A stretch of DNA of 64,000 nucleotides from Escherichia coli (GTDB taxonomy: Bacteria > Pseudomonadota > Gammaproteobacteria > Enterobacterales > Enterobacteriaceae). Under the pieces are notes generated by a model that was not told where the DNA came from, made no database searches, and worked only from the letters and a program-made list of their open reading frames with translations. How positions within the stretch are numbered: position 1 is the first letter of the stretch; the number at the start of each line of letters is the position of its first letter. The position numbers were made by a program, and so were the translations under genes. This document shows positions 1-64,000 of the stretch, piece after piece. The stretch lies in assembly GCF_003334385.1 (NCBI RefSeq), contig NZ_QOWN01000001.1; one strand, 5' to 3'.

Positions 1-125
1 AGAACTGGACACTGTGCCTGCGCAATGTTGTGAAAGTAAATGGTCTGCAAGACGGTTCGCAGGCTGAAAGTGAGCAGGGGCTGGTGGTGAAGCCTCAAGG
101 GAATGCGCTGACAATTACGTTGTAA
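1..125 (+). CDS. yicI: 3' end of a gene entering from upstream (last 40 codons, ...GNALTITL, stop TAA 123-125); probably alpha-xylosidase yicI
   Basis: Open frame from window edge to TAA at 123-125, convergent with yicH; identity assigned from K-12 gene order only. Confidence 0.4.
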   Translation, partial: NWTLCLRNVVKVNGLQDGSQAESEQGLVVKPQGNALTITL

Positions 126-139
126 TCTATTGATGGAAT

Positions 140-166
140 GCCGGGTACGTCTGAGTCGTACCCGGC
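140..166. terminator. Perfect 10-bp inverted repeat (gccgggtacg / cgtacccggc, 7-nt loop) between convergent yicI and yicH; putative bidirectional terminator
   Basis: Inverted repeat read directly from sequence; no strong T-run on either side. Confidence 0.4.
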
Positions 167-177
167 GAGATTGATGT

Positions 178-1887
178 TTACCGCACCGGCTCCGTCGATG
201 TAACTTCACCGCTGGAAACGATGCCAGCATTCATGGTTTGAGTCACTTGCTGCTTTGCGGCGTTCACGGCATGCAATTGCCCGCTAACCGTAGGTTTCAA
301 CGGGACATTGGCCTGAATATCGCCACTGGCGGTAAGCTGAATATTGCCGTCGCCAGTCAACGGTAATTCAGGCCATCCCCACTGTTGCAAAATATTCACC
401 GGCACACCGCGTCCATTCAGGCTGATATGTGTCTGACGTTGTGGCGTTTGTGAAACACTGGCGGTGGCTTCCAGAATGCCTTTTTCAGTAAATGCACTCA
501 GTTCGCTGATATTCACCGTGCTGCTGTTGGCGGTCAGCGCCAGCGACGGGCGACGAACATCAACACGATTGAATGTCGCGGCGGCGGCATTCAGATTCGC
601 CGAGCCACTCCAGACGCCCCATTTATGATCGGTAACCAGCGTCAGGTTGGCACCGTAACCATCGAGCGCGGTGAGCTGCCACGGGAAGTCAGGGTCGATA
701 TCAATGATCAGATTGCGGCTGGCGCTAAATCTCTTCAGTTGCAGGCTGTTTAACCAACCGGGTGTCGTTTCCATCCACAACTGTTGCCAGTTTTTCGGCA
801 AGGTATATTCCAGCCCGGCAATTGCCGCATCATCAAGGATCAACGTTTTCCCGTCACGCAGCCAGTTCCCTGACGTTCTGACCATACCCCCTTCCCAGCG
901 GCTGGTGAACTGGCGCAGCGCTACGCCCTGCGGGGAAAATTCCGTGTTTATAATCGGGTCAAATAAATGCAGCGAACCATAAATGAACTCGCTAGCGTTC
1001 ATCGACAGTTTGCCTTCCTGTGTCTGCCAGTCATCTTTACTGAAGGTCATGTTGCGCAAGCTGAGATCGAGGTCGGTCACCGCCCAGTCCGGACCTTGCA
1101 AACGAGCATCGATCACTTCCAGGCGACCAATCTGCAACGACGGGACAGAGCGTAATGGCGCAAAGAAGTCGGTTAGCGATTTTTCGCTTTGTAGACGTAT
1201 ATCCGCCATGCGCAGGTTTTCCACTTGCCAGCTGCCGTCGGCGTTACGCTGCGCGTTTCCGGTTAATGTCCCGCGGGCGATGTCGGCACCCAGGTTAGTC
1301 AGCGTAACGCGATCGTTATCAATACTGCCTTCAATCAGTACATTGGTGGCAGGAACATCATTGAGCGAAAGCGATCCGGCACTAAACTGAATCTGCGCCT
1401 TCGTACCCAGCACTTTACCGGCTTTTGGTGACCACGGAACTACGCCGCCATTTACCCGCTGCGCGCTCAGTTTCCATTCGCTATTCGGGCTATTAAACGC
1501 CATATCACGCAGTTGCAGACGATCGGCTTTGAACGGTAGCGGCGCGGTCTGGTCGGTGAGATTCAGCGTCCCGTTTTCCAGCAGGATGGTATCGACATGG
1601 CGTGGTTCGGTCAGTTGCCGACTGCTTAGCGCAATGTCGACACTTTTGGCCACCAGGGTCGCGGGCTGGCCATCACGACCAAACGTGACGTTCTCCAGCA
1701 CGATATGAGATGGCGCGGAAAAACGGTGATCCATCGCCCCGAAGGCCAGATGATAGTCGCTATTCTCGGAAACCCATGCGCTGATATGTTCTGCTCCCCA
1801 GCGGGTTTGCAGAAGAAAATAGAGGCCAGCGATCGCCACTAACAGAGCGATGAGAATGTAGAGAAGCAGCTTCCCAATAAATTTCAT
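178..1887 (-). CDS. yicH: AsmA-family outer-membrane assembly protein YicH
   Basis: ORF track 178..1911; start trimmed to the MKFIGKLL Met (569 aa); N-terminal TM helix followed by long beta-rich domain; recognised by sequence and synteny. Confidence 0.85.
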   Translation of the reverse strand: MKFIGKLLLYILIALLVAIAGLYFLLQTRWGAEHISAWVSENSDYHLAFGAMDHRFSAPSHIVLENVTFGRDGQPATLVAKSVDIALSSRQLTEPRHVDTILLENGTLNLTDQTAPLPFKADRLQLRDMAFNSPNSEWKLSAQRVNGGVVPWSPKAGKVLGTKAQIQFSAGSLSLNDVPATNVLIEGSIDNDRVTLTNLGADIARGTLTGNAQRNADGSWQVENLRMADIRLQSEKSLTDFFAPLRSVPSLQIGRLEVIDARLQGPDWAVTDLDLSLRNMTFSKDDWQTQEGKLSMNASEFIYGSLHLFDPIINTEFSPQGVALRQFTSRWEGGMVRTSGNWLRDGKTLILDDAAIAGLEYTLPKNWQQLWMETTPGWLNSLQLKRFSASRNLIIDIDPDFPWQLTALDGYGANLTLVTDHKWGVWSGSANLNAAAATFNRVDVRRPSLALTANSSTVNISELSAFTEKGILEATASVSQTPQRQTHISLNGRGVPVNILQQWGWPELPLTGDGNIQLTASGDIQANVPLKPTVSGQLHAVNAAKQQVTQTMNAGIVSSGEVTSTEPVR

Positions 1888-2007
1888 GGTCTTCCATCCC
1901 GTGAAATGCACATAAGGGAGTTATGCACGATTTACGCGCAATCCTCAAGGCGGGAATGGTTAAAGAGGTGAGACTGCGGCGGTAATTATCTTACCGCCGC
2001 CAGTGAA

Positions 2008-3399
2008 TTACTGTTTTTCTGGTGGGAAAATCAGATTCAGCACGATGGCAGTAATACCGCCCGCGGCGATCCCGGAGGAGAGCAGGTTTTTCAGCCATTC
2101 AGGGGCAAACTGCAAAATCAGCGGCTGCTGAGACACGCCCAGACCAACCGCCAGCGACAGCGCGATAATCAGAATCGCCCGACGGTTCAGCGGCTCACGA
2201 GAAACGATACGCACACCGGAGGCGGCGATGGTGCCAAACATTACAAGCGTTGCGCCGCCCAGAACCGGTTCTGGAATGTGTTGTACAAAACCGCTCACTG
2301 CCGGGAACAGACCCAGCACGATCAACATCAGCGCGACGACAAAACCGACATAGCGGCTGGCAACACCAGTCAACTGGATCACTCCGTTGTTTTGCCCGAA
2401 GCAGGAGTTCGGGAAGGTGTTAAACACCGCCGAAACAAACGAGTTCAGGCCGTTTGCCAGCACGCCGCCTTTCAGGCGTTTCATGTACAGCGGACCGGAC
2501 ACTGGCTGTTCGGAAACGTCAGAGGTCGCCGTGATATCGCCAATGGTTTCCAGCGAAGTGATCATAAAGACCAGCATCAGCGGCAGCAGCAGACTCCATT
2601 CAATGCCAAGACCGTAATAGAGCGGCGTTGGCACCATAATCAGTTCTTGCGTCATAGGTTCGTTGCTTTCTGGCAACATGCCCATAAACCACGCCAGCGC
2701 ATATCCGGCCGCCATCGCAATTACCAGTGAGGCCACGCGTAAGTAAGGGTTACGTTGACGGTTAAGCAGGATAATTAAGGCTAAGACCACGCCTGCCAGC
2801 AGCAGATTTTTCGGTGCGCCGAAGGTGTTATCGCTCATGGCTGCGTAACCGCCGCCAATGGACGTTAACCCAACCTGAATTAGCGACAGGCCGATAATCA
2901 TCACCACAACGCCAGAAACCAGCGGCGTAATAATGCGGCGCGCCAGATGCAGAACGCGGGAGATCACCATCTCGGTGCAACTTGCCAGCATCAACGTGCC
3001 GAACAAAGCCGCCATCATGGTAGGAACATCAGCACCACCGGTTTTCAGCGCGGTACCGCCCATAATCAGCGGGGCAACAAAGTTGAAGCTGGTGCCCTGA
3101 ATAGACAACAGCCCGGAGCCAACCGGACCCCAGGCCTTAATTTGAATAATCGATGCCACACCGGAGGCAAACAGCGACATACTAATAATGTGTTGCGTGT
3201 CTTGTGCCGGTAAACCCAGCGCCTGGCAGATTAATAGCGCTGGCGTGATCACCGCAACGAACATCGCCAGCAGATGCTGACAGGCGGCAAACAGGGTTTG
3301 AGGAAGCGGCGGACGATCTTCAAGACGGTAAATCAGTTCGCTGTTTTGAGTCTGCGCAACCGGTTGCGCATTTTCTGACTCGAGGGTGGAAACAGACAT
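2008..3399 (-). CDS. xanP: Xanthine permease (NCS2 family)
   Basis: ORF track 2008..3408; start at [12 protein letters not shown] (463 aa); polytopic membrane protein with NCS2 motifs. Confidence 0.9.
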
Positions 3400-3678
3400 C
3401 GAAAACAATCCCGTGGTAGCAAAGCGGGCATTTTAGCTGACCGAAAGAGAAAAGCAAACGTTTGCCACATCCTCATCTAAATATTTAAATGAGATAAATG
3501 CACTTTTTTATATAACTTTTGGTATTTTTCTGCTTAAAATCCATGCCATTTGTTCATTAACAGCTGAGAATTTGACCCAGGAAAGCATAACTCGATACCC
3601 GTCATAGTTCATGAAGTTGCCACTGCGCGATGAAGTATGACGAGTATGAAAGAGTGATGCGGATACAAAGGAGTAACT

Positions 3679-4884
3679 ATGTTTCATCTCGATACTTTAG
3701 CAACGCTTGTTGCCGCAACGCTGACGTTGCTGCTCGGGCGTAAGTTGGTCCATTCCGTCTCCTTTTTGAAGAAATACACCATACCGGAACCTGTTGCGGG
3801 TGGTTTGTTGGTGGCGCTGGCGCTACTAGTACTGAAAAAAAGCATGGGCTGGGAAGTCAACTTTGATATGTCCCTGCGCGATCCGTTAATGCTGGCTTTC
3901 TTCGCCACCATTGGCCTGAACGCCAACATTGCCAGTTTGCGTGCCGGTGGGCGTGTGGTTGGCATCTTCTTGATTGTGGTTGTTGGTCTGTTGGTGATGC
4001 AAAATGCCATTGGCATTGGTATGGCTAGCTTGTTAGGGCTTGATCCGCTGATGGGGCTGTTGGCCGGTTCTATTACGCTTTCCGGCGGTCACGGTACGGG
4101 CGCTGCGTGGAGTAAATTGTTCATTGAACGTTATGGCTTCACCAATGCGACGGAAGTGGCGATGGCCTGTGCAACGTTCGGTCTGGTGCTGGGCGGCTTG
4201 ATTGGCGGTCCGGTGGCGCGCTATCTGGTGAAACACTCCACCACGCCGAACGGTATTCCGGATGACCAGGAAGTCCCGACGGCGTTTGAAAAGCCGGATG
4301 TGGGACGCATGATCACCTCGTTGGTGCTGATTGAAACTATCGCGCTGATTGCTATCTGCCTGACGGTGGGGAAAATTGTTGCGCAACTTTTGGCTGGCAC
4401 TGCTTTTGAACTGCCGACCTTCGTCTGTGTACTGTTTGTTGGCGTGATTCTGAGCAACGGTCTGTCAATAATGGGCTTTTACCGCGTCTTTGAGCGTGCG
4501 GTATCCGTGCTGGGTAACGTAAGCTTGTCGTTGTTCCTGGCGATGGCGTTGATGGGGCTGAAACTGTGGGAGCTGGCTTCGCTGGCGCTGCCGATGCTGG
4601 CGATTCTGGTGGTACAGACCATCTTCATGGCGTTGTATGCCATCTTCGTTACCTGGCGCATGATGGGCAAAAACTACGATGCGGCAGTGCTGGCTGCGGG
4701 TCACTGTGGTTTTGGCCTCGGTGCAACGCCAACGGCAATCGCCAACATGCAGGCGATCACTGAACGCTTTGGCCCGTCGCACATGGCGTTTTTGGTGGTG
4801 CCGATGGTCGGTGCGTTCTTTATCGATATCGTCAATGCGCTGGTAATTAAGTTGTATTTGATGTTGCCGATTTTTGCCGGTTAA
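3679..4884 (+). CDS. gltS: Sodium/glutamate symporter
   Basis: 401-aa polytopic membrane protein MFHLDTLATLVAATLTLLLGRKL; matches GltS by recognition. Confidence 0.9.
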   Translation: MFHLDTLATLVAATLTLLLGRKLVHSVSFLKKYTIPEPVAGGLLVALALLVLKKSMGWEVNFDMSLRDPLMLAFFATIGLNANIASLRAGGRVVGIFLIVVVGLLVMQNAIGIGMASLLGLDPLMGLLAGSITLSGGHGTGAAWSKLFIERYGFTNATEVAMACATFGLVLGGLIGGPVARYLVKHSTTPNGIPDDQEVPTAFEKPDVGRMITSLVLIETIALIAICLTVGKIVAQLLAGTAFELPTFVCVLFVGVILSNGLSIMGFYRVFERAVSVLGNVSLSLFLAMALMGLKLWELASLALPMLAILVVQTIFMALYAIFVTWRMMGKNYDAAVLAAGHCGFGLGATPTAIANMQAITERFGPSHMAFLVVPMVGAFFIDIVNALVIKLYLMLPIFAG

Positions 4885-4892
4885 CCGATGAA

Positions 4893-4914
4893 GCGGCGGT
4901 AGAAGTGCCGCCGC
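4893..4914. terminator. GC hairpin (gcggcgg / ccgccgc) downstream of gltS, between convergent gltS and recG
   Basis: Inverted repeat seen in sequence; no T-run, so weak as an intrinsic terminator. Confidence 0.3.
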
Positions 4915-5052
4915 AACAAAGACAAATGCCTGATACGCTTCGCTTATCAAGCCTGCGTATTGATTCATAATTTATTGAATTTGTAGGGTGATGAATCGCA
5001 TCCGGCAGGAAGGTAGGGTAACCTGAAATGGCGGTCTTCTCACTGCCGCCTT

Positions 5053-7134
5053 TTACGCATTCGAGTAACGTTCCGTCTCCGGCATCCAGCGTTCTATCAG
5101 GGCTTTTGCCTGTTGTGGGTAACGTTCGTGAATATGGCGTGCCAGGCGCTGAACTTCCGGGATCATCGCCTGATCGCGCAGTAAATCCGCCACTTTAAAT
5201 TCAGCATTACCCGTCTGACGCGTGCCTAACAATTCGCCAGGGCCGCGAATCTCCAGATCTTTTTGCGCAATCACAAAACCGTCGTTACTGTCGCGCAGCA
5301 CTTGCAGGCGAATTTGCGCCGTTTTAGAAAGCGGCGTTTTGTAGAGCAGCACGCAGTGAGAAGCCACCGCGCCACGACCTACGCGCCCGCGCAGCTGGTG
5401 TAACTGCGCCAGACCCAGACGCTCCGGGTTTTCGATAATCATCAGACTGGCGTTAGGCACATCAACGCCGACTTCAATAACGGTTGTGGCAACCAGCAGG
5501 TGTAGCTCACCTTGTTTAAACGACGCCATCACCGCCTGTTTCTCGGCAGGTTTCATCCGCCCGTGTACCAGGCCAACGTTCAACTCTGGTAGCGCCAGTT
5601 TCAACTCTTCCCAGGTAGCTTCCGCCGCCTGCGCTTCCAGCAATTCCGACTCTTCAATCAACGTACAAACCCAGTATGCCTGACGACCTTCAGTTATGCA
5701 GGCGTGGTGCACGCGGTCAATGATGTCGGTACGGCGGGTATCAGGAATAGCGACCGTAGTCACTGGCGTGCGGCCTGGCGGCAGCTCATCTATCACCGAG
5801 GTATCGAGATCGGCATACGCAGTCATTGCCAGCGTGCGGGGGATCGGCGTGGCGGTCATGATCAACTGATGCGGATGGAAGCCCTGCTGCTGGCCTTTCT
5901 CCCACAATGCCAGACGCTGATGCACGCCAAAACGATGCTGTTCGTCGATAATCACCAGCGCCAGGCCGTTAAACTGCACCTGTTCCTGGAAGATGGCGTG
6001 TGTACCGACAATCATCTGCACCTGACCGCTGGCGATGGCTTCCTGCTGTGCCAGCCGTGCTTTACCTTTCTGCTTACCGGCGAGCCAGCCCACTTCGATA
6101 CCGAGCGGTGCAAACCAGTTGCGGAAGTTATTGGCGTGCTGCTCGGCGAGTAATTCGGTTGGTGCCATCAATGCTACCTGTTTGCCGTGGGCAATCGCAC
6201 GCAACGCGGCGAGGGCGGCGACCAGCGTTTTACCGGAACCTACATCGCCCTGCACCAGACGCATCATCGGCACATCCAGCGCCATATCGCGCTCGATCTC
6301 CGCCACTACGCGTGCCTGTGCGCCCGTTGGCTTGAACGGTAAGGCGGCGAGGAGTTTATTTTTCAGCGTGTCATTGGCGCTCAGCGGCTGGGCATGAAAA
6401 CGCTGTGCTCCGGCACGTAAGGCTAACATGCTGAGGTTGTGCGCCAGCAGTTCTTCCAGAATCAGACGACGTTGCGCCGGATGCTGCCCGGTTTCCAGAT
6501 CGCTAAGCTGTAGCGTCGGTGGCGGGCGGTGCAAAGTGCGCAACGCTTCCGGTAGCGTCATCATTCCTTGTGACAGTTCCGGCGGCAGGAGTTCTTCAAT
6601 GGCGCAGGTGTCGAGCAGATCCAGCGCCTGGTCGGTTAATTTACGCAGCGTGGCCTGCTTTACGCCTTCCGTTGTTGGATAAACCGGCGTGAGCGTTTCC
6701 TGTAATTCTGGCGTGCTGAGATCGCCCTGCACGCGGTATTCCGGGTGGATCATCTCCGCACCATATTTACCGCGCTTTGCTTCGCCATAAGCCAGTACAC
6801 GGCGGCCCGCCGCCAGGCTATTTTTCATTGCCGCGCTGAAATTGAAAAAGCGCATGGTGAGGATGCCGGAACCGTCGCTGATCTGGCAGGTCATCATCCG
6901 CCGACCGCCGAAGGAGATATTGCAGTTCAGCACTTCGCCTTCCACCGTGGCATAAACGCCCGGCAGTAGTTCTCCGATGGGGTAGAGATGGGTGCGATCT
7001 TCGTAGCGCAGGGGAAGGTGTAAGAGTAGATCCTGCACGGTATGCAGGTTGATTTTCGCCAGTTTGTTACTAAGTGCTGCGCCAACGCCCGTTAGGGAAC
7101 TGAGTGGGACAGCATCTAACAGGCGACCTTTCAT
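5053..7134 (-). CDS. recG: ATP-dependent DNA helicase RecG
   Basis: ORF track 5053..7167; start trimmed to MKGRLLDAVPLSSLTG (693 aa); helicase motifs GSGKT and DEQHRFG present. Confidence 0.92.
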   Translation of the reverse strand: MKGRLLDAVPLSSLTGVGAALSNKLAKINLHTVQDLLLHLPLRYEDRTHLYPIGELLPGVYATVEGEVLNCNISFGGRRMMTCQISDGSGILTMRFFNFSAAMKNSLAAGRRVLAYGEAKRGKYGAEMIHPEYRVQGDLSTPELQETLTPVYPTTEGVKQATLRKLTDQALDLLDTCAIEELLPPELSQGMMTLPEALRTLHRPPPTLQLSDLETGQHPAQRRLILEELLAHNLSMLALRAGAQRFHAQPLSANDTLKNKLLAALPFKPTGAQARVVAEIERDMALDVPMMRLVQGDVGSGKTLVAALAALRAIAHGKQVALMAPTELLAEQHANNFRNWFAPLGIEVGWLAGKQKGKARLAQQEAIASGQVQMIVGTHAIFQEQVQFNGLALVIIDEQHRFGVHQRLALWEKGQQQGFHPHQLIMTATPIPRTLAMTAYADLDTSVIDELPPGRTPVTTVAIPDTRRTDIIDRVHHACITEGRQAYWVCTLIEESELLEAQAAEATWEELKLALPELNVGLVHGRMKPAEKQAVMASFKQGELHLLVATTVIEVGVDVPNASLMIIENPERLGLAQLHQLRGRVGRGAVASHCVLLYKTPLSKTAQIRLQVLRDSNDGFVIAQKDLEIRGPGELLGTRQTGNAEFKVADLLRDQAMIPEVQRLARHIHERYPQQAKALIERWMPETERYSNA

Positions 7135-7139
7135 GGCAC

Positions 7140-7829
7140 TTACCCTGCAGCCTGCATAGTAGCCCACCAGTCGGCATCAGCTTCGATCTCGCCTTGCTGA
7201 TTGACGTGGGGATAAGGCAGGCCTTTGCGTTTTGCGACTTTCGCCAGCACCGGATAGCCGCCTTCAAACAACAGGCGTTGTTGCTCTGCTTCCGGCAACA
7301 TGCTGTTTTCACGCAGGTACATGCCTGCATTTTGCCGCTGACGCTGGGCTTCGTAAAGAATGAGGGCTGAGGCAACGGAAACATTCAGCGACTGCACCAT
7401 GCCGATCATCGGAATGATGATGTCCTGATCCGCCAGGGCCAATGCTTCCTGCGTGATGCCCGTTTTCTCCTGTCCCATCAAAATGCAGGTCGGGCGAGTG
7501 TAATCAATTTCGCGGAAATCGACAGCGTTATCAGAAAGATGGGTTGCCAGAATCTGCATGCCCTGGCCTTTGAGATGAGCGACGGCATCGCCAATGGTGC
7601 GGTGTGTTTTCACCTGTACCCAGCTGTTACTACCCGCCGCTGCCGAAGCCATGGTGCGCATGCGGCTACCAGGCCAGACGGCGTGAACTTCATGTACGCC
7701 AACGGCATCTGCGGTACGAATAATCGCAGAAACGTTATGAGGTTTGTGGACCTGCTCCATGCAGACGGTCAGATCAGGCTGCCGCCTGGCGAGCATTTCG
7801 CAGATGCGTGCATAACGTGTTGGGTTCAT
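7140..7829 (-). CDS. trmH: tRNA (Gm18) 2'-O-methyltransferase
   Basis: 229-aa SpoU-family methyltransferase; sits between spoT and recG as in the spo operon. Confidence 0.9.
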   Translation of the reverse strand: MNPTRYARICEMLARRQPDLTVCMEQVHKPHNVSAIIRTADAVGVHEVHAVWPGSRMRTMASAAAGSNSWVQVKTHRTIGDAVAHLKGQGMQILATHLSDNAVDFREIDYTRPTCILMGQEKTGITQEALALADQDIIIPMIGMVQSLNVSVASALILYEAQRQRQNAGMYLRENSMLPEAEQQRLLFEGGYPVLAKVAKRKGLPYPHVNQQGEIEADADWWATMQAAG

Positions 7830-7835
7830 AAAACA

Positions 7836-9944
7836 TTAATTTCGGTTTCGGGTGACTTTAATCACGTCTGGCATCACGCGGATTTTGCGCATGATATTCG
7901 CCAGATGCACACGGTCACGAGCGGTCAGACGAATAAAGGCGCTGTAGACGCGACCATCTTTCTCTTCCGTATTCAAACTTTGAATATTCGAAGTCGTGGT
8001 GTTAATTGCCGCCGTCAGGTTTGCCAGCGCACCCTGATGATTGAACATCTCCACCTTGATTTCGGTGATGAACTCCTGCGCCGTCTCTTTATCCCATTCC
8101 ACAGCCATAAACTTCTCTGGCTCTTTCTGGTAGCCACGGATATTACGGCAGGATTCATGGTGGATCACCAGACCTTTACCGGGGCTGACGTGGGCGATAA
8201 TCGGGTCGCCAGGAATAGGGCGGCAGCATTTCGCAAAGGTGATCAGCACGCCATCGGCACCTTTAATGGGCAGATGTCCGTGGCTTTGGGTTGCCGGTGG
8301 AATGGAGGCGTCCCCATGTTGCAGATTTTTCGCGACCACCACGCTCATTGCGTTACCAAGTCCGATTTCTGCCAGCAGATCGTCAAGCGTTGCCAGCTTC
8401 ATGCGATCCAGCTCGCGCTGAATATTTTCCTGCGGGATTTCATTCAGCTTACGGCTACCACCCAAAGCATGGTTGAGCAGACGACGGCCCAGGCTTACAG
8501 AATCATCACGCTTGAGGTTTTTCAGCAACTGACGAATTTTGGCGCGCGCTTTCGAGCTAACGACAAAGTTCAGCCAAGCGGCATTCGGGCGAGCGCCCGG
8601 AGCGGTAATGATTTCAACGGTTTGACCGCTGGTAAGCGGCTGCGACAGCGGGTAAGGCTGGCGGTCAACGCGTGCGCCCACGCAGGCATGACCGATATCG
8701 GTATGCACTGCATAAGCGAAGTCGACGGGCGTTGCACCGGCAGGCAGCTCGACAATGCGCCCTTCCGGTGTGAAAACGTAAATCTCATCCGGGAAGAGAT
8801 CGGATTTAACGCTCTCGATAAATTCAAACGAACTACCGGCGCTCTGTTGCAGCTCCAGCAGGCTTTGCATCCAGCGCTGGGCGCGGATTTGTGCGGTAGT
8901 ACTGGTTTCGCCGTGCTCTTTATAAGCCCAGTGCGCGGCAACACCCATCTCCGCCATCTGGTCCATATCTTCGGTACGGATCTGGACCTCAACCGGCACA
9001 CCGTGCGGGCCGATCATCGAGGTGTGCAAAGACTGATAGCCGTTCGCTTTTGGAATGGCGATATAGTCTTTCACGCGGCCCGGACGCGGCTTGTACAGGC
9101 TGTGCATCTGGCCCAGCACGCGATAACAGGTGTCAGAATCATTGACGATCACGCGGAAAGCGTAGATGTCCATGATCGAGTGAAAACGCTGCTCTTTGAG
9201 CACCATTTTGCAGTAAATCGAATAAAGATGCTTCTCGCGACCACTGACGCGGCACGGTATTCCCGCTTCCTGCAAACGCCCTTCGATTTCAGAAAGAATC
9301 TTCTGGATCATCTCTTTACGGTTGCCGCGCGCGGCTTTCACCACTTCTTTGATTACGCGATAACGGTTGGGATACAGCGCCTCAAAACCCAGCTCTTCGA
9401 GTTCGGTTTTAATGTGGTGGATACCTAAACGGTGCGCCAGCGGGCTATAAATTTCGAGAGTTTCACGGGCGATGCGGCGACGTTTGTCCGGGCGAAGTGA
9501 GCCCAGCGTGCGCATGTTGTGGGTACGGTCGGCAAGTTTGATGAGGATGACGCGGATATCCTGCACCATCGCCATAATCATCTTGCGAAAGTTTTCGGCC
9601 TGCGCCTCTTTCTTATCGCGGAACTTGAGTTTATCAAGTTTCGACACCCCCTCTACCAGCTCGGCGACGCTTTTACCAAAAAGCTGTTCCATATCCTGGT
9701 AGGTGGCGGGAGTATCTTCAATCACGTCATGCAGCAGCGCCGCCATCAGCGTTTCATAGTCGAGTTTCATCTCGGCCAGAATGCAGGCAACCGCTACCGG
9801 GTGCGTGATATAGGGTTCACCGCTTGAACGTGTTTGCCCCTCGTGAGCATCACGTGCAACGAGATACGCCTGCCGCAGACGCTTGATTTGGTCTTCCGGC
9901 AGGTAGGTTTGAATCAGTTGATTCAGGCTTTCAAACAGATACAA
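7836..9944 (-). CDS. spoT: Bifunctional (p)ppGpp synthetase II / hydrolase SpoT
   Basis: 702 aa, MYLFESLNQLIQTYLPEDQIKRL; start codon is TTG (plus-strand caa at 9942-9944). Confidence 0.93.
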   Translation of the reverse strand: MYLFESLNQLIQTYLPEDQIKRLRQAYLVARDAHEGQTRSSGEPYITHPVAVACILAEMKLDYETLMAALLHDVIEDTPATYQDMEQLFGKSVAELVEGVSKLDKLKFRDKKEAQAENFRKMIMAMVQDIRVILIKLADRTHNMRTLGSLRPDKRRRIARETLEIYSPLAHRLGIHHIKTELEELGFEALYPNRYRVIKEVVKAARGNRKEMIQKILSEIEGRLQEAGIPCRVSGREKHLYSIYCKMVLKEQRFHSIMDIYAFRVIVNDSDTCYRVLGQMHSLYKPRPGRVKDYIAIPKANGYQSLHTSMIGPHGVPVEVQIRTEDMDQMAEMGVAAHWAYKEHGETSTTAQIRAQRWMQSLLELQQSAGSSFEFIESVKSDLFPDEIYVFTPEGRIVELPAGATPVDFAYAVHTDIGHACVGARVDRQPYPLSQPLTSGQTVEIITAPGARPNAAWLNFVVSSKARAKIRQLLKNLKRDDSVSLGRRLLNHALGGSRKLNEIPQENIQRELDRMKLATLDDLLAEIGLGNAMSVVVAKNLQHGDASIPPATQSHGHLPIKGADGVLITFAKCCRPIPGDPIIAHVSPGKGLVIHHESCRNIRGYQKEPEKFMAVEWDKETAQEFITEIKVEMFNHQGALANLTAAINTTTSNIQSLNTEEKDGRVYSAFIRLTARDRVHLANIMRKIRVMPDVIKVTRNRN

Positions 9945-9962
9945 GGGCGACCCGCTTTGTGA

Positions 9963-10238
9963 TTAACGACGACCTTCAGCAATAGCGGTAACGGCTTGTA
10001 ATTCAGCGGCTTCCTGCTCTTGCTGTTCCTGGCGTTCGCGAACGTCGAGGATCTGGTTGTTGATCAGACCTTCTTCGATTTCGCGCAGCGCGATTACAGT
10101 GGTTTTATCGTTTTCTTCCGGTACCAGCGGATCCTTTCCGCCTACCTGCATCTGACGAGCGCGACGCGCGGCGACCAGTACCAGGTCAAAACGGTTACCA
10201 ATTTTCTCTACAGCGTCCTGAACAGTTACGCGTGCCAT
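9963..10238 (-). CDS. rpoZ: RNA polymerase omega subunit
   Basis: 91 aa, [29 protein letters not shown]. Confidence 0.93.
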
Positions 10239-10292
10239 ACTTAAAAAGCTCCACAGGTGAAGAAATGACTGGGCATGATACTGAAATCAGGT

Positions 10293-13470
<3,178 letters not shown>

Positions 13471-13760
13471 GGTTCTCTCCCTAAAAATCTGTCTGGCAGG
13501 GTAGCGATTTGTGCGCATTGTCACGATTGAGATTTTTTAAGGGGAGGGGAAATTGATAACTTGTAGTTATGTGAAATCGCTATTTTCTGTAGCAGAGATG
13601 CATTCTTCTGACTTCTTGTCTGAGAAAATGCATAAGAAAAAATAGGTTAAAACTGAGGGGGGAAAAGAAAGGTGCAATATTTAGCCATTGTGTTCACTGC
13701 ACCTGGACCTTGGCTTACGCATCGGGTGTCTCAATCAACAAAAAGAGTTTTTAGTTTCTG

Positions 13761-14585
13761 CTATTTCTTCTCTGTAATTTTTACACTGTTTTCCAACTGC
13801 TTGATGCTGACCTGCGGGGTCGGCAACTCCTCAGGCATGGTTCCGCCAAGTTCCTGAATGGTTTGCCTCACCTTGCGACCCACGTCAAAGTGTGTGGTGT
13901 TTGCTTGCTGTTTTGAATTCACGCCATCCCGCTTGAGTTTTTCTTCTGTTTGGGTAGCTCGAAAGAGATTAGCCGCCAGTTCTGTTGAACCCATATGATC
14001 CAGGATCTTCTGATTCTTTTTCAGCCCCTTCCGCTGATGAATAGCTTTCTGATCTAATCCACCATACAGCCCCTGGTAACCATGATTCTGAAATATGGCG
14101 AAATCAGTAGCTGTCGCTACCCCAGCTTGCTGTGCTGCCTCAACCAATTGTTTGTTATGTTCTTTCAACTCATTTCTCAGAAACAGACGCTTTTCGTCTT
14201 CACGAAGTTGCTTAAATGCTTCATCGTCAGCAAGCTCCTGCCGTCGGGTCTGGATAGCAAAATAAGTCTGCCCTGCCGCAATGACCGGTTTCGCAGGGTC
14301 GCCGTTTTGTACTACCAGGTAACAGGCATAGCGGGAGAGTACGATGTCTTTTAATGCTCTTTTGGCATTTGAGCCAATTTTGACCATATCGAGGATCTCC
14401 TCGAAATGGTCATCAATTGTGTGACCACTGTTCTCACAGGCTTCTTTGGCGCGCGTTAATACAGGTATAAAGTGACGATACTCTGAATAACCCAGTAGTT
14501 TCCCAAGTTGTCTTGCTGACCATTGTTCTGCTCCGTTTGCATTAATCAGTTTTATCTCTTCAAAAGGTTGATGATGTTCGTTCAT
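13761..14585 (-). CDS. dinD: DNA damage-inducible protein D
   Basis: ORF track 13761..14597; start at MNEHHQPFEEIKLINANGAEQW (274 aa); LexA box immediately upstream. Confidence 0.88.
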   Translation of the reverse strand: MNEHHQPFEEIKLINANGAEQWSARQLGKLLGYSEYRHFIPVLTRAKEACENSGHTIDDHFEEILDMVKIGSNAKRALKDIVLSRYACYLVVQNGDPAKPVIAAGQTYFAIQTRRQELADDEAFKQLREDEKRLFLRNELKEHNKQLVEAAQQAGVATATDFAIFQNHGYQGLYGGLDQKAIHQRKGLKKNQKILDHMGSTELAANLFRATQTEEKLKRDGVNSKQQANTTHFDVGRKVRQTIQELGGTMPEELPTPQVSIKQLENSVKITEKK

Positions 14586-14630
14586 TGCCCACTCCATGTG
14601 ATATCAATTGCAAAGAAAGTAAATCTGTAA

Positions 14631-14646
14631 CTGTATTTATATACAG
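14631..14646. promoter_or_regulatory. LexA (SOS) box CTGTATTTATATACAG upstream of dinD
   Basis: Palindrome CTGT-N8-ACAG with AT-rich centre, about 45 bp upstream of the dinD start. Confidence 0.8.
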
Positions 14647-14805
14647 TTGTGAGTATCTCACGTTCTCAGTGTGCTGGGCAAAAAAACATCGCAAAATCTG
14701 GAGCAGGCACGCAAAACAGAATTGAATGTTGCGGGGAAGAAAAATGCCGCTCTGTTTGAGTGGCGGCATTTGTGAAGGCGGAAAAGTAAGAATTGGCGTT
14801 ACGAG

Positions 14806-15669
14806 TTATTCGATGTTCTGAATCTGCTCGCGCATCTGCTCAATCAACACTTTCAGCTCGATGGCGGAGTTTGTCACTTCGGCATTGATAGACTTCGACG
14901 CAAGAGTGTTCGACTCGCGGTTGAACTCCTGCATCATAAAATCCAGACGACGACCAACCGCTTCTTTTTTCTTCAGAATGTTGTAGGTCTCTTTGACATG
15001 CGCTTCGAGGCGATCCAGTTCTTCGGCAACGTCAATTCGTTGTGCCAGCAGAACCAGTTCCTGCTCCAGACGGTTGTTTTCCAGTTGCACCTGAGCATCT
15101 TCCAGCTTCGCGACCAGACGCTCACGCTGCCATTGCAGGATTTCCGGCATATGGGAGCGGACTTTGACCACTTCGGCGGTGACGCCTTCCAGACGCTGCT
15201 CGATCAATGCTTTCAGTGCCTGACCTTCGGTTTCGCGCGCGACAATAAAGTCGTCCAGCGTACCATCCAGCGCCGCGAGAATTTCAGCGGCAATGGCGTC
15301 AAGATCCTGCTCCTGGGCTGCCATCACGCCCGGCCAGCGTAGAATATCAACCGGGTTGATTTCCCCTTCGTCACTCTGCATTTTTACCCAGTTCGCGGCA
15401 GTTACCAGCTGTTTAGCCAGTTTTTCGTTGAGGATCAGCTCACCTTGCGCGCTAACATCTGGCTCATAGCGCAGGGTACATTCCACTTTACCGCGCGTCA
15501 GGCGAGAACGAATACGCTCGCGAACGACAGGTTCAAGGCTACGGAACTGCTCCGGCAGACGAAAGTAAGTTTCCAGATAACGCTGGTTTACCGAGCGCAT
15601 TTCCCAGGTTGCGCTCCCCCATTCACCCTTGATTTCACGCCGGGCGTAGGCGGTCATACTGCGGATCAT
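14806..15669 (-). CDS. yicC: YicC-family stress-induced protein
   Basis: 287 aa, MIRSMTAYARREIKGEWGSATWEMRSVNQRYLE. Confidence 0.88.
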   Translation of the reverse strand: MIRSMTAYARREIKGEWGSATWEMRSVNQRYLETYFRLPEQFRSLEPVVRERIRSRLTRGKVECTLRYEPDVSAQGELILNEKLAKQLVTAANWVKMQSDEGEINPVDILRWPGVMAAQEQDLDAIAAEILAALDGTLDDFIVARETEGQALKALIEQRLEGVTAEVVKVRSHMPEILQWQRERLVAKLEDAQVQLENNRLEQELVLLAQRIDVAEELDRLEAHVKETYNILKKKEAVGRRLDFMMQEFNRESNTLASKSINAEVTNSAIELKVLIEQMREQIQNIE

Positions 15670-15795
15670 AGACGTTCCTGTTTATAAAAGGAGAGGTGGA
15701 AGGATTATAGCCATCGATGCCTTGTCAGGATAGGAATAACCGCCGGAAGTCCGTATAATGCGCAGCCACATTTGTTTCAAGCCGGAGATTTCAAT

Positions 15796-16512
15796 ATGCG
15801 TCCAGCAGGCCGTAGCAATAATCAGGTGCGTCCCGTTACCCTGACTCGTAACTATACAAAACATGCAGAAGGCTCGGTGCTGGTCGAATTTGGCGATACC
15901 AAAGTGTTGTGTACCGCCTCTATTGAAGAAGGCGTGCCGCGCTTCCTGAAAGGTCAGGGCCAGGGCTGGATCACCGCAGAGTACGGCATGCTGCCACGTT
16001 CTACCCACACCCGTAACGCTCGTGAAGCGGCGAAAGGTAAGCAGGGTGGACGCACAATGGAAATCCAGCGTCTGATCGCCCGTGCTCTTCGCGCGGCAGT
16101 AGATTTGAAAGCGCTGGGTGAGTTCACCATTACGCTGGACTGCGACGTGCTTCAGGCTGATGGTGGCACGCGTACCGCGTCGATTACGGGTGCCTGCGTG
16201 GCGCTGGTAGATGCGCTACAGAAGCTGGTGGAAAACGGCAAGCTGAAAACCAATCCGATGAAAGGGATGGTAGCCGCAGTTTCTGTCGGAATTGTGAACG
16301 GCGAAGCGGTTTGCGATCTGGAATACGTTGAAGACTCTGCCGCAGAGACCGACATGAACGTAGTGATGACCGAAGACGGGCGCATCATTGAAGTGCAGGG
16401 GACGGCAGAAGGCGAGCCGTTCACCCATGAAGAGCTACTCACCTTGTTGGCTCTGGCCCGAGGGGGAATCGAATCCATTGTAGCGACGCAGAAGGCGGCG
16501 CTGGCAAACTGA
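15796..16512 (+). CDS. rph: Ribonuclease PH, apparently full-length (238 aa)
   Basis: ORF track 15772..16512; start at [10 protein letters not shown]; frame runs uninterrupted to ...[14 protein letters not shown] and TGA at 16510-16512, a few nt before the pyrE attenuator hairpin. Confidence 0.9.
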
Positions 16513-16517
16513 TTTTT

Positions 16518-16548
16518 AAGGCGACTGATGAGTCGCCTTTTTTTTGTC
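16518..16548 (+). terminator. pyrE attenuator: hairpin aaggcgact-gatg-agtcgcctt followed by T8
   Basis: Stem-loop plus T-run read from sequence between rph stop and pyrE start; matches the known translation-coupled pyrE attenuator. Confidence 0.85.
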
Positions 16549-16577
16549 TGTAGAAAAGTAAGATGAGGAGCGAAGGC

Positions 16578-17219
16578 ATGAAACCATATCAGCGCCAGTT
16601 TATTGAATTTGCGCTTAGCAAGCAGGTGTTAAAGTTTGGCGAGTTTACGCTGAAATCCGGGCGCAAAAGCCCCTATTTCTTCAACGCCGGGCTGTTTAAT
16701 ACCGGGCGCGATCTGGCACTGTTAGGCCGTTTTTACGCTGAAGCGTTGGTGGATTCCGGCATTGAGTTCGATCTGCTGTTTGGCCCTGCTTACAAAGGGA
16801 TCCCGATTGCCACCACAACCGCTGTGGCACTGGCGGAGCATCACGACCTGGACCTGCCGTACTGCTTTAACCGCAAAGAAGCAAAAGACCACGGTGAAGG
16901 CGGCAATCTGGTTGGTAGCGCGTTACAAGGACGCGTAATGCTGGTAGATGATGTGATCACCGCCGGAACGGCGATTCGCGAGTCGATGGAGATTATTCAG
17001 GCCAATGGCGCGACGCTTGCTGGCGTGTTGATTTCGCTCGATCGTCAGGAACGCGGGCGCGGCGAGATTTCGGCGATTCAGGAAGTTGAGCGTGATTACA
17101 ACTGCAAAGTGATCTCTATCATCACCCTGAAAGACCTGATTGCTTACCTGGAAGAGAAGCCGGAAATGGCGGAACATCTGGCGGCGGTTAAGGCCTATCG
17201 CGAAGAGTTTGGCGTTTAA
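16578..17219 (+). CDS. pyrE: Orotate phosphoribosyltransferase
   Basis: ORF track 16563..17219; start at [23 protein letters not shown] (213 aa). Confidence 0.93.
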
Positions 17220-17226
17220 AGAAACT

Positions 17227-17250
17227 CGCCGGATGAAAAGTCATCCGGCG
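17227..17250. terminator. Perfect 10-bp hairpin (cgccggatga-aaag-tcatccggcg) between convergent pyrE and slmA
   Basis: Inverted repeat seen in sequence; likely bidirectional terminator. Confidence 0.55.
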
Positions 17251-17255
17251 TCATA

Positions 17256-17852
17256 TTACTGCAACTGTGCCGCAATTAGCGGCCAGCGGGCGTCAAAATC
17301 ATCCGTCGGGCGGTATTTAAATTCGCTGCGGACAAAACGTGACAGCATACCTTCACAGAAGGCCAGGATCTGGCTTGCCAGCAGGGTTTCATCGGTGGTG
17401 TAACCTTCACCCTCACGCATTCTCTTTTCACGCAATACCTGGCGCAGCTGCGCTTCAATACGCTCGAACAGCTGGTTGATGCGCCCTTGCAGGCGATCCT
17501 GTTCAAACATTAGCGCATGACCAGTGAGGATGCGGGTCAGGCCAGGATTACGCTCACCAAAACCGAGAAGCAGCAACACAATCAGACGCAGGCGCGCTGT
17601 GGTGTCTTTCTCATCTTTCAGAATCAGGTTGATGCGAGTAATCAGGCTATCTTCGATAAACTCAATCAGGCTATCGAACATGCGGGTCTTACTGGGGAAG
17701 TGGCGATACAGTGCCGCTTCGGAAACGCCGACAGAGGCGGCCAGTTTTGCCGTCGTGATACGTTGGCTTCCATCGCTGGATTCCAGCATCAGCGCCAGAG
17801 ACTGAAGTATTTCCTCGCGACGGTTCCTTTTCGCAGTTTGTTTTTCTGCCAT
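17256..17852 (-). CDS. slmA: Nucleoid occlusion factor SlmA (TetR family)
   Basis: ORF track 17256..17894; start at [23 protein letters not shown] (198 aa). Confidence 0.92.
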
Positions 17853-17958
17853 GTTACAAAATACCCCTGAAAATAAGCACTTGCCAGGCGGCACCCACGC
17901 TATGACCGCAAACGAAATGTTTGCGGCTATGTTATGACGTTATTCGGATGCGTATGTG

Positions 17959-18417
17959 TTACTGACGACCAGAGTGACCAAAGCCGCCTTCACCGCGGTC
18001 GGTGGCGTCGAAATCTTCCACCAGATTAAATTCAGCCTGTACTACCGGAACAAAAATCATCTGGGCGATGCGTTCGCCAGGTTGAATGGTGAAGCTGTCC
18101 TGACCACGGTTCCACACGGAAATCATCAACTGGCCCTGATAGTCAGAATCGATCAATCCTACCAGGTTACCAAGCACGATACCGTGCTTATGTCCCAATC
18201 CGGAGCGCGGCAGCATCATTGCCGCCAGTGAAGGATCGGCAATATGAATCGCCAGCCCGGTCGGAACCAGCGTAGTGTCACCCGGAGCCAGTTCTACGGC
18301 GTCGTTGAGACAGGCACGCAGGTCAAGTCCGGCAGAGCCAGAGGTGGCATAAGTCGGGAGCGGAAATTCCTTCCCAACGCGCGGGTCCAGAATCTTAACG
18401 TCGATTTTTTTCATCAT
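17959..18417 (-). CDS. dut: dUTP pyrophosphatase
   Basis: 152 aa, [35 protein letters not shown]. Confidence 0.93.
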
Positions 18418-19615
18418 AACGGGTCACGATCTCGTCGAGTAATAATTGGCCAAGGAGCTCTTTGCGCTCAAGCGGTAAGACTTTATCTCCGTCCTGCCAG
18501 AAAAGGTGTAATGCGTTGTTGTCGCTGTTAAATCCTTGAGTTGGCTGGGAAACATCGTTCGCGCAGATCAGATCAAGGTTTTTACGGATACGTTTTTGCC
18601 GGGCGTATTCTTCCACATTATTTGTTTCGGCGGCAAATCCAACGACGTAGGGTCGATGGTCTTTTAGTGCGGCAACGCCTGCGACGATATCGGGGTTTTT
18701 AACCATTTTTATTGTTAATTCATCACCCTGCGTGGCCTGCTTTTTGATTTTCTCTGGGGCCACGGTAGCTGCGCGATAATCCGCCACGGCGGCGCAGCCG
18801 ATAAAAATATTTTGCTGCTGTACAGAAGCATTCACGGCGGCTTCCATTTCCAGCGCGGTCATCACATCAACACGTTTAACAAACGGTGGCGTCGGTAGTG
18901 AAACCGGACCTGATACCAGCGTGACGTTCGCGCCACGACGGGCAGCGGCGGCGGCGATAGCAAAACCCATCTTGCCGGAGCTGTGATTAGAGATATAACG
19001 CACCGGATCGAGCGGTTCACGCGTCGGGCCGGCGGTAATCATAATGTTCAGATGTTTCAGGTCGTTGACGGGCGAAAAATGCGCTACCGCCATATCCACA
19101 ATGGTTAACGGATCGAGCATTCGCCCAGGACCGATATCACCACAAGCCTGACTGCCACTGTCTGGCCCCCAGATGAGCAAACCACGGGAAGCAAGCACCT
19201 CTAAATTATGCTGCGTGGCAGCGGCACGGTACATCTGCTGGTTCATGGCGGGGAGCACGGCTACAGGCGCAGGTGTAGCCAGACAAATCGTCGATACCAG
19301 GTCATTCGCCATTCCGGCAGCAACACGGGCAATCAAATCTGCCGTGGCAGGGGCGAGAATCACTAAATCAGCCCATTTACCCAGCTCAATATGGCCCATA
19401 GCGGCTTCGGCTGCCGGGTCCAGCAGACTGTCGGAAACGGGATAACCAGAAACCGCCTGCAAGCTAAGTGGGGTGATAAAGGCTTTTGCCGCTTCGGTCA
19501 TGGCTACGCGGACGTCGGCCCCGCGATCGCGCAAACGACGCACCAGTTCAGGGGTTTTATAGGCAGCAATACCGCCGCTAACGCCGAGAACGATTTTTTT
19601 ACCGGCCAGGCTCAT
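18395..19615 (-). CDS. coaBC: Phosphopantothenoylcysteine decarboxylase / synthetase
   Basis: ORF track 18395..19687; start at [24 protein letters not shown] (406 aa); 3' end overlaps dut start by 23 nt. Confidence 0.92.
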
Positions 19616-19786
19616 GATGATTTTTCCTGTAGGGTGACACCAGAAGTTGGCGATTTTATCACAATACTTTTGTTGTCGTGCCTTCACCTGAGATTCACTT
19701 TGCGAGGCGCTTTCCAGGATTGAAAACTGGCCGTCGATTTAACGAAACGGCTATGACAGGATGCGAGCACCACAAAGGAGGTGAAG

Positions 19787-20455
19787 GTGAAAAACAATTC
19801 ACAGCTGTTGATGCCGCGCGAAAAAATGCTGAAGTTTGGTATTAGCGCCTTAACGGATGTCGAGCTGCTGGCGCTATTTCTGCGTACCGGAACGCGCGGT
19901 AAAGATGTATTAACCCTGGCAAAAGAGATGCTGGAGAATTTCGGCTCTCTTTATGGCTTGTTAACCTCTGAATATGAACAATTTAGTGGCGTTCATGGAA
20001 TTGGCGTGGCGAAATTTGCCCAGTTAAAGGGGATTGCTGAACTGGCGCGGCGTTACTACAACGTGCGGATGCGTGAAGAAAGCCCTTTACTCAGCCCGGA
20101 GATGACGAGGGAATTTTTACAAAGCCAGCTCACGGGTGAGGAGCGGGAGATCTTTATGGTGATCTTTCTCGACTCCCAACACCGGGTTATAACGCATAGG
20201 CGTCTTTTTTCCGGCACGCTAAACCATGTTGAAGTCCATCCTCGGGAAATTATCCGCGAAGCGATAAAAATAAACGCCTCGGCGCTGATCCTTGCACATA
20301 ATCACCCTTCGGGTTGTGCTGAACCCAGTAAAGCGGATAAACTCATTACTGAACGGATAATAAAGAGTTGTCAGTTCATGGATTTACGCGTGCTCGACCA
20401 TATCGTGATTGGGCGTGGAGAGTATGTTTCTTTTGCCGAACGCGGCTGGATTTAA
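19787..20455 (+). CDS. radC: RadC-like JAB-domain protein (UPF0758)
   Basis: ORF track 19781..20455; GTG at 19787 gives [18 protein letters not shown] with SD aggagg 5 nt upstream; HNHPSG JAMM motif present. Confidence 0.85.
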
Positions 20456-20650
20456 CCCGCTATGCGCGATCCTTCGGGATCTTTGTCTGTTCGGGACTTG
20501 AGCACATCGCTGAGTCAGCGTATACTACGCCACCTTTGAGAATCTCGGGTTTGGCATTTGGGCCTGGCAATCGAGAGTTCACATAGAACTGCGATGACCG
20601 GGCTGTAAAGCCTGACGAGGCGCCAATACCCCATACGAAGCTCGAGCTAA

Positions 20651-20908
<258 letters not shown>

Positions 20909-20925
20909 GTACTTAGAGGAAATAA

Positions 20926-21096
<171 letters not shown>

Positions 21097-21114
21097 TTCT
21101 CGCTTTGATGTAAC

Positions 21115-21145
21115 AAAAAACCTCGCTCCGGCGGGGTTTTTTGTT
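21115..21145 (+). terminator. Intrinsic terminator after rpmG (aacctcgc-tccg-gcggggtt + T-run)
   Basis: 8-bp stem with one G-U pair, followed by T6; read from sequence. Confidence 0.7.
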
Positions 21146-21193
21146 ATCTGCTTGCCCCCATATTGACTGCATCTGTTCATTCCTGGAGATGCT

Positions 21194-22003
21194 ATGCCTG
21201 AATTACCCGAAGTTGAAACCAGCCGCCGCGGCATAGAACCGCATCTCGTTGGTGCAACCATTCTTCATGCAGTGGTGCGCAACGGACGCTTGCGCTGGCC
21301 GGTTTCAGAAGAGATCTACCGTTTAAGCGACCAACCAGTGCTTAGCGTGCAGCGGCGGGCTAAATATCTGCTGCTGGAGCTGCCTGAGGGCTGGATTATC
21401 ATTCATTTAGGGATGTCTGGCAGCCTGCGCATCCTTCCAGAAGAACTTCCCCCTGAAAAGCATGACCATGTGGATTTGGTGATGAGCAACGGCAAAGTGC
21501 TGCGCTACACCGATCCGCGCCGCTTTGGTGCCTGGCTGTGGACCAAAGAGCTGGAAGGGCATAATGTGCTGACCCATCTTGGACCGGAGCCGCTTAGCGA
21601 CGATTTCAATGGTGAGTATCTGCATCAGAAGTGCGCGAAGAAAAAAACGGCGATTAAACCGTGGCTGATGGATAACAAGCTGGTGGTAGGGGTAGGGAAT
21701 ATCTATGCCAGCGAATCACTGTTTGCGGCGGGGATCCATCCGGATCGGCTGGCGTCATCACTGTCGCTGGCAGAGTGTGAATTGTTAGCTCGGGTGATTA
21801 AAGCGGTGTTGCTGCGTTCGATTGAGCAGGGTGGTACAACGCTGAAAGATTTTCTGCAAAGTGATGGTAAACCGGGCTATTTCGCTCAGGAATTGCAGGT
21901 TTACGGGCGAAAAGGTGAGCCGTGTCGGGTGTGCGGTACGCCGATTGTGGCGACTAAACATGCGCAGCGGGCAACGTTTTATTGTCGGCAGTGCCAGAAG
22001 TAA
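21194..22003 (+). CDS. mutM: Formamidopyrimidine-DNA glycosylase
   Basis: 269 aa, [21 protein letters not shown]-terminal zinc finger [24 protein letters not shown]. Confidence 0.95.
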
Positions 22004-22012
22004 TTCATGCGC

Positions 22013-22034
22013 GCCGGATGGCATACCATCCGGC
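22013..22034. terminator. Perfect 9-bp hairpin (gccggatgg-cata-ccatccggc) between convergent mutM and coaD
   Basis: Inverted repeat seen in sequence. Confidence 0.55.
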
Positions 22035-22041
22035 ATAAACG

Positions 22042-23806
<1,765 letters not shown>

Positions 23807-24125
23807 AGTAAATAGCTGACTTATGGATGTGCTGGGGATTCTATGTATTTAGCTGTGGCTTTACCATTACTTTTCCCGTTTTTGACTTAAATAGCTTCAG
23901 TTTGGTCTGATCTGCCGCTACATCTTCATTTTTTTTGTATTTTTATGCGATTCATTGAAACTCGGCCCCATTTTCAAATCTACATAGGCCGTACTGACAT
24001 TATCGAAATGCTATTTTTTATCTATTTGATTTTTATGATTAAAGTATATTTTGTGTATAAAAATCATTCGGGTCGGATTGCTGCGAAAGAAATGATACAC
24101 TAGCACGTCAAAGTAAGTGCGTTAT

Positions 24126-24164
24126 CAGTATTCAGGTAGCTGTTGAGCCTGGGGCGGTAGCGTG
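24126..24164 (+). promoter_or_regulatory. JUMPStart element with ops site GGCGGTAG (24153-24160) in the waaQ operon leader
   Basis: cagtattcaggtagctgttgagcctggggcggtagcgtg read from sequence about 50-85 bp upstream of waaQ; ops is the known RfaH recruitment site. Confidence 0.8.
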
Positions 24165-24247
24165 CTTTTTTCTGCTTAACTTAACCAGACAATCACACAA
24201 AAGAGTCGCTAGTGGAAAAGCCATTTCGAAAAATCCTGGTCATAAAG

Positions 24248-25282
24248 ATGCGATATCATGGGGATATGTTATTAACTACTCCTGTCATCAGTACGCTCAA
24301 GCAGAATTATCCTGATGCAAAAATCGATATGCTGCTTTATCAGGACACCATCCCTATTTTGTCTGAAAACCCGGAAATTAATGCGCTCTATGGGATAAGC
24401 AATAAAGGTGCGGGAACTTTCGATAAAATTAAAAATGTGCTTTCGTTGATAAAAACTCTGCGTGCGAATAATTATGACCTGGTCATTAATCTTACGGATC
24501 AGTGGATGGTGGCGCTGCTGGTACGTTGTTTACCTGCACGGATGAAAATATCGCAACTTTATGGTCATCGGCAGCATGGTATTTGGAAAAAAAGCTTCAC
24601 ACACTTAGCGCCAATACACGGTACACATATTGTTGAGCGTAATTTATCGGTCCTTGAGCCATTAGGTATTACCGATTTCTACACCGACACAACAATGAGT
24701 TACGCCGAAGATTGCTGGAAGAAGATGCGCCGGGAATTAGATGCCCTGGGCGTAAAAGATCATTATGTTGTCATCCAACCGACAGCGCGTCAGATATTTA
24801 AGTGTTGGGATAACGATAAATTTTCTAAGGTTATCGATGCGCTGCAACAGCGAGGCTATCAGGTTGTGCTAACCTGTGGGCCCTCGGCAGATGATCTCGC
24901 TTGTGTAGATGAGATTGCACGAGGTTGCGAAACAAAACCCATTACTGGCCTTGCAGGTAAAACACGTTTTCCTGAACTGGGTGCATTAATTGATCATGCA
25001 GTGCTTTTTATTGGTGTGGATTCTGCGCCGGGACATATTGCAGCGGCAGTGAAAACGCCAGTCATTAGTCTATTTGGTGCAACGGATCACGTATTCTGGC
25101 GTCCCTGGACCGAGAATATTATTCAATTCTGGGCGGGGAATTATCAGAAAATGCCGACCCGGCATGAACTTGACCGCAACAAAAAATATCTTTCTGTTAT
25201 CCCAGCGGAGGATGTGATCGCCGCTACGGAAAAGCTGTTGCCAGAAGATGCCCCTTCAGCTGACAGGAATGCACAATTATGA
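24248..25282 (+). CDS. waaQ: LPS core heptosyltransferase III
   Basis: ORF track 24212..25282 (GTG start, 356 aa); ATG at 24248 gives 344 aa; start choice is uncertain because the longer form includes a conserved KILVIK N-terminus. Confidence 0.88.
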   Translation: MRYHGDMLLTTPVISTLKQNYPDAKIDMLLYQDTIPILSENPEINALYGISNKGAGTFDKIKNVLSLIKTLRANNYDLVINLTDQWMVALLVRCLPARMKISQLYGHRQHGIWKKSFTHLAPIHGTHIVERNLSVLEPLGITDFYTDTTMSYAEDCWKKMRRELDALGVKDHYVVIQPTARQIFKCWDNDKFSKVIDALQQRGYQVVLTCGPSADDLACVDEIARGCETKPITGLAGKTRFPELGALIDHAVLFIGVDSAPGHIAAAVKTPVISLFGATDHVFWRPWTENIIQFWAGNYQKMPTRHELDRNKKYLSVIPAEDVIAATEKLLPEDAPSADRNAQL

Positions 25283-26403
25283 TCGTGGCGTTTTGTTTAT
25301 ATAAATATTTTCCATTTGGTGGGCTTCAACGTGACTTTATGCGCATTGCATCAACAGTTGCCGCACGGGGCCACCATGTTCGGGTATATACACAGTCGTG
25401 GGAAGGCGATTGCCCGAAAGCATTTGAGCTTATTCAGGTGCCAGTTAAGTCCCATACCAACCATGGACGCAATGCAGAATATTATGCCTGGGTACAAAAT
25501 CATCTCAAAGAGCATCCCGCAGATCGCGTTGTTGGGTTTAATAAGATGCCTGGCCTGGATGTTTATTTTGCCGCTGATGTTTGTTACGCCGAGAAAGTTG
25601 CGCAAGAAAAAGGTTTTTTATATCGTTTAACATCACGATATCGCCATTATGCCGCATTTGAGCGAGCGACTTTCGAGCAGGGTAAATCGACGAAACTTAT
25701 GATGCTGACCGATAAGCAAATCGCCGATTTCCAGAAGCATTATCAAACTGAACCTGAACGTTTTCAAATTCTTCCTCCCGGTATTTATCCGGACAGAAAA
25801 TACAGTGAGCAAATCCCAAACAGCCGTGAAATTTATCGCCAGAAAAATGGCATAAAAGAGCAACAAAACTTATTACTGCAGGTTGGATCAGATTTTGGCC
25901 GTAAAGGTGTAGATCGCTCAATTGAAGCTTTGGCATCGTTACCGGAATCATTACGTCACAATACGCTTTTATTTGTTGTTGGTCAGGATAAGCCGCGAAA
26001 ATTTGAAGCGCTGGCAGAAAAACTCGGCGTGCGGAGCAATGTGCATTTCTTCTCCGGTCGCAATGATGTGTCAGAATTAATGGCAGCCGCTGATTTATTA
26101 CTGCATCCCGCTTATCAGGAAGCCGCGGGTATCGTTCTTCTAGAAGCGATCACTGCTGGGTTACCTGTTTTAACAACAGCGGTATGTGGGTACGCGCATT
26201 ATATTGCGGATGCCAATTGTGGAACGGTCATCGCTGAACCTTTCTCTCAGGAACAATTAAATGAAGTTTTACGTAAAGCGCTAACTCAGTCGCCATTGCG
26301 AATGGCCTGGGCGGAGAATGCTCGCCATTATGCCGATACTCAGGATTTGTATAGCTTGCCAGAAAAAGCCGCGGATATCATTACAGGTGGTTTAGATGGT
26401 TGA
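25279..26403 (+). CDS. waaG: LPS core glucosyltransferase I
   Basis: 374 aa GT4-family protein; 4-nt overlap with waaQ. Confidence 0.92.
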
Positions 26404-27193
26404 ATTAAAAGAGCCGCTTGCCACACTTTGGCGTGGTAAAGATGCTTTTGCAGAGGTCAAAAAACTGAACGGCGAGGTCTTTCGTGAACTGGAGACTCGT
26501 CGTACATTACGCTTTGAACTGTCCGGGAAAAGCTATTTTCTTAAATGGCACAAGGGGACGACATTAAAAGAGATTATAAAAAATCTACTCTCATTGCGGA
26601 TGCCCGTTTTGGGCGCAGACAGAGAGTGGCACGCTATTCATCGCCTGAGTGATGTTGGCGTTGATACAATGAAGGGCATTGGGTTTGGCGAAAAAGGGTT
26701 AAATCCATTAACTCGCGCATCATTTATTATTACCGAAGATCTCACTCCCACAATTAGCCTTGAAGATTATTGTGCCGATTGGGCAGTCAACCCGCCTGAT
26801 ATACGTGTTAAGCGTATGCTGATCGCACGTGTAGCAACTATGGTGCGTAAAATGCATACTGCAGGGATAAATCACCGCGACTGTTACATTTGCCACTTTT
26901 TGCTTCATTTGCCATTTACTGGCCGGGAAGATGAATTAAAAATTTCAGTTATCGATCTGCATCGGGCACAGATACGTGTAAAATTACCGCGCCGCTGGCG
27001 CGATAAAGACCTGATTGGTTTATATTTCTCATCAATGAATATTGGCCTGACGCAAAGAGATATCTGGCGATTTATGAAGGTTTATTTTGGGATGCCTTTA
27101 CGCAAAATATTGTCTCTTGAACAGAATTTATTGAACATGGCAAGCGTTAAGGCCGAGCGTATTAAAGAGCGAACACAACGCAAAGGATTATAA
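26396..27193 (+). CDS. waaP: LPS core heptose(I) kinase
   Basis: 265 aa; kinase-like motif [11 protein letters not shown]. Confidence 0.92.
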
Positions 27194-27229
27194 AAATATT
27201 TATTAGTATGTACTGGAACTAACTTTATT

Positions 27230-28165
27230 ATGACTATTTATTTTATAAATTGGGTTGCAGATTATGAATTAAAAATGATTCAGTACCTGAAAAAAAAGTA
27301 CAAGATAAAAAATATAACAACACCAAAAAAATATAACTGGATTAATAAAAAAATATCAAAAATAGGGATGGATAATGCATGGCTGGGGCGATTATTCATC
27401 AAGCATTACCTCAATGATATTAAAAAAGATGACATAATTATCATTAATGACAGTGTTGTTAATAAAGGTATCAATAAACAAATATTAAAAAATATTAACT
27501 GTCATAAAGTTTTGCTTCTAAGAAATACTGTTGGCGAAGATTTTATTCTTGATAACGCGAATTATTTCGATATTATATATGATTTTGAGCATAGATTTAT
27601 AGGGAATGAAAAGATCAAGGCAATAGAACAATTTTTTCCTATAGGAATGGATGAAATTAGAAATTATAGTTTATCTGACAAAAATAACAGCCAGCCAATA
27701 TGTTTTTTCCTTGGTCGTGATAAAGGGCGTCTTCAAATAATTAATGAGTTAGCCGAGAGATTAACAACACTAGGATGTAAGCTAGATTTTAATGTTGTCA
27801 AAGATAAGACATCATCTACGACTTCAAAGTATTTGATTGAAAAACAAATATCTTATGAAGAGAATATTAGAAGAACATTAAATGCTAATATAATTGTTGA
27901 TATAACCAAAGAAAACCAATCTGGCTGGACTCTTCGTATACTTGAGGCACTATTTTTCAATAAAAAATTAATTACTAATAATATAAATGTATTTGGTTCA
28001 GAAATCTATAGTGAATCTCGCTTTTTTATAATAGGTCATGATGATTGGGATAAGTTAGAGTATTTTATTAACTCATCTGTTAAACCAATGGATTATGATA
28101 GTTTATATAAATTCAGTCCAGATAAAATGATGTCAACGATTGTTTCTGATTTTATAGACAAATAA
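27230..28165 (+). CDS. waaS: LPS core biosynthesis protein WaaS
   Basis: 311 aa; strongly AT-rich coding sequence; position after waaP as in the K-12 core type. Confidence 0.85.
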
Positions 28166-28208
28166 AACCGTTAAAACAGTGAGTTTTACTCAATTAATGA
28201 GAGTTTCT

Positions 28209-29288
28209 ATGAAAATAGCGTTTATCGGCGAAGCTGTTTCTGGATTTGGCGGCATGGAAACTGTCATCCGTGATGTTATTACTACCTTCAGGCAACAACA
28301 TATCCAAAGTGAAATGTTTTTCTTTTGTCGTAATGACAAAATGGATAAGGGATGGCTGGAAGGTATTAAATACTCATGTTCATTTTCCAATATTCGTTTA
28401 GGTTTTTTGCGTCGGGCGAAACATATTCATGCTCTAAGTAAATGGCTTCAGGAGTACCAACCAGATATCGTTATTTGTATTGATGTGATCTCCTGCCTGT
28501 TTGCCGCAAAAGCACGTAAAAAATCAGGAATTGATATGCCAGTATTTTCATGGCCACATTTTTCTTTAGATCACAAAAAACATGCTGAATATATCACCTG
28601 TGCCGACTATCATTTAGCAATCAGCTCTGGCATTAAACAGCAAATGATTAATCGAGGTGTAGCAGAATCGACGATAAATGTTATTTTTAATCCCGTCGAA
28701 ACTAAAGACTCAGTCATTCCCGCGCCCGAGGAAGGTGAAACGGCAACGTTTATTTATGTTGGGCGTATGAAATTTGAAGGCCAGAAAAGAGTTAAAGACC
28801 TGCTTGATGGCTTATCACAAGCGAAAGGTAACTGGAAACTCCATGTATTGGGTGATGGCTCCGATTTCGAAAAATGCCAGGCTTATGGTAGAGAATTAAA
28901 TATTGATGATCGAATTGTCTGGTATGGTTGGCAACAATATCCCTGGGAATTGGTCCAGCAAGATATTGAAAAAGTGAGTGCGTTATTGCTCACGTCATCT
29001 TTTGAAGGTTTCCCAATGACCCTACTTGAAGCCTTGTCGTGGGGGATTCCTTGTATCAGTGCCGATTGTGTCTCCGGGCCTGCTGACATTATTCAACCTG
29101 ATGTCAATGGCCATCTGTATCAACCGGGAGATATTGCTGGTTTTGTAACTCTTCTAAATAAATATATAGCAGGTGAAATTCATATCGAACATGAAAAAAT
29201 TCCTGCGTCGATCGATGAATTTTACCAATCGAAGTATTACGATAGATTACATAAGGTAATTATTTCTGCTATTTCCCGGAGGAAATAA
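28209..29288 (+). CDS. waaB: LPS core 1,6-galactosyltransferase
   Basis: ORF track 28179..29288; start trimmed to MKIAFIGEAVSGFGGMETV (359 aa), GT4 family. Confidence 0.88.
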   Translation: MKIAFIGEAVSGFGGMETVIRDVITTFRQQHIQSEMFFFCRNDKMDKGWLEGIKYSCSFSNIRLGFLRRAKHIHALSKWLQEYQPDIVICIDVISCLFAAKARKKSGIDMPVFSWPHFSLDHKKHAEYITCADYHLAISSGIKQQMINRGVAESTINVIFNPVETKDSVIPAPEEGETATFIYVGRMKFEGQKRVKDLLDGLSQAKGNWKLHVLGDGSDFEKCQAYGRELNIDDRIVWYGWQQYPWELVQQDIEKVSALLLTSSFEGFPMTLLEALSWGIPCISADCVSGPADIIQPDVNGHLYQPGDIAGFVTLLNKYIAGEIHIEHEKIPASIDEFYQSKYYDRLHKVIISAISRRK

Positions 29289-30307
29289 TGCAGCAGGTGT
29301 TTTTCCAGGAAACTGAGTTTCTTAATTCAGTTATTGATTATGATCATAAAGTAGAAACAGAAAATCTTTGTCTGGACATCGCTTATGGAACTGACAAAAA
29401 CTTTCTATTTGGTTGCGGAATTTCGATTGCTTCAATATTAAAATATAATGAAGGAAGTCGATTGTGTTTCCATATTTTTACTGATTATTTTGGTGATGAT
29501 GATCGTAAGTATTTTGATGCCCTGGCGTTGCAGTATAAAACCAGAATTAAAATATATCTGATTAATGGTGATCGACTGCGCTCATTGCCTAGCACTAAGA
29601 ATTGGACTCATGCAATATATTTTCGTTTTGTTATTGCAGATTACTTTATTAATAAGGCGCCTAAAGTCCTTTATCTGGATGCAGATATCATTTGTCAGGG
29701 GACTATTGAGCCACTAATTAATTTCTCATTTCCTGACGATAAAGTCGCAATGGTTGTTACAGAAGGGCAAGCTGACTGGTGGGAAAAACGCGCCCATTCG
29801 TTAGGTGTTGCGGGAATTGCTAAAGGTTACTTTAACTCCGGTTTTTTATTGATTAATACTGCCCAATGGGCGGCTCAGCAGGTTTCTGCACGAGCTATTG
29901 CAATGCTAAATGAGCCAGAAATAATCAAAAAAATAACACATCCTGATCAGGATGTGTTAAATATGTTGCTGGCGGATAAACTTATTTTCGCTGATATTAA
30001 ATATAACACCCAGTTCAGCTTAAATTATCAACTCAAAGAAAGCTTTATAAACCCAGTAACCAACGATACTATTTTTATCCATTATATCGGGCCAACCAAG
30101 CCCTGGCATGATTGGGCCTGGGATTATCCTGTATCACAAGCCTTTATGGAGGCAAAAAATGCTTCGCCATGGAAGAATACGGCGTTGCTGAAACCGAACA
30201 ATAGCAATCAATTAAGATATAGCGCAAAACATATGCTTAAAAAGCATAGATATCTAAAAGGATTTAGCAACTATCTTTTTTATTTTATTGAAAAGATAAA
30301 GCATTAA
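29288..30307 (+). CDS. waaO: LPS core 1,3-glucosyltransferase (GT8)
   Basis: 339 aa; GT8 motifs; paralogous to the next gene. Confidence 0.88.
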   Translation: MQQVFFQETEFLNSVIDYDHKVETENLCLDIAYGTDKNFLFGCGISIASILKYNEGSRLCFHIFTDYFGDDDRKYFDALALQYKTRIKIYLINGDRLRSLPSTKNWTHAIYFRFVIADYFINKAPKVLYLDADIICQGTIEPLINFSFPDDKVAMVVTEGQADWWEKRAHSLGVAGIAKGYFNSGFLLINTAQWAAQQVSARAIAMLNEPEIIKKITHPDQDVLNMLLADKLIFADIKYNTQFSLNYQLKESFINPVTNDTIFIHYIGPTKPWHDWAWDYPVSQAFMEAKNASPWKNTALLKPNNSNQLRYSAKHMLKKHRYLKGFSNYLFYFIEKIKH

Positions 30308-30346
30308 AACTGGGAAACTATAAAGTAATGATATAAGGGTAGCATT

Positions 30347-31363
30347 GTGGACTCATTTCCTGCCATAGAGATAGATAAAGTTAAAGCCTGGGATTTTCGG
30401 CTAGCTAATATAAATACTTCTGAATGTTTAAATGTTGCCTATGGTGTCGATGCTAATTATCTTGATGGTGTAGGTGTTTCCATCACATCAATTGTCCTAA
30501 ATAATCGACATATTAATCTTGATTTTTATATTATTGCTGATGTTTATAATGATGGTTTTTTTCAAAAAATTGCAAAGCTTGCAGAGCAAAACCAATTAAG
30601 AATCACGTTATATAGAATTAACACTGATAAGCTCCAGTGCTTGCCTTGTACACAGGTCTGGTCAAGAGCAATGTACTTCCGTTTATTTGCATTTCAATTA
30701 TTGGGTTTAACGCTTGATCGTTTGCTTTATCTTGATGCAGATGTTGTTTGTAAAGGCGATATTAGCCAACTATTACATCTGGGTTTAAATGGAGCGGTTG
30801 CTGCTGTTGTTAAAGATGTTGAGCCAATGCAAGAAAAGGCGGTATCCAGGTTGTCTGATCCTGAATTACTTGGGCAGTACTTTAATTCCGGTGTCGTTTA
30901 TTTAGACTTAAAAAAATGGGCTGACGCAAAACTAACAGAAAAAGCGTTGTCTATTCTTATGAGTAAAGATAATGTTTATAAATACCCTGATCAGGATGTT
31001 ATGAATGTCTTACTGAAAGGGATGACATTATTTTTGCCTCGTGAGTACAATACAATTTATACAATTAAAAGTGAATTAAAAGACAAAACACATCAAAACT
31101 ATAAAAAGCTGATTACAGAAAGTACTCTTCTTATTCATTATACAGGTGCAACTAAACCGTGGCACAAATGGGCAATTTATCCATCGGTAAAATACTATAA
31201 AATAGCTTTAGAAAATTCCCCCTGGAAAGATGACTCTCCACGAGATGCGAAATCAATTATTGAATTTAAAAAAAGATATAAACATCTTTTAGTGCAACAT
31301 CATTATATCTCAGGAATTATAGCAGGAGTCTGTTATCTTTGCCGAAAATATTACCGTAAATAA
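30347..31363 (+). CDS. waaJ: LPS core 1,2-glucosyltransferase (GT8)
   Basis: 338 aa; GT8 motifs (NVAYGVDANYL, DQDVMN). Confidence 0.88.
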   Translation: MDSFPAIEIDKVKAWDFRLANINTSECLNVAYGVDANYLDGVGVSITSIVLNNRHINLDFYIIADVYNDGFFQKIAKLAEQNQLRITLYRINTDKLQCLPCTQVWSRAMYFRLFAFQLLGLTLDRLLYLDADVVCKGDISQLLHLGLNGAVAAVVKDVEPMQEKAVSRLSDPELLGQYFNSGVVYLDLKKWADAKLTEKALSILMSKDNVYKYPDQDVMNVLLKGMTLFLPREYNTIYTIKSELKDKTHQNYKKLITESTLLIHYTGATKPWHKWAIYPSVKYYKIALENSPWKDDSPRDAKSIIEFKKRYKHLLVQHHYISGIIAGVCYLCRKYYRK

Positions 31364-31380
31364 CATTTAACTGGTTTATT

Positions 31381-32079
31381 ATGATTCAGAAGAGCAAGAT
31401 CAAAGACTTGGTTGTTTTTACCGATGAAAACAATTCAAAGTACCTCAATGTATTAAATGACTTCTTGTCTTATAATATAAATATCATCAAGGTTTTTCGT
31501 TCTATTGATGATACAAAAGTTATGCTTATTGATACCGATTACGGTAAATTGATTCTTAAGGTTTTTTCTCCGAAAGTTAAGCGTAACGAACGTTTCTTTA
31601 AGTCTCTGTTAAAAGGTGATTATTACGAACGCCTTTTTGAGCAAACCCAAAAAGTACGAAATGAAGGGTTAAATACACTCAATGACTTTTATTTATTGGC
31701 TGAACGGAAAACCTTACGTTTTGTCCATACTTATATCATGATCATCGAGTATATTGATGGCATAGAGTTGTGTGATATGCCCGATATTGATGATGCGCTA
31801 AAAAATAAAATTCAGCAATCAATTAATGCCTTACATCAACATGGCATGGTTTCTGGCGACCCCCATCGTGGTAACTTCATTATAAAAAATGGTGAGGTTC
31901 GAATTATCGATCTCTCCGGAAAGCGTGCTTCAGCGCAGCGTAAAGCGAAAGATCGTATTGACTTAGAGCGTCATTACGGTATTAAAAATGAGATTAGAGA
32001 TCTAGGCTATTATCTTTTAGTATATCGTAAAAAAATGCGCAATTTTATGCGGCGTTTGAAAGGGAAACCAGCGCGCTAA
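31381..32079 (+). CDS. waaY: LPS core heptose(II) kinase
   Basis: 232 aa; kinase-like motif GDPHRGNFI. Confidence 0.88.
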   Translation: MIQKSKIKDLVVFTDENNSKYLNVLNDFLSYNINIIKVFRSIDDTKVMLIDTDYGKLILKVFSPKVKRNERFFKSLLKGDYYERLFEQTQKVRNEGLNTLNDFYLLAERKTLRFVHTYIMIIEYIDGIELCDMPDIDDALKNKIQQSINALHQHGMVSGDPHRGNFIIKNGEVRIIDLSGKRASAQRKAKDRIDLERHYGIKNEIRDLGYYLLVYRKKMRNFMRRLKGKPAR

Positions 32080-32149
32080 AAAAAATCCCACAATTACATG
32101 TCTTCACCAGGACAGTTTTAAGCGGAGTTATTTATTTCACAGGTTTATC

Positions 32150-33001
32150 ATGAAGAATATTAGATACATTGACAAAAAAGATGTTGAAAACCTGATTGAA
32201 AATAAAACATCTGATGATGTTATTATTTTTCTTTCGGGCCCTACATCGCAAAAAACACCTTTGTCAGTATTACGAACAAAGGATATTATTGCTGTCAATG
32301 GTTCTGCGCAATATCTGTTAAGTAATAATATCGTTCCTTTTATATATGTACTTACAGATGTCCGATTTTTACATCAGCGTCGTGATGATTTTTATAAATT
32401 TAGCCAGAGAAGTCGTTATACCATAGTAAACGTTGACGTTTATGAACACGCTTCCAAAGAAGATAAACTTTATATCCTCCAGAACTGCCTCGTATTACGG
32501 TCCTTTTACCGTCGGGAAAAAGGTGGTTTTATAAAGAAGATTAAATTTAATATTTTGAGACAGATTCACAAAGAACTGCTGATCTCTGTACCGTTGTCTA
32601 AAAAAGGTCGTCTGGTTGGATTTTGCAAGGACATTAGTCTTGGTTATTGCTCATGCCATACTATTGCCTTTGCTGCAATTCAAATCGCATATTCACTTAA
32701 GTATGCGCGGATTATTTGTTCTGGTCTTGATTTAACGGGTAGCTGTTCTCGTTTCTATGATGAGAATAAAAATCCCATGCCCTCGGAATTAAGTAGGGAT
32801 TTATTCAAAATATTGCCATTTTTTCGTTTTATGCATGATAATGTAAAAGATATTAATATTTATAATTTATCAGATGATACAGCTATTTCTTACGATGTAA
32901 TTCCATTTATTAAACTTCAAGACATCAGTGCAGAAGAATCAAAAGATATGACAAGGAAAAAAATGCAATATAGAACTTCAACCGATTCTTATGCTAATTA
33001 A
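32150..33001 (+). CDS. waaZ: LPS core biosynthesis protein WaaZ
   Basis: 283 aa; position and length as in the K-12 core cluster. Confidence 0.85.
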   Translation: MKNIRYIDKKDVENLIENKTSDDVIIFLSGPTSQKTPLSVLRTKDIIAVNGSAQYLLSNNIVPFIYVLTDVRFLHQRRDDFYKFSQRSRYTIVNVDVYEHASKEDKLYILQNCLVLRSFYRREKGGFIKKIKFNILRQIHKELLISVPLSKKGRLVGFCKDISLGYCSCHTIAFAAIQIAYSLKYARIICSGLDLTGSCSRFYDENKNPMPSELSRDLFKILPFFRFMHDNVKDINIYNLSDDTAISYDVIPFIKLQDISAEESKDMTRKKMQYRTSTDSYAN

Positions 33002-33033
33002 TCATCCTGAAACTAAAATAATATGGTATAAAA

Positions 33034-34107
33034 ATGCGCTTAGGAACTTTTCACAAAAAGAAAAGATTTTATATAAACAAAATCAAGATTAATTTCCTTT
33101 CTTTTTTATTTCGTAATAAAATAAATAATCAAATTACAGATCCAGCACAAGTTAAATCATGCCTTATTATTCATGATAATAATAAACTTGGTGATCTAAT
33201 TGTATTAAGTTCGATTTATCGTGAACTTTATAGTAAAGGGGTTAAAATAACTCTTCTCACAAATAGAAAGGGTGGGGAATTTCTCTCTAATAATAAAAAT
33301 ATATTTGAGTTCTGTATTAAAGAATCAACCGGTTTTCTTGAAATGCTTACTCTATGTAAGCATCTGCGGGATTTACAGTTCGATATTGTATTAGACCCCT
33401 TTGAAACTATGCCCTCATTTAAGCATAGCTTAATATTATCAAGTTTAAAAGATTCTTACATTCTGGGTTTTGATCATTGGTATAAGCGTTACTATTCATT
33501 TTACCATCCCCACGATGAATGTTTAAAAGAACATATGAGTACACGAGCAATAGAAATACTGAAGCATATTTATGGTGAGGGTAAATTTTCCACCAACTAC
33601 GACTTGCATTTACCAGTAGATGTTGAAGATAAAATAAAAGAATTTATTGGAGATACAAGAATAGTCATTATTAATCCATTAGGTGCAAAAAAAATATGCC
33701 GTCTTACGTTTGAGCAAATAAAAGTTATATATCAAGAAGTGAAAACACACTTTGAAAATTATCGGATTATATTTACCGGGTTACCGCAAGATTTATTGAC
33801 AATACCAATACTTGAAATCGAAACACTACCATTTGATGAGTTTATTTATACCGTTGCGTTGACCAAGTATAGTGATTTTGTCATTTCTGTTGATACAGCT
33901 CTTGTTCATATCGCTGCGGCTTATCATAAACCAACGCTTGCATTTTACCCTAATTCACGTACTCCGGAATATCCCTCGCATTTAATTTGGTCCCCGAATC
34001 ATCATAAATCTATACAAATAGTATCCCCAACATATACGGTAAAAGATATCGATACTGAAACTTTAACTAATTCAGTAAAGAGATTAAGTTGTATAGATAA
34101 GAAGTGA
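33034..34107 (+). CDS. waaU: LPS core heptosyltransferase IV
   Basis: 357 aa GT9-like protein at the end of the waaQ operon. Confidence 0.85.
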   Translation: MRLGTFHKKKRFYINKIKINFLSFLFRNKINNQITDPAQVKSCLIIHDNNKLGDLIVLSSIYRELYSKGVKITLLTNRKGGEFLSNNKNIFEFCIKESTGFLEMLTLCKHLRDLQFDIVLDPFETMPSFKHSLILSSLKDSYILGFDHWYKRYYSFYHPHDECLKEHMSTRAIEILKHIYGEGKFSTNYDLHLPVDVEDKIKEFIGDTRIVIINPLGAKKICRLTFEQIKVIYQEVKTHFENYRIIFTGLPQDLLTIPILEIETLPFDEFIYTVALTKYSDFVISVDTALVHIAAAYHKPTLAFYPNSRTPEYPSHLIWSPNHHKSIQIVSPTYTVKDIDTETLTNSVKRLSCIDKK

Positions 34108-34138
34108 GTTTTAACTCACTTCTTAAACTTGTTTATTC

Positions 34139-35398
34139 TTAATTAATTGTATTGTTACGATTATTAATGACGAGTAAGAGGACTATAGCGGATATAATGA
34201 TAATTGGAATGCTGCGTGCCCATATGATCACATCACTGAGTCCAATCCCCACAATGCCAAGCGTTAATATCAACAAACCCAAAGCTCGTTTTTTATATGC
34301 TATATAAAATAGTGAAAAATAGAGGAAAAGTGTGGAAAAAATTCCCATCAGACCTTTCAGTGACCCTGCTTCAATTATCTCATTATGTAGATGTACGTTA
34401 GAAAACTCCAATGCCCCTCTTAGCCTATTGTGTTCTGCAACTAACAAATTCATACTTTCAGCGCGTGACTCTGCTGATCTAAATGAAAAAGGTGACTTTA
34501 TGAATATATTTAAACCAATTTCGTACATTGCCAGTCTTGCACCTAGGGAAGTAACACTATTAGCATTGGTATAACTGTTTAAGTCATTTAATGCTTCATT
34601 ATAGCGATTCTGTATTGGTTTATTAAATATAATAACAATGCTAGCTAATATAGCAATTAGTAGAACAATAGAGGAAGTGAATTTCTTGGGTGATTTATTA
34701 TAATAAGCTATTAATGCAGCAACACAAATTATAGGGAACAGGAGTAGGGTTGCTCTGGTTTGTGTTAGCGCCAGAACATAAAGTACCGCGCAACTATTTA
34801 ATAAAAATAAAAAAGGATGATTTTTCTTAGTATAAAGAATCGCAACGCCACTAACTATCCCTATTAGCATTGTTGAATATGCTGCTCCTGTTGCCGTTCC
34901 TACACCAAAAGAAATGCGGTCATTTTCATGAATGCTATTAATATACATTGCATATCCAGCAATTAGAAATGACAGAGAATACAAAGTGTATAATACACTC
35001 TCTTTTTTTGATTTTAGCTGGCTAGTTAGTGTCAAGAAAACAATAAAAGAACCAAATATAAATATTTTGGCAGTATTTAAATAACTATGGTAAGTAGCAC
35101 GAAATGGCGAATTATCTACTTTAAACGCAGAATACCAAATTAAATCAAGCAAGCCTATTAAAAATATAGAAAGGGGAAGAATAAGGTTTTTTATATTATA
35201 ATTTTCTTGTCTGCCACGTAAAATTAGTGACAATAAGCAAACTATAGCAGTGATATTATATATTTTTATGCTGAAAGTATTATCGACGAATGCAATTATC
35301 ATTGAAAAAAAACATAATATATAAGTTATTATCTCTAAAATCATTGATGATTTCAGAGTGTAAGGTTTCAATGAATGAAGTTTAAAGGATGTTAGCAT
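34139..35398 (-). CDS. waaL: O-antigen ligase
   Basis: 419 aa polytopic membrane protein; last gene of the hldD-waaF-waaC-waaL operon. Confidence 0.88.
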   Translation of the reverse strand: MLTSFKLHSLKPYTLKSSMILEIITYILCFFSMIIAFVDNTFSIKIYNITAIVCLLSLILRGRQENYNIKNLILPLSIFLIGLLDLIWYSAFKVDNSPFRATYHSYLNTAKIFIFGSFIVFLTLTSQLKSKKESVLYTLYSLSFLIAGYAMYINSIHENDRISFGVGTATGAAYSTMLIGIVSGVAILYTKKNHPFLFLLNSCAVLYVLALTQTRATLLLFPIICVAALIAYYNKSPKKFTSSIVLLIAILASIVIIFNKPIQNRYNEALNDLNSYTNANSVTSLGARLAMYEIGLNIFIKSPFSFRSAESRAESMNLLVAEHNRLRGALEFSNVHLHNEIIEAGSLKGLMGIFSTLFLYFSLFYIAYKKRALGLLILTLGIVGIGLSDVIIWARSIPIIIISAIVLLLVINNRNNTIN

Positions 35399-35407
35399 GT
35401 TTTACCT

Positions 35408-36367
35408 TTATAATGATGATAACTTTTCCAAAACTGCTTGACTGTTGAGGTTAATTAAATTTTCTCTTGGAGCCCTACATACCATCTGATTCTTCCCATA
35501 CCCACCAATTAATCCCGGATCGGTTGGTCCATAAACCGTGATATTGGGTCTATCCAGTGCCGCCGTTAAATGGCTTAACCCCGTATCCACCGACACTACA
35601 AATTTAGCCCCGGCCAGCACGCGGGCAACGCCTTCCAGACTCATCTTCGGCAATACTTCAACATAAGCAAATCCTTCCGCCAGTCGTTTCGCCCGTTCTT
35701 CCTCATGCGGCGCGCCCCACGGAAGTTTAATCCGTATTCCTGAATCAGCCAGTAAACCAATCAATTCTCGCCAGTGTTCTTCCGGCCAGTGTTTATCATC
35801 ACGGGTCGTCGCATGAAGAAATACGGCATATTCGCCAGCATCTGTAGGCAGGTTCGTCAGAAAATGCTGTGCGATAGCATAATCGCCCTGGGTTTGCGGT
35901 TTGCTATAGCCCAAACTTTTGGCAAACAGTTCGCGGGTGCGTTCTACGGCGTGCTGCTGTTTTGCAATATGATGCTTACGATTGTAAAACAGGCTGGCTA
36001 AAGGTTCGCGAGCGGTTTGCCAGTCCATGCCATGCTTTACGCCATGCGCCAGACGCGTCACCAGCGCCGCGCTTTTTACCAGCCCCTGAGCGTCGATAAC
36101 TGCGTCATAGTTCTCTGCTTGTAGCGCTTCACGAAACGCTTTGCGTTCCGCTTTTATGGGGGCCGAGAACCAGGCTTTACGCCAGCGACGTATTGCCACA
36201 GGAATAACTCGCTCAACGGCAGCGTGCCAGGAAGGAATCTGTGCGAACCCTTCTTCCACCACCCAGTCAAACTTAATCCCTGGGATTGCCTGCTGGGCAT
36301 CAGTGAGTGCGGGCAACGTATGGAGAACATCGCCCATCGACGATGTTTTAACGATCAAAACCCGCAT
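35408..36367 (-). CDS. waaC: LPS heptosyltransferase I
   Basis: 319 aa, MRVLIVKTSSMGDVLHTLPALTDA. Confidence 0.92.
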   Translation of the reverse strand: MRVLIVKTSSMGDVLHTLPALTDAQQAIPGIKFDWVVEEGFAQIPSWHAAVERVIPVAIRRWRKAWFSAPIKAERKAFREALQAENYDAVIDAQGLVKSAALVTRLAHGVKHGMDWQTAREPLASLFYNRKHHIAKQQHAVERTRELFAKSLGYSKPQTQGDYAIAQHFLTNLPTDAGEYAVFLHATTRDDKHWPEEHWRELIGLLADSGIRIKLPWGAPHEEERAKRLAEGFAYVEVLPKMSLEGVARVLAGAKFVVSVDTGLSHLTAALDRPNITVYGPTDPGLIGGYGKNQMVCRAPRENLINLNSQAVLEKLSSL

Positions 36368-36370
36368 CCG

Positions 36371-37417
36371 TCAGGCTTCCTCTTGTAACAATAGCGCGTT
36401 GAGTTCTTCCAGTACGCGCTGGGGAGTAATGTTGATTAAGCTCTGGTGATAACCCTCCGCAGCGTCACCTTTACGCACTTTGTGATAGCCGGTAATCAAA
36501 CGGATCACGCGCGCTTTATGGGATAGCGGCGGTGTGAAGTCCGGGCTACTCGGACCATACAGGGCAACCAGCGGACGATTGAGCGCCGCCGCAACATGCA
36601 TCAGGCCAGAATCGTTAGTGACAATGGCTTTACAGGCTGCAATCAGGATAACCGCTTGATCAAGCTGTGTTTCCCCCGCCAGGTTCCGACACCATGCCTG
36701 CTGCTCGGTATTCAAAGCGGCAAGAATCTCATTGCCCGCTTCATGATCTTTCGCCGAGCCAAACAGAACCACCTGATAACCTTCATCAATCAGCTGCTTT
36801 GCCAGCTCCGCATAGTGGTAGTGTGGCCAGCGTTTTGCCGGACCAAACTCCGCACCCGGGCAAAAACCAATCATCGGACGTTCTGATGAAAGCGAAAATT
36901 GATTACAGGTATATGATTTTTCACCTTCGCTCACCTGCAACTGCGGCCATAACAATGGCTGCGGCAGATCTTGTGCTGTGCGCATAATGCCTTTGTCATA
37001 GGCCAGCGCTATATAGCGTTCCACCATTAGCGGCCAGGCTTCTTTATCGAGCACGCGTACATCGTTGAGTAAACCGTAGCGCATCTCGCCGCGCCAGCCG
37101 GTGCGATGAGGAATACCCGCGAAGAAAGGCACTAATGCAGATTTGAAGGAGTTGGGTAAGACGTAGGCGCGGTCGTAGCGCTTTTCACGCAGGCTATGAC
37201 CCAGTTTGCGGCGTTCGCCGATTTCCAGCGCTCCGTGACCGAGAGGCATAGGAATAGCTTCGTTAACTTCCGGCATCCGCGATAATAATGGACGGCACCA
37301 TGCCGGTGCCATCACATCGATTATCGCCTGGGGATAGCGCGCCTGGAGCGTGCGATAGAGACTTTGCGACATCATCATGTCGCCAACCCAAGACGGGCCG
37401 ATCACCAGTATTTTCAT
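36371..37417 (-). CDS. waaF: LPS heptosyltransferase II
   Basis: 348 aa, MKILVIGPSWVGDMMMSQSLYRTL. Confidence 0.92.
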   Translation of the reverse strand: MKILVIGPSWVGDMMMSQSLYRTLQARYPQAIIDVMAPAWCRPLLSRMPEVNEAIPMPLGHGALEIGERRKLGHSLREKRYDRAYVLPNSFKSALVPFFAGIPHRTGWRGEMRYGLLNDVRVLDKEAWPLMVERYIALAYDKGIMRTAQDLPQPLLWPQLQVSEGEKSYTCNQFSLSSERPMIGFCPGAEFGPAKRWPHYHYAELAKQLIDEGYQVVLFGSAKDHEAGNEILAALNTEQQAWCRNLAGETQLDQAVILIAACKAIVTNDSGLMHVAAALNRPLVALYGPSSPDFTPPLSHKARVIRLITGYHKVRKGDAAEGYHQSLINITPQRVLEELNALLLQEEA

Positions 37418-37426
37418 GCAGAGCTC

Positions 37427-38359
37427 TTATGCGTCGCGATTCAGCCAGGCCATGTATTCCGTTACACCTTCAGCAACGGTTTTGAACGGTTTGTCGTAAC
37501 CCGCCGCGCGCAGATTTGTCAGATCTGCCTGAGTGAACGCCTGATAGCGGCCTTTCAGTTTATCCGGGAACGGAATGTATTCGATCTGGCCTTTCTTGTG
37601 ATAAGCCAGCGTAGCATCAGCTACCGCCTGGAAGGATTCCGCACGACCAGTACCGAGATTGAAGATGCCGGAAACGCCATTTTCCAGGAACCACAGATTC
37701 ACATCAGCCACGTCGCCCACATAGACGAAGTCGCGTTTGAAGTTCTCGCTACCTTCAAACAGCTTCGGTGATTCACCGTTGTTAAGCTGGGTGTTGAGAT
37801 GGAAAGCGACGCTCGCCATGCTGCCTTTATGGCCTTCACGCGGTCCATAAACGTTGAAATAACGGAAGCCAACAATCTGCGAGTTCGCTTCAGGCAGGAT
37901 TTGACGAACATATTCATCAAACAGGAATTTTGAGTAACCGTAGACGTTCAACGGTTTTTCGTACTCGCGGGATTCAATAAAGTCGGAGGTGCGTCCGCCG
38001 TAGGTGGCTGCGGAAGAAGCGTACAGGAACGGGATTTCACGCTCCAGGCAGTAGTGCAGCAGCTCCTTGGAGTATTGATAGTTGTTATCCATCATATACT
38101 TGCCGTCCCACTCGGTGGTGGAAGAGCACGCGCCTTCGTGGAAAATCGCTTCGACATCGCCGAACTCTTCGCCAGCCATAATCTGGATCAGGAAGTCTTC
38201 CTTATCCATATAGTCTGCGATATTCAGATCCACCAGGTTCACAAACTTGGTGCCGTCTTTCAGGTTGTCCACCACCAGAATATCGGTGATGCCTTTATCA
38301 TTCAGGGCTTTAACGATGTTGCTGCCGATAAAGCCCGCGCCGCCGGTAACGATGATCAT
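37427..38359 (-). CDS. hldD: ADP-L-glycero-D-manno-heptose 6-epimerase
   Basis: 310 aa, [23 protein letters not shown] (Rossmann fold). Confidence 0.93.
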
Positions 38360-38662
38360 AACTGTAACCTTCGAATTATGGAGTCAGAGACAATCTCAGA
38401 CACGAATGTCTGTAATCATACCATCACATCCGAATCCCTTCAGCCCTTTACATAGAGGTGCAAGGATGCTAATTGCAACAAACTAGTTTGGGTTTTAGCT
38501 AGTCCTTCATGGCGGATGTTGGTTTTGCATGTGAATAGTGCTTTAGTATCAATATTCCGATGTATGATAAATAACGGAAGCATTTGAATGGATAATATAC
38601 AGTATACATTCTATTAATATTTATGATATAATTCTTTTTTTATATTAATGGTCTTATTAGTA

Positions 38663-49784: not shown

Positions 49785-50606
49785 ATGTCGTGTGAAGAAC
49801 TGGAAATTGTCTGGAACAATATTAAAGCCGAAGCCAGAACGCTGGCGGACTGTGAGCCAATGCTGGCCAGTTTTTACCACGCGACGCTACTCAAGCACGA
49901 AAACCTTGGCAGTGCACTGAGCTACATGCTGGCGAACAAGCTGTCATCGCCAATTATGCCTGCTATTGCTATCCGTGAAGTGGTGGAAGAAGCCTACGCC
50001 GCTGACCCGGAAATGATCGCCTCTGCGGCCTGTGATATTCAGGCGGTGCGTACCCGCGACCCGGCAGTCGATAAATACTCAACCCCGTTGTTATACCTGA
50101 AGGGTTTTCATGCCTTGCAGGCCTATCGCATCGGTCACTGGTTGTGGAATCAGGGGCGTCGCGCACTGGCAATCTTTCTGCAAAACCAGGTTTCTGTGAC
50201 GTTCCAGGTCGATATTCACCCGGCAGCAAAAATTGGTCGCGGTATCATGCTTGACCACGCGACAGGCATCGTCGTTGGTGAAACGGCGGTGATTGAAAAC
50301 GACGTATCGATTCTGCAATCTGTGACGCTTGGCGGTACGGGTAAATCTGGTGGTGACCGTCACCCGAAAATTCGTGAAGGTGTGATGATTGGCGCGGGCG
50401 CGAAAATCCTCGGCAATATTGAAGTTGGGCGCGGCGCGAAGATTGGCGCAGGTTCCGTGGTGCTGCAACCGGTGCCGCCGCATACCACCGCCGCTGGCGT
50501 TCCGGCTCGTATTGTCGGTAAACCAGACAGCGATAAGCCATCAATGGATATGGACCAGCATTTCAACGGTATTAACCATACATTTGAGTATGGGGATGGG
50601 ATCTAA
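49785..50606 (+). CDS. cysE: Serine O-acetyltransferase
   Basis: 273 aa; hexapeptide-repeat C-terminal region. Confidence 0.95.
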   Translation: MSCEELEIVWNNIKAEARTLADCEPMLASFYHATLLKHENLGSALSYMLANKLSSPIMPAIAIREVVEEAYAADPEMIASAACDIQAVRTRDPAVDKYSTPLLYLKGFHALQAYRIGHWLWNQGRRALAIFLQNQVSVTFQVDIHPAAKIGRGIMLDHATGIVVGETAVIENDVSILQSVTLGGTGKSGGDRHPKIREGVMIGAGAKILGNIEVGRGAKIGAGSVVLQPVPPHTTAAGVPARIVGKPDSDKPSMDMDQHFNGINHTFEYGDGI

Positions 50607-50620
50607 TGTCCTGTGATCGT

Positions 50621-50654
50621 GCCGGATGCGATGTAATCATCTATCCGGCCTACA
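50621..50654. repeat. REP (repetitive extragenic palindrome) element between convergent cysE and trmL
   Basis: gccggatgcgatgtaatcatctatccggcctaca matches the REP pattern GCCGGATGCG...CCGGCCTAC. Confidence 0.7.
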
Positions 50655-50658
50655 GTAA

Positions 50659-51132
50659 CTAATCTCTCAATACCGCTCCCGGATACCCCAACTGCCGCCA
50701 GGCTTCATACACCACTACCGACACCGCATTGGACAGATTCATGCTGCGGCTGTCCGGCACCATCGGAATGCGAATTTTTTGTTCAGCGGGCAGGGCATCA
50801 AGAATGCTCGCTGGCAGGCCGCGTGTTTCCGGGCCGAACATCAGATAATCGCCATCCTGATAGCTTACGGCGCTGTGAGCAGGTGTACCTTTCGTGGTGA
50901 GGGCGAACAGGCGCTGGGGATTTTCTGCTTCGAGGAACGCGCGATAGTCATGATGACGCGTAACGGCGGTAAACTCGTGATAGTCCAGCCCCGCGCGGCG
51001 CAGGCGCTTATCGTCCCAGGCAAATCCCATCGGTTCGATGATATGCAGACGAAAGCCGGTATTAGCGCAAAGACGGATGATGTTGCCAGTATTTGGCGGA
51101 ATTTCTGGTTCGTAAAGTACGATGTTTAGCAT
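50659..51132 (-). CDS. trmL: tRNA (cytidine/uridine-2'-O)-methyltransferase TrmL
   Basis: 157 aa SPOUT-family protein, [27 protein letters not shown]. Confidence 0.92.
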
Positions 51133-51180
51133 ACTGCCCCCTTAGTGCGGGGGCAGGATAGCAGAAAATTGGTGAGCAGT

Positions 51181-51325
51181 GCGGCCTTTTCCCCTCACCC
51201 CGGCCCTCTCCCCGGAGGGGCGAGGGAGAAAAAAAGAGTGCGGTGTCGTTTCAGAGTGAGGGAGTACATACAGCGCCGAACGGTCCCCTCTCCCTGAGGG
51301 AGAGGGTTAGGGTGAGGGGGCGCAA
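51181..51325. repeat. GC-rich composite palindromic intergenic repeat (nested ccctctccc / gggagaggg and cccctcaccc / gggtgagggg arms), possibly box C-like
   Basis: Nested inverted repeats read from sequence between lldD and trmL; family name is uncertain. Confidence 0.55.
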
Positions 51326-51329
51326 ACGA

Positions 51330-52520
51330 CTATGCCGCATTCCCTTTCGCCATGGGAGCCAGTGCCGCAGGCAACTCTTTACCCAGCCCCTGCACCAGCG
51401 AATCTTGCGTAATTTCGCTGATCGATTTCGCGCCAGTCAGCGTCATCGCCACTTTCATCTCTTTTTCGATCAGATTTAGCAGGTTAGCTACACCCGCCTG
51501 GCCCGCTGTTGCCAGCGCATACAAGAAAGCACGACCCAGCAGTACGGTGTCGGCACCGAGCGCAATCATACGCACGACATCAAGCCCGTTACGAATTCCG
51601 CTATCCGCCAGAATGGCTATATCACCTTTCACCGCATCTGCAATAGCAGGCAGTGCACGGGCGGAAGAGAGTACACCGTCCAGCTGGCGGCCACCGTGGT
51701 TAGAAACCACAATTCCATCAGCACCAAAACGTACTGCATCGCGCGCATCTTCCGGATCGAGGATCCCTTTGATCACCATCGGGCCATCCCAGAAATCGCG
51801 GATCCATTCAAGGTCTTTCCATGAGATGGACGGATCGAAGTTATTCCCCAGCCAGCCGATGTAATCTTCCAGTCCGGTCGGTTTGCCGAGATAAGCTGAG
51901 ATATTACCTAAATCATGTGGACGACCGTTCAGGCCCACATCCCACGCCCATTGCGGATGTGTCACCGCTTGCAAGTAGCGGCGCATTGCCGCGTTCGGGC
52001 CGCTCATACCTGAATGCGCATCACGGTAGCGTGCGCCCGGTGTCGGCATATCCACGGTGAAAACCAGCGTCGAACAACCCGCTGCTTTTGCTCGCTCCAG
52101 CGCGTTACGCATAAAGCCGCGATCGCGCAGTACATAAAGCTGGAACCACATTGGGCGCTTGATGGCTGGCGCGACTTCTTCAATCGGGCAAACGGAAACC
52201 GTCGAGAGAGTAAACGGAATACCATGCGCGTCCGCCGCTTTGGCTGCCTGAACTTCGCCACGACGCGCATACATGCCACACAAACCCACCGGAGCCAGTG
52301 CCACCGGCATCGACAATTTCTCATTAAACAGCGTCGTTTCCAGGCTTAAGTCGGACATGTTTTTCAGAATACGCTGGCGCAGCGCCACTTCTGACAAATC
52401 TTCCACGTTGCGGCGCAGCGTGTATTCAGAATATGCACCACCATCCATATAGTGGAACAGGAACGGCGGCAGAATGCGTTGCGCTGCGGCGCGATAATCG
52501 CTGGCTGCGGAAATAATCAT
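51330..52520 (-). CDS. lldD: FMN-dependent L-lactate dehydrogenase
   Basis: 396 aa, [38 protein letters not shown]. Confidence 0.95.
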
Positions 52521-53293
52521 GCGTTTTTCTCCCTCGAATGCTCATTATGCTCACCGGGCAGGCGGGTAATCCGTGCGTGGCGAGCCTGATCTTCATCGAA
52601 TCGTTTCATGGTGGTGTGAACAAAACTAAGGTGCGCCATCATTGCTTTACGCGCCCCGTCAGCATCACCGGCAAAAATGGCGTCAATGACAGCCTGATGT
52701 TGTTCGGTCAGTTGTGAAAAAACCGGTGGCACCAGATACATCCGCTGACGGCTATGCTTCACTGAGGATTGCAGGACATCGAAGAAACCGCGCATGGTTT
52801 GCAGCAGCACGATGTTATGTGAGGCTTCGGCAATCGCCAGATGAAAACGAACGTCCGCTTGTGAGGCGATATCCGGGTCTTCACTTAGCGTTGCTTCAAA
52901 GCAAAGCTGAATCTTTTCTTTGTCGCCAGGTGTGGCGCGCATTGCCGCATGCCATGCGGTGCTGGCTTCAATGGCGTAGCGGGCTTCCAGAATATCGAAA
53001 CTGTAATCCGGATCATCGGCCATCAGTGTTTTTAGCGGCTGGACGATGTTTTGCTCCGACCATGTGTCATGACGCCAGCGAATAAACGTCCCGCCGCCGC
53101 GTCGACTGAGCAGCACGCCTTCACTCACCAGTTTTGCCAGCGCCTCGCGCAGTGAATTACGTGATACGCCGAGTTGCATCGCCAGTTGGCGCTCAGCGGG
53201 CAACTTCATGCCCGCTTCCAGGTTTTTTTCATCAATCAGCGCCCGCACACGATCGGCAACCTCGTCTGACAGGCGTCTGGGTAAAACAATCAT
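52517..53293 (-). CDS. lldR: GntR-family L-lactate operon regulator
   Basis: ORF track 52517..53308; start at [24 protein letters not shown] (258 aa); start overlaps lldP stop (TAATG) and stop overlaps lldD start. Confidence 0.92.
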
Positions 53294-54948
53294 TAAGGAA
53301 TCATCCACGTTAAGACATAAGCCTGAAGCGTGGTGATCACGCCCACTATACAGGTGAAGATCAGGCTGTGTTTGACAGTAAAGCGGAACAAATCAGACTC
53401 TTTGCCCACCAGGCCTACCGCCGCACAGGCGATAGCGATAGATTGCGGGGAGATCATCTTACCGGTGACGCCACCGGTGGTATTGGCGGCAACCAGCAAC
53501 AGATCAGAGACGCCAATTTGTTGTGCTGCGGTGGCTTGCAGCGCGGCGAACAGGGCGTTAGATGAGGTATCCGACCCGGTCAGGAATACCCCCAGCCAGC
53601 CGAGGAACGGCGAGAAGAAGGTGAATGCATGACCGGTGTGCGCCAGTGCCAGCGCCAGTGTTGATGACAGTCCGGAATAGTTCGAAATAAAGGCGAATGC
53701 CAGCACCATACCGATGGAGTAGATGGGCAGAGCCAGTTCTTTCAGCGTGCTGCCGAAGGTGCTGATAGCGTCAGACGGTTTCATCTTCAGCCAGACAATC
53801 GAGAGCAGTGCAGCAAACAGAATGGCGGTGCCGGTGGCAGAGAACCAGTCAAACTTAAACACGGCGGCATAGGCTGTAGCCTCGCTGACCACTGGCGGCA
53901 TACGGGCAACCAGTTTATCGAGGTACGGCACCGGAATATTGATCACCCACTCATACAGCGCGCCACCCGATGCGAACAGGGCTTTAAACGGCGGGATACT
54001 CCACAGTGTTACGGTAGCTGTCAGGAACAGGAACGGTGTCCAGGCACGTAACACCTGACCCGCAGTGTAACTGGTGTGGGCCAGCGTCATATCAACCTGT
54101 GACGCCCCCAAATCACCAAAACGGAATACACGCACTGGCTGCCAGCGTTTGAGGAACAGCGTCAGGCAGAGCAGTGATACCAGCGAAGAGATAATGTCCG
54201 GCAGCTCCGGCCCAATGAAGTTAGAGCTAAGGTACTGAGCGATGGCAAACGAGCCGCCCGCAACCACGACCGCAGGCCACGTCTCTTTGATACCGCGCCA
54301 GCCGTCCATAATCGCCATGATCCAGAACAGCACGATAATGGTCATAAACGGTAGCTGCCGCCCCACCATCTGACCAATCTCAAAGCTGTCGATACCTGTT
54401 ACCTGTCCGGCAACCAGGATTGGAATGCCCATCGCACCAAATGCCACTGGCGCGGTGTTAACAATCAGGCACAGCCCGGCGGCGTACAGCGGTTTAAAAC
54501 CCAGGCCGACCAGCAATGCGGCGGTAATTGCTACCGGTGCGCCAAAGCCTGCGGCTCCTTCAAGGAACGCGCCGAAACAGAAACCGACGATCAGCATTTG
54601 CAGACGCTGGTCAGGGGTTATCGAAAGAATAGACGAGCGAATGATGTCAAACTGCCCGGTTTTCACCGAGATCTTATAGACGAACACCGCTGCAATAATG
54701 ATCCACGCGATGGGCCACAACCCGTAGAAGAAACCATAAACCACCGAGGCCAGCGCGTTAGCGACCGGCATTTTATAGAACAGCAAAGCCACGGCAAGGG
54801 CGATTGCCACCGTCCACGAGGCGGCGACGTATCCTTTCAGTTTGAGCTTAATCAGCGCAAAGAAGAAAAACAGGATGGGAAGCGATGCTATCAGACTGGA
54901 AAGCCAGATATTCCCGGCGGGATCGTAGTTTTGTTGCCAGAGATTCAT
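53293..54948 (-). CDS. lldP: L-lactate permease
   Basis: ORF track 53293..54975; start at [25 protein letters not shown] (551 aa). Confidence 0.92.
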
Positions 54949-55146
54949 TGCAGGTCTCCTGGAGTCCACGCACATCGTGTAATGAGTCTGTTGCTCATCT
55001 CCTTGTCACACGTTGTGTAAAAGTGGCACTGCCAATTGTGTTGTGTAGGGATAATGACAATGAATGGTTAACTAAATGTTATGTATTGGCAACATTGATG
55101 TGAGTTTTAATTGGGAAATTGTGAACCAGAGGTCAGATAAGCGAAG

Positions 55147-55163
55147 AATTGGTAGGGCCAATT
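55147..55163. promoter_or_regulatory. LldR/PdhR-type operator palindrome AATTGG-N5-CCAATT upstream of lldP
   Basis: aattggtagggccaatt read from sequence about 200 bp upstream of the lldP start; matches the published LldR O1-type inverted repeat as I recall it. Confidence 0.65.
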
Positions 55164-55249
55164 CTTGTGGGGGGAGATGTCTGGTAAAGAAAAGGGCAAT
55201 CCTCATCAGAGAATTGCCCTTAGGTTGTTGATCCAGAGCGCCTTATCTT

Positions 55250-55284
55250 GCCGGATGCGGCGTGAACACCTTACTCGGCCTATA
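55250..55284. repeat. REP element downstream of yibL
   Basis: gccggatgcggcgtgaacaccttactcggcctata matches the REP pattern. Confidence 0.7.
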
Positions 55285-55319
55285 GGAATGTGCAGAATCA
55301 CCCTGTAGATACTGTGTTC

Positions 55320-55682
55320 TTAAAACGCGGTCTTTGAAAACCCAGTCATCTCCTGCAGGCCCATTTCGCGGCCCAGTGCGGTCATTGGGTGCACAACGAC
55401 CAGTCCGCGAACACTTTTCTTCAGCTTGCCCATATCAGCCTGCTCTTTTTTGGTAATTGCGCGCTGGAATGGCATCTTCATCAGCTTCTGTGCTTCTTTA
55501 CTCAGTTTTTGGCTATGAACTTCACGCAGGCGAGCAATTTCTGCTTCCAGCGTGGCTTTCTCTTTTTCCAGCTCGGCATATTTGTCTGCGGCTTCAACCA
55601 GCGAAAGATCGGCCTGCTGGTGGCGGATGGCGTCCAGGCGATCGCTGAGACGTTTGATTTCGTTTTTTTCGACTTCTTTCAT
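55320..55682 (-). CDS. yibL: DUF2810-family protein YibL
   Basis: 120 aa, [55 protein letters not shown]. Confidence 0.85.
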
Positions 55683-55966
55683 GTGATGGCTTCTGATAAA
55701 GATAAATTTATAGCCCCTAGTATGCGCGACCAGGTGCTTTGTTCACAACTAATGACATTGTAATAGTTCTGTAACGTAATCATTAACATGCTCAAAAACT
55801 ACGCAATTCGTTGATTAATTAAGAAATCTATAGAAAAAAGATAATAAACAGCAGCGGATGATTATTGAGGATTCAGCACGTTTTCCTTAATGTCATCTTT
55901 ACCGGGAACCTAAACTAAAATTGGCGGCCGCGCATTCCCGGCGCGGGGTAATACGGAGATATCATC

Positions 55967-56176
55967 ATGGGCAAATTAGGTGAAAACGTTCCGCTTCTTA
56001 TCGATAAAGCCGTAGATTTCATGGCATCAAGCCAGGCGTTCCGGGAGTATCTGAAAAAACTTCCTCCCCGTAACGCGATTCCGTCCGGAATACCCGATGA
56101 AAGCGTGCCGTTATATCTACAACGTCTGGAGTATTATCGTCGGCTTTATCGGCCGAAGCAGGTAGAGGGGCAGTAA
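55967..56176 (+). CDS. yibT: Small protein YibT (69 aa)
   Basis: ATG with SD ggag upstream; [34 protein letters not shown]; position between yibL and mtlR as in K-12. Confidence 0.75.
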
Positions 56177-56195
56177 GCAGACGTTGCTTACTTTT
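56172..56195. terminator. 8-bp hairpin (agtaagca-gacgt-tgcttact) spanning the yibT and mtlR stop codons, followed on the plus strand by T-rich sequence
   Basis: Inverted repeat read from sequence; convergent gene ends. Confidence 0.5.
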
Positions 56196-56775
56196 GAAAG
56201 GCTTTTTTTAAGCTGATTTTGGAAATCAGCTCAGTCAGTGAAAGGACCATTGTTGATCGCACAGCCTGTTGATAGCGCTGAATTTGCATTGCATACAAAC
56301 TGGAGTCTGCTGGTTCAAACTGTGGCGGCGGTGGTAACGCCGCCACGCAGTGCAGTTCACCAAAGGGTCCAAGGATTTCGTCGTCGGTAAAGGCGTACTC
56401 GTTGCCGTCGTGATTTAGCTCTTCACGCAATGCCATCAGCAGTTCCGCATCTTCGTATTCCTGGCGGTTAATGACGCCCAACCCGTAAATGAGTTTTAAA
56501 CGCACAGAAAGATCGCCCAGCGGACCATCGCCGTCGAGTAACGGTTCTACAGCATACTTCACCGCGTAATCGTCTTTGCGGAATACCTGAAGCACCAGAA
56601 GATTTACCGCCTCGGTCAGGAGCTCGACGGCGGTGATCAGAAAGCTTCGCACGGTTTTGCCAGCATTCAGACGCTCAAGCACACGGTTTTCAAAGGCCTG
56701 GGTTTGTTCCATTGTTGCCTGCATATCTGACAATCTGTTATTCGGGCGCAGGGTGTCCTGCGCCTGGTCCACCAT
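56188..56775 (-). CDS. mtlR: Mannitol operon repressor
   Basis: 195 aa, [36 protein letters not shown]. Confidence 0.92.
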   Translation of the reverse strand: MVDQAQDTLRPNNRLSDMQATMEQTQAFENRVLERLNAGKTVRSFLITAVELLTEAVNLLVLQVFRKDDYAVKYAVEPLLDGDGPLGDLSVRLKLIYGLGVINRQEYEDAELLMALREELNHDGNEYAFTDDEILGPFGELHCVAALPPPPQFEPADSSLYAMQIQRYQQAVRSTMVLSLTELISKISLKKAFQK

Positions 56776-57923
56776 TATTGCATTGCTTTATAAGCGGTTA
56801 CCGCCTCGGATACAACCTCGCTGTTGGCATCAAGACCGGAAATCTGTGCCAGCGCCGCCTGCGGACCTTTGTCAGCGATCAGTGCTGCCAGTTCCTGAGC
56901 CTGCGGATCATCTTCACTGCGGAAGTGCATTGCAGCGGCAATACCTTCAATCAGGTTTTTATGTGGCAGACCATATTCCAGCGTACCGAGCAGTGGCTTG
57001 ATCAGACGGTCGCCAGCACTCAGTTTACGCAGTGGCTGACGGCCTACGCGCTCTACATCATCTTTCAGATACGGGTTCTCAAAACGGCCGAGAATTTTCT
57101 GGATGTACGCCGCATGCTTGTCAGCGTCAAAGCCGTAGCGCTTGATCAATACTGCACCACTTTCTTCCATCGCACCTTTTACCACCGCGCGGATTTTCTC
57201 GTCGAGAATCGCGTCACGAATGGTCTGATGACCGGCCAGTTTTCCGAGGTACGCGGTTATAGCATGACCCGTGTTCAGGGTGAAGAGTTTACGTTCGACA
57301 AATGCCATCAGGTTGTCGGTTAACTCCATGCCTGGGATGTTCGGCAGTGCGCCTTTGAACTGCGTTTTATCGACAATCCATTCGCTGAAGGTTTCTACCG
57401 TCACTTCCAGCGGATCGTTAGTTGCCGAAGCCGAAGGCGGTACGATGCGGTCAACGGCGGAATCGACAAAGCCAACGTGTTCTTCTACCCACGCTTTGGC
57501 GTCTTCCGGCAGGGCGTTCATCACATGGCCTTTCAGCTGCGTGGTACCGCGTACCATGTTTTCACAGGCGATGATGTTCAGCGGGGATTCATTACCTTGT
57601 TCTTTACGTTTCACCAGCCCTTTGGCGATTGCCGGAGCAATACGTTCCAGCACAACCGGGCCAACGGCGGTAGTGACTAAATCAACCTGAGCAATCAGAT
57701 CAACGACATCATCACCAATGCTGCTGACAGCATTGACGCCGGAAACGGTATCTACCTGCTCGGTTTCACCAACCACATGTACCTGATAGCTATGACGGGC
57801 ATTCAGGGCATCAAGTACCACCTGATTGACATCGGCAAACGTCAGTTGGATACCCGCGTCTGCCAGCAGTTTACCGATAAAGCCACGACCGATATTACCT
57901 GCGCCAAAATGTAATGCTTTCAT
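56775..57923 (-). CDS. mtlD: Mannitol-1-phosphate 5-dehydrogenase
   Basis: ORF track 56775..58241 (488 aa) over-extends through the upstream repeats; start at [24 protein letters not shown] gives 382 aa. Confidence 0.93.
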
Positions 57924-57949
57924 AGTATTAACCTTCATCAATGTTTTTA

Positions 57950-58150
57950 CCCGAGAGGGCTGGGGTGAGGCTTTTCCCTCACCCAAACCCTCTCCGTGAG
58001 GAGAGGGGCAGCGCCGGATGCGGCGTAAGCGCCTTATCCGGCCTACAAGAACGTGCAAATTCAACAAATTGTGATGCATCCTGTAGGCCTGATAAGCGTA
58101 GCGCATCAGGCAATTAACCCCACCTTCTCCATGTGGAGAGGGTGGGATTG
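57950..58150. repeat. Repeat mosaic in the mtlA-mtlD spacer: two REP elements in inverted orientation (58013-58047 and 58083-58111) flanked by ccctctcc/ggagaggg and gggtgagg/cctcaccc hairpins
   Basis: Read directly from sequence; REP copies match GCCGGATGCGGCGTAAGCGCCTTATCCGGCCTACA. Confidence 0.75.
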
Positions 58151-58152
58151 GA

Positions 58153-60066
58153 TTACTTACGACCTGCCAGCAGTTCCAGCACTTCATCCACGCTGGTGGT
58201 GTGTGCCAGACGCTCGATGACGGACTCATCATCCAGTGCATTGGTCAGGCTGGTGATAACCTGAATGTGCTCGTTGTTACGGGCAGCAATACCAATCACC
58301 AGACGGGCAATGTCATCTTCTTCTTCACCGAAGCGCACGCCTTCCGGGTACTGGCAGAACACGACGCCCGTTTTCAGTACGCGATCTTTCGCTTCAACCG
58401 TACCGTGTGGCACCGCGATAGACTCACCCAGATAAGTCGGGGTCAGTTTTTCACGATCCAGCATCGCCTGAACGTATTCCGGCTCAACGTAACCGCCTTT
58501 CACCAGCTGCTCGCCAGCAAAACGAATCGCTTCTTCTTTGGTTGCCGCTTTGCGACCGAGGAAGATGTTCTCCGCGCCTAGCTTGAACAGGTTAGCACTG
58601 GAATCGTCAAAGCTGTCTTTCAGGCTGTCTTTTACTTTCTCTTCGTTTGCCGTGTGGCGTTGGGCAGCAACCAGACGTTCGGTCAGGCTGGTGTACAGGC
58701 CGCTGTCGAGGAAGTTGGTCAGCGAAATATGCTGTGCCTGCGGAACCTGGCGCATAGCGCGTTCGGTCAGGTCACGGTGAGTGATGACGAGGTCCACATC
58801 TGGCGGCAGGTTGTTGATCGCGCTGTTAGTAACAGAAATCTGCGACAGACCTGCATCCTGAATTTTCTTACGCAGAACGCCTGCGCCCATCGCACTGGAA
58901 CCCATACCGGCGTCACAGGCAACGATGATTTTACGTACGTGGCTCAGGTCGTTAGTCACATCGCCAGCAGACAGCGGAGATGCGCCTTTAGACTCAGCTT
59001 TCATGTCCTGCATACGACGAGTTGCTGCTTCAATATCATCTTCTTCTTTCACTTTGCTGGTTTTCAGCAAAATAGCAGAGACAACGAAGGAGACAGCCAT
59101 CGCCGCACACACACCCGCGATGTTAGCGAAGTAAGCACCTTTTGGTGTCATCGCCAGTACAGCAAGGATAGAACCCGGAGACGCCGGAGAAACCAGACCA
59201 CCGCCCAGGATAGTCAGCGTGAACACGCCAGTCATACCGCCGAGGATGACTGCGAGGATCAGACGCGGATTCATCAGCACATACGGGAAGTAGATTTCGT
59301 GGATACCCCCCAGGAAGTGGATGATTGCCGCACCGCCCGCAGACTGTTTAGCGCTACCACGACCAAAGAACATGTACGCCAGCAGCACGCCCATACCTGG
59401 ACCTGGGTTAGCTTCAATCAGGAAGAAGATTGATTTACCCAGTTCATGGGACTGCTGAATACCCAGCGGCGAGAAGATACCGTGGTTAATGGCGTTGTTG
59501 AGGAACAGGATTTTCGCCGGTTCAACAAAGATAGACGCCAGCGGCAGCATGTCATGGACAACCATGAAGTTAACGCCCGCAGCCAGCATTTTGGACAGGG
59601 CTTCAACAATCGGGCCAATGCCGAGGAATGCCAGAATAGCGAGGATCATCCCGATGATGCCTGCGGAGAAGTTATTCACCAGCATCTCAAAACCGGATTT
59701 GATCTTACCGTCTACCCAGCGGTCGAAGTGCTTAATGCACCAGCCGCCCAGCGGACCTGCAATCATAGAACCGAGGAACATCGGCATGTCTGCGCCGACG
59801 ATAACGCCCATGGTGGTGATGGCACCGACTACGCCGCCACGTTCGCCGCCTACCAGCTTACCACCGGTATAACCGATCAGCAGCGGCAGGAGATAAGTGA
59901 TCATCGGCCCGACCAGCTTCGCCAGCGTCTCGTTCGGTAACCACCCTGTTGGAATAAATAACGCGGTGATGATACCCCACGCGATAAACGCGCCGATATT
60001 TGGCATCACCATGTTGCTGAGGAAACGACCAAAGCTTTGCACTTTGATCTTAATATCGGATGACAT
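58153..60066 (-). CDS. mtlA: PTS mannitol-specific EIICBA component
   Basis: 637 aa, [37 protein letters not shown]. Confidence 0.95.
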
Positions 60067-60209
60067 AAAAACACCCCTTCTTATGTTTGCTGTCGCGCAG
60101 GCTGGAAGCCCGAGGTTTTTTGTTAATGTGGCGGCAGAGGTAGCCGGACCTTGTAGATACTGCGAAATCTGGCACTGAATCGGTTAACTGTCCAGTCGAC
60201 GGCCTTTTG

Positions 60210-60386
60210 TGTGATATCAATCACATAAATATAGGGGGTAGAGAGGTAATTGACGTGACGTTCATCACAAAACGCTTGTGTAAAAAAGCAACAAGGCGGC
60301 GATTTTCGCTAAAAATGGCATTTAAATGTGAGTAGTGTCACATTTTTGTTTTGATGGTTTGTTGAATCTTTGTGATCTGAATCACA
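60210..60386. promoter_or_regulatory. mtlA regulatory region with four CRP-type palindromes: 60210-60225 (TGTGAtatcaaTCACA), 60254-60269 (cGTGAcgttcaTCACA), 60327-60342 (TGTGAgtagtgTCACA), 60371-60386 (TGTGAtctgaaTCACA)
   Basis: TGTGA-N6-TCACA palindromes read from sequence 150-320 bp upstream of the mtlA start; multiple CRP sites at mtlA are established. Confidence 0.75.
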
Positions 60387-60602
60387 AGATATTTTCTTAC
60401 GGCGTTCACCTGATGTGATCTACAGCATGTTATGCCTTCGTCATACAATCGTTATGTAACTAAGCAACTCATCACCTCTAAAAATTATTCTTTGGTGTTA
60501 TGGCGAGAATCGCGAACCCGGATTATTGTCAAAATATCAGCCTGACTCCCTTCTGGCTGCCAGCCCAAAAACAACACTGATAAACGTGAATCCGAGGCAG
60601 AT

Positions 60603-60965
60603 ATGTTTCTAAACTATTTCGCGTTGGGAGTGCTGATCTTCGTCTTTCTGGTGATTTTTTATGGAATCATCGCGATACATGACATCCCTTATCTGATTGC
60701 CAAAAAGCGCAACCATCCCCATGCCGACGCTATTCATACGGCGGGCTGGGTGAGCCTGTTTACTCTGCATGTTATCTGGCCGTTTCTGTGGATCTGGGCG
60801 ACGCTCTATCAACCGGAGCGTGGCTGGGGTATGCAGTCACATGTTGCGTCGCAGGAGAAAGCGACTGACCCGGAAATCGCCGCACTTTCTGACCGAATTT
60901 CCCGGCTGGAGCATCAACTCGCCGCCGAGAAAAAGACTGACTATTCCACGTTCCCGGAGATCTAA
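60603..60965 (+). CDS. yibI: Small inner membrane protein YibI (DUF3302-like), two predicted TM helices
   Basis: 120 aa, [40 protein letters not shown]; stop 2 nt before the yibH start. Confidence 0.85.
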
Positions 60966-60967
60966 TT

Positions 60968-64000: not shown

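Follow-up and report, generated by a model that had tools for sequence, protein, structure and literature searches.

The SOS operator of dinD in an Escherichia coli contig: a single strong LexA box, already described, and its genetic context

Does the near-palindromic stretch in front of dinD in Escherichia coli serve as a LexA operator, is there one such operator or two, and what does its position tell about the start and the control of the gene? We considered these questions for a stretch of 64,000 nucleotides of contig NZ_QOWN01000001.1 (RefSeq assembly GCF_003334385.1), hereafter the window, which contains the E. coli yicG-dinD-yicC-rph-pyrE segment with dinD on the minus strand. The coding sequence of this regulated gene (13761-14585, minus strand, 274 amino acids plus stop) is annotated by RefSeq, and its product matches the NCBIfam equivalog NF008573 (DNA damage-inducible protein D) over residues 1-274, i.e., over its full length, with 488.1 bits against a cutoff of 242; a Pfam Bro-N domain occupies residues 10-105 at the N-terminus. 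It is part of the basics of the SOS response that LexA dimers seated on CTGT half-sites hinder RNA polymerase and that RecA filaments on damaged DNA trigger the self-cleavage of LexA. Our reading of the locus, to which we assign a probability of about 0.96, is that the near-palindrome at 14629-14648 represents a single high-affinity LexA operator, where a LexA dimer blocks RNA polymerase and from which damage-triggered LexA cleavage derepresses dinD; putative within this reading are the hexamers of the promoter, the place of the box with respect to the start point and repression by steric occlusion.

The core of the site, CTGTATTTATATACAG (14631-14646, minus strand), has the form CTGT-N8-ACAG, i.e., two half-sites for a LexA dimer. 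A pattern search revealed that this 16-mer, present exactly where the original prediction had placed it, is the sole CTGT-N8-ACAG within the 64-kb window. The bare pattern by itself is not significant: its chance expectation equals 0.61 copies per 64 kb, and at least one copy occurred in 45 of 100 shuffles. This expectation is what speaks for viewing the site as a chance AT-rich palindrome devoid of any regulatory role. The full 20-mer, however, tells otherwise. Located at 14629-14648, AACTGTATTTATATACAGTT differs from the consensus TACTGTATATATATACAGTA by no more than 3 mismatches, a degree of likeness that was reached in none of the 100 shuffles, and the 20-mer is thus significant. The designation of the box as a consensus one holds for the CTGT-N8-ACAG core, whose spacer is composed entirely of A/T, but not for the 20-mer, which departs from the full LexA consensus TACTG(TA)5CAGTA at 3 positions. 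On the strand of the gene, i.e., the minus strand, the operator reads AACTGTATATAAATACAGTT and is self-complementary at 18 of 20 positions. The site combines the features of E. coli-type operators: the CTGT-N8-ACAG inverted repeat, an AT-rich spacer and a match to the consensus at the level of validated operators.

For scoring we used a strand-symmetric position weight matrix (PWM), for which 17 LexA boxes of E. coli published in PMC3009722 Table 4, that of dinD excluded, served as the training set. With dinD left out of the training set, its 20-mer obtained 25.15 bits (25.6 bits against a uniform background), more than 13 of the 17 training operators; the scan proposed in the original prediction thus returned a score that is not low, as opposed to the 12.18 bits of the runner-up in the 64-kb window. 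As a control, the best site was taken from each of 300 first-order Markov random sequences of 64 kb. These maxima averaged 11.45 bits (sd 2.44), the largest being 20.69, and the dinD box lies above all 300 of them. No other LexA site stands out in the PWM scan of the window, where the next best (12.2 bits) is at the random level. A box that ranks among the best matches of the genome should keep dinD under tight repression in resting cells.

LexA binding in vitro was reportedly described by Lewis et al. in 1994. The comparison with the published dinD operator, also put forward in the original prediction, ended in identity. On the strand of the gene, positions 14651-14627 of the window read ACAACTGTATATAAATACAGTTACA, a 25-mer that equals letter for letter the K-12 dinD LexA box in PMC3009722 Table 4 and lies equally far from the annotated ATG, and the 16-mer is the one given for dinD in PMC2585105. 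The published K-12 box of dinD (pcsA, orfY), at 3,817,697-3,817,716 of MG1655, has the yicC and yicG neighbours in common with the window; counted from the start of dinD at 3,817,760, the MG1655 16-mer falls at 3,817,699-3,817,714. K-12 derivatives and the window share the whole 220-nt intergenic region between yicC and dinD with 100% identity, and the operator in the window shows no difference from the published one. Yet, the rph gene is of full length in the window (15772-16512, plus strand; RefSeq ribonuclease PH, with a 717-nt CDS in an identical strain), while it is truncated in MG1655; the window strain is therefore K-12-like at dinD but is not MG1655.

The SOS control of dinD through LexA is borne out by the identity with the published box, by a PWM score typical of strong operators and by LexA-dependent induction documented in the literature. 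AZT induces dinD 9.8-fold, with a 12-fold dependence on cleavable LexA (lexA3), and the heterology index of dinD, 2.2, is among the lowest of the regulon (PMC11228462 Table 1). The LexA dependence of dinD was confirmed by RT-qPCR in lexA(Def) and lexA3(Ind-) strains (PMC3009722), and dinD is included in a list of genes with known SOS boxes (PMC6590174). A 20-mer score exceeding every random maximum, a sequence identical to a published operator and LexA dependence in vivo effectively refute the notion of a chance palindrome. The closest counterparts of the dinD box are the strong single SOS boxes of umuDC and sbmC (CTGTATATAAAAACAG), whose 16-mer differs from that of dinD at one spacer position. 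All three belong to the class with the lowest heterology indices (2.1-2.8), each standing alone upstream of the respective gene. The dinD box differs from the other two in its flanks, AA...TT as opposed to TA...TA, at a cost of about 2.6 bits (25.2 vs 27.8). The SOS operator of dinD is real, correctly read, strong and already described. The significance of this beyond annotation is slight: a classical SOS operator was marked correctly, and it is recognizable from sequence alone.

Tandem or dual LexA operators exist at some SOS genes. This fact, together with an additional CTGT located only 2 nt from the 16-mer, could favor an arrangement in which the tetramer at 14625-14628 (plus strand; ACAG on the strand of the gene) nucleates a second, overlapping operator and two LexA dimers bind in front of dinD. 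The tetramer does exist, as had been pointed out, but it does not overlap the 16-mer, and it is positioned on the dinD-proximal side of the box, i.e., downstream in the direction of transcription, rather than upstream of it. The role of a second operator half-site that had been ascribed to it has to be abandoned. The partner ACAG expected 8 nt from the extra CTGT is absent, and the corresponding register scores -14.1 bits. In the alignment of divergent E. coli lineages, the extra ACAG is changed to GTAG or GTAA, whereas both half-sites of the main box are kept. Furthermore, two dimers at a 6-bp offset would clash. When all registers of 14612-14680 were scanned, only the main box was positive and every other register fell below -5 bits; the next-best PWM site of the intergenic region reaches 6.5 bits at 14672-14691. 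The dinD box therefore shares with tandem LexA operators the presence of an extra CTGT nearby, but differs from them in lacking a second complete box, and the extra tetramer falls in no scoring register and is not conserved. Tandem operators were rejected for the dinD promoter region, where the register scan and the polymorphism revealed no second complete scoring box. We consider the binding of two dimers highly improbable and conclude, judging by these sequence features, that dinD has one LexA operator only, next to a stray CTGT that would not be part of it.

As for the promoter on which this single operator would act, a relaxed enumeration of hexamer pairs in the intergenic region pointed to TTGCCC-18-TGaGATACT as the best pair, with 8 of 12 consensus positions matched. 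It consists of a candidate -35 (14676-14681, minus strand), which is invariant in the E. coli alignment, and a candidate extended -10 (14652-14660, minus strand) of weak consensus. A stricter scan of 14400-14900 for consensus promoters and terminators made no call, and the start-site supplements of Kim 2012 contain no dinD entry. With the above pair, transcription of dinD would start near 14645, which would place the box at about -3 to +17. The operator may also be real while its geometry differs, if RNA polymerase uses the TATAAA within the box (14641-14636) as the -10, so that LexA competes with it directly there and not over the start point. TATAAA matches TATAAT at 5 of 6 positions, is the only strong -10-like hexamer of the intergenic region and lies 17 nt from TTGCCC in a singleton deletion strain described below; yet, it does not end in the T of that hexamer, and none of the sequences located 16-18 nt upstream of it in the window (ACGTGA, AACGTG, GAACGT) makes an acceptable -35. 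We regard this geometry as unlikely and favor LexA acting over the start point, although the operator would overlap the core promoter with either candidate -10.

At 14735-14771 (minus strand), where AAAUGCCGC...GCGGCAUUU is followed by UUCUU, RNA folding revealed what is probably the intrinsic terminator of yicC, the gene upstream of dinD. The hairpin has a free energy of -12.2 kcal/mol (z = -4.26), and none of 200 shuffles was equally stable. It escaped the simple terminator scan, presumably on account of its predicted loop, which with 9 nt in the minimum-energy and 12 nt in the centroid structure is longer than the 8 nt allowed by that scan. The hairpin and the U-run probably end the transcription of yicC and insulate dinD from read-through; the LexA-controlled promoter would therefore be the main input of dinD. 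In undamaged cells, a LexA dimer would occupy both CTGT/ACAG half-sites and, with the box over or just downstream of the dinD start point, would block RNA polymerase by steric occlusion. Upon DNA damage, RecA filaments would bring about the self-cleavage of LexA, the operator would be vacated and dinD would be transcribed. A passage of PMC4849656, citing Uranga et al. 2011, names DinD among the proteins that ensure the removal of RecA filaments when RecA is no longer needed. SOS control fits a feedback role for DinD, since the protein is reported to help remove these filaments.

With respect to the start codon, the 16-mer is separated by 45 nt from the RefSeq ATG of dinD at 14585 (minus strand), in agreement with the predicted distance of about 45 bp. 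The box had further been taken to confirm the choice of this start, which it cannot do, because it precedes both in-frame ATGs, that at 14597 as well as that at 14585. The start at 14585 is to be preferred because of the GGAG positioned 6 nt upstream (14592-14595, minus strand), a Shine-Dalgarno motif read from the sequence, because of its use by RefSeq in two genomes and because of the alignment with the NCBIfam equivalog. A similar ATGGAG...ATG arrangement is found in two homologues (L017 and L021).

Within E. coli, a match to the intergenic region is present in 4,706 of 5,426 genomes. Because this entire region is 94-100% identical throughout the species, the conservation of the box is weak evidence of selection. 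A common T/C polymorphism occurs in the spacer, the box being either AAATACAG or AAACACAG; the half-sites remain intact, and the score still amounts to 23.3 bits. E. coli-type DinD alleles of 84-100% protein identity are preceded by the identical 20-mer. At least two classes of dinD alleles (about 84% protein identity) are found in E. coli behind a nearly identical promoter/operator region, which suggests recombination breakpoints inside dinD or just after its 5' end. In a single genome of the 5,426, that of APEC 16-1068 (L008 1628-1660, corresponding to 14645-14661 of the window), a 17-bp deletion takes away the left half-site together with the candidate -10, brings the score of the box down to 7.7 bits and leaves TTGCCC 17 nt from TATAAA. 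This deletion may render dinD expression independent of LexA; given its occurrence in only one genome, it represents either a mutation private to this strain or an error of the assembly.

Outside Escherichia, we examined a small sample of nine distant dinD homologues obtained from viral-contig and plasmid searches (58-80% identity; L016, L017, L021, L023, L024 and L025 among them), which come from viral contigs, Klebsiella pneumoniae, a Thiothrix plasmid and Neisseria. None of the nine carries a LexA-like site within 300 nt upstream according to the PWM, the best score being 6.6 bits. Since the sampled homologues are boxless, the box leaves no cross-genus footprint. Their genetic context varies: six are viral-contig loci with 59-80% identity, two of which adjoin terminase-like ORFs, the K. 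pneumoniae homologue is located downstream of ibpAB and that of the Thiothrix plasmid downstream of parAB. The boxless homologues are a lead rather than a result, in view of the small sample and of the LexA-type motif of Neisseria, which may be a different one. That LexA control is a recent, Escherichia-specific addition to a gene of mobile-element origin is a tentative proposal, to which we give slightly less than even odds. If it is true, the name 'DNA damage-inducible protein D', which annotation pipelines assign to the whole family, would have no basis beyond Escherichia and its closest relatives. The sampled relatives caution against reading damage inducibility from the name of the family.

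In E. coli itself, the box and the gene behave as one indel cassette, because some E. coli genomes, such as that of strain TUM14697 (L009 2750-3000 vs 13525-14805 of the window), are devoid of dinD between yicG and yicC together with the LexA box, and because dinD lies in a GC trough (42-48%, as compared with 50-57% in the flanks); the yicC terminator is missing from TUM14697 as well. This organization recalls the LexA-controlled accessory genes of prophages, e.g., the Gifsy dinI-antirepressor locus (PMC3121763), where a small accessory gene with an ancestry in mobile elements is likewise under the control of a LexA box that follows a terminator. DinD resembles such genes also in its Bro-N domain, in forming a low-GC indel cassette and in having relatives in prophages and phage satellites. 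In contrast to them, dinD is chromosomal and positioned between housekeeping genes, and its product is reported to act on RecA filaments and not on phage repressors. A further difference is that the sampled prophage-borne dinD homologues are without a LexA box, unlike the LexA-controlled genes of prophages.

Several other observations concern mobile elements. In E. coli JNEC-KY177 (L010 1-2990) and E1624 (L011 3700-6207), the 3' end of yicC (about 14806 of the window) or the region upstream of dinD borders on an integrase/Rha/HTH island or on phage DNA-ejection genes, which points to a hot spot where mobile elements integrate. Relatives of DinD with about 53% identity are a regular satellite gene in the Streptococcus satellite phages 'Javan' (hits H48-H62), and many phage records of Mycobacterium and Gordonia contain weaker matches. 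Judged by such matches, the DinD family appears widespread on mobile elements. In turn, a protein 100% identical to the present E. coli DinD is encoded in the 174-kb records of Campylobacter phages A18a and A11a (MG065686.1 and MG065691.1), most likely as a consequence of E. coli DNA in these assemblies. As for RNA elements in the 64-kb window, no tRNA genes were found, and the sole Rfam match at the gathering threshold is JUMPstart (RF01707) at 24126-24164 on the plus strand, with 55.2 bits.

Follow-up and report, generated by a model that had tools for sequence, protein, structure and literature searches.

The stretch of Escherichia coli DNA analysed here, 64,000 nucleotides long and called the window below, contains the junction of rph, which encodes RNase PH, with pyrE, which encodes orotate phosphoribosyltransferase. 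The features of this junction, with their coordinates in the window, are the following.

15754..15759, + strand: TATAAT, a perfect hexamer that lies 37 nt before the start codon of rph (sequence reading only)
15796..16512, + strand: rph, full-length RNase PH, 238 amino acids plus TGA (open reading frame and translation)
16441..16443, + strand: codon 216 of RNase PH, ACC (Thr), which is ATC (Ile) in the rph-1 and the rph+ lineages of K-12
16462..16466, + strand: run of five G's (G5) in codons Gly223-Gly224, the site of the one-base rph-1 deletion (alignment to MG1655)
16481..16483, + strand: out-of-frame TAG, the stop codon of rph-1, not read in the window (translation of MG1655)
16510..16512, + strand: TGA, the wild-type rph stop codon, 5 nt upstream of the hairpin
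16513..16517, + strand: T5 spacer from the rph stop to the hairpin, read directly from the sequence
16518..16539, + strand: pyrE attenuator hairpin, an intrinsic terminator stem-loop (terminator scan and RNA folds)
16538..16545, + strand: T8 tract of the attenuator, whose first two T's are the last two bases of the stem
16578..17219, + strand: pyrE, orotate phosphoribosyltransferase, 213 amino acids (TIGR00336)
17227..17250, no strand assigned: G+C-rich hairpin with 10 pairs, 7 of them G-C, in the gap where pyrE and slmA converge (terminator scan)

The rph frame starts with the ATG at 15796-15798 and stays open, with no break, to the TGA at 16510-16512, and the open reading frame and its translation thus bear out the initial annotation, which had described an intact rph ending at this codon. 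The product is an RNase PH by its match to the NCBIfam equivalog TIGR01966 (380.3 bits for a cutoff of 141.5), in which residues 2-236 align to positions 1-235 of the 236 in the profile, and it also matches the RNase PH structure of P. aeruginosa (1r6l) with 352 bits. The rph interval has zero differences from the locus of the wild isolate 52F4, where rph is annotated as WP_001247097.1, and many isolates that were sequenced independently match the window with 100% identity over the 901-nt rph region. Upstream of the gene, the TATAAT at 15754-15759 is a candidate -10 element of an rph-pyrE promoter. A consensus promoter scan reported no promoter upstream of rph, and it missed this hexamer because there is no good -35 element at 16-18 nt from it.

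The spacing between rph and the terminator is very short. The stop codon had been placed about 6 nt before a hairpin at 16518-16539; the close spacing and the hairpin are both found, the latter by the terminator scan and by RNA folding, and the exact length of the spacer (TTTTT) is 5 nt. The arms of the hairpin, AAGGCGACT and AGTCGCCTT, enclose a GATG loop and form 9 pairs, 5 of which are G-C, with a loop of 4 nt according to the terminator scan, and the sequence TTTTTTG follows position 16539. The stem-loop is present in both the minimum free energy and the centroid folds of the intercistronic RNA, although the 86-nt intercistronic region taken alone does not fold unusually well (z = -1.24). 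A scan of the whole 64-kb window with Rfam matched no curated family at the attenuator; the element is described as the pyrE attenuator loop in PMC2784333. The next gene downstream of the hairpin and its U-tract, on the same strand, is pyrE, whose ATG is at 16578. Its product matches TIGR00336 with 240.6 bits (cutoff 106.8), and its length and position match those of the annotated pyrE genes of MG1655, C600, and 52F4. By its position, the hairpin at 17227-17250 is likely to mark the end of the rph-pyrE operon.

The initial annotation had contrasted this intact frame with the rph-1 frameshift of the laboratory strains MG1655 and W3110, said to truncate RNase PH and to weaken the expression of pyrE. 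Alignment, annotation, and translation confirm the first part of this claim. In a 4-kb alignment around rph, the window shows only two differences from MG1655: an indel in the G-run at 16462-16466, where the window has five G's and MG1655 four (G4), and a C/T difference at 16442. W3110 (NC_007779.1) has the G4 allele as well. One G is missing in MG1655 and therefore the frame shifts from codon 224 and a premature TAG is used; when translated, this frame ends with ...LLILLALARGESNPL (...ALARGESNPL*) after 228 residues, in agreement with the record of the strain, where rph is a 687-nt gene labelled 'truncated RNase PH' (228 amino acids). The end of this coding sequence, at 3815863 in MG1655, maps to position 16483 of the window. 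The distance from stop codon to hairpin is therefore 34 nt in MG1655 versus 5 nt in the window, while the intercistronic region from 16513 to 16600, with the hairpin and the T-tract, is identical base for base between the two. With its G5 run and 238 codons, the window does not carry the rph-1 allele (G4 and 228 codons in MG1655). An alignment to MG1655 had been set beforehand as the refuting check of the observation, which stands, since the region is not identical. The second part of the claim agrees with PMC9997739, PMC2784333, and PMC5933015, all of which cite Jensen 1993 and describe rph-1 as a frameshift near the 3' end of rph in MG1655 and W3110 that truncates RNase PH and lowers pyrE expression.

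We then placed the two alleles in a census of 5,426 complete E. coli genomes, using queries of 42-43 nt centred on the G-run, for which the 28-nt exact seed of megablast must span the run. The G5 allele is present in 5,245 genomes (about 97%) and the G4 allele in 169, and the remaining 12 fall outside both counts. Sixty of the G4 rows, sampled evenly down the list, look like K-12 derivatives by their name or by their chromosome size and the coordinate of rph, and include MG1655, W3110, J53, EMG2, and evolution lines of the BW25113 type. Longer queries of 92-93 nt, which combine the base at 16442 with the G-run and for which exact matches were counted, separate the haplotypes further. The allele of the window (C at 16442 with G5) is found exactly in 1,022 genomes, O157:H7 among them. 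T with G4 is found exactly in 167 genomes and T with G5 in 180, and roughly one K-12 laboratory genome in two is itself rph+; among the matches listed, those with T and G5 include C600, DH1, DH5alpha, DH10B, MC4100, BW2952, and NCM3722. A synthetic query for C with G4, i.e., rph-1 on the C haplotype of the window, had no exact match in the genomes of the collection. The intact rph frame is the norm of the species, with the frameshift occurring in this collection only on the K-12 haplotype. The pedigree given in PMC9997739, where MG1655, W3110, and EMG2 share rph-1 and WG1 and K-12 strains of the NCM3722 type are without it, agrees with this census.

The second difference in rph, at 16442, is a C in the window and a T in both MG1655 and C600, and replaces Thr216 by Ile216. 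Among the matches listed for the two alleles with T, only K-12-type strains are found. The T at this position thus behaves as a marker of K-12 that the window lacks, and Ile216 looks like a substitution private to that lineage. The change is probably neutral, since solved RNase PH structures vary at the aligned position and have Ala, Gly, or Glu there. We consider it unlikely that Ile216, present in every sampled K-12 lineage including the 'rph+' controls, alters the activity or the stability of RNase PH. If it did, the enzyme would not be truly wild-type in any K-12 strain, and the proper reference would be the Thr216 allele found in the window.

The arrangement of stop codon, spacer, hairpin, and T-tract is the one expected for UTP-sensitive attenuation, in which transcription coming from upstream of rph meets the intrinsic terminator ahead of pyrE, and the formation of the hairpin is set by the distance between the polymerase and the ribosome on the end of rph through UTP-dependent pausing (Bonekamp 1984; Jensen 1993, both as cited in PMC5933015 and PMC2784333). 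In the window, ribosomes would translate rph up to the TGA at 16510-16512, where a stalled or terminating ribosome would reach the 5' arm of the hairpin. At low UTP, RNA polymerase would lag in U-rich stretches with the leading ribosome close behind it, the ribosome would block the hairpin, and transcription would read through into pyrE. At high UTP, the polymerase would be ahead, the hairpin and the U-tract would form, and transcription would terminate before pyrE. If the cover of a ribosome ends ~12 nt after the first base of the codon in its A site, the footprint at the TGA would extend to about 16522 and cover roughly 16518-16522, over half of the 5' arm with its 9 nt. In rph-1, the missing G puts the stop codon 29 nt upstream (TAG at 16481-16483), where ribosomes would be released 34 nt before reaching the hairpin, with a cover ending about 25 nt short of it; termination would then be constitutively high and pyrE under-expressed, a defect that the window is predicted not to have. 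From this geometry, the expression of pyrE in the window should be normal and responsive to pyrimidines. The genetics of MG1655, as reported in the literature on this junction, follow the same logic: placing the rph stop codon nearer the attenuator loop restores the regulation of pyrE (PMC2784333), a recurrent 82-bp deletion does so too by bringing the stop nearer the attenuator (PMC2784333), and mutations in rph-pyrE are the most common target in the adaptation of this strain to glucose minimal medium (PMC5933015).

Other explanations of the locus have to be weighed against this one. The hairpin could be a constitutive terminator of rph, with pyrE transcribed from a promoter of its own and uncoupled from the translation of rph; the unexceptional fold of the intercistronic region and the failure of the consensus scan to report a promoter upstream of rph would both be compatible with such an arrangement. 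Yet the same scan finds no promoter in the 38-nt gap between the hairpin and pyrE either, and shifts of the rph stop codon, either by rph-1 or by the 82-bp deletion, do change the expression of pyrE according to PMC2784333 and PMC5933015, which makes an uncoupled pyrE extremely improbable. A different objection concerns the G-run itself, where the extra G might be a homopolymer error of sequencing or assembly in what is truly an rph-1 genome. All four indels that separate the window from MG1655 (at 13657, 16462, 47208, and 62673) are in homopolymers, a typical signature of long-read errors. The allele census leads us to reject this artefact at the G-run: five G's are the rule among the complete genomes, and the rph-1 deletion on the C haplotype occurs in none of them. 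Moreover, with five G's the encoded protein aligns to the RNase PH model from end to end, and an error of this kind would be at odds with the perfect identity of the rph region across independently sequenced isolates. The chance that the G is spurious is, in our judgement, very small.

A genuine rph+ allele could still come from a K-12 laboratory strain, be it a repaired derivative of MG1655 or a lineage that never had rph-1 (C600, DH1, DH10B, MC4100, NCM3722, WG1). The overall similarity is certainly of the kind expected for such a strain: the whole window aligns to MG1655 as one colinear block (3,768,346-3,832,343, on the opposite strand) with 99.959% identity, the same gene order, and the same waa cluster, and the combination of T with G5 is common, in the 180 genomes counted above. 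The differences tell another story. Over the 64 kb there are 22 single-nucleotide substitutions and 4 single-base indels relative to MG1655, all of the latter in homopolymer runs, with the substitutions (9 synonymous, 10 nonsynonymous, 3 intergenic) distributed over its length, and by this count the window does not belong to the K-12 lineage. C600, a naturally rph+ K-12 strain, differs from positions 1-49333 of the window at 17 sites, which are exactly those of MG1655 minus the rph-1 deletion. Since C600 equals MG1655 at all 17 sites, the K-12 lines share one haplotype and the window has another. This comparison rules out a repaired K-12, and the C at 16442, where both alleles associated with K-12 have T, also argues against any rph+ K-12 line. 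Finally, over its first 25 kb the window is 100% identical to CFSAN061762, PF9285, PSJ-23, and EC102, which are isolates from cattle, humans, and food and not K-12. Beyond this part, TB06053, 52F4, and other wild isolates score slightly above K-12, and 52F4, the closest over 14323-64000, differs by 14 single-nucleotide substitutions and 2 indels. None of the complete genomes in the collection is identical to the whole window, and the best ones over 25-64 kb differ by about 10 bases. We regard an rph+ K-12 origin as very unlikely. The initial annotation had proposed a different or a repaired strain background and had called for whole-window identities against K-12 and other E. coli genomes; with these at hand, the different strain is retained and the repaired one is not. 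The best explanation of the whole, to which we assign a probability of about 0.96, is that the locus is the ancestral, species-typical rph-pyrE operon junction with its UTP-modulated attenuator, for which the dependence on UTP and the pyrE phenotype come from the literature, and that the window derives from a close wild relative of K-12 within E. coli that has the K-12 type of LPS core, not from a repaired laboratory strain.

The genes of the lipopolysaccharide core are compatible with this assignment. The window had been said to carry K-12-type LPS core genes, and the colinear alignment of the waa region supports this, with the gene content and order of MG1655 from waaQ through waaL, together with waaC, waaF, and rfaD, and with the type-specific genes waaS, waaZ, waaU, and waaL all in place. 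The initial annotation had implied a tension between this core type and a wild-type rph, which is not real: at least 80% of the part of the window that holds the core region (25001-50000) is covered in 1,529 of the 5,426 complete genomes, and G5 is, as seen above, the state of about 97% of them. For comparison, at least 80% of positions 1-25000 is covered in 5,035 of these genomes; coverage drops at 25001-50000 because waa core types are known to be polymorphic. With about 28% of the complete genomes apparently carrying the K-12 core type, a waa cluster of this type is too widespread to identify a strain as K-12. An intact rph beside such a cluster is the common natural state and gives no evidence of engineering.

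The locus is already known, as are the rph-1 lesion and the mechanism of attenuation; all three have been textbook knowledge since 1984-1993. The observation made in the window is one of strain typing, i.e., that the DNA is not of the MG1655/W3110 lineage and, by the full comparison, not of K-12. It has the same genes, order, stop codon, spacer, hairpin, and T-tract as the E. coli rph-pyrE operon originally described (Poulsen et al. 1984; Bonekamp et al. 1984; Jensen 1993), without any difference from K-12 in the regulatory region, and it departs from K-12 in the coding region, where it combines G5 with Thr216 and K-12 has Ile216. The rph-1 allele of the K-12 W1485 descendants (MG1655, W3110, BW25113, J53, EMG2) affects the same G-run of the same locus and differs from the window by its four G's, the shift from codon 224 with the resulting ...ARGESNPL end, and a stop codon 34 nt before the hairpin. 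The rph+ allele of K-12 (C600, DH1, DH5alpha, DH10B, MC4100, NCM3722; WP_001247096.1) has G5, 238 amino acids, and the same distance from stop to hairpin as in the window; the only difference in its protein is at codon 216, which is ATC (Ile) in K-12 and ACC (Thr) in the window, as in WP_001247097.1 of 52F4. The leader-peptide attenuator of pyrBI in E. coli follows the same logic, in that UTP-sensitive pausing sets the distance of the ribosome, which blocks or permits the terminator hairpin. The pyrBI system uses a dedicated short leader peptide, whereas for pyrE a real gene, rph, provides the 'leader' with its 3' end.

Some further features of the window concern its divergence from other genomes. 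Among the 19 coding substitutions relative to MG1655, 10 are nonsynonymous, a high proportion in this pairwise comparison, as expected for very recent divergence or for changes accumulated in the laboratory on the K-12 side. In waaP, two nonsynonymous changes separated by 5 nt, at 26979 (Ala195Val relative to MG1655) and at 26984 (Val197Leu), are absent from K-12 and from the wild isolate 52F4. From 26 to 48 kb, eight further differences set the window apart from K-12 as well as from 52F4, among which are Asp329Asn in waaF, Asn109Lys in htrL, and Leu466Gln in gpmM. Single-base length differences from MG1655 occur in a G-run between dinD and yicG (13657), in a T-run between yibN and gpmM (47208), where C600 and 52F4 agree with MG1655, and in a T-run at the extreme 3' end of yibV (62673), where the window is one T shorter; these three could be real slippage or assembly errors.

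The only Rfam match in the 64 kb is a JUMPstart RNA element at 24126-24164 on the + strand (55.2 bits for a gathering score of 35). It belongs to the leader that precedes the waaQ operon, in the region of the small RNA RirA in the annotation of MG1655. Two REP-type palindromic elements at 55250-55300 and 58013-58063 (GCCGGATGCGGCG...CCGGCCTA) are 80% identical to each other, and it is probably because of these two that the query covering 39-64 kb matched a median of 15 places per genome.

Follow-up and report, generated by a model that had tools for sequence, protein, structure and literature searches.

The JUMPstart/ops element in the waaQ leader of Escherichia coli K-12 and the transcription unit that it heads

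The JUMPstart element was reportedly described by Hobbs and Reeves in 1994. As represented by the Rfam family RF01707, it is a 39-nt element in the 5' untranslated region of polysaccharide gene clusters, in which a 5-bp stem-loop is followed by the ops sequence. The functional ops has 12 nt. Its positions 3-8 serve the recruitment of RfaH and are dispensable for pausing, pausing at U11 requires T11-G12, and the recognised structure is a hairpin of non-template DNA that is closed by a C3:G8 pair and from which T6 is flipped out (PMC5995543). Binding of RfaH leads to a hyper-paused state, and the freed KOW domain refolds to a beta-barrel that binds the ribosome (PMC11001881, PMC6370827). RfaH then remains with the polymerase along the whole operon, where it keeps NusG off and opposes termination that depends on Rho or H-NS (PMC9765446). 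In strain CFT073, ChIP-seq finds RfaH along the rfa operon beyond the one ops in its leader, deletion of rfaH brings RNA polymerase occupancy near background toward the end of that operon, and RfaH-dependent travelling ratios lie at 0.1-0.34; in K-12, RfaH recruitment is reported at two operons, one of which is the waaQ operon (PMC9765446). Loss of rfaH by deletion results in a truncated LPS core (PMC6358824).

The operons of the ops/RfaH type (rfb, hly, kps, tra) carry the non-template 12-nt GGCGGTAGCGTG in the leader, in one copy per operon, with a long, AT-rich, H-NS-bound operon downstream and an ops-to-start spacing within 40-67 nt; the waaQ operon shares all of these features and is a standard example of the system, with no difference from it. 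EAR/epsC RNA (PMC2864571) and the put and nut elements of lambda are likewise leader elements that make polymerase resistant to termination in long polysaccharide or phage operons, but they act as RNA, whereas a NusG paralogue recognises ops as DNA, in the single-stranded non-template strand (PMC5995543). In what follows, the sequence, the Rfam match, uniqueness, strand, position, conservation, covariation and the operon come from our own analysis, and pausing, RfaH binding, antitermination and ribosome recruitment are taken from the literature.

Identity of the element and the weight of its core

The window analysed here is a stretch of 64,000 nucleotides of E. coli DNA, which runs in reverse orientation relative to NC_000913.3 (window position = 3,832,346 minus the record coordinate). 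Read directly from the window, the 39-mer CAGTATTCAGGTAGCTGTTGAGCCTGGGGCGGTAGCGTG occupies 24126..24164 on the plus strand. When the 64-kb window was scanned against all 4227 Rfam families at their curated thresholds, JUMPstart (RF01707) was the sole family to reach threshold, scoring 55.2 bits (E = 6.4e-10; gathering score 35 bits) in an end-to-end alignment at exactly 24126..24164 (+) that covers model positions 1-38 of 38. The last twelve bases of the match, 24153..24164 (+), are the full 12-nt ops, which lies on the non-template strand, the same strand as waaQ, and begins with the ops core at 24153..24160 (+). The pattern GGCGGTAGNNTG has this one match on both strands of the window, against 0.04 expected, and the consensus GGCGGTAGnnTG is present at 24153..24164 in all twelve bases, among them bases 3-8, which RfaH contacts, and the pause bases T11-G12, with the pause position U11 at 24163. 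A preliminary description of this DNA had placed a 39-bp JUMPStart with its ops core at 24126-24164 and had named alignment to the JUMPStart consensus as the check; the Rfam match reproduces those coordinates exactly, and the alignment runs through the full model with every ops base in place.

We are close to certain that 24126..24164 is the JUMPstart/ops element of the E. coli K-12 waaQ leader and a loading site for the NusG paralogue RfaH, which makes it an already known, well-studied and annotated regulatory element. All that the RfaH model requires of the sequence is present at 24153..24164, namely the twelve bases, the strand, a position in a leader and a long AT-rich operon, and we found no sequence feature that argues against the JUMPstart/ops identity. 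The element is a reliable landmark, from which the 5' boundary of the main LPS-core operon and the logic of its regulation can be read, and it shows the window to be the K-12 waa locus.

The 8-mer core carries little of this weight. The core GGCGGTAG occurs seven times in the window, against 1.14 copies expected from dinucleotide shuffles, but Markov models of order 3-5 trained on the window expect 2.7-4.2 copies, and 2267 other 8-mers likewise reach at least seven copies; for both reasons the core alone is weak and non-diagnostic evidence. Judged from the sequence, the evidential weight for the copy at 24153 lies in its 39-nt context and its leader position. These frequencies nonetheless raise the question of whether the copy at 24153 is itself a chance or non-functional match like the others, a reading that would agree both with the abundance of the core and with the observation by ChIP-seq that ops-like sites within coding regions recruit no RfaH, even when they lie on the non-template strand (PMC9765446). 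Against this reading stand the full 12-nt ops, which within the window occurs only at this copy, its 55-bit JUMPstart context in a leader, and the retention of the element in essentially all E. coli and in many other genera, and we regard the chance reading as so improbable as to be negligible.

The other six copies of the core all lack the pause bases T11-G12. Three of them lie on the plus strand: one forms the 5' arm of the GC-rich hairpin GGCGGTAGAAGTGCCGCC at 4895..4912, nine bases past the gltS stop codon, and two are antisense to genes, at 13258 (yicG) and at 57666 (mtlD). The remaining three lie on the minus strand, each in the sense strand within a coding region, at 19091..19084 in coaBC (GGCGGTAGCGCA), at 37628..37621 in hldD (GGCGGTAGCTGA) and at 53422..53415 in lldP (GGCGGTAGGCCT), and these keep the RfaH-contact bases 1-8 and are missing T11-G12. 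We rejected all six as ops sites on the grounds of the absent pause bases and of their intragenic, antisense or post-gltS hairpin contexts, none of which is a leader. Lying between gltS and recG, two convergent genes, the hairpin at 4895..4912 (+) probably serves as the stem of a terminator. The 8-mer core thus over-calls, with seven copies in the window for one real site, and specificity comes with the complete 12-mer when it lies in a leader, or with the JUMPstart model of 39 nt.

Conservation of the element and covariation of its stem

The intergenic region between waaA and waaQ is 100% identical to that of K-12 MG1655 and finds a match in 5425 of 5426 complete E. coli genomes. In E. coli lineages outside the K-12-like identity bands the waaQ leader is only ~86% identical to that of K-12, yet the 39-mer is identical in the leaders of O157:H7, APEC O2:K1 and O84:H7 and forms an invariant island within them. 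In E. coli C288 the 39-mer carries a single A-to-G change, which turns an A-U pair of the stem into G-U. K-12 has a second JUMPstart between galF and rfbB (60 bits; 15198..15236 of the K-12 cps-rfb sequence, L006), and its stem reads CUGG/CCAG, as does the consensus, whereas that of waaQ reads CAGG/CCUG; this is a compensatory change from A-U to U-A, and the difference from the family touches nothing essential. The same K-12 region, which lies outside the window, holds two further Rfam matches, an algC RNA motif just upstream of cpsG in the colanic acid cluster (L006:5340..5389) and a REP-derived naRNA4 between wzxC and wcaK (L006:9779..9849).

The JUMPstart stem-loop in the window spans 24133..24151 (+), where CAGGT at 24133..24137 pairs with GCCTG at 24147..24151 around a 9-nt loop, as drawn in the structure line of the Rfam alignment, and all five of its five pairs form in the K-12 waaQ leader. 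Folded as RNA, the isolated 39-mer is no more stable than shuffled sequence (z = +0.32), and the stem-loop in isolation is weak (-6.4 kcal/mol, z = -0.94); given the former value, the support for the stem comes from covariation and not from folding energy. RNAalifold on five E. coli leaders returned no two-sided changes, their divergence being too low, and the covariation appears in a wider sample. In species-representative genomes at least 120 loci match GGTAGC-N8-12-GGGGCGGTAGCGTG, nearly all of those listed being from Enterobacterales, with genera that include Citrobacter, Enterobacter, Salmonella, Pantoea, Serratia, Pectobacterium, Tatumella and Rahnella and often with two or three copies per genome. 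Among 87 unique Enterobacterales elements, the second pair of the stem is U-A in 57, A-U in 13, G-U in nine, G-C in four and mismatched in four, and the partner bases of those stem positions that the search pattern fixes, which are themselves free to vary, are paired in 86-87 of the 87. The 3' arm of the best pairing abuts GGGCGGTAGCGTG in 85 of the 87 elements, all five pairs form in 81, the loop measures 7-10 nt and the spacing from stem to ops is constant in 85. This result reproduces the conserved JUMPstart stem-loop reported by Weinberg et al., 2010 (PMC2864571).

Some of the matches call for separate comment. Four loci from Enterobacter and Mangrovibacter (L021, L028, L038 and L105) form a subclass with a 7-nt loop, TGCTTCTGGTAGC(C/G)TAAGCCAGG; in these a T-run, CCTTTTTTACACACAA, follows the element too, and their context is other than waaQ. 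The matches in a 4-kb Arthrobacter contig with 2x coverage (L039) and in a 2-kb contig of a Peptococcaceae metagenome-assembled genome (L095) are near-identical to the E. coli rfb leader and are probably contaminating E. coli DNA. A typical JUMPstart in an Erysipelotrichia metagenome-assembled genome (L062) is likewise suspect as contamination, and a match in one assigned to Polyangia (L065) looks like chance in GC-rich sequence.

U11, where the polymerase pauses, is 12 nt beyond the end of the JUMPstart stem, a spacing that resembles the geometry of the his pause hairpin in the RNA exit channel. The 5' half of JUMPstart could accordingly act as a nascent-RNA hairpin of the his type that lengthens the ops pause and widens the window for RfaH loading. 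The covariation of the second pair, the placement of the 3' arm against GGGCGGTAGCGTG while the loop length varies and the independent report of a conserved stem-loop are all what such a hairpin would lead one to expect. However, the ops pause is described as differing biochemically from pauses that a hairpin stabilises, in that it is pre-translocated or backtracked (PMC11001881, PMC5995543), ops alone suffices for pausing and for RfaH recruitment on scaffolds that have no hairpin, and the stem is weak in isolation. We consider a pause-prolonging role for the stem unlikely, and we retain the reading of the element as an RfaH loading site in which ops is recognised as DNA.

The leader transcript, RirA and a predicted ops-containing hairpin

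The small RNA RirA was reportedly described by Klein and colleagues in 2016, and its published role is said to be titration of RfaH upon overexpression; the account of its 3' end by a hairpin and a U-run that we give below is our own. RirA (b4760; 73 nt) is annotated in NC_000913.3 as the ncRNA rirA at 3808166..3808238 (-), which corresponds to 24108..24180 (+) of the window with identical sequence and coordinates, and the whole JUMPstart lies inside it. RirA and the waaQ mRNA have a common start site, and RirA contains both ops and JUMPstart (PMC8745692, PMC5736990). Counted from the annotated 5' end at 24108, JUMPstart occupies +19..+57, ops occupies +46..+57 and the U11 pause falls at +56 (24163), so that the element stands in the 5' leader that separates 24108 from the waaQ start at 24212. 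For rirA, a Tn5 insertion has been reported at U00096 3808201 (PMC11014345), which corresponds to window position 24145, within the JUMPstart loop.

Upstream of the annotated 5' end we find an extended -10-like box, TGATACACT, at 24093..24101 (+), whose hexamer TACACT (24096..24101) ends 7 nt upstream of 24108. In each of the 22 distinct K-12-like waaQ leaders a box of the form TGnTACA(C/A)T precedes ops by 50-53 nt. Given where 24093..24101 lies with respect to the 5' end annotated for rirA, we infer that it is the putative waaQ/rirA promoter. A consensus scan of 23700..24300 found no sigma-70 site and no terminator, a scan that misses both the extended -10 box and the interrupted hairpin described next and whose negative outcome is therefore uninformative.

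The leader RNA is predicted to fold into a long hairpin at 24115..24167 (+), with a 5' arm at 24115..24129, a 3' arm at 24154..24167 and the JUMPstart stem-loop at its tip. The 3' arm consists of ops positions 2-12 and the three next bases, and directly after the hairpin comes the T-run TTTTTT at 24166..24171 (+). The predicted folding energy is -21.8 kcal/mol (z = -2.86), and two of 200 shuffled sequences fold as well. We aligned 22 distinct K-12-like waaQ leaders, drawn from Escherichia, Citrobacter, Intestinirhabdus, Silvania, Pluralibacter, Kosakonia, Cedecea, Shimwellia and an isolate labelled Enterobacter sp. Ag1. Across this alignment 92.5% of helix cells are paired, against 30-56% when the partners are slid by 1-3 columns, a contrast that is inflated by the derivation of the helix from the K-12 sequence and that is drawn from related leaders. 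Opposite the invariant ops, the 5' arm changes from U-G to C-G, from G-U to A-U and from A-U to G-U, with pairing kept in each case, and the pair formed by the base after ops shows a two-sided change from G-C to A-U. A T-run, counted as at least five T in the 9 nt after ops, follows in 21 of the 22 K-12-like waaQ leaders and in 22 of 101 other JUMPstart leaders (Fisher p = 7e-11, uncorrected for relatedness), and the columns of the run are at least 90% T in the 22-leader alignment.

The ops-containing hairpin and U-run of waaQ leaders are thus terminator-like, and we infer from the modelled fold that they could be the source of RirA. Taken further, the hairpin at 24115..24167 and the U-run at 24166..24171 may constitute an attenuator, at which polymerases that have failed to take up RfaH would terminate and release the 73-nt RirA, which would then titrate RfaH, whereas polymerases that carry RfaH would read through. 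This reading would add a layer to the explanation of the element as an RfaH loading site and is not an alternative to it. It draws on the stability of the fold, on the pairing kept across about eight genera through compatible one-sided changes and one double change, and on the enrichment of the T-run; RirA is annotated to end at 24180, a few bases past that run, and the start site that RirA shares with the waaQ mRNA fits as well, as does the report that RirA inhibits RfaH (PMC8745692). RfaH also lowers termination at some factor-independent terminators (PMC2871177).

Several observations weigh against such an attenuator. An intrinsic terminator is expected to have a stable GC-rich hairpin that runs directly into a U-tract and an RNA 3' end 7-9 nt past the stem. 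A classical terminator of this geometry would be expected to release RNA at ~24172-24175, and the annotated end at 24180 is 6-8 nt beyond; the stem contains internal loops, and the consensus terminator scan did not flag it. The slid-column comparison favours a structure that was taken from K-12 in the first place, the compatible changes in related sequences may amount to one or two evolutionary events, and, with ops invariant, two-sided covariation is precluded at most pairs. An analogous helix is present in the leader of K-12 rfb, which has no U-run. The idea may, moreover, already stand in the primary RirA paper; a literature search found no papers that link rirA with Term-seq. We hold the attenuator as a tentative possibility that we lean against, though not so strongly as against the pause-prolonging stem. 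If it were true, one 60-nt stretch would serve as the DNA loading site for RfaH, as the first target of antitermination and as the source of an RfaH inhibitor, a self-balancing loop. The ops-containing hairpin with its U-run is the one mildly new angle that emerges from this work, in that it offers a testable origin for RirA, and nothing that we report alters the current understanding.

The waaQ start and the operon downstream of the element

The first gene downstream of the element is waaQ (rfaQ; heptosyltransferase III), which is 100% identical to its K-12 counterpart and is identified by the NCBIfam equivalog NF007742 (682 bits). PGAP annotates its coding sequence at 24212..25282 (+) with a GTG start, giving 356 amino acids and a gap of 47 nt after ops, whereas NC_000913.3 begins it at the alternative ATG 24248, giving 344 amino acids and a gap of 83 nt. 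The NF007742 match covers residues 1-350 of the GTG-start protein, and tblastn with K-12 WaaQ finds homology from residue 1, located 46-52 nt after ops, in Citrobacter, Pluralibacter, Silvania, Shimwellia, Cedecea and others. Since the family model and the homology in other genera both begin at residue 1, the sequence comparison favours GTG 24212, which appears better supported than ATG 24248 as the waaQ start; a start at 24248 would cut the conserved N-terminal KPFRKILVIK from WaaQ. The 47 nt that separate 24164 from this GTG agree with the preliminary description, which had set the element about 50 bp upstream of the waaQ start, and fall inside the range of 40-67 nt that has been given for the ops-to-start spacing in the wzx, kps and rfa operons (PMC9765446). 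The only Shine-Dalgarno-like sequence before the GTG is a weak AAGAG at 24201..24205. Operons controlled by RfaH have been described that are without a canonical ribosome-binding site and in which the ribosome is recruited via RfaH (PMC6358824), and the weak AAGAG and GTG start at waaQ agree with that account.

Downstream of the element lie ten co-oriented LPS-core genes, waaQGPSBOJYZU, at 24212..34107 (+). The nine that follow waaQ, each an annotated open reading frame on the plus strand, are waaG (25279..26403), waaP (26396..27193), waaS (27230..28165), waaB (28209..29288), waaO (29288..30307), waaJ (30347..31363), waaY (31381..32079), waaZ (32150..33001) and waaU (33034..34107), and RfaQ, RfaP, WaaB, WaaO, RfaY and WaaZ score above the curated cut-offs of their NCBIfam equivalogs. 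The intergenic gaps run from -8 to +70 nt, and transcription has to cover 10,000 nt from its start site to reach the waaU stop. The GC content of the operon is 36.8%, against 48.7% for the window, and falls to 29-37% between 27 and 35 kb. The waaQ operon is thus long and AT-rich, with weak translation signals at its first gene, as is characteristic of RfaH operons. The preliminary description had spoken of a waaQ-to-waaU operon, and the gene order found here fits the K-12 core type. Its further proposal, RfaH-dependent antitermination of that operon, gains support from the leader position of the element, its place on the coding strand and the LPS-core genes downstream, features that point to such control, with the dependence on RfaH itself taken from the literature.

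In the model that these features suggest, transcription would start at 24108 and, ~56 nt on, the polymerase would pause with the RNA 3' end at U11 (24163). In the paused complex the non-template GGCGGTAGCGTG would form a small hairpin, closed by C3:G8 and with T6 turned out, which autoinhibited RfaH would recognise. RfaH would then open, remain on the polymerase and exclude NusG, and it would suppress pausing as well as Rho- and H-NS-dependent termination. Its refolded KOW domain would recruit a ribosome to the weakly signalled waaQ GTG, and as a result the AT-rich, 10-kb waaQGPSBOJYZU would be expressed to its end.

The preliminary description had also offered ops as an anchor for operon boundaries. 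This holds on the 5' side, where the gene next to waaQ, waaA (22529..23806, minus strand), is divergent from it, but not on the 3' side, as it is unclear how RfaH-modified polymerase terminates (PMC9765446). A 12-bp hairpin at 34098..34125 (+), which overlaps the waaU stop between the convergent genes waaU and waaL and is terminator-like in the consensus scan, is a candidate, proposed from sequence features, for the 3' boundary of the operon. RfaH-modified complexes sometimes run past predicted transcription units (PMC9765446). Two small translated open reading frames, yibY (34197..34307) and yibX (34332..34574), lie past waaU on the plus strand, antisense to waaL (bioRxiv 10.1101/511675). Since RfaH-modified complexes can pass the predicted ends of units, the yibY and yibX transcripts could plausibly arise by read-through past 34098..34125, by analogy with those cases.

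The waaL open reading frame on the opposite strand is intact (419 aa, 34139..35398, minus strand) and is annotated in NC_000913.3; the PGAP record NZ_CP032667.1 carries only yibX and yibY there and no waaL coding sequence at 34139..35398, which looks like an annotation gap. The low-GC block extends from waaS through waaL (27000..35000; 29-37% against ~52% in the flanks), and a second dip, to ~40%, occurs at 38000..40000 in the htrL region. Both low-GC blocks are consistent with horizontally acquired, H-NS-prone DNA.

Follow-up and report, generated by a model that had tools for sequence, protein, structure and literature searches.

The waa locus of Escherichia coli contains a well-known, ordinary and published AT-rich stretch, which raises the questions of what lipopolysaccharide (LPS) core type its genes encode and whether its base composition marks a recent import. 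We examined this stretch (positions 27230-35398, hereafter the block) within the window, i.e. the whole 64 kb of E. coli DNA that was analysed, with regard to composition, gene identity, core type, junctions, the ops/JUMPstart leader, synteny with other genera and the balance of substitution fluxes. Enzyme functions of the block genes (Table 1) were derived from the literature, as was the control of waa by RfaH, H-NS and Rho.

Table 1 Features of the waa locus, with positions in the window.
Feature	Position	Strand	GC	Basis
rirA small RNA / 5' leader of the waaQ operon	24108-24180	+		MG1655 b4760 mapped, sequence identical; function from PMC6358824
JUMPstart element	24126-24164	+		Rfam RF01707, 55.2 bits (gathering score 35), E = 2.4e-10
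ops site GGCGGTAGCGTG within JUMPstart	24153-24164	+		sole 12-mer match in the window; 0.04 expected by chance
waaQ-waaG-waaP (HepIII transferase, GlcI transferase, HepI kinase)	24212-27193	+		NCBIfam equivalogs RfaQ 682 bits, RfaP 463 bits; RefSeq
Low-GC segment	27003-35468	.	0.333	maximum-likelihood change-points, log-likelihood gain 260
waaS (rhamnosyltransferase of alternative glycoforms)	27230-28165	+	0.268 (lowest among block genes)	NCBIfam WaaS/CpsH 179 bits (cut-off 60); b3629; function from PMC6358824
waaB (1,6-galactosyltransferase)	28209-29288	+	0.396	NCBIfam NF007396, 611 bits (385); b3628
waaO (alpha-1,3-glucosyltransferase, GlcII)	29288-30307	+	0.362	NCBIfam NF011718, 582 bits (461); b3627
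waaJ = waaR (alpha-1,2-glucosyltransferase, GlcIII)	30347-31363	+	0.338	b3626; GT8 paralogue of waaO, 34% identity
waaY (HepII kinase)	31381-32079	+	0.353	NCBIfam NF007684, 400 bits (248)
waaZ (KdoIII transferase)	32150-33001	+	0.327	NCBIfam NF007333, 555 bits (473)
waaU (HepIV transferase, GT9; K-12-specific)	33034-34107	+	0.310	b3623; follows waaZ
Palindromic hairpin, 12-bp stem, between convergent waaU and waaL stops	34098-34125	.		terminator-like scan and direct sequence reading
waaL (O-antigen ligase, K-12 allele)	34139-35398	-	0.319	b3622; last gene of the hldD-waaFCL operon
yibY, small ORF antisense within waaL	34197-34307	+		MG1655 b4796/b4795 annotation of yibY and yibX mapped; sequence identical
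yibX / yibX-S, small ORF antisense within waaL	34332-34574	+		as for yibY
waaC-waaF-hldD, conserved inner-core flank	35408-38359	-	0.51-0.54	NCBIfam equivalogs 632, 750 and 677 bits

In line with the initial annotation, which had described waaS to waaL as AT-rich relative to its flanks, the block had a GC content of 0.333 compared to 0.510 in the rest of the window (0.487 for all 64 kb), and GC1, GC2 and GC3 were all lowered. Sliding-window analysis revealed a strong departure from the window average at 27-35 kb, with 1-kb values of 0.286-0.375 there and mostly 0.49-0.59 elsewhere. In 500-bp windows, GC averaged 0.335 within the block, with a maximum of 0.414, whereas windows elsewhere averaged 0.512 with an sd of 0.055 (Mann-Whitney p = 6e-10). 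Six equally sized, non-overlapping chunks ranged from 0.484 to 0.542, and among all 8,169-bp stretches of the window the block marked the lowest GC (minimum 0.332, start 27187). The dinucleotide signature distance of the block was 93, compared to an average of 45 for the other chunks. GC3 amounted to 0.23-0.35 in the block and 0.48-0.63 in the flanks, and the intergenic spacers in the block were AT-rich as well (0.26). The runs of AAA and TTT codons noticed initially were reflected in codon counts per 1000 (AAA, 64 in the block vs 37 in the flanks; TTT, 46 vs 19) and in A/T homopolymer runs of at least five nucleotides (9.7 vs 3.65 per kb). While the rare codons ATA (33.5 vs 3.5) and AGA (11.4 vs 0.8) were about ten-fold enriched, CTG was reduced (12 vs 55), 75% of codons ended in A or T compared to 46% in the flanks, and synonymous usage differed between the two (chi-square 612, df 41). 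Residues with AT-rich codons (F/Y/M/I/N/K) made up 31-47% of the block proteins and 20-33% of the flank proteins. The contrast originally drawn with both neighbouring gene groups was clean only for waaC/F/hldD, which have a host-like GC content, whereas waaQGP turned out to be intermediate (GC 0.43-0.45, GC3 0.37-0.41) rather than flank-like.

The block extends exactly from the waaS start to the waaL start, and segmentation placed a further change-point at 23790. Homology to the R1, R3 and R4 loci broke off at 27089 and resumed at 35451-35487, so that both junctions, of composition as well as homology, fall within the 3'-terminal parts of waaP and waaC.

The K-12 core oligosaccharide has a Glc-Glc-Glc backbone with Gal and HepIV. 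Judged from its genes, the locus is of this K-12 LPS core type. ORFs, family matches and the RefSeq annotation (taken from identical DNA) gave the gene order waaQ-G-P-S-B-O-J-Y-Z-U facing hldD-waaF-C-L. NCBIfam equivalog matches exceeded the cut-off for WaaB, WaaO, WaaY and WaaZ, and WaaS matched at the family level; waaS adjoins the 3' end of waaP, as expected for the K-12 type, and the convergent waaU and waaL are identical to their MG1655 counterparts. In the R1, R2, R3 and R4 reference loci, WaaS and WaaU had no counterpart, and WaaL shared 30-31% identity with the R1/R4 ligases and did not match those of R2/R3. Searching the window by tblastn for the markers waaV (R1), wabA and waaK (R2), waaD (R3) and waaX (R4) yielded either paralogue matches at 24-32% (waaJ, waaG, waaH) or none. 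The K-12 typing primers, designed for a waaY-to-waaU PCR with an expected product of 1,442 bp (PMC13293308), matched exactly at 31939-31961 (+) and 33360-33380 (-; K12-F, in waaU) and gave 1,442 bp in silico, and the R1-R4 primers had no site in the window with up to two mismatches allowed. Comparison with the reference R1, R2, R3, R4 and K-12 loci hence recovered the K-12 protein set, confirming the gene-content assignment of waaS-B-O-J-Y-Z-U-L to K-12 rather than R1-R4. That the locus instead represents R1-R4 or a K-12/R2 hybrid is extremely improbable, although R2 also has waaB, O, J, Y and Z (86-90% nucleotide identity) and natural K-12/R2 hybrids have been reported (PMC13293308): this possibility was refuted by waaS, waaU and waaL being K-12 alleles without any difference from MG1655, together with R2 wabA, waaK and waaL showing paralogue-level matches or none in the window and the missing R1-R4 primer sites.

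Gene order and orientation were identical to the MG1655 waa (rfa) locus (b3619-b3632), including rirA, yibX and yibY. Seven SNPs were found over 18 kb (waaG 1, waaP 2, waaZ 2, waaF 1, coaD 1), and the whole 64 kb was 99.96% identical; since rph is intact elsewhere in the window, the strain is a close relative of MG1655 and not MG1655 itself. The K-12-type locus of strain DP033 (probably STc131, based on PMC8715443) has the same waaQGPSBOJYZU and waaL content and GC trough and, by sequence comparison, is a mosaic: waaO to waaL were 96-98% nucleotide-identical to the window, waaS and waaB intermediate (92-94%), and waaQ only 69% identical (dS about 3), with waaQGP of another allele class that is common to R1/R3/R4, and htrL absent. 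Indeed, waaQGP is the most divergent part between the two K-12-type strains (dS 1.3-3.0) and occurs in E. coli as two allele classes, which are as different as E. coli is from other genera. Given its intermediate GC and highest divergence, 'AT-rich' and 'exchanged' do not overlap exactly.

The R2 locus combines a K-12-like waaQGP (WaaQ 98%) and the shared waaB-O-J-Y-Z, with the same GC trough, but carries wabA (GT8) in place of waaS, waaK in place of waaU, and an unrelated waaL (see also PMC13293308). The R1, R3 and R4 loci occupy the same chromosomal site between conserved flanks (waaA; waaC-F-hldD, ~99%) and likewise have an AT-rich centre (GC 0.30-0.38), but differ in their glycosyltransferase sets (waaT/W/V, waaI/J/D and waaT/W/X, respectively), with a different or inverted waaL and counterparts at 40-58% for WaaO, WaaJ and WaaY only. 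A GC trough of 0.30-0.40 was present in all five core types, in agreement with the initial description as the signature of a horizontally exchanged, core-type-determining part and with the published view that the drop in G+C at waa suggests horizontal gene transfer of unknown origin; both the trough and this reading are already known (PMC8715443). Among complete genomes, 5,425 of 5,426 matched the locus; with 23800-38500 as query, 1,037 of the 5,425 covered at least 80% and the remainder kept about 42-74%. This near-universal match, together with an alternative cassette at the same site in all five reference loci, points to allelic replacement and not insertion. In Enterobacteriaceae, the O-antigen (rfb) and capsule clusters are similarly low-GC polymorphic polysaccharide cassettes between conserved flanking genes and, as at waa, carry a JUMPstart/ops leader and depend on RfaH, but their locus and enzymes are different (see also PMC6358824).

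Two non-Escherichia loci (L008/L009 and L011), whose flanks were ~82% nucleotide-identical to E. coli, carry a nearly identical arrangement at the same chromosomal site. Between waaA and hldD, they contain waaQGP-S-B-O-J-(Y)-Z-U and a convergent waaL-C-F-hldD, with waaY absent from one of the two. Their outer-core proteins were 51-79% identical to those of the window, compared to 84-98% for WaaA/C/F/HldD, and their ligases 58-60% identical to waaL. GC troughs reached 0.33-0.47 (L008, shallower) and 0.29-0.40. We refer to these loci as Citrobacter-like; their species names are source labels (P0011 is labelled 'Citrobacter amalonaticus'), and one locus is a metagenome scaffold. The synteny across genera could reflect transfer between genera instead of common ancestry.

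Parsimony polarisation of substitutions in waaB/O/J/Y/Z against a diverged outgroup, with small counts, yielded 75 AT>GC and 76 GC>AT changes, implying an equilibrium GC of 0.354 compared to the current 0.357 and rejecting the flux predicted for amelioration to 51% GC (p = 1e-4). With a stricter four-taxon polarisation the counts were 39:31 and amelioration was not rejected (p = 0.10), and on the R2 branch AT>GC exceeded GC>AT (73 to 39). The per-site ratio of GC>AT to AT>GC was 1.83 in the block and 1.79 in the flanks, yet the flanks are at 0.53 GC; dN/dS was 0.08-0.21 in the block vs 0.01-0.04 in waaC/F/hldD. Because short-term divergence shows mutation bias more than long-term fixation, a 'stationary' composition is suggestive only. 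Overall, from these comparisons the AT-richness looks old and roughly stationary rather than like a fresh, unameliorated import. With low GC kept in the syntenic loci of other genera and an apparently stationary composition, AT-richness as such would be no evidence of recent import.

How the AT-richness arose can be read in several ways. A fairly recent, not yet ameliorated import from a non-Enterobacteriaceae donor of low GC would account for the strong deviation in composition, codon usage and dinucleotide distance and would match the published interpretation (PMC8715443); moreover, the low-GC LPS/LOS cluster L013 contains a gene distantly similar to waaS, with 35% protein identity across 40% of the query and a gene GC of 0.21. 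However, WaaS homologues (31-32% identity) also occur in Pseudomonas-like contigs at a host-like GC of 0.56-0.57, two further enterobacterial lineages carry the same cassette and trough in syntenic position, with the low protein identities given above, the AT>GC and GC>AT fluxes were balanced, and the additional shift in GC1 and GC2, hence in amino-acid composition, argues for long residence under AT pressure. Furthermore, while the block shares atypical base composition and codon usage with genomic islands, no tRNA genes were present in 18-44 kb, no integrase, transposase or IS was annotated at the locus, and no bordering repeats were found beyond short AT-rich chance repeats; nor is this a present-or-absent site lacking a homologous alternative. 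The present evidence thus weakens the case for recent import, which we regard as improbable. Even less credible, at a very low probability, is that amino-acid needs alone, e.g. of the Ile/Phe/Leu-rich WaaL, produced the bias, which would then say nothing on history. Block proteins are indeed rich in F/Y/M/I/N/K and WaaL is a polytopic membrane protein, but the soluble glycosyltransferases and kinases match WaaL in AT-richness, and the composition of synonymous sites (GC3, synonymous chi-square) and intergenic spacers refuted this explanation.

Selection might also have kept GC low, either as a target of H-NS and Rho or for low translation via rare codons, so that composition would be functional, not neutral, and expression of the outer core and ligase would fall under RfaH/RirA and stress control. 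Persistence of the trough between core types and between genera, although sequence turnover is high, the ops/JUMPstart element, the enriched ATA and AGA codons, and the H-NS silencing, RfaH and Rho activity described at waa (PMC5449661, PMC9765446) all speak in favour. Nevertheless, the mutational bias of the block equals that of the flanks and its GC is at the equilibrium predicted from this bias, so no extra force is needed, and waaL is equally AT-rich despite residing in the other operon without ops (one ops match in the window). We therefore consider selection rather unlikely, albeit the most serious of these alternatives. As the most likely cause of the AT-richness, we infer that these genes, being weakly expressed and only loosely constrained, sit close to the AT-biased mutational equilibrium.

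Taken as a whole, the block is very probably a K-12 outer-core and ligase cassette with an old, stationary AT-richness, which is exchanged by recombination and expressed via ops and RfaH. In such a scheme, the seven distal genes of the waaQ operon (waaS, B, O, J, Y, Z and U) would extend and decorate the core oligosaccharide, and waaL, encoded on the opposite strand in the hldD-waaFCL operon facing the waaQ operon, would ligate O-antigen to the matching core and together with waaS-U set the core type. The segment would belong to a set of at least five alternative cassettes maintained in the species and swapped among lineages via homologous recombination in conserved neighbour genes, with exchange junctions in the waaP and waaC 3' ends here and further left, past waaQ, in some lineages. 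Low GC would be a long-standing, roughly stationary property of the cassettes, common to core types and syntenic enterobacterial loci.

The ops element GGCGGTAGnnTG lies in the 5' leader on the non-template strand and precedes the start of the waaQ ORF (24212) by 48 bp; this ops/JUMPstart leader fits RfaH-dependent expression. Dependence of the distal genes on RfaH has been reported for K-12 (PMC6358824, PMC5449661), and H-NS binds and silences waa, where RfaH and Rho also act (PMC5449661, PMC9765446). The AT-rich, rare-codon-rich and H-NS- and Rho-prone DNA would be transcribed because the waaQ leader carries JUMPstart/ops, with the ops site loading the anti-terminator RfaH. At the opposite end of the operon, the hairpin between waaU and waaL probably functions as a bidirectional terminator. 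The MG1655 annotation places the start of waaQ at 24248.

The outer-core block, which runs exactly from the start codon of waaS to the start codon of waaL on the minus strand, has a GC content of 0.333, compared to 0.510 in the remainder of the window and 0.487 in the entire window. A GC profile in 1-kb steps stayed at 0.286-0.375 over 27-35 kb and mostly at 0.49-0.59 in the other kilobases, and the lowest-GC stretch of 8,169 bp in the window begins at 27187 (0.332), while six separate chunks of this length, taken without overlap, ranged from 0.484 to 0.542. In 500-bp windows, mean GC was 0.335 within and 0.512 outside the block (Mann-Whitney p = 6e-10), and maximum-likelihood segmentation with two breaks delimited a single low-GC segment with a log-likelihood gain of 260. 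Codon usage followed the same pattern. AAA and TTT, which the initial annotation had described as occurring in runs, reached 64 and 46 per 1000 codons in the block (37 and 19 in the flanking genes), ATA 33.5 (3.5) and AGA 11.4 (0.8), whereas CTG fell to 12 (55). A/T-ending codons made up 75% versus 46%, synonymous codon usage differed between block and flanks (chi-square 612, 41 df), and A/T runs of at least five occurred 9.7 versus 3.65 times per kb. GC1, GC2 and GC3 were all lowered, and the encoded proteins contained more Lys, Asn, Ile, Phe and Tyr and less Ala, Gly, Arg and Pro. That the AT-richness is an artefact of protein composition is ruled out by GC3, by the choice among synonymous codons and by the GC content of the intergenic DNA. 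Sliding-window GC and codon usage thus both bear out the claimed AT-richness of 27-35 kb.

The contrast with neighbouring genes is graded rather than sharp. It was seen as described for waaC, waaF and hldD, which together with waaA, kbl and tdh have a GC content of 0.51-0.54, but waaQGP, also named as contrasting, is intermediate (0.43-0.45), so that with the outer-core and ligase genes (0.27-0.40) there are three GC tiers instead of two. The left GC change-point lies ~190 bp within the 3' end of waaP and the right one ~60 bp within the 3' end of waaC. Homology to the R1, R3 and R4 core-type reference loci is lost at 27089 and regained at 35451-35487, coinciding with these change-points, and the block junctions are therefore intragenic. 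Because the opposing operon, hldD-waaFCL, ends with waaL, the block covers the convergent ends of two operons. Consensus scans returned 52 promoter-like sites (47.9 in shuffled sequence) and 15 terminator-like sites (12.7 in shuffles), among which the waaU/waaL hairpin alone was informative. Sub-threshold Rfam matches to istR and Leu_leader at 21069-21144 correspond to the terminator hairpin 3' of rpmG and are unrelated. Small ORFs annotated in MG1655 antisense to waaL (yibY, yibX and yibX-S) also lie in the AT-rich block and are identical in sequence to those of MG1655.

Positions of sequence features in and around the waa locus
Feature	Position	Context	Details
JUMPstart element	24126-24164	upstream of waaQ	Rfam, 55 bits
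ops site	24153-24164	inside JUMPstart, within annotated rirA RNA	sole match in 64 kb
waaQGP	24212-27193		waaQ start 24212 or 24248 depending on annotation
Low-GC segment	27003-35468	waaP 3' end to waaC 3' end	two-break segmentation
Outer-core block	27230-35398	waaS to waaL	
waaB start		longest ORF from 28179	annotated start 28209
waaO	29288-30307		
K-12 typing primers	31939-31961 and 33360-33380		perfect matches
Perfect palindrome	34098-34125	separates the two convergent operon ends (waaU/waaL)	12-bp stem
yibY, yibX, yibX-S	34197-34574	plus strand	
AT-rich islet	38360-39794	beside waa	
htrL/yibB	38663-39520	within the islet	GC 0.37
waaH/yibD	42265-43299	outside the waa cluster	GC 0.46
yibU/yibV/yibW/yibS/yibG	62105-64000	genes and pseudogenes as in MG1655	GC 0.35

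The gene content is securely that of the K-12 core type. NCBIfam equivalogs scored above their curated cut-offs for RfaQ, RfaP, WaaB, WaaO, RfaY, WaaZ, RfaC, RfaF and HldD, the WaaS family was also matched, and the RefSeq annotation of identical DNA lists rfaS, waaB, waaO, rfaJ, rfaY, waaZ, waaU and waaL. The region corresponds to MG1655 b3619-b3637 in reverse complement with 7 SNPs in 18 kb, and the entire window is 99.96% identical to MG1655 3768346-3832345; the window strain, closely related to MG1655, thus carries the reference K-12 waa locus. For the other core types, comparison loci were taken from complete genomes, with gene names checked against PMC13293308, and read waaO-T-Y-W-V-L in R1, wabA-B-O-J-Y-Z-K with a separate waaL in R2, waaO/I-Y-J-D with a separate waaL in R3, and waaO-T-Y-W-X-L in R4. 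None of these four contains a counterpart of WaaS or WaaU, and WaaL is 31% identical to the R1/R4 ligases and finds no match in R2/R3. Conversely, searching the window for waaV, wabA, waaK, waaD and waaX gave paralogue-level matches or nothing. The published K-12 typing primers predict a 1,442-bp amplicon, while R1-R4 primers have no site in the window. Marker genes, protein comparisons and in-silico PCR hence agree with the original assignment to K-12 rather than R1-R4. Naming is inconsistent for WaaO, which NCBIfam and PGAP call 'lipopolysaccharide 3-alpha-galactosyltransferase', in conflict with UDP-glucose:(glucosyl)LPS alpha-1,3-glucosyltransferase in the MG1655 record.

According to the MG1655 record and PMC6358824, WaaO adds GlcII, WaaJ (= WaaR) GlcIII and WaaB the Gal branch, WaaU adds HepIV, which in K-12 is the O-antigen attachment region, WaaY phosphorylates HepII, WaaZ and WaaS add KdoIII and Rha, respectively, in stress-induced glycoforms, and WaaL ligates O-antigen. 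Transcription of the distal waa genes requires RfaH, the locus is bound and silenced by H-NS, and without RfaH, Rho terminates at many weak sites (PMC6358824, PMC5449661, PMC9765446). We infer that the AT-richness is tied to this RfaH/H-NS/Rho control.

The AT-richness had been taken as the signature of a horizontally exchanged segment. A GC trough of 0.30-0.40 is common to all five core types, and the trough, its reading as horizontal transfer and its unknown origin have already been published (PMC8715443); the claim holds to this extent, but probably not in the sense of a fresh import, against which synteny and, more tentatively, a balanced substitution flux argue. When substitutions in waaB/O/J/Y/Z were polarised by three-taxon parsimony with R2 as outgroup, 75 AT>GC and 76 GC>AT changes were counted, small numbers that parsimony may in part mis-assign, implying an equilibrium GC of 0.354 compared to 0.357 at present. 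Were the block ameliorating to 51%, 65% of these changes should be AT>GC, a share that the three-taxon data reject (p = 1e-4). A stricter four-taxon polarisation gave 39:31 AT>GC versus GC>AT changes, again small counts and a ratio compatible with amelioration, and the R2 branch leans to AT>GC. Per-site bias was alike in flanking genes (1.79) and block (1.83), flanking genes showed a net GC>AT excess (18:36) at a GC content of 0.53, and dN/dS was several-fold higher in the block (0.08-0.21 versus 0.01-0.04). Compositional stationarity of the block is suggested by these counts, and with the reservations given we consider an old AT-rich cassette of roughly stationary composition more likely than a fresh import. 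A mobile island was rejected, as there is no tRNA, no meaningful border repeat and no IS or integrase. The balanced flux is a small addition to the known picture.

A protein search with WaaS, including for a low-GC donor, found its nearest relatives outside Escherichia to be enterobacterial and syntenic. These homologues, labelled Citrobacter, are 49-55% identical, and on two contigs carrying them the housekeeping flanks share ~82% nucleotide identity with E. coli. Both have, at the syntenic site, nearly the K-12 gene order, waaQGP-S-B-O-J-(Y)-Z-U facing waaL-C-F-hldD, with WaaU 61-62% and WaaL 58-60% identical, so that K-12 WaaL resembles the Citrobacter-like ligases more than those of the other E. 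coli core types. Both also contain a GC trough (0.33-0.47 in one, 0.29-0.40 in the other); they differ from K-12 in that a metagenome scaffold (L011) lacks waaY and the other locus (L008/L009, source label Citrobacter amalonaticus) carries, in L009, an IS1 transposase after waaY. WaaS homologues on Pseudomonas-like contigs are 31-32% identical, with host-like GC (0.56-0.57) and no waa context. One partial homologue, encoded beside rml genes in a low-GC, LOS-like cluster, fits a rhamnosyltransferase role of WaaS, but at 35% identity over 40% of the query it is too distant to name a donor. The cross-genus synteny with its conserved trough is likewise a small addition; both additions qualify a published statement by which homologues of the variable region are confined to Escherichia and Shigella.

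Comparison with DP033, a second E. coli strain with a K-12-type locus, revealed the greatest divergence in waaQGP (69-81% nucleotide identity, dS 1.3-3.0) rather than in the AT-rich genes, of which waaO to waaL are 96-98% identical (dS 0.06-0.12). DP033 combines waaQGP of the R1/R3/R4 class with a K-12 outer core. When waaQGP of the window was compared with the E. coli loci L002-L006 and the Citrobacter-like loci L008 and L011, the alleles within E. coli fell into two classes, separated by as great a distance as the species and other genera: WaaQ identity is 72% from one class to the other and 78-83% between K-12 and the Citrobacter-like loci, with WaaF as control at 99% within E. coli versus 94% between genera. 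The anomaly of the locus therefore begins in the waaA-waaQ intergenic region and not at waaS. It is a serious possibility, if somewhat short of an even chance, that the K-12 outer-core cassette and its linked waaQGP class are an ancient, genus-spanning polymorphism that Citrobacter-like enterobacteria also carry at this site, and that 33% GC is a neutral mutational equilibrium of enterobacterial DNA under relaxed selection, not a foreign mark. If so, the classic reading 'low GC means imported' would be wrong for waa and, by extension, rfb-type polysaccharide loci, and the published absence of homologues would be contradicted at the protein level.

The AT-rich block itself is a correct, ordinary and already known observation, the GC trough, cassette structure, core typing and RfaH control all being previously established. 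Core type sets which O-antigens the ligase can attach and by which phages, colicins, antibodies and host lectins a rough or semi-rough cell is recognised, and it underlies strain typing; the K-12 type in the window is a useful annotation that teaches nothing new. A modest wider point is that the AT-richness of the cassette seems, on these data, an old steady state across genera, which tempers the routine step from low GC to recent horizontal acquisition at polysaccharide loci.

Over 64 kb, the window differs from MG1655 by 22 SNPs and 4 one-base indels, one of them at 62673 in the AT-rich yib stretch. Because rph (~15.8-16.5 kb) has one extra G at 16462 relative to MG1655, whose rph is frameshifted (rph-1, 'truncated RNase PH'), the strain appears to be rph+ and neither MG1655 nor W3110 itself. 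The htrL gene lies between intergenic regions of 0.34-0.39 GC; the K-12, R1 and R3 strains have it, and it is missing from DP033 and the R2 and R4 reference strains, where kbl comes directly after hldD. Its presence or absence does not follow core type. In E. coli ATCC BAA-196 (locus 4410-6688), IS5 is inserted in waaB and the rest of waa is 100% identical to the window. Of 5,442 places matched in E. coli genomes, 2 are on plasmid-labelled records, and a 1,907-bp record labelled ST131 chromosome consists of a waaU fragment alone; errors of assembly or labelling probably explain these records. Over its N-terminal half, R1 WaaV is 32% identical to WaaH, an LPS GlcUA transferase, suggesting from sequence that the two may share a GT2 domain.

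Follow-up and report, generated by a model that had tools for sequence, protein, structure and literature searches.

Fold-back inhibition of read-through transcripts is reportedly at work in the transposase genes of IS10 and IS50. In these elements, the gene's own promoter starts transcription inside an inverted repeat and yields an mRNA that lacks the 5' arm and is translated, while transcripts that come from outside carry both arms and form a hairpin over the ribosome-binding site (RBS). Promoters of the rrnB P1 type have a GC-rich discriminator and are under negative control by ppGpp/DksA. Lastly, mRNAs that are terminated by Rho or contain REP sequences are said to end in protective stem-loops.

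The trmL locus of Escherichia coli can be compared with each of these. As in IS10 and IS50, its transcription start lies between the arms of an inverted repeat and the 3' arm covers the RBS; unlike them, trmL is a housekeeping gene of the chromosome and does not belong to mobile DNA, its promoter uses the 5' arm as discriminator, the hairpin also marks an RNA 3' end, and the element is conserved order-wide with compensatory changes, the silencing itself being predicted from RNA folding. As in rrnB P1, the -10 box is directly followed by GC(G/C)CCC and the product belongs to the translation apparatus, but the trmL promoter has an extended -10 in place of an UP element, Fis sites and a consensus -35, and starts 7 nt after the -10 hexamer as opposed to 9. 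With the protective stem-loops it shares a stable GC stem with no U-tract, the location in a Rho-dependent region and an RNA 3' end that follows the stem within a few nucleotides, whereas it differs from them in being single-copy and non-REP and in overlapping the promoter and RBS of the next gene. Like an intrinsic terminator, it is a GC-rich hairpin that closes off an upstream operon and is followed closely by an RNA 3' end; unlike one, it has no U-tract in Escherichia and most Enterobacteriaceae, and its terminator score is below threshold. A literature search found no published description of this promoter-hairpin element. The reading that we favor on balance is that it combines a compact trmL promoter with a fold-back insulator, by which read-through RNA would be silenced and brought to an end.

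Gene setting of the trmL hairpin

The window, i.e., the whole 64-kb stretch of DNA that was analyzed, is E. coli K-12-like, and trmL in it codes for the tRNA Cm34/Um34 2'-O-methyltransferase. The genes and spacer features are the following.

50659-51132, minus strand: trmL (yibK) coding sequence, from the open reading frame list and the RefSeq annotation of the identical sequence
51130-51132, minus strand: trmL start codon AUG, paired within the extended helix of read-through RNA
51188-51321, minus strand: two GC-rich repeats, HPG2 and HPG1 (Kaplan 2016), in the lldD-trmL spacer
51330-52520, minus strand: lldD, the gene upstream of trmL
Minus strand: lldP and lldR, together with lldD and trmL
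Plus strand: cysE, gpsA, secB and grxC, with cysE convergent to trmL

The lldD-trmL spacer is 197 bp long in the window, and lldD is where read-through transcripts toward trmL originate in Escherichia. The two GC-rich spacer repeats are in opposite orientation (51188-51230 and 51283-51321), with arms at 51191-51212 and 51298-51319 that are 86% complementary; they were described as 'G-quadruplex/hairpin' motifs (Kaplan 2016). They lie outside the conserved trmL element and are missing from many E. coli strains, and their presence or absence accounts for the differences in spacer length, which is 197 bp in K-12, 72 bp in strain Ec387, and 47 bp in UPEC129 and 2012C-4221. Such spacer repeats were likewise observed in three of the compared loci (L002-L004). 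A second Term-seq 3' end, at MG1655 3781065 (window 51282), falls after the first spacer repeat (Adams 2021).

Several other observations were made in the vicinity. A further copy of the GC-rich repeat family occupies window positions 57955-58010 (gggctggggtgagg ... ccctcaccc ... ccctctcc gtga ggagaggg) and is directly followed by the REP-like gccggatgcggcg. In an ionizing-radiation evolution experiment, four variants in the HPG2 repeat were found in all isolates (PMC11344242); they map to MG1655 3781140-3781152, about 51195-51207 of the window, and, the repeat being multi-copy, may have arisen by gene conversion or faulty mapping instead of selection. The convergent genes cysE and trmL are 52 bp apart, and between them lies a REP-like palindrome (50615-50650) with a weak Rfam match to naRNA4 (26 bits, under the gathering score), and a perfect 8-bp GC hairpin, ccggcccg cgcagaa cgggccgg, is found between gpsA and cysE at 49735-49757; the sequence given for an abundant 'orphan' 3' end at MG1655 3782582 (-) includes this hairpin (Adams 2021). 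Finally, a Rho termination region antisense to trmL was listed at MG1655 3781526 (-) with a score of 3.4 (Adams 2021, Supplementary file 2). This position corresponds to about 50821 on the plus strand of the window, and suggests that cysE read-through into trmL antisense is halted by Rho.

Anatomy and stability of the hairpin

The original prediction of a perfect 8-bp inverted repeat, ctgccccc / gggggcag, ahead of trmL, with the Shine-Dalgarno (SD) sequence in one arm, was borne out by the sequence. The site was also right, although the interval of 51135-51157 was off by one base: on the plus strand, ctgccccc is at 51134-51141 and gggggcag at 51149-51156. On the trmL strand, the RNA thus reads ...UUUUCUGCUAUC-CUGCCCCC-GCACUAA-GGGGGCAG-U-AUG, with a single base between the end of the 3' arm and the start codon.

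51149-51156, minus strand: hairpin 5' arm CUGCCCCC, missing from RNA that starts at 51148
51142-51148, minus strand: hairpin loop GCACUAA, 7 nt
51134-51141, minus strand: hairpin 3' arm GGGGGCAG, containing the trmL SD (UAAGGGGG)

Structure prediction, which had been proposed as a check, was performed by RNAfold on a 41-nt segment and returned -19.9 kcal/mol (z = -3.6), a stability reached by none of 200 dinucleotide shuffles. The predicted helix runs past a C.U mismatch and pairs the A, U and G of the start codon, such that both SD and AUG of trmL are masked by the fold. It is to be noted that the window contains about 16 perfect GC-rich hairpins of at least 8 bp, as against 1.6 +/- 1.6 in shuffles, and that most of these are functional elements; since about 16 similar ones occur, one such hairpin is by itself not decisive, and conservation is a stronger argument for the trmL hairpin than its mere presence. 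The 7-nt loop also brought up the idea of a tRNA anticodon-loop mimic for TrmL autoregulation, which was rejected, as the loop is GCACUAA and is not conserved. The anticodon loop of the TrmL substrates, which we take to be UU(C/U)AAAA, is unlike it.

Promoter and transcription start

A promoter that overlaps the 5' arm, missed in the first reading of the sequence, was found in the form of an extended -10 element, of which the final CT provides the first two bases of the 5' arm.

51155-51163, minus strand: extended -10 element TGC-TATCCT, with TG at 51163-51162 and the hexamer at 51160-51155
51148, minus strand: trmL transcription start, a G that is the first loop base (MG1655 3781199), giving a 16-nt leader

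When the sequences were anchored on this element, the best-conserved bases were not those of the stem but TGnTATnCT upstream of it. T(-12), A(-11) and T(-7) were invariant in 58 sequences, and TG was found in 54 of the 58 (53 of 57 loci, plus the window). Among the four loci without TG, three have better hexamers, namely TATAAT in Hafnia and TATACT in two Edwardsiella, and an extended -10 sigma-70 promoter should show just such an offset of a lost TG by a better hexamer. The TG is at -15/-14, one base before the hexamer, and the start lies 7 nt downstream, within the 6-9 nt of that promoter class. These features argue that trmL has an extended -10 sigma-70 promoter, TGnTATnCT, with no usable -35 and with activity that is predicted. 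A consensus promoter and terminator scan detected nothing at the hairpin site, because such a scan needs a -35 hexamer and a U-tract. On the other side, trmL is missing from the published RpoD 'constitutive promoter' SELEX list, which counts against the promoter model, and the RNA polymerase binding recorded by Shimada SELEX in the lldD-trmL spacer is about 70 bp upstream of the ATG. SELEX peaks of sigma-28 and sigma-24 in the spacer were set aside as too coarse for use as promoter evidence.

Between the -10 box and +1 lies the discriminator GCCCCC (51154-51149, minus strand), which is part of the 5' arm. It is GCCCCC in Escherichia and GCGCCC(C) in most other taxa; thus, the six or seven bases after the -10 box, GC(C/G)CCC, are discriminator and 5' arm at once. 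By analogy with rRNA promoters, a GC-rich discriminator suggests growth-rate or stringent control of trmL. The hints for this are weak; yibK mRNA dropped together with ribosomal-protein mRNAs in a 6S RNA mutant, and the Salmonella yibK start was detected when cells were in early stationary phase and was not detected in late stationary phase (Ramachandran et al. 2014, PMC3963941).

From the -10 spacing alone, and before the published starts were examined, the start had been predicted at G 51148 or A 51146. In Salmonella SL1344, dRNA-seq placed the primary yibK start 17 nt ahead of the initiation codon (Ramachandran et al. 2014, PMC3963941, Table S7). Its context is ...TGCTATTCTGCCCCC-G(+1), the promoter string ends in ...TGCTATTCTGCCCCCG(+1), and the -50 to +1 string ends in TTTCTGCTATTCTGCCCCCG, with +1 being the G right after the C-run (PMC3963941). 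This is the 7th nucleotide after TATTCT, the homologue of the -10 hexamer of the window. In E. coli, the insert of the 'entire 5' UTR + ORF' construct begins, by its forward primer, with GCACTAAGGGGGCAG, and the construct starts GCACTAAGG, in which the G is homologous to the Salmonella +1 (Adams 2021); hence, the Salmonella start is read directly from dRNA-seq, whereas that of E. coli is deduced from primer design. With the start at the first loop base, the mRNA that trmL's own promoter produces opens with a 16-nt leader and is devoid of the 5' arm, and therefore the hairpin can form only in transcripts begun upstream. The original prediction had named a start mapping past the hairpin as the result that would speak against it, and the mapped start, which is the first base of the loop and already past the 5' arm, is in substance that result. 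Its suggestion that the hairpin modulates trmL translation accordingly fails for the gene's own mRNA, and survives for read-through RNA, the only RNA in which masking is possible. Two details of the published filtering rules bear on the start: they should have discarded a 3' end 19 nt after a start, and they imply a start within 200 nt upstream of 3781065 (Adams 2021). A second start further upstream, if real, may place the hairpin in a long trmL leader.

Conservation of the element and its attachment to trmL

The 64-nt hairpin core shows an identity of 99% or more in 5343 of 5421 E. coli genomes, with a single copy per genome. For a wider comparison, 80 trmL loci were sampled, one genome per species, and an element of about 60 nt was found to precede trmL in 57 of them. 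The taxa with the hairpin are Enterobacteriaceae, Erwiniaceae, Yersiniaceae, Hafniaceae, Budviciaceae, Acerihabitans and Photorhabdus; within the same 80 loci, the covariance model did not find it in Xenorhabdus, Moellerella, Pasteurellaceae, Rheinheimera or Marinobacter. In the 57 loci the model (R1) matched exactly once per locus, directly upstream of trmL, and in the 64-kb window it likewise matched once, at trmL. A REP/BIME or other dispersed repeat was rejected on these grounds, i.e., one copy per genome and one match per locus. An Rfam scan of the trmL region gave sub-threshold noise only and no family match.

In some taxa the element lies behind lldD, and in most of the others behind cpxA, the CpxA identifications scoring 790-800 bits; in Citrobacter and Lelliottia the upstream gene is that of an aromatic-acid MFS transporter. 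The spacer upstream of trmL in other taxa is as short as 35 nt. Since the element travels with trmL behind unrelated upstream genes, it is not a feature of lldPRD, and the sequence comparison assigns the hairpin to trmL.

In Erwiniaceae just a few nucleotides separate the cpxA stop codon from the -10 region downstream of it (2 nt from the TG in Mixta, L043), and the cpxA-trmL spacer of 35-42 nt is made up wholly of the -10 box and the hairpin. The tight spacer is seen in loci L032, L037, L040-L045, L050-L052, L055, L057 and L058 (about 1960-2000); therefore, any -35 or UP contacts must sit within the cpxA coding sequence there.

Selection on base pairing

With the E. coli stem register held fixed, the covariance-model alignment gave no covariation. 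However, the distance from the -10 box to the stem is greater by 1-5 nt in other clades than in E. coli, and because its register relative to the -10 box differs between clades in this manner, the fixed-register count shows nothing. The pairing was recounted with one register shift fitted per sequence, which carries a fitting bias, and against shuffles that ignore phylogeny; on these terms, 74% of the cells were paired in the register-normalised alignment as against 63.2 +/- 1.1 in shuffles, 42 cells were changed on both sides as against 18.8, and the covariation score was 0.28 as against 0.13, none of 500 shuffles reaching the observed value in any of the three. In addition, cognate arms were more stable than chimeras by 2.2 kcal/mol (0 of 10000 permutations), and in 37 of 53 sequences the sense RNA surpassed the antisense in stability. 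Individual compensatory changes were also found: at one stem position G-C is swapped to C-G (26 vs 16 sequences), and changed arms remain complementary in Rahnella (GCGUCCCUC/GGGGGACGC), Tatumella (GGCUCUCG/CGGGAGCC) and Pantoea (CUUCGGCCCUC/GAGGGCUGAAG). The loop varies from 3 to 13 nt among taxa and is conserved neither in length nor in sequence. These comparisons indicate that the pairing of the hairpin is under selection across Enterobacterales, with the support appearing only after the register is fitted per sequence.

Predicted masking of the RBS, and the 3' end of read-through RNA

The cost of opening the RBS was computed over -13 to +3, once for RNA starting at +1 and once for read-through RNA. 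It averaged 6.7 kcal/mol from +1 and 15.9 kcal/mol in read-through RNA, a computed difference of 9.2 kcal/mol, and was higher in read-through RNA in all 57 loci; the E. coli values were 5.8 and 13.9 kcal/mol, respectively. From this modeling we infer translational silencing of read-through RNA.

51129, minus strand: RNA 3' end by Term-seq (E. coli MG1655 3781218), 5 nt after the stem

This 3' end is represented by 1468 reads with a Rho score of 3.68 (Adams 2021, Supplementary file 3), and is flagged 'significant Rho termination region: Yes', while its intrinsic-terminator score is 1.92 with a threshold of 3 (Adams 2021). The DirectRNA-seq counts upstream and downstream of it were 425/96 without bicyclomycin and 942/784 with bicyclomycin (Adams 2021). 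The strongest nearby Rho signal is inside trmL, at 3781497 (score 8.4; Adams 2021); with a resolution set by 800-nt windows, the Rho signal could be simple termination after the trmL ORF. A trmL reporter transcribed from +1 did not respond to Rho, in contrast to the significant signal in the genome, and its authors had no explanation for this (Adams 2021). We propose that the reporter was unresponsive because it started at +1 without the 5' arm, and was hence translated and protected from Rho.

Proposed mechanism and alternative explanations

In the mechanism that we propose, an extended -10 promoter would be followed by a C-rich discriminator doubling as the 5' arm, with the start 7 nt after the hexamer, and RNA from this promoter would have a 16-nt leader in which a strong SD is free. 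RNA begun upstream, in lldPRD in Escherichia and in cpxRA in most other Enterobacterales, would contain both arms and would fold into a stem-loop of about -20 kcal/mol, with SD and AUG buried. Consequently, trmL would be translated from its own promoter only and would be insulated from lactate or envelope-stress induction of the neighbor operon. The read-through RNA, untranslated past the hairpin, would be stopped by Rho and trimmed to the stem-loop, which would then cap the upstream mRNA; this last part is partly shown, as the 3' end and the Rho region are observed and the trimming is deduced. More tentatively, this may amount to an order-wide 'origin gate', in which the discriminator is the anti-SD, only RNA born at the trmL promoter is translatable, the promoter is of the stringent type, and read-through RNA is folded, Rho-terminated and trimmed.

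Since the arms of the hairpin coincide with a discriminator rich in C and G and with a G-rich SD, their complementarity might be a mere by-product with no function in RNA. Non-cognate arm pairs still reach -13.3 kcal/mol, there is no covariation in fixed register, and the stem register slides between clades, all of which would fit; but the advantage of cognate arms over chimeras (0/10000) and the excess of double changes over shuffles (0/500) do not, pairing is kept in Rahnella (GCGUCCC/GGGACGC), Tatumella (GGCUCUC/GGGAGCC) and Pantoea (CUUCGG/CUGAAG), and the outer stem pairs fall outside the SD and the core discriminator. We therefore regard a by-product as unlikely. The same pairing data make it very improbable that the palindrome acts as DNA, i.e., as an operator at the trmL promoter to which a dimeric regulator binds. 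The inverted repeat is perfect and covers -8 to +16, a typical position for a repressor; nonetheless, the arms differ in sequence from genus to genus and still pair, the sense strand tolerates G.U pairs and gives an RNA of greater stability than the antisense strand, and a loop of 3-13 nt would break half-site spacing.

Two other alternatives accept an RNA structure and differ in the transcript that it serves. A plain Rho-independent terminator of the upstream operon that abuts trmL by chance, akin to the original suggestion that the hairpin is part of the lldPRD terminator, would agree with the GC-rich stem and the RNA 3' end 5 nt past it, and in some taxa even with the tail, as the stem is followed by UUUUUAC in Serratia and by UUAUGCUU in Pantoea. 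In the window, however, the stem is followed by no U-tract but by UAUGCUAA, a tail common to Escherichia, Citrobacter and Enterobacter; the U content of the tail ranges from 1 to 5 of 8 nt among taxa and is not conserved, in contrast to the stem. Together with the negative terminator scan, the published score of 1.92 (below 3), the significant Rho region and the occurrence of the element behind unrelated genes, this renders an intrinsic terminator improbable and leaves of the lldPRD suggestion the 3' end just past the stem. A translational operator in trmL's own 5' UTR, tuned, for example, by temperature or a bound factor, would explain why SD and AUG are within a helix and why the stem is conserved, and could draw on the extra upstream start hinted at by the Adams filtering rules and on the polymerase binding about 70 bp upstream of the ATG in the Shimada SELEX. 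Yet the Salmonella primary start and the E. coli construct both begin at the first loop base, the conserved -10 box always puts +1 after the C-rich arm, and there is neither an Rfam family match nor a conserved loop. A riboswitch, thermometer or other 5'-UTR operator has its structure in its own mRNA, while the 5' arm here is upstream of the mapped +1, and we consider such an operator quite unlikely. The promoter combined with a fold-back insulator thus remains the reading that we prefer.

Significance

The biology of this reading is incremental rather than surprising; its logic is known from IS10 and IS50, and it is the trmL element itself that had gone undescribed. It corrects the operon picture of a widely used region, in that trmL does not simply ride along with lldPRD but is served by a conserved promoter of its own, and in that the trmL ribosome site is predicted to be shielded in read-through RNA. 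It also offers a possible explanation for the puzzle of a genomic Rho signal and an unresponsive reporter (Adams et al. 2021), and provides a natural case, outside mobile elements, of one short sequence serving as discriminator, anti-SD arm and 3'-end stem-loop, which is useful for the annotation of compact intergenic regions and for the design of genetic insulators. If the 'origin gate' is true, a fold-back device of the IS10 type would have been domesticated for a housekeeping gene of tRNA modification and retained while the upstream neighbor changed several times, and a stringent-type promoter would tie the supply of TrmL to growth rate.

Follow-up and report, generated by a model that had tools for sequence, protein, structure and literature searches.

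Hairpin repeats in the lldD-trmL and mtlA-mtlD spacers of Escherichia coli are copies of the BoxC family

Introduction

The hairpin units found in the lldD-trmL and mtlA-mtlD spacers of E. coli are copies of BoxC, a repeat family of this species that has been known since the 1990s. BoxC is the same element as PIT and TMECO, namely a dispersed, non-coding, intergenic repeat in E. coli and its relatives. The initial annotation had presented the units as an unnamed palindromic mosaic; they belong instead to the catalogued BoxC/PIT/TMECO family, and the two units of the lldD-trmL spacer are nos 17 and 18 in a published table. Given that the family has long been catalogued, the observation is real but ordinary, a correct rediscovery. 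What is added in this study is small: a degenerate pair of BoxC units between mtlA and mtlD, the unusual head-to-head arrangement of the lldD-trmL pair, the coincidence of BoxC hairpins with RNA 3' ends, and the association of BoxC with the insertion sequence ISEc13.

The name BoxC reportedly goes back to Bergler et al. (1992), and the PIT (potential intrastrand triplex) elements are said to have been described by Hoyne, Maher et al. in 2000 and 2002. To our knowledge, no function has been assigned to BoxC in thirty years, and we know of no transposase dedicated to it. In the first MG1655 record (1997), 33 BoxC elements of ~56 bp each were annotated (PMC5172473). Holder et al. (2015) listed 23 strict TMECO copies in MG1655 in their Table 1, with a consensus of three blocks, C-G-G, that reads CCCTCNCCC-N3-6-GGGNGAGGG-N3-GGGNGAGGG; copies with TTA as the second loop are type A, and those with CCG are type B (PMC4666352). 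The same table holds five inverted pairs in MG1655, each made of one A and one B copy. It was also reported that rearrangements are more frequent at TMECO loci than at controls, and that the motif was not seen to be associated with mobile elements (PMC4666352).

Materials and Methods

The window, i.e. the whole 64-kb stretch of DNA that was analysed, is the reverse complement of E. coli K-12 MG1655 at ~3.77-3.83 Mb, and coordinates were converted by MG1655 position = 3,832,347 - window position. A profile HMM was made from the 23 published TMECO sequences and run over the window. For the genome survey, 53 nt around TMECO no. 17 were used as the query against 5,426 complete E. coli genomes, with E <= 1e-3. 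Spacer alleles at both loci were compared by direct reading of the sequences.

Results

BoxC units in the two spacers

Within the window, the profile HMM matched in the two spacers alone, at 51285-51318 (E = 9e-10), 51226-51192 (E = 6e-9), 58007-57976 (E = 0.0024), and 57953-57970 (E = 0.2). The strict BoxC consensus was found twice, at 51192-51226 (minus strand) and 51286-51318 (plus strand), against 0 expected. When the three-block pattern was relaxed to 7-nt blocks, 3 matches were obtained in the 64 kb, all inside the two spacers, against 0.00 expected, and the hairpin pattern CCCTCTCC-N3-8-GGAGAGGG occurred exactly twice, once per spacer, against 0.00 expected. Moreover, 9-mers resembling GGGTGAGGG were concentrated in the same two spacers. 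The claim that the spacers share related hairpin units is thus upheld, and the units form one family. The features and their coordinates are collected in Table 1.

Table 1. Genes, repeats, and predicted RNA hairpins in and around the two spacers (window coordinates)
Feature	Position	Strand	Sequence and evidence
trmL	50659-51132	minus	
BoxC/TMECO no. 18, type B with one mismatch (second loop CCG)	51191-51226	minus	CCCTCGCCCC-TCC-GGGGAGAGGG-CCG-GGGTGAGGGG on the minus strand; exactly entry 18 of Table 1 of Holder et al. (MG1655 3,781,121-3,781,156); matches strict consensus; profile E = 6.4e-9
12-nt tandem direct repeat within no. 18	51192-51215	plus	CCCTCACCCCGG / CCCTCTCCCCGG; one unit missing in the 185-nt allele (O111:H8, L002)
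Filler between no. 17 and no. 18	51227-51285	.	59 nt; replaced or deleted in other E. coli alleles
lldD RNA hairpin with 4-nt tail	51282-51306	minus	CCCUCUCCC-UCA-GGGAGAGGG, tail GACC; published lldD primary 3' end at window 51282 (MG1655 3781065, + strand)
BoxC/TMECO no. 17, type A (second loop TTA)	51286-51319	plus	CCCTCTCCC-TGA-GGGAGAGGG-TTA-GGGTGAGGGG; exactly entry 17 of Table 1 of Holder et al. (MG1655 3,781,061-3,781,028); matches strict consensus; profile E = 8.7e-10
lldD	51330-52520	minus	
mtlD	56775-57923	minus	RefSeq start 57923; 382 aa
Spurious upstream extension of the mtlD frame	57924-58241	minus	crosses the whole spacer into the mtlA 3' end
Truncated B-like partner	57953-57970	plus	GAGAGGG-CTG-GGGTGAGG; two G blocks only, C block eroded; profile positions 17-34, E = 0.2
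Degenerate A-like BoxC	57976-58007	minus	CCCTCTCC-TCAC-GGAGAGGG-TTT-GGGTGAGGG; first two blocks 8 nt, loops TCAC and TTT; profile E = 0.0024, 14.5 bits; matches relaxed pattern, not strict; absent from Table 1 of Holder et al.
mtlA RNA hairpin	57982-58007	minus	CCCUCUCC-UCAC-GGAGAGGG, then UUUGG(G); published monocistronic mtlA 3' end at window 57983/57982
BIME, two inverted REPs	58013-58111	.	REPs at 58013-58046 and 58083-58111, 36-nt linker; REP consensus match, inverted repeats
Hairpin, second copy	58116-58149	.	CCCCACCTTCTCC-ATG-TGGAGAGGGTGGG; diverged direct duplicate (18/21 positions) of the BoxC-like hairpin 57987-58007
mtlA	58153-60066	minus	

In the genome survey, the BoxC query found 42,530 matching places in 5,332 of the 5,426 complete E. 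coli genomes, with a median of 9 per genome, which agrees with the expectation that the units recur elsewhere in the genome. Just 40 of these places were on plasmids, and among the matches listed none lay under an annotated gene. Copy numbers varied widely between genomes, as also reported previously (PMC4666352). At its gathering thresholds, Rfam offered no family covering BoxC. Permissive scans gave sub-threshold naRNA4 matches as the only notable ones, and these were attributed to the REPs in the mtl spacer, naRNA4 being an Rfam family derived from a REP element. The MG1655 RefSeq record was without repeat features at the window loci.

The lldD-trmL spacer and its alleles

The lldD-trmL junction was 100% identical in the window and in E. 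coli K-12 strains. On the plus strand of the window, no. 18 reads CCCCTCACCC-CGG-CCCTCTCCC-CGGA-GGGGCGAGGG (51191-51226). Along the transcribed strand, the lldD stop codon is followed by 10 nt, the reverse complement of no. 17 (C2-TAA-C1-TCA-G1), 59 nt, no. 18 (C1-TCC-G1-CCG-G2), ~40 nt, and then the trmL leader. The outer arms, 22 nt each and 85 nt apart, are 86% complementary, and pairing of the outer blocks is possible over 130 nt. These two units share with the catalogued family the three-block consensus, the A and B loops, the inverted A+B pairing, the intergenic site, and the presence in multiple copies. The pair is intact and is arranged head-to-head with a gap of 59 nt; all four remaining pairs of MG1655 have the tail-to-tail arrangement, and their gaps measure 16-27 nt.

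Among E. coli genomes, at least five length alleles of this spacer were found, of 197, 185, 153, 72, and 47 nt, and these accounted for roughly 7, 8, 4, 3, and 7, respectively, of 30 evenly spaced genome rows. The 197-nt allele is the K-12 type. In the 185-nt allele, one 12-nt tandem unit has been lost, which is a plain slippage deletion inside no. 18. The 153-nt allele carries a 34-nt palindrome in place of the middle of the spacer, and the 47-nt allele contains no BoxC at all. This allelic series agrees with the variability that was reported for TMECO loci.

The mtlA-mtlD spacer and its alleles

The segment 57953-58007 of the mtlA-mtlD spacer reads GAGAGGG-CTG-GGGTGAGG-CTTTT-CCCTCACCC-AAA-CCCTCTCC-GTGA-GGAGAGGG. 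Because the strict consensus failed here while the pattern with 7-nt blocks and the profile (E = 0.0024) both matched, this copy was filed as a degenerate relative of BoxC. The region 57953-57970 forms an 18-nt inverted repeat, 89% complementary, with 57977-57994. Judged from its sequence, the segment reads as an eroded tail-to-tail BoxC pair in which only 5 nt now separate the units. The two loops, A-like TTT and CTG, the latter shared with the type B copy no. 8 of the catalogue, would fit A+B pairing, and this is suggestive only. Compared with the BoxC catalogue, the mtl copy differs in its 8-nt blocks, in its TCAC and TTT loops, in having a partner without a C block, and in standing outside the 23-member table.

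Next to this copy lies a genuine REP pair, as the initial annotation had proposed. An exact REP consensus, GCCKGATGCGRCG..., begins at 58013, and the inverted arms occupy 58033-58050 and 58079-58096. The REP query found a median of 17 matching places per genome, and at least 40 in 88 records. The linker of the REP pair, ATTCAACAAATTG, differs by one mismatch from the IHF core, WATCAANNNNTTR, and is a candidate for an IHF-binding linker of the BIME-1/RIP type. Since the hairpin at 58116-58149 duplicates 57987-58007, the BIME is bracketed by two hairpin copies.

In other strains, this spacer measured 94, 228, 319, or 520 nt, and one allele differed by a single nucleotide. The 94-nt allele contained a single hairpin and was without a BIME; in the longer alleles, BIME units were tandemly repeated with a period of ~100 nt, so that the BIME count ranged from 0 to 4. 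The BoxC-like part was identical in 4 of 5 spacer alleles, the fifth (228 nt) having the loop ATGT instead of GTGA. Our literature search on the mtlA-mtlD intercistronic region found nothing relevant.

The long mtlD reading frame was also examined. The mechanical ORF at 56775-58241 starts inside mtlA and encodes 488 aa, compared with 382 aa for annotated mtlD. Its extension contains SPHGEGG and another 10-residue peptide, both translated from the repeats. The open stretch before the mtlD ATG was 107 codons in K-12, and 71, 54, 62, and 76 codons in the others of five strains, with different stops. Because its length and its stop differ between strains, the extension is an artefact, in agreement with the earlier statement that PHGEG-like repeat peptides create a spurious N-terminus. 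A real N-terminally extended MtlD was considered and rejected, as the frame is not conserved among the five strains and overlaps the 3' end of mtlA.

RNA folding and mapped 3' ends

Folding of each spacer, which had been suggested as a check, gave -96.5 kcal/mol (z = -3.65 vs shuffles) for the transcribed strand of lldD-trmL and -115.6 kcal/mol (z = -7.55 vs shuffles) for that of mtlA-mtlD. The lldD hairpin folded into 9 bp with -18.4 kcal/mol and had no U-tract. When the lldD 3' segment was taken alone, the z of the hairpin was only -1.5 because the flanks are equally GC-rich. The BoxC-like hairpin of the mtl spacer (57982-58007) folded with -15.7 kcal/mol (z = -3.3), and the hairpin at 58116-58149 with -23.2 kcal/mol (z = -4.6). 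The tails after the BoxC hairpins are GACC (lldD) and UUUGG (mtl). Consensus scans of the transcribed strand of either spacer returned no canonical intrinsic terminator (hairpin plus U-tract) and no sigma-70 promoter.

Published maps place RNA 3' ends just past the hairpin in both spacers (+4 for lldD, +5 to +6 for mtlA). In the Term-seq data of Adams et al. (2021), the curated primary lldD 3' end is at 3,781,065, 4 nt past the hairpin; its intrinsic-terminator score is 1.32 with a threshold of 3, and it lies within a significant Rho termination region with a Rho score of 1.49 (PMC7815308). For mtlA, SMRT-Cappable-seq (Yan et al. 2018) reported an mtlA-only transcript from the TSS at 3,772,188 to a novelTTS at 3,774,364 or 3,774,365; in M9, 14 reads stopped and 0 passed at the former, and in a second listing of the same transcript 28 stopped and 4 passed at the latter (PMC6131387). 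This end corresponds to window 57983/57982, 5-6 nt past the BoxC-like hairpin, in ...GGAGAGGGUUUGG.

Mapped 3' ends were also found at other BoxC loci: at ppiC-ilvC (3,959,467, minus strand), +4 from the hairpin; upstream of mrcB (164,636, plus strand), +5; at argF (289,240, minus strand), +6; and in the fepB leader (624,567, minus strand), +12. In the Term-seq set alone, 4 ends fell in 46 strand-specific 12-nt BoxC windows, against ~0.2 expected, a rough estimate (from 3,110 curated Term-seq ends in a total of 9.3 million strand positions) that intergenic enrichment would raise several-fold. There were counter-cases as well: at hemB, the end at 388690 lies inside the BoxC, ahead of the hairpin, and a strong minus-strand end at 624680 precedes a BoxC by 4 nt. 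Most BoxC loci had no mapped 3' end in the Term-seq bins queried (for six-digit loci, predicted 10-nt bins only), and the SMRT-Cappable-seq tables yielded no 3' ends at six further BoxC loci; perhaps the loci without a mapped end are not transcribed. The evidence linking hairpin and 3' end at several BoxC loci is thus positional.

ISEc13 at the tips of BoxC hairpins

The 34-nt palindrome in the 153-nt lldD-trmL allele, TGTCTCTTGATCAGGAGATCTGATCAAGAGACAG, is the right end of ISEc13, an insertion sequence of the IS4 family. This terminus resembles the inside end of IS50. In other strains and species, ISEc13 and 35-nt remnants of its end were found repeatedly at BoxC hairpin tips. Exact searches for the ISEc13 terminus identified 23 loci in species genomes and 79 in metagenomes. 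A BoxC G block (GGNGAGG) lay within 30 nt at 19 of 58 distinct ISEc13 junctions, compared with 0.58% in random windows of the same loci, in a small junction sample of which some members came from the same genomes. Complete ISEc13 copies with a clean 8-9-bp duplication were located at the tip of a hairpin with C-rich and G-rich arms in 6 of 6 cases, and 4 of these 6 hairpins were BoxC. One insertion interrupted a canonical type A BoxC, which reads GAACGGTCCCCTCGCCCCTTT, then the IS, then CGCCCCTTTGGGGAGAGGGTTAGGGTGAGGGG.

An automatic sort put 15 junctions in a solo class, i.e. 33-36-nt palindromes without the IS body; at least one of these (L078) retains the transposase tail and is therefore an IS end. 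Several true solo palindromes were found at the tip of a C2-C1 ... G1-G2 hairpin. In the lldD-trmL spacer, the solo palindrome was present in roughly one E. coli genome in seven, and one metagenome contig carried a full ISEc13 end adjoining the 185-nt allele. From this IS end and the solo-palindrome allele it follows that the lldD-trmL spacer has been struck at least twice in other strains. We abandoned the idea that the solo palindrome is a simple snap-back copy of the right flank, as one locus (L014) has different loops on either side. Our search for literature on the target choice of ISEc13 found none; the papers that mention ISEc13 only list its name.

Discussion

We consider it likely that the Watson-Crick part of these BoxC copies acts as an RNA hairpin that defines 3' ends and blocks exonucleases, the elements themselves being neutral or selfish DNA. 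Once transcribed, the C block and the first G block would form an 8-9-bp G:C hairpin without a U-tract, and this hairpin may fix the steady-state 3' end of the upstream message. Given that neither spacer has a canonical terminator and that the published ends lie 4-6 nt past the hairpin in both, it is most likely that the hairpins define or protect RNA 3' ends. At lldD, Rho would terminate transcription further downstream, and 3'-to-5' exonucleases would trim the RNA back to the hairpin. At mtlA, the hairpin plus UUU may stop exonucleases or terminate weakly, and it could uncouple the RNA levels of mtlA from those of mtlD-mtlR, in the way known for REP elements at other loci. Against the exonuclease stop, the first obstacle for an exonuclease arriving from the downstream side would be the GGGUGAGG/CCUCACCC hairpin, so that the mtlA end may be a true, though weak, termination site. 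BoxC itself is probably neutral or selfish DNA, which the RNA machinery would treat like any stable hairpin.

This reading has to be weighed against others. It is possible, if rather doubtful, that the repeats are inert selfish or neutral DNA without any role, with RNA 3' ends incidental to any stable GC hairpin and of no consequence for expression. Whole alleles without the elements exist, namely the 47- and 72-nt lldD-trmL spacers in ~7 and 3 of 30 genomes, and the genes therefore work without BoxC. The wide variation in BoxC copy number per genome points the same way, as do reporter assays in which PIT elements, to the extent summarised in PMC4666352, were without function. On the other hand, two independent datasets place the 3' ends of several loci at a constant distance of +4 to +6, and the mtl BoxC-like segment is invariant in five alleles except for a three-base loop change (L010), next to a BIME that varies from 0 to 4 units. 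That the hairpins are Rho-independent intrinsic terminators, which stop RNA polymerase directly, appears very unlikely to us. GC-rich hairpins do stand just before the mapped ends, and the mtl hairpin is followed by UUU with few reads passing (0/22 and 4/37 in two listings), but no terminator-like site was found on the transcribed strand of either spacer, the tail past the lldD hairpin is GACC, and the lldD end scored 1.32 where 3.0 is needed and falls in a Rho termination region. Moreover, in the only reporter study of PIT elements, Hoyne and Maher (2002) observed neither terminator nor promoter activity, and RNA polymerase was unaffected, as far as the summary of their work in PMC4666352 goes. 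Of the earlier suggestion that the repeats act as terminators or mRNA stabilisers, the transcript-end or stabiliser part therefore fits the published 3'-end maps in both spacers, while the part that implied a canonical terminator does not hold, given the lack of a U-tract, the lldD score, and the reporters.

A role at the level of DNA seems improbable, though less so than intrinsic termination: the G-rich strand would form an intrastrand purine-motif triplex (or pairs would extrude cruciforms) in replication, with local genome instability as the main effect. The triplex consensus is matched by both units of the lldD-trmL spacer, this locus has at least five length alleles (one of them the 12-nt slippage deletion within the element), and Holder et al. 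found very stable triplexes of consensus oligonucleotides in vitro by CD and NMR as well as more rearrangement at TMECO loci than at controls (PMC4666352). Yet in the same study duplex DNA gave no triplex signal, and DMS footprinting in vivo showed no protection (PMC4666352), the variability is partly insertion-sequence traffic and not structure-induced breakage, and the mtl copy with its 8-nt blocks barely varies. Chance resemblance, or a real coding sequence in the form of an extended MtlD with PHGEG repeats, has a negligible probability. The uninterrupted 107-codon frame upstream of the mtlD ATG in K-12 speaks for the coding reading; against it, the open stretch has a different length and stop in each of five strains, the spacer ranges from 94 to 520 nt with one allele off by a single nucleotide, and the extension overlaps the mtlA 3' end, whereas zero expected pattern matches argue against chance.

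The preferred reading, that of 3'-end-defining RNA hairpins, has parallels in known systems. REP/BIME elements resemble BoxC in being palindromes that are dispersed over intergenic DNA and form hairpins as RNA; their sequence is unrelated to BoxC, and the asymmetric third block is a BoxC feature. Copy numbers differ as well, with ~600 for REP and about 20-30 for BoxC. REPs are known to stabilise upstream mRNA and to mark the ends of Rho-terminated transcripts (PMC6061677). Dar and Sorek (2018) showed that Rho-dependent transcripts end just past stable stem-loops without a U-tract, which block PNPase and RNase II (PMC6061677). With these protective stem-loops lldD shares a stable stem-loop lacking a U-tract, a 3' end a few nt downstream, and Rho-dependent read-through; its Rho score (1.49) is modest, trimming by PNPase or RNase II would be the corresponding step at lldD, and mtlA matches by position alone. 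The 3'-end link at lldD, mtlA, ppiC, argF, and upstream of mrcB thus offers a cheap, testable role for BoxC that would be REP-like, and the natural alleles (47 to 197 nt at lldD-trmL; 94 to 520 nt at mtlA-mtlD) are ready material for testing it. For annotation, both spacers should carry the label BoxC, and that of mtl also the label BIME, while the long mtlD ORF is to be disregarded.

With regard to ISEc13, we lean slightly towards the view that this element lands preferentially, and in a structure-specific manner, at the tips of BoxC hairpins, and that it leaves 35-nt solo right-end palindromes behind. The hypervariability of BoxC loci would then be due in part to IS traffic and not to triplex breakage, and BoxC hairpins would secondarily be REP-like exonuclease stops. 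If this preference is true, the published statement that the motif has no association with mobile elements needs revision, and BoxC can be added to BIMEs as a dispersed repeat on which an insertion sequence lands without harm. IS1397 and ISKpn1 insert into the loops of BIMEs. There, too, an insertion sequence sits at the tip of a dispersed palindromic repeat, as ISEc13 appears to do at BoxC; in contrast, IS1397 and ISKpn1 belong to the IS3 family and target BIMEs, whereas ISEc13 is IS4/Tn5-like, would target BoxC, and leaves 35-nt solo end-palindromes.

ISEc13 at the tips of BoxC hairpins

As seen in the 153-nt allele of the lldD-trmL spacer (locus L003, E. coli YPE12), the centre of the BoxC pair was replaced by the right-end palindrome of ISEc13, an IS4-family element whose right terminus resembles the inside end of IS50. 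ISEc13 ends were compared across loci from E. coli (L003, L011, L035, and L038), species genomes (L012-L034), and metagenomes (L041-L119). Full copies of the element were found at the tips of BoxC or other C-arm/G-arm hairpins, and solo ISEc13 palindromes of 33-36 nt were likewise located at such tips. When distinct junctions were counted, a BoxC G block was present within 30 nt of the ISEc13 terminus in 19 of 58, compared with 0.58% in random windows of the same loci, in a small sample in which some junctions share genomes. Moreover, all six clean 8-9-bp duplications flanking ISEc13 were at a hairpin tip or no more than 3 nt from one. In the metagenomic locus L062, the lldD-trmL spacer had been struck by ISEc13 a second, independent time.

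Alleles of the lldD-trmL and mtlA-mtlD spacers

In strains carrying the 47-nt lldD-trmL allele, which is without BoxC (L005 and L006), the terminal codons of lldD, its stop codon included, differed from those at window 51320-51340 (GCAGCTTAA vs GCGGCATAG), with the same amino acids encoded by both. These differences argue that the haplotypes with and without BoxC either have a long history or have been exchanged through recombination, and that they are not separated by one clean insertion.

The BIME of the mtlA-mtlD spacer is flanked by two 21-nt direct repeats of a BoxC-like hairpin (window 57987-58007 and 58122-58142), which are identical at 18 of 21 positions. A 94-nt allele of this spacer (L009), found in about 5 of the 30 sampled genomes, contained a single hairpin and no BIME; this allele is either the product of a deletion between the 21-nt repeats or the ancestral state. 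In two other E. coli strains, the BIME was expanded to two (L007) or four (L008) tandem units with a period of ∼100 nt, yielding spacers of 319 and 520 nt, respectively, and the adjacent BoxC-like segment was unchanged in both.

The trmL leader hairpin and RNA 3′ ends

The hairpin predicted in the trmL leader spans the likely ribosome-binding site directly upstream of the AUG. Term-seq placed a 3′ end immediately past this hairpin, at MG1655 position 3781218 (window 51129). The trmL 5′ UTR cloning primer of Adams et al. (PMC7815308) begins within the hairpin loop, at window 51148; we therefore infer that the hairpin may form solely in read-through RNA from lldD.

RNA 3′ ends were also observed at BoxC loci outside the window. 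In the fepB leader, a highly abundant Term-seq 3′ end (103,563 and 243,213 reads) was located at MG1655 624680 on the minus strand, 4 nt ahead of BoxC no. 8 and not past a hairpin; the 50 nt upstream of this end folded no better than shuffled sequences (-9.6 kcal/mol, z = +0.76). At the hemB 3′ end, a SMRT-Cappable-seq termination site at MG1655 388690 (reverse strand) fell within BoxC no. 5, past the first C block and ahead of the hairpin, and 37 more reads terminated within 50 bp downstream.

Other elements in the window

JUMPstart was the sole Rfam family above its gathering threshold in the 64-kb window. One of two further REP elements gave a sub-threshold match to naRNA4, an Rfam family derived from REP.

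Hairpin, RNA, and REP features located in the window
Feature	Window position	Strand	Details
trmL leader hairpin	51128-51162	minus	CUGCCCCC-GCACUAA-GGGGGCAG; fold -19.9 kcal/mol
JUMPstart RNA element	24126-24164	plus	Rfam RF01707; 55.2 bits, E = 6e-10
REP element downstream of trmL	50615-50650		sub-threshold match to Rfam naRNA4
REP element near yibL	55250-55262

Follow-up and report, generated by a model that had tools for sequence, protein, structure and literature searches.

Organization of the lldPRD Locus

The window analysed in this study is a stretch of 64,000 nucleotides from Escherichia coli (contig NZ_QOWN01000001.1), and its features around the lldP promoter are collected in Table 1. 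Positions 54900-55400 of the window (501 bp) are 100% identical to the yibL-lldP intergenic region of E. coli K-12 MG1655, and a window coordinate x corresponds to the NC_000913.3 coordinate 3832347 - x. In the RefSeq annotation the gene order is yibL followed by lldP-lldR-lldD, with all four genes on the minus strand, and the proteins YibL, LldP, LldR and LldD (4 of 4) score above the curated cutoffs of NCBIfam equivalog or exception models. The palindrome that is the subject of this work had initially been annotated as lying upstream of lldP, which is right once the orientation is specified: lldP and its operon are read from the minus strand, the lldP ATG is at 54948, and the palindrome, hereafter O1, lies about 200 bp upstream of it.

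Table 1. Features of the lldPRD control region and of the neighboring genes (window coordinates).
Feature	Position	Strand	Description and source
lldD	51330..52520	-	Quinone-dependent L-lactate dehydrogenase; RefSeq; NCBIfam NF033901, 824.3 bits
lldR	52517..53293	-	FadR-subfamily GntR regulator binding O1 and O2; RefSeq; NCBIfam equivalog NF007741, 499.7 bits (cutoff 311)
lldP	53293..54948	-	L-lactate permease, encoded first in the regulated operon; RefSeq; NCBIfam equivalog NF007740, 1197.8 bits (cutoff 918)
LldR operator O2	55021..55037	.	AAGTGGCACTGCCAATT (plus strand), AATTGGCAGTGCCACTT (lldP sense); 10/14 to the consensus; published second LldR box; NC_000913.3 3777310-3777326
Candidate lldPRD core promoter	55058..55092	-	Putative -35 TTGCCA (55092-55087), 16-nt spacer, putative -10 TAACCA (55070-55065)
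ArcA-box-like direct repeat	55067..55081	+	GTTAACTAAATGTTA; between O1 and O2, overlaps the candidate -10; putative ArcA site
Extended perfect inverted repeat around O1	55144..55166	.	9-bp arms AAGAATTGG/CCAATTCTT
LldR operator O1, also PdhR box	55147..55163	.	AATTGGTAGGGCCAATT (plus strand), AATTGGCCCTACCAATT (lldP sense); NC_000913.3 3777184-3777200
Hairpin of the intrinsic terminator belonging to the upstream gene (in K-12, yibL)	55192..55221	-	Stem of 13 pairs, then TTCTTT; located distal to O1 by about 30 bp
REP-type extragenic palindrome	55240..55280	-	Lies between the terminator and yibL; matches Rfam naRNA4/CssrE weakly, at 27.3 bits (gathering score 59.5)
yibL	55320..55682	-	RefSeq annotation

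Of 5426 complete E. coli genomes, 5421 carry a single copy of the 243-bp control region, taken from the lldP start codon to the upstream terminator, at an identity of at least 90%, while the 501-bp query was covered to at least 80% in just 2880 of these 5421 genomes. Some E. coli lineages (CREC-544, GPEC403) carry a large gene for a YadA-like trimeric autotransporter adhesin upstream of the lldP promoter, at the position where K-12 has a REP-like sequence and then yibL (447-543 in CREC-544, 448-544 in GPEC403, from about 55225 onward in the window). The similarity of both lineages to K-12 stops directly after the terminator hairpin, and the replacement by the YadA-like gene is probably the explanation for the lower coverage figure. 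The hairpin itself is kept in the strains with the adhesin gene upstream, and it insulates the lldP promoter.

Sequence and Statistics of the Palindrome

On the plus strand, positions 55147-55163 read AATTGGTAGGGCCAATT, with the hexamer arms AATTGG and CCAATT around the 5-bp spacer TAGGG, and the perfect 17-bp hexamer inverted repeat described in the initial annotation is thus present exactly as stated. The repeat is in fact longer than was said there, with perfect 9-bp arms (AAGAATTGG at 55144-55152 and CCAATTCTT at 55158-55166). A second candidate half-site, gccaattg, had also been proposed at 55031-55038; its location was confirmed, but it is not a lone half-site, being instead the right half of an imperfect 17-mer, AAGTGGCACTGCCAATT, which is the O2 operator of Table 1. 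The centers of O1 and O2 are 126 bp apart, and at 10.5 bp per turn this corresponds to 12.0 helical turns, which would place both operators on the same side of the helix.

Chance expectations for the pattern were obtained from dinucleotide-preserving shuffles. The exact pattern AATTGGNNNNNCCAATT (AATTGG-N5-CCAATT) has one match in the 64-kb window against 0.01 expected, and when up to one mismatch is allowed the count is two where 0.41 is expected, a count of two or more being reached in 6 of 100 shuffles. Both of these matches (55147-55163 and 55021-55037) fall within the one 243-bp intergenic control region. With at most two mismatches, six matches are found against 5.0 expected, which is background, and therefore only the statistics for zero and one mismatch are informative. 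In its general form, the O1 17-mer belongs to the operator type of FadR-subfamily GntR regulators, a 17-bp inverted repeat with TGG-N-CCA cores and perfect arms, and it matches the PdhR box AATTGGTnnnACCAATT at 13 of 14 positions and the LldR box AAnTGGTCnGACCAnTT at 12 of 14.

O1 was also considered as an intrinsic terminator, and this was rejected, since no T-run follows the palindrome (the letters after the hairpin are CGCTTATC on the minus strand, GTGGGGGG on the plus strand) and the terminator scan reports 55221-55192 alone. The right half of O1 (TAGGGCCAATTCT, 55153-55165) shows 85% complementarity to the terminator hairpin's distal arm (AGAATTGCCCTTA, 55210-55222), which is probably a coincidental similarity between two palindromes.

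Candidate Core Promoter and ArcA-Like Box between the Operators

O1 reportedly spans -105 to -89 and O2 +22 to +38 relative to the transcription start. These positions give a center distance of 126 bp and would put +1 at G55058, which is consistent with the sequence of the window. The -35 and -10 elements in Table 1 are candidates that were picked by eye and fitted to this start point, and transcription would begin near G55058, seven bases after the candidate -10. A consensus scan of 54900-55350 on both strands found no strong sigma-70 site, which would be expected of an activator-dependent promoter. In the alignment of upstream regions, the promoter elements TTGCC and TTAACCATT are kept from Escherichia to Cedecea.

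The ArcA consensus is GTTAATTAAATGTTA, and the direct repeat GTTAACTAAATGTTA differs from it by one mismatch; matches with at most two mismatches number two in the window, against 0.18 expected. In literature, ArcA represses lldPRD and its operator lies between O1 and O2 (PMC8689689, PMC3798270), and the native -35 and -10 elements are likewise located between the two operators (PMC8689689). The spacing and the angular orientation of the operators matter for this promoter: removal of 10 bp between O2 and the -10 element abolished induction, whereas removal of 10 bp between O1 and the -35 element did not (PMC8689689).

Conservation of O1 and O2

The E. coli alignment comprised seven lineages, picked at regular intervals from the BLAST ranking downward. 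Across them 16 of the 17 positions of O1 are invariant and the flanks vary; the remaining position is the outermost base, T55163, which is C in two of the seven lineages (AF16 and MS1657). O2 shows one C-to-T change, in the lineage GPEC403, and is otherwise conserved in this sample. Directly distal to O1 (55166-55190), AF16 and Nissle have a 7-bp deletion and several substitutions, and O1 bounds the conserved control region.

For other species, one genome per species was scanned with the DNA pattern ATTGG-N5-CCAATT, a gap of 104-116 nt, and AATTGG-N5-CCA. The scan returned 57 loci, where approximately 6 are expected by chance (an estimate at uniform base composition). About 15 of the 57 are genuine enterobacterial loci with an lldP orthologue immediately downstream; they belong to Escherichia albertii, E. 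whittamii, other Escherichia, Kluyvera, Silvania, Cedecea, Enterobacter sp. Cy-643 and Pantoea, and one more locus with the same arrangement belongs to an unclassified Proteobacteria metagenome-assembled genome (MAG), Bin_27. The LldP proteins at the recovered orthologue loci are 70% to 99% identical, and the O1-O2 center spacing is 125-126 bp in all of the named genera and 124 bp in Bin_27. Because the set was chosen by a pattern that needs both boxes, the conservation of the specified bases is given by construction, and the independent evidence consists of location, spacing, spacer bases and flanks only. The scan is for the same reason biased to loci that keep both boxes and cannot show operator loss; in Salmonella, Citrobacter and Klebsiella no locus matched the exact pattern in the one-genome-per-species scan.

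Across the lldP upstream regions, O1 forms the distal edge of the alignable DNA. The outer three pairs of the 9-bp arms are specific to K-12-like sequences of E. coli and are not conserved in E. albertii, Kluyvera and Cedecea, and the functional unit is therefore the 17-mer. Two further contigs, from an Oscillospiraceae MAG (L009) and a Bacteroidales MAG (L018), carry the E. coli-type lldP promoter with O1 and O2; the former has in addition an LldP gene whose product shares 99.5% identity with that of E. coli, and both loci are probably Escherichia contamination of the MAGs.

In distant taxa, pairs of AATTGG-N5-CCAATT boxes, most of them perfect, adjoin genes for LldR/PdhR-like regulators of the FadR subfamily at a distance of 121-133 bp, a range which is limited by the search pattern. 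Such loci were recovered in Paenibacillus (L016, L017, L039, L041, L045 and L046), Cobetia (L023), Marinobacterium (L014), Rhizobium and a Rhizobiales bacterium (L031 and L036), Bowmanella (L047), Salinivibrio (L051) and Psychromonas (L035). In the six Paenibacillus species the boxes are 125-127 bp apart and have the regulator gene on one side and a large esterase-like gene on the other, and in Cobetia they lie between the PdhR/LldR-like regulator gene and a divergent gene for an LctP-family permease.

Identity of the Palindrome and Alternative Readings

Taking these results together with published data, we hold it as practically certain that the palindrome at 55147-55163 is the LldR operator O1 of lldPRD, the operon for L-lactate utilization of E. 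coli K-12, and a high-affinity site for an LldR dimer. The finding is already known, as O1 is the published main LldR binding site and has been experimentally mapped. The reverse complement of 55147-55163, AATTGGCCCTACCAATT, appears verbatim as an LldR or PdhR box in three publications (PMC10272880, PMC3582500, PMC7660256), and the proposal of the initial annotation that this is an operator of the GntR family (LldR/PdhR type) in the lldPRD control region is borne out by the identity of the 17-mer to the published boxes of both regulators; upon comparison with the published LldR boxes the palindrome coincides with O1, so that the mapped operators do not lie elsewhere. Anzai et al. (2023) list in their Table 1 two LldR boxes in the yibL/lldP spacer, AAtTGGcCctACCAaTT (12/14) and AAgTGGcactgCCAaTT (10/14), scored against the consensus AAnTGGTCnGACCAnTT, and O2 is the weaker box of the two. 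According to the same authors, both boxes agree with Aguilera et al. (2008) (PMC10272880). The yibL/lldP spacer gave the strongest LldR gSELEX peak genome-wide (intensity 62.9), a lldP promoter probe was bound in gel shift at the lowest LldR concentrations of any target, and the lactate induction of a lldP-lacZ fusion was lost in a lldR mutant (PMC10272880). San Martin et al. (2013) state that the O1 17-mer is required for LldR binding (PMC3582500). The paper on a Salmonella LldR sensor (PMC9775004) gives no sequences of operators.

The site could also be read as mainly an operator of PdhR, the pyruvate-sensing repressor, with LldR binding being secondary. O1 is the better match to the PdhR consensus (13/14 against 12/14 for LldR), Anzai et al. 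(2020) found this 13/14 box beneath a peak of PdhR gSELEX in the yibL/lldP spacer, and they report a 3.3-fold increase in lldPRD mRNA upon mutation of pdhR (PMC7660256). In addition, the second-best NCBIfam match of LldR is PdhR, and a shared LldR/PdhR specificity is therefore plausible. Against PdhR as the primary regulator stand the LldR data given above, from gSELEX, from gel shift and from the lldR mutant in which lactate no longer induced, as well as the cognate regulator gene located inside the operon, and we consider such a ranking very improbable. The two readings are not exclusive, and the use of O1 by both regulators is the published view. As for a chance palindrome, or a part of the yibL terminator/REP region without a regulatory role, the intergenic region is indeed rich in palindromes (the terminator hairpin and the REP-like sequence at 55240-55280), and the count with at most two mismatches equals background. 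This reading deserves practically no credence, since an exact match is hardly expected in the window, the two best matches in 64 kb are 126 bp apart in one promoter region, LldR binding and expression data are published, and the site is conserved across genera where the distal flank is unalignable.

A different proposal concerns RNA instead of DNA. In it, the palindrome is the 5′ hairpin of a short plus-strand small RNA, divergent from lldP and homologous to the Salmonella candidate sRNA STnc380, which would start in the lldP control region at about 55122, run through the palindrome and end at the bidirectional hairpin 55192-55221. A permissive Rfam scan gave a full-length match to RF02055 (STnc380) at 55122-55230 on the plus strand (36.4 bits, E = 8e-6), in which the O1 palindrome corresponds to hairpin one of the consensus and the terminator hairpin to hairpin two, and the extended O1 hairpin, taken as RNA, has a folding energy of -9.2 kcal/mol (z = -5.2). 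The RF02055 consensus, built from other enterobacteria, independently contains aaauuGGuAGGgCCaauu. However, the match falls far short of the gathering score (60), the consensus scan of 54900-55350 found no sigma-70-like promoter on either strand, and the alignment owes its score to two DNA palindromes that are already explained, one as the LldR operator and the other as the upstream gene's terminator. Moreover, the arms are conserved as sequence and not by compensatory change, as T55163C, present in two of the seven lineages, is uncompensated at 55147. A literature search for STnc380 returned just papers mentioning STnc3800. It thus seems highly unlikely that O1 is part of such a transcript; if it were, occupancy of O1 by LldR and PdhR would also gate a divergent small RNA. 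The RF02055 family may model two DNA palindromes rather than an RNA, and the fact that its consensus equals an operator plus a neighboring terminator suggests that the family deserves re-examination.

Proposed Regulatory Mechanism

Later accounts of the work of Aguilera et al. (2008) describe LldR sites on either side of the transcription start, both of them required for repression without lactate, with an LldR tetramer looping the DNA as the proposed form of repression; with lactate present, in these accounts, LldR gives up its complex at O2 and activates from O1. In the published model, LldR, itself encoded within lldPRD, binds O1 and O2, which flank the start, and represses the operon when no lactate is present, a DNA loop between LldR dimers having been proposed. 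With L-lactate present, the complex at O2 is lost and LldR remaining at O1 activates transcription. PdhR, as a pyruvate sensor, recognizes the O1 box and represses approximately 3-fold, and under anoxia ArcA represses lldPRD as well.

Several points weigh against parts of this scheme. Against looping, a massively parallel assay of a lacUV5 library revealed no loop-type synergy between distal and proximal LldR sites (PMC7804116). For a simple activator contact, the center of O1, near -97, lies unusually far upstream. The effector is also disputed: L-lactate as well as D-lactate was effective according to Anzai et al. (2023) (PMC10272880), as opposed to L-lactate alone according to Augustiniene and Malys (2022).

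Significance and Comparison with Known Systems

As a discovery, the palindrome carries little weight: an LldR/PdhR box is already on record at this site, and lactate biosensors widely employ the lldPRD promoter, including O1 and O2, for sensing. Its value is that of a positive control, as a reader without tools recognized a real, mapped operator pair from the sequence alone. Of modest interest are the O1-O2 spacing of 125-126 bp, which is kept across several enterobacterial genera in the recovered lldP loci, and the paired perfect boxes beside LldR/PdhR-like regulator genes in distant phyla.

When compared to the O1/O2 pair of Aguilera et al. (2008; J Bacteriol 190:2997) and the LldR box of Anzai et al. 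(2023), the sequence and the locus are the same, with the O2 partner at 126 bp; there is no difference from the published O1, it is the same element, and the 9-bp arm extension of K-12 is a local feature. The RF02055 (STnc380) covariance model resembles the region insofar as its consensus includes the O1 palindrome and the downstream terminator hairpin in a full-length alignment, with the difference that the match stays below the gathering score and that no promoter was found within 54900-55350.

The PdhR box AATTGGTnnnACCAATT of the pdhR-aceEF-lpd, ndh and cyoABCDE promoters is a 17-bp palindrome of the same type (13/14), and PdhR and LldR are paralogous regulators of the FadR subfamily, PdhR binding the yibL/lldP spacer in gSELEX and repressing lldPRD. 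Unlike the symmetric TGGT/ACCA of the PdhR box, the half-site core of O1 is TGGC/ACCA on one side; the cognate effector is lactate at O1 and pyruvate at the PdhR box, and O1 additionally serves activation. With lac O1/O3, gal OE/OI and ara O2/I1, the lldPRD operators share the arrangement in which two operators flank a promoter at a distance of a whole number of helical turns, and in lldPRD, too, both operators are needed for repression. In contrast to these systems, looping by LldR is just proposed, and the distal lldPRD site takes on a second role, in activation, after effector binding.

Follow-up and report, generated by a model that had tools for sequence, protein, structure and literature searches.

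The window analysed here is the whole 64,000-nucleotide stretch of Escherichia coli DNA. The array of CRP sites under study lies within the 536-bp gap between mtlA, transcribed from the minus strand, and yibI, on the plus strand. The products of mtlA, mtlD and mtlR all exceed the NCBIfam curated cut-offs and the operon is intact downstream of the array. The flanking genes are:

58153–60066, minus strand: mtlA, PTS mannitol transporter IICBA (NF011663, 1324 bits)
56775–57923, downstream of mtlA: mtlD (NF002648, 879 bits)
56188–56775, after mtlD: mtlR (NF008234, 256 bits)
60603 onward, plus strand: yibI-yibH, divergent from mtlA

The position of the mtlA transcription start site was obtained by arithmetic from published site positions, which are counted from an S1-mapped start. 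As the S1 mapping is old, all promoter-relative positions given below may be off by a few base pairs. The putative promoter elements were placed relative to this implied start:

60159, minus strand: implied mtlA transcription start site, with the ATG at 60066 following a leader of 93 nt
60189–60194, minus strand: putative -35 element, TGGACA
60166–60171, minus strand: putative weak -10 element, CAGATT (3/6), 17 bp from the -35 element and ending 7 nt before the start site
60174–60187, plus strand: predicted Cra/FruR site, ACTGAATCGGTTAA, within the spacer between the -35 and -10 elements

We infer that TGGACA and CAGATT are the mtlA promoter elements, and both are moderately conserved across genera. 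A consensus promoter scan of the region did not call the mtlA promoter, as expected if that promoter is activator dependent. The predicted Cra/FruR site is an exact match to RSTGAAWCSNTHHW, the consensus of Ramseier et al. 1995. Three exact matches to this consensus are present in the window versus 0.61 expected, and the predicted site at 60174–60187 would fit the reported role of Cra as a repressor of the mtl operon. The further exact matches are at 47135–47148 (plus strand, GCTGAATCGATAAA) and 61432–61445 (plus strand, GGTGAATCCGTTCT), the latter falling within the yibH coding region. An Rfam scan of the mtlA-yibI intergenic region gave no RNA family; the sole Rfam match in the window above the gathering threshold was a JUMPstart RNA at 24126–24164 (plus strand, 55 bits).

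CRP sites upstream of mtlA and the mapped operator

Candidate CRP sites were scored by counting matches (out of 10) to the core TGTGA-N6-TCACA and by window-wide shuffles, in place of a curated CRP weight matrix. When the canonical core is defined as two half-sites of 5 bp with exactly 6 bp between them, five sites stand upstream of mtlA:

60210–60225: CRP5, promoter-proximal, core TGTGATATCAATCACA, 10/10, centre 60217.5 (-58.5 from the mtlA start site)
60254–60269: CRP4, core CGTGACGTTCATCACA, CGTGA-N6-TCACA, 9/10, centre 60261.5 (-102.5)
60327–60342: CRP3, core TGTGAGTAGTGTCACA, 10/10, centre 60334.5 (-175.5)
60371–60386: CRP2, core TGTGATCTGAATCACA, 10/10, centre 60378.5 (-219.5)
60414–60429: CRP1, weak, core TGTGATCTACAGCATG, TGTGA-N6-GCATG, 7/10, centre 60421.5 (-262.5)

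The canonical class I position is -61.5, from which CRP5 departs by 3 bp. Centre-to-centre distances from CRP5 to CRP1 are 44, 73, 44 and 43 bp, which agrees with the remark in the sequence-only reading that the spacing suggests two pairs. That reading also described four perfect palindromes. The coordinates it gave are right but the count is not, because the core at 60254–60269 carries one mismatch, leaving three perfect sites plus one of 9/10. The weaker fifth site that it placed near 60414 is CRP1, and the longer palindrome that it saw around the third site is also present, since the CRP3 core sits within a 22-bp palindrome, AAATGTGAGTAGTGTCACATTT (AAATGTGA...TCACATTT), at 60324–60345. This palindrome matches 16 of the 22 positions of the 22-bp CRP consensus. 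Four perfect CRP2–5 sites do occur in Escherichia sp. ESNIH1 (locus L029) and Pseudescherichia vulneris (locus L034), in both of which the distances from CRP2–5 to the mtlA ATG equal those of E. coli.

The 64-kb window holds three exact matches to the core, CRP5, CRP3 and CRP2, and no others. Dinucleotide-preserving shuffles of the window gave a mean of 0.02 exact matches, with none of 100 shuffles reaching three. Allowing one mismatch gave four matches window-wide, all within a single 177-bp span. Three exact matches thus lie within 177 bp, compared with 0.02 expected per 64 kb. Could the cluster nevertheless have arisen by chance or from base composition, or belong to a repeat family with no part in regulation? 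Matches with up to two mismatches are not enriched across the window (16 observed versus 25 expected), as such an explanation would have it. The counts of exact and one-mismatch matches and their confinement to one short span argue against it, as do the conservation and the published binding data described below, and we consider it to have next to no chance of being correct.

The sequence from 60060 to 60610 (551 bp) is 100% identical to that of E. coli K-12 MG1655, and of the 5426 complete E. coli genomes compared, 5405 contain a match to the region. The mtl CRP sites have been reported at -262.5, -219.5, -175.5, -102.5 and -58.5 from the S1-mapped start site, with centre-to-centre distances of 43, 44, 73 and 44 bp (Lee et al., NAR 2026, PMC13421365); these authors take the five positions from Ramseier & Saier 1995. 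The five centres in the window reproduce the published positions and spacings exactly, and the core counts of CRP1, CRP2 and CRP3 equal the published scores (7/10 for CRP1, 10/10 for CRP2 and CRP3; PMC13421365). By its identity to MG1655, its site positions and its place directly upstream of mtlA-mtlD-mtlR, the array is at the same locus as the K-12 mtlADR operator-promoter, with sequence, positions, spacings, core scores and operon all in agreement. The proposal from sequence that this is the multi-CRP mannitol promoter is thus upheld by comparison with the mapped sites, the whole array falling inside the mapped promoter.

Published binding data point to the same sites. A PhyloScan genome-wide Crp scan ranked this intergenic region first, showing that it scores highly in a motif search, and in genomic SELEX with cAMP-CRP the yibI-mtlA spacer made up the second most abundant clone set. 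The table of an ETEC CRP ChIP-seq study holds four of the five core sequences of the array, with TGTGATCTGAATCACA (CRP2) and TGTGATCTACAGCATG (CRP1) listed under a yibI peak and TGTGATTGATATCACA (CRP5) and TGTGATGAACGTCACG (CRP4) listed under an mtlA peak. Electrophoretic mobility shift assays on the identical sequence show binding of cAMP-CRP (PMC13421365).

Conservation of half-sites and spacing

A collection of species-representative genomes was scanned for two perfect cores 43–46 bp apart, which gave at least 120 loci. In 63 of the matches listed the mtlA start codon was found 90–430 bp away by tblastn, and seven more loci are homologous to those. Among the matches listed, all 70 loci that could be placed by record title or homology in Enterobacterales, Pasteurellaceae or Orbaceae lie upstream of mtlA. 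The other 50 of the matches listed belong to unrelated phyla or to unclassified gammaproteobacterial MAGs, and some are repeats. Tannerella MAG contigs (L045–L047) carry tandem arrays of 23-bp period with TGTGA-N6-TCACA in each unit, unrelated to mtl or CRP; further Tannerella MAG loci among the matches are L061, L063 and L080–L083.

Adjacent CRP sites 43–44 bp apart upstream of mtlA have published precedent, and the present scan widens this pairing to 47 Enterobacterales operators and to Pasteurellaceae and Orbaceae among the matches listed. The 44/73/44 layout is found in 47 of 47 Enterobacterales operators (the window counted, among the matches listed), the CRP3-CRP4 distance being 73 bp in 45 of them, 72 bp in one and 74 bp in one. 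Outside Enterobacterales both the number of sites and their distance from the mtlA start codon differ: among the matches listed, Pasteurellaceae have either three perfect sites, spaced 40+44 or 41+43 bp, or a pair 43–44 bp apart, and Orbaceae have two sites 44 bp apart.

When the 47 Enterobacterales operators among the matches listed were aligned, the CRP2–5 half-sites were 0.83–1.0 identical to the window, compared with 0.27–0.49 for the inner 6 bp of the same sites and about 0.5 for the DNA between sites. Because the loci were chosen for one perfect pair, conservation of one pair is partly built in, although that of the other pair, the 73-bp gap and the two additional blocks described below is free of this selection. 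CRP2–5 therefore show selective constraint on the half-sites that does not extend to the inner 6 bp, whereas CRP1 is poorly conserved across genera (0.69/0.47 in the Enterobacterales operator alignment of the matches listed). The mismatched outer base of CRP4 is likewise unconserved across genera. The paired pattern does also occur in unrelated repeats outside CRP-bearing lineages, the Tannerella MAG tandem arrays being an example, as would be expected of a repeat family without regulatory function. At mtlA, however, cross-genus conservation is confined to the half-sites, the DNA around them having diverged, and this conservation pattern together with the binding data rules out a chance or repeat origin.

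In the gap between CRP4 and CRP3 (60270–60326) the sequence diverges while the 73-bp length holds, and a moderately conserved T-run plus ACACA is seen at about 60277–60288. The fixed 73-bp distance suggests a helical-phase or length constraint acting between the CRP pairs.

An anchored, gap-free profile was built from 44 unique operators among the matches listed, with a conserved block defined as at least 1.4 bits over at least four consecutive positions. The blocks recovered were the eight half-sites of CRP2–5 plus two others, which flank CRP2:

60358–60362, minus strand: ACAAA pentamer (TTTGT on the plus strand), lying between CRP2 and CRP3 and not itself a CRP half-site
60391–60394, minus strand: AAAT, 12.5–15.5 bp distal of the CRP2 centre, conserved like the half-sites

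ACAAA is as conserved as the half-sites in 44–47 unique Enterobacterales operators among the matches listed and has a fixed register, 16.5–20.5 bp promoter-proximal of the CRP2 centre, with the rest of the spacer unconserved. AAAT may be an A/T flank that affects bending by CRP, or a piece of another site. ACAAA and AAAT were also considered as the -35 and -10 elements of a second sigma-70 promoter on either strand, but this was rejected since neither the hexamer matches nor the spacings suit such elements. The CRP spacers were reported to share no sequence similarity with one another (PMC13421365). It is possible, though we think it improbable, that a model based purely on spacing is incomplete and that ACAAA, AAAT and the invariant 73-bp gap mark an additional sequence-specific contact. 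Such a contact could be an alpha-CTD/UP-like docking site beside CRP2, a site for Fis or another nucleoid protein, or a bend-setting element. If so, an extra contact with rigid phasing might explain the essential role of the far-upstream CRP2 site in activation.

Within E. coli, alignment of the window with three divergent strains gave 14 variable positions in 60150–60450. The 50 half-site bases contain none of the 14 and the 30 inner bases contain six, with the other eight lying elsewhere. The polymorphisms thus concentrate in the inner 6 bp (60215–60220, 60259–60264 and 60332–60337), which hold 6 of 14 in 30 of the 301 bases, albeit in a small sample. In strain GPEC1054 (locus L125, NZ_CM142793.1) an IS21-family element (istA/istB, ISSso4-like) is inserted at about 60403, between CRP2 and CRP1. 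The insertion parts CRP1 from the rest of the operator, and thus CRP1 is out of its normal position. This fits the report that CRP1 is dispensable, is normally unoccupied and gives no mutant phenotype (PMC13421365).

The position of the sites between divergent genes raises the question of whether the array, especially CRP1 and CRP2, also or instead drives yibI-yibH and thus exerts bidirectional control. According to the SELEX paper, yibI and mtlA are both downstream of the CRP-binding sequence; the ETEC ChIP-seq table gives the CRP2/CRP1 peak to yibI, and the PhyloScan Crp scan has yibI among its top hits. These published yibI labels, however, are nearest-gene assignments rather than expression data. 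Moreover, the consensus promoter scan found no sigma-70-like plus-strand promoter between the sites and yibI, and CRP1 is about 181 bp from the yibI ATG. Only some twelve of the mtlA-linked loci showed an adjacent yibI homologue (some loci are short), whereas the four-site layout is present in all 47 Enterobacterales operators among the matches listed. Hence the array tracks mtlA and not yibI, because the layout persists where no adjacent yibI homologue was detected, and we regard control of yibI-yibH by these sites as an unlikely reading.

Regulation by CRP and MtlR

The site identities rest on sequence identity, exact positions and the conservation of half-sites and spacing, whereas CRP binding, bridging by MtlR and the assignment of essential sites are taken from the literature. 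Together these make it almost certain that the array is the E. coli mtlADR operator-promoter, a class III CRP-dependent promoter having five cAMP-CRP sites whose spacing is recognised by MtlR. The hallmark of that class, multiple conserved CRP sites upstream of a weak -10 element, is seen here.

Chromosomal site mutants have shown that CRP2, CRP4 and CRP5 are indispensable to mtl expression, with CRP3 being partly required (PMC13421365). MtlR possesses no DNA-binding domain; it bridges a pair of CRP dimers bound 43–46 bp apart, with optimal binding at a CRP spacing of 44–45 bp (PMC13421365). In the window the adjacent pairs within this range are CRP5-CRP4 (44 bp), CRP3-CRP2 (44 bp) and CRP2-CRP1 (43 bp). 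The CRP3-CRP4 pair, at 73 bp, is not bound by MtlR unless shortened to 44 bp (PMC13421365). The two pairs perceived in the sequence-only reading are therefore functionally apt, since MtlR reads CRP pairs 43–46 bp apart. MtlR is modelled as covering the activating regions of CRP, and mutants altered at the interface no longer repress; EMSA, mutant, qRT-PCR and spacing experiments back the bridging of CRP by MtlR (PMC13421365). HPr and dephosphorylated EII-Mtl compete for one surface of MtlR (PMC13421365).

An older operator model would instead make the palindromes operators bound directly by MtlR rather than CRP sites. The dyad-symmetric repeats do lie upstream of a repressed operon, and proteins of the MtlR family are still labelled 'transcriptional regulator'. 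Against this, the palindrome is the canonical CRP core, and insertion of 10 bp into the unrelated malK operator, which brings the spacing to 44 bp, creates MtlR binding (PMC13421365). Direct MtlR operators are thus ruled out by published experiments, and we give this model very little credence.

With the array read as a set of CRP sites, activation of this promoter, whose -10 element is weak, requires cAMP-CRP at CRP5 (-58.5) as well as at the upstream sites CRP4, CRP2 and, less strongly, CRP3. The 43–44 bp spacing of the CRP4/CRP5 and CRP2/CRP3 pairs, and weakly that of CRP1/CRP2, provides the geometry recognised by the repressor MtlR. Upon transport of mannitol, dephosphorylated EII-Mtl (MtlA) sequesters MtlR at the membrane, which induces the operon. 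For activation from the far-upstream sites Lee et al. offer looping or anti-silencing, as hypotheses only (PMC13421365).

Several known systems resemble this arrangement in part. CytR belongs to the LacI family, binds DNA itself and recognises sequence between CRP sites, and in the CytR-CRP complexes of deoP2, cdd, udp and related promoters, as in mtl, a second protein contacts DNA-bound CRP at tandem sites and blocks activation. This anti-activation parallel was drawn by Lee et al. themselves; in contrast to CytR, MtlR has no domain for binding DNA and owes its specificity solely to the 43–46 bp spacing (PMC13421365). The malK control region (malEp-malKp) is likewise class III and has four CRP sites in one divergent control region, but its adjacent sites are 34 bp apart and MtlR is recruited only once that distance is lengthened to 44 bp (PMC13421365). 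The CRP site of the pap operon (-215), like CRP2 (-219.5), is required although beyond direct contact range and has been cited as a precedent (PMC13421365). The pap site differs in being a single distal site that acts with other factors, with neither a phased array nor a bridging repressor. Some Vibrio MtlR proteins have lost binding to the CRP pair.

The five-site CRP array upstream of mtlA is real, was correctly interpreted from sequence save for the number of perfect sites, and has been described in detail before. As a case of combinatorial control the locus is of textbook grade, no array of consensus CRP sites in E. coli is denser, and since 2026 it has been the model for a repressor that lacks a DNA-binding domain and reads the spacing of the sites of another factor. 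Its re-identification from raw sequence recovers a genuine regulatory architecture and adds nothing new to biology. Three observations go slightly further than the published work: a 44/73/44 layout that stays invariant from genus to genus, the pair of conserved blocks flanking CRP2, and the loss of CRP1 through an IS21 insertion in a natural strain. The invariant layout and the blocks beside CRP2 could help in testing looping and architectural hypotheses for activation from the upstream sites.
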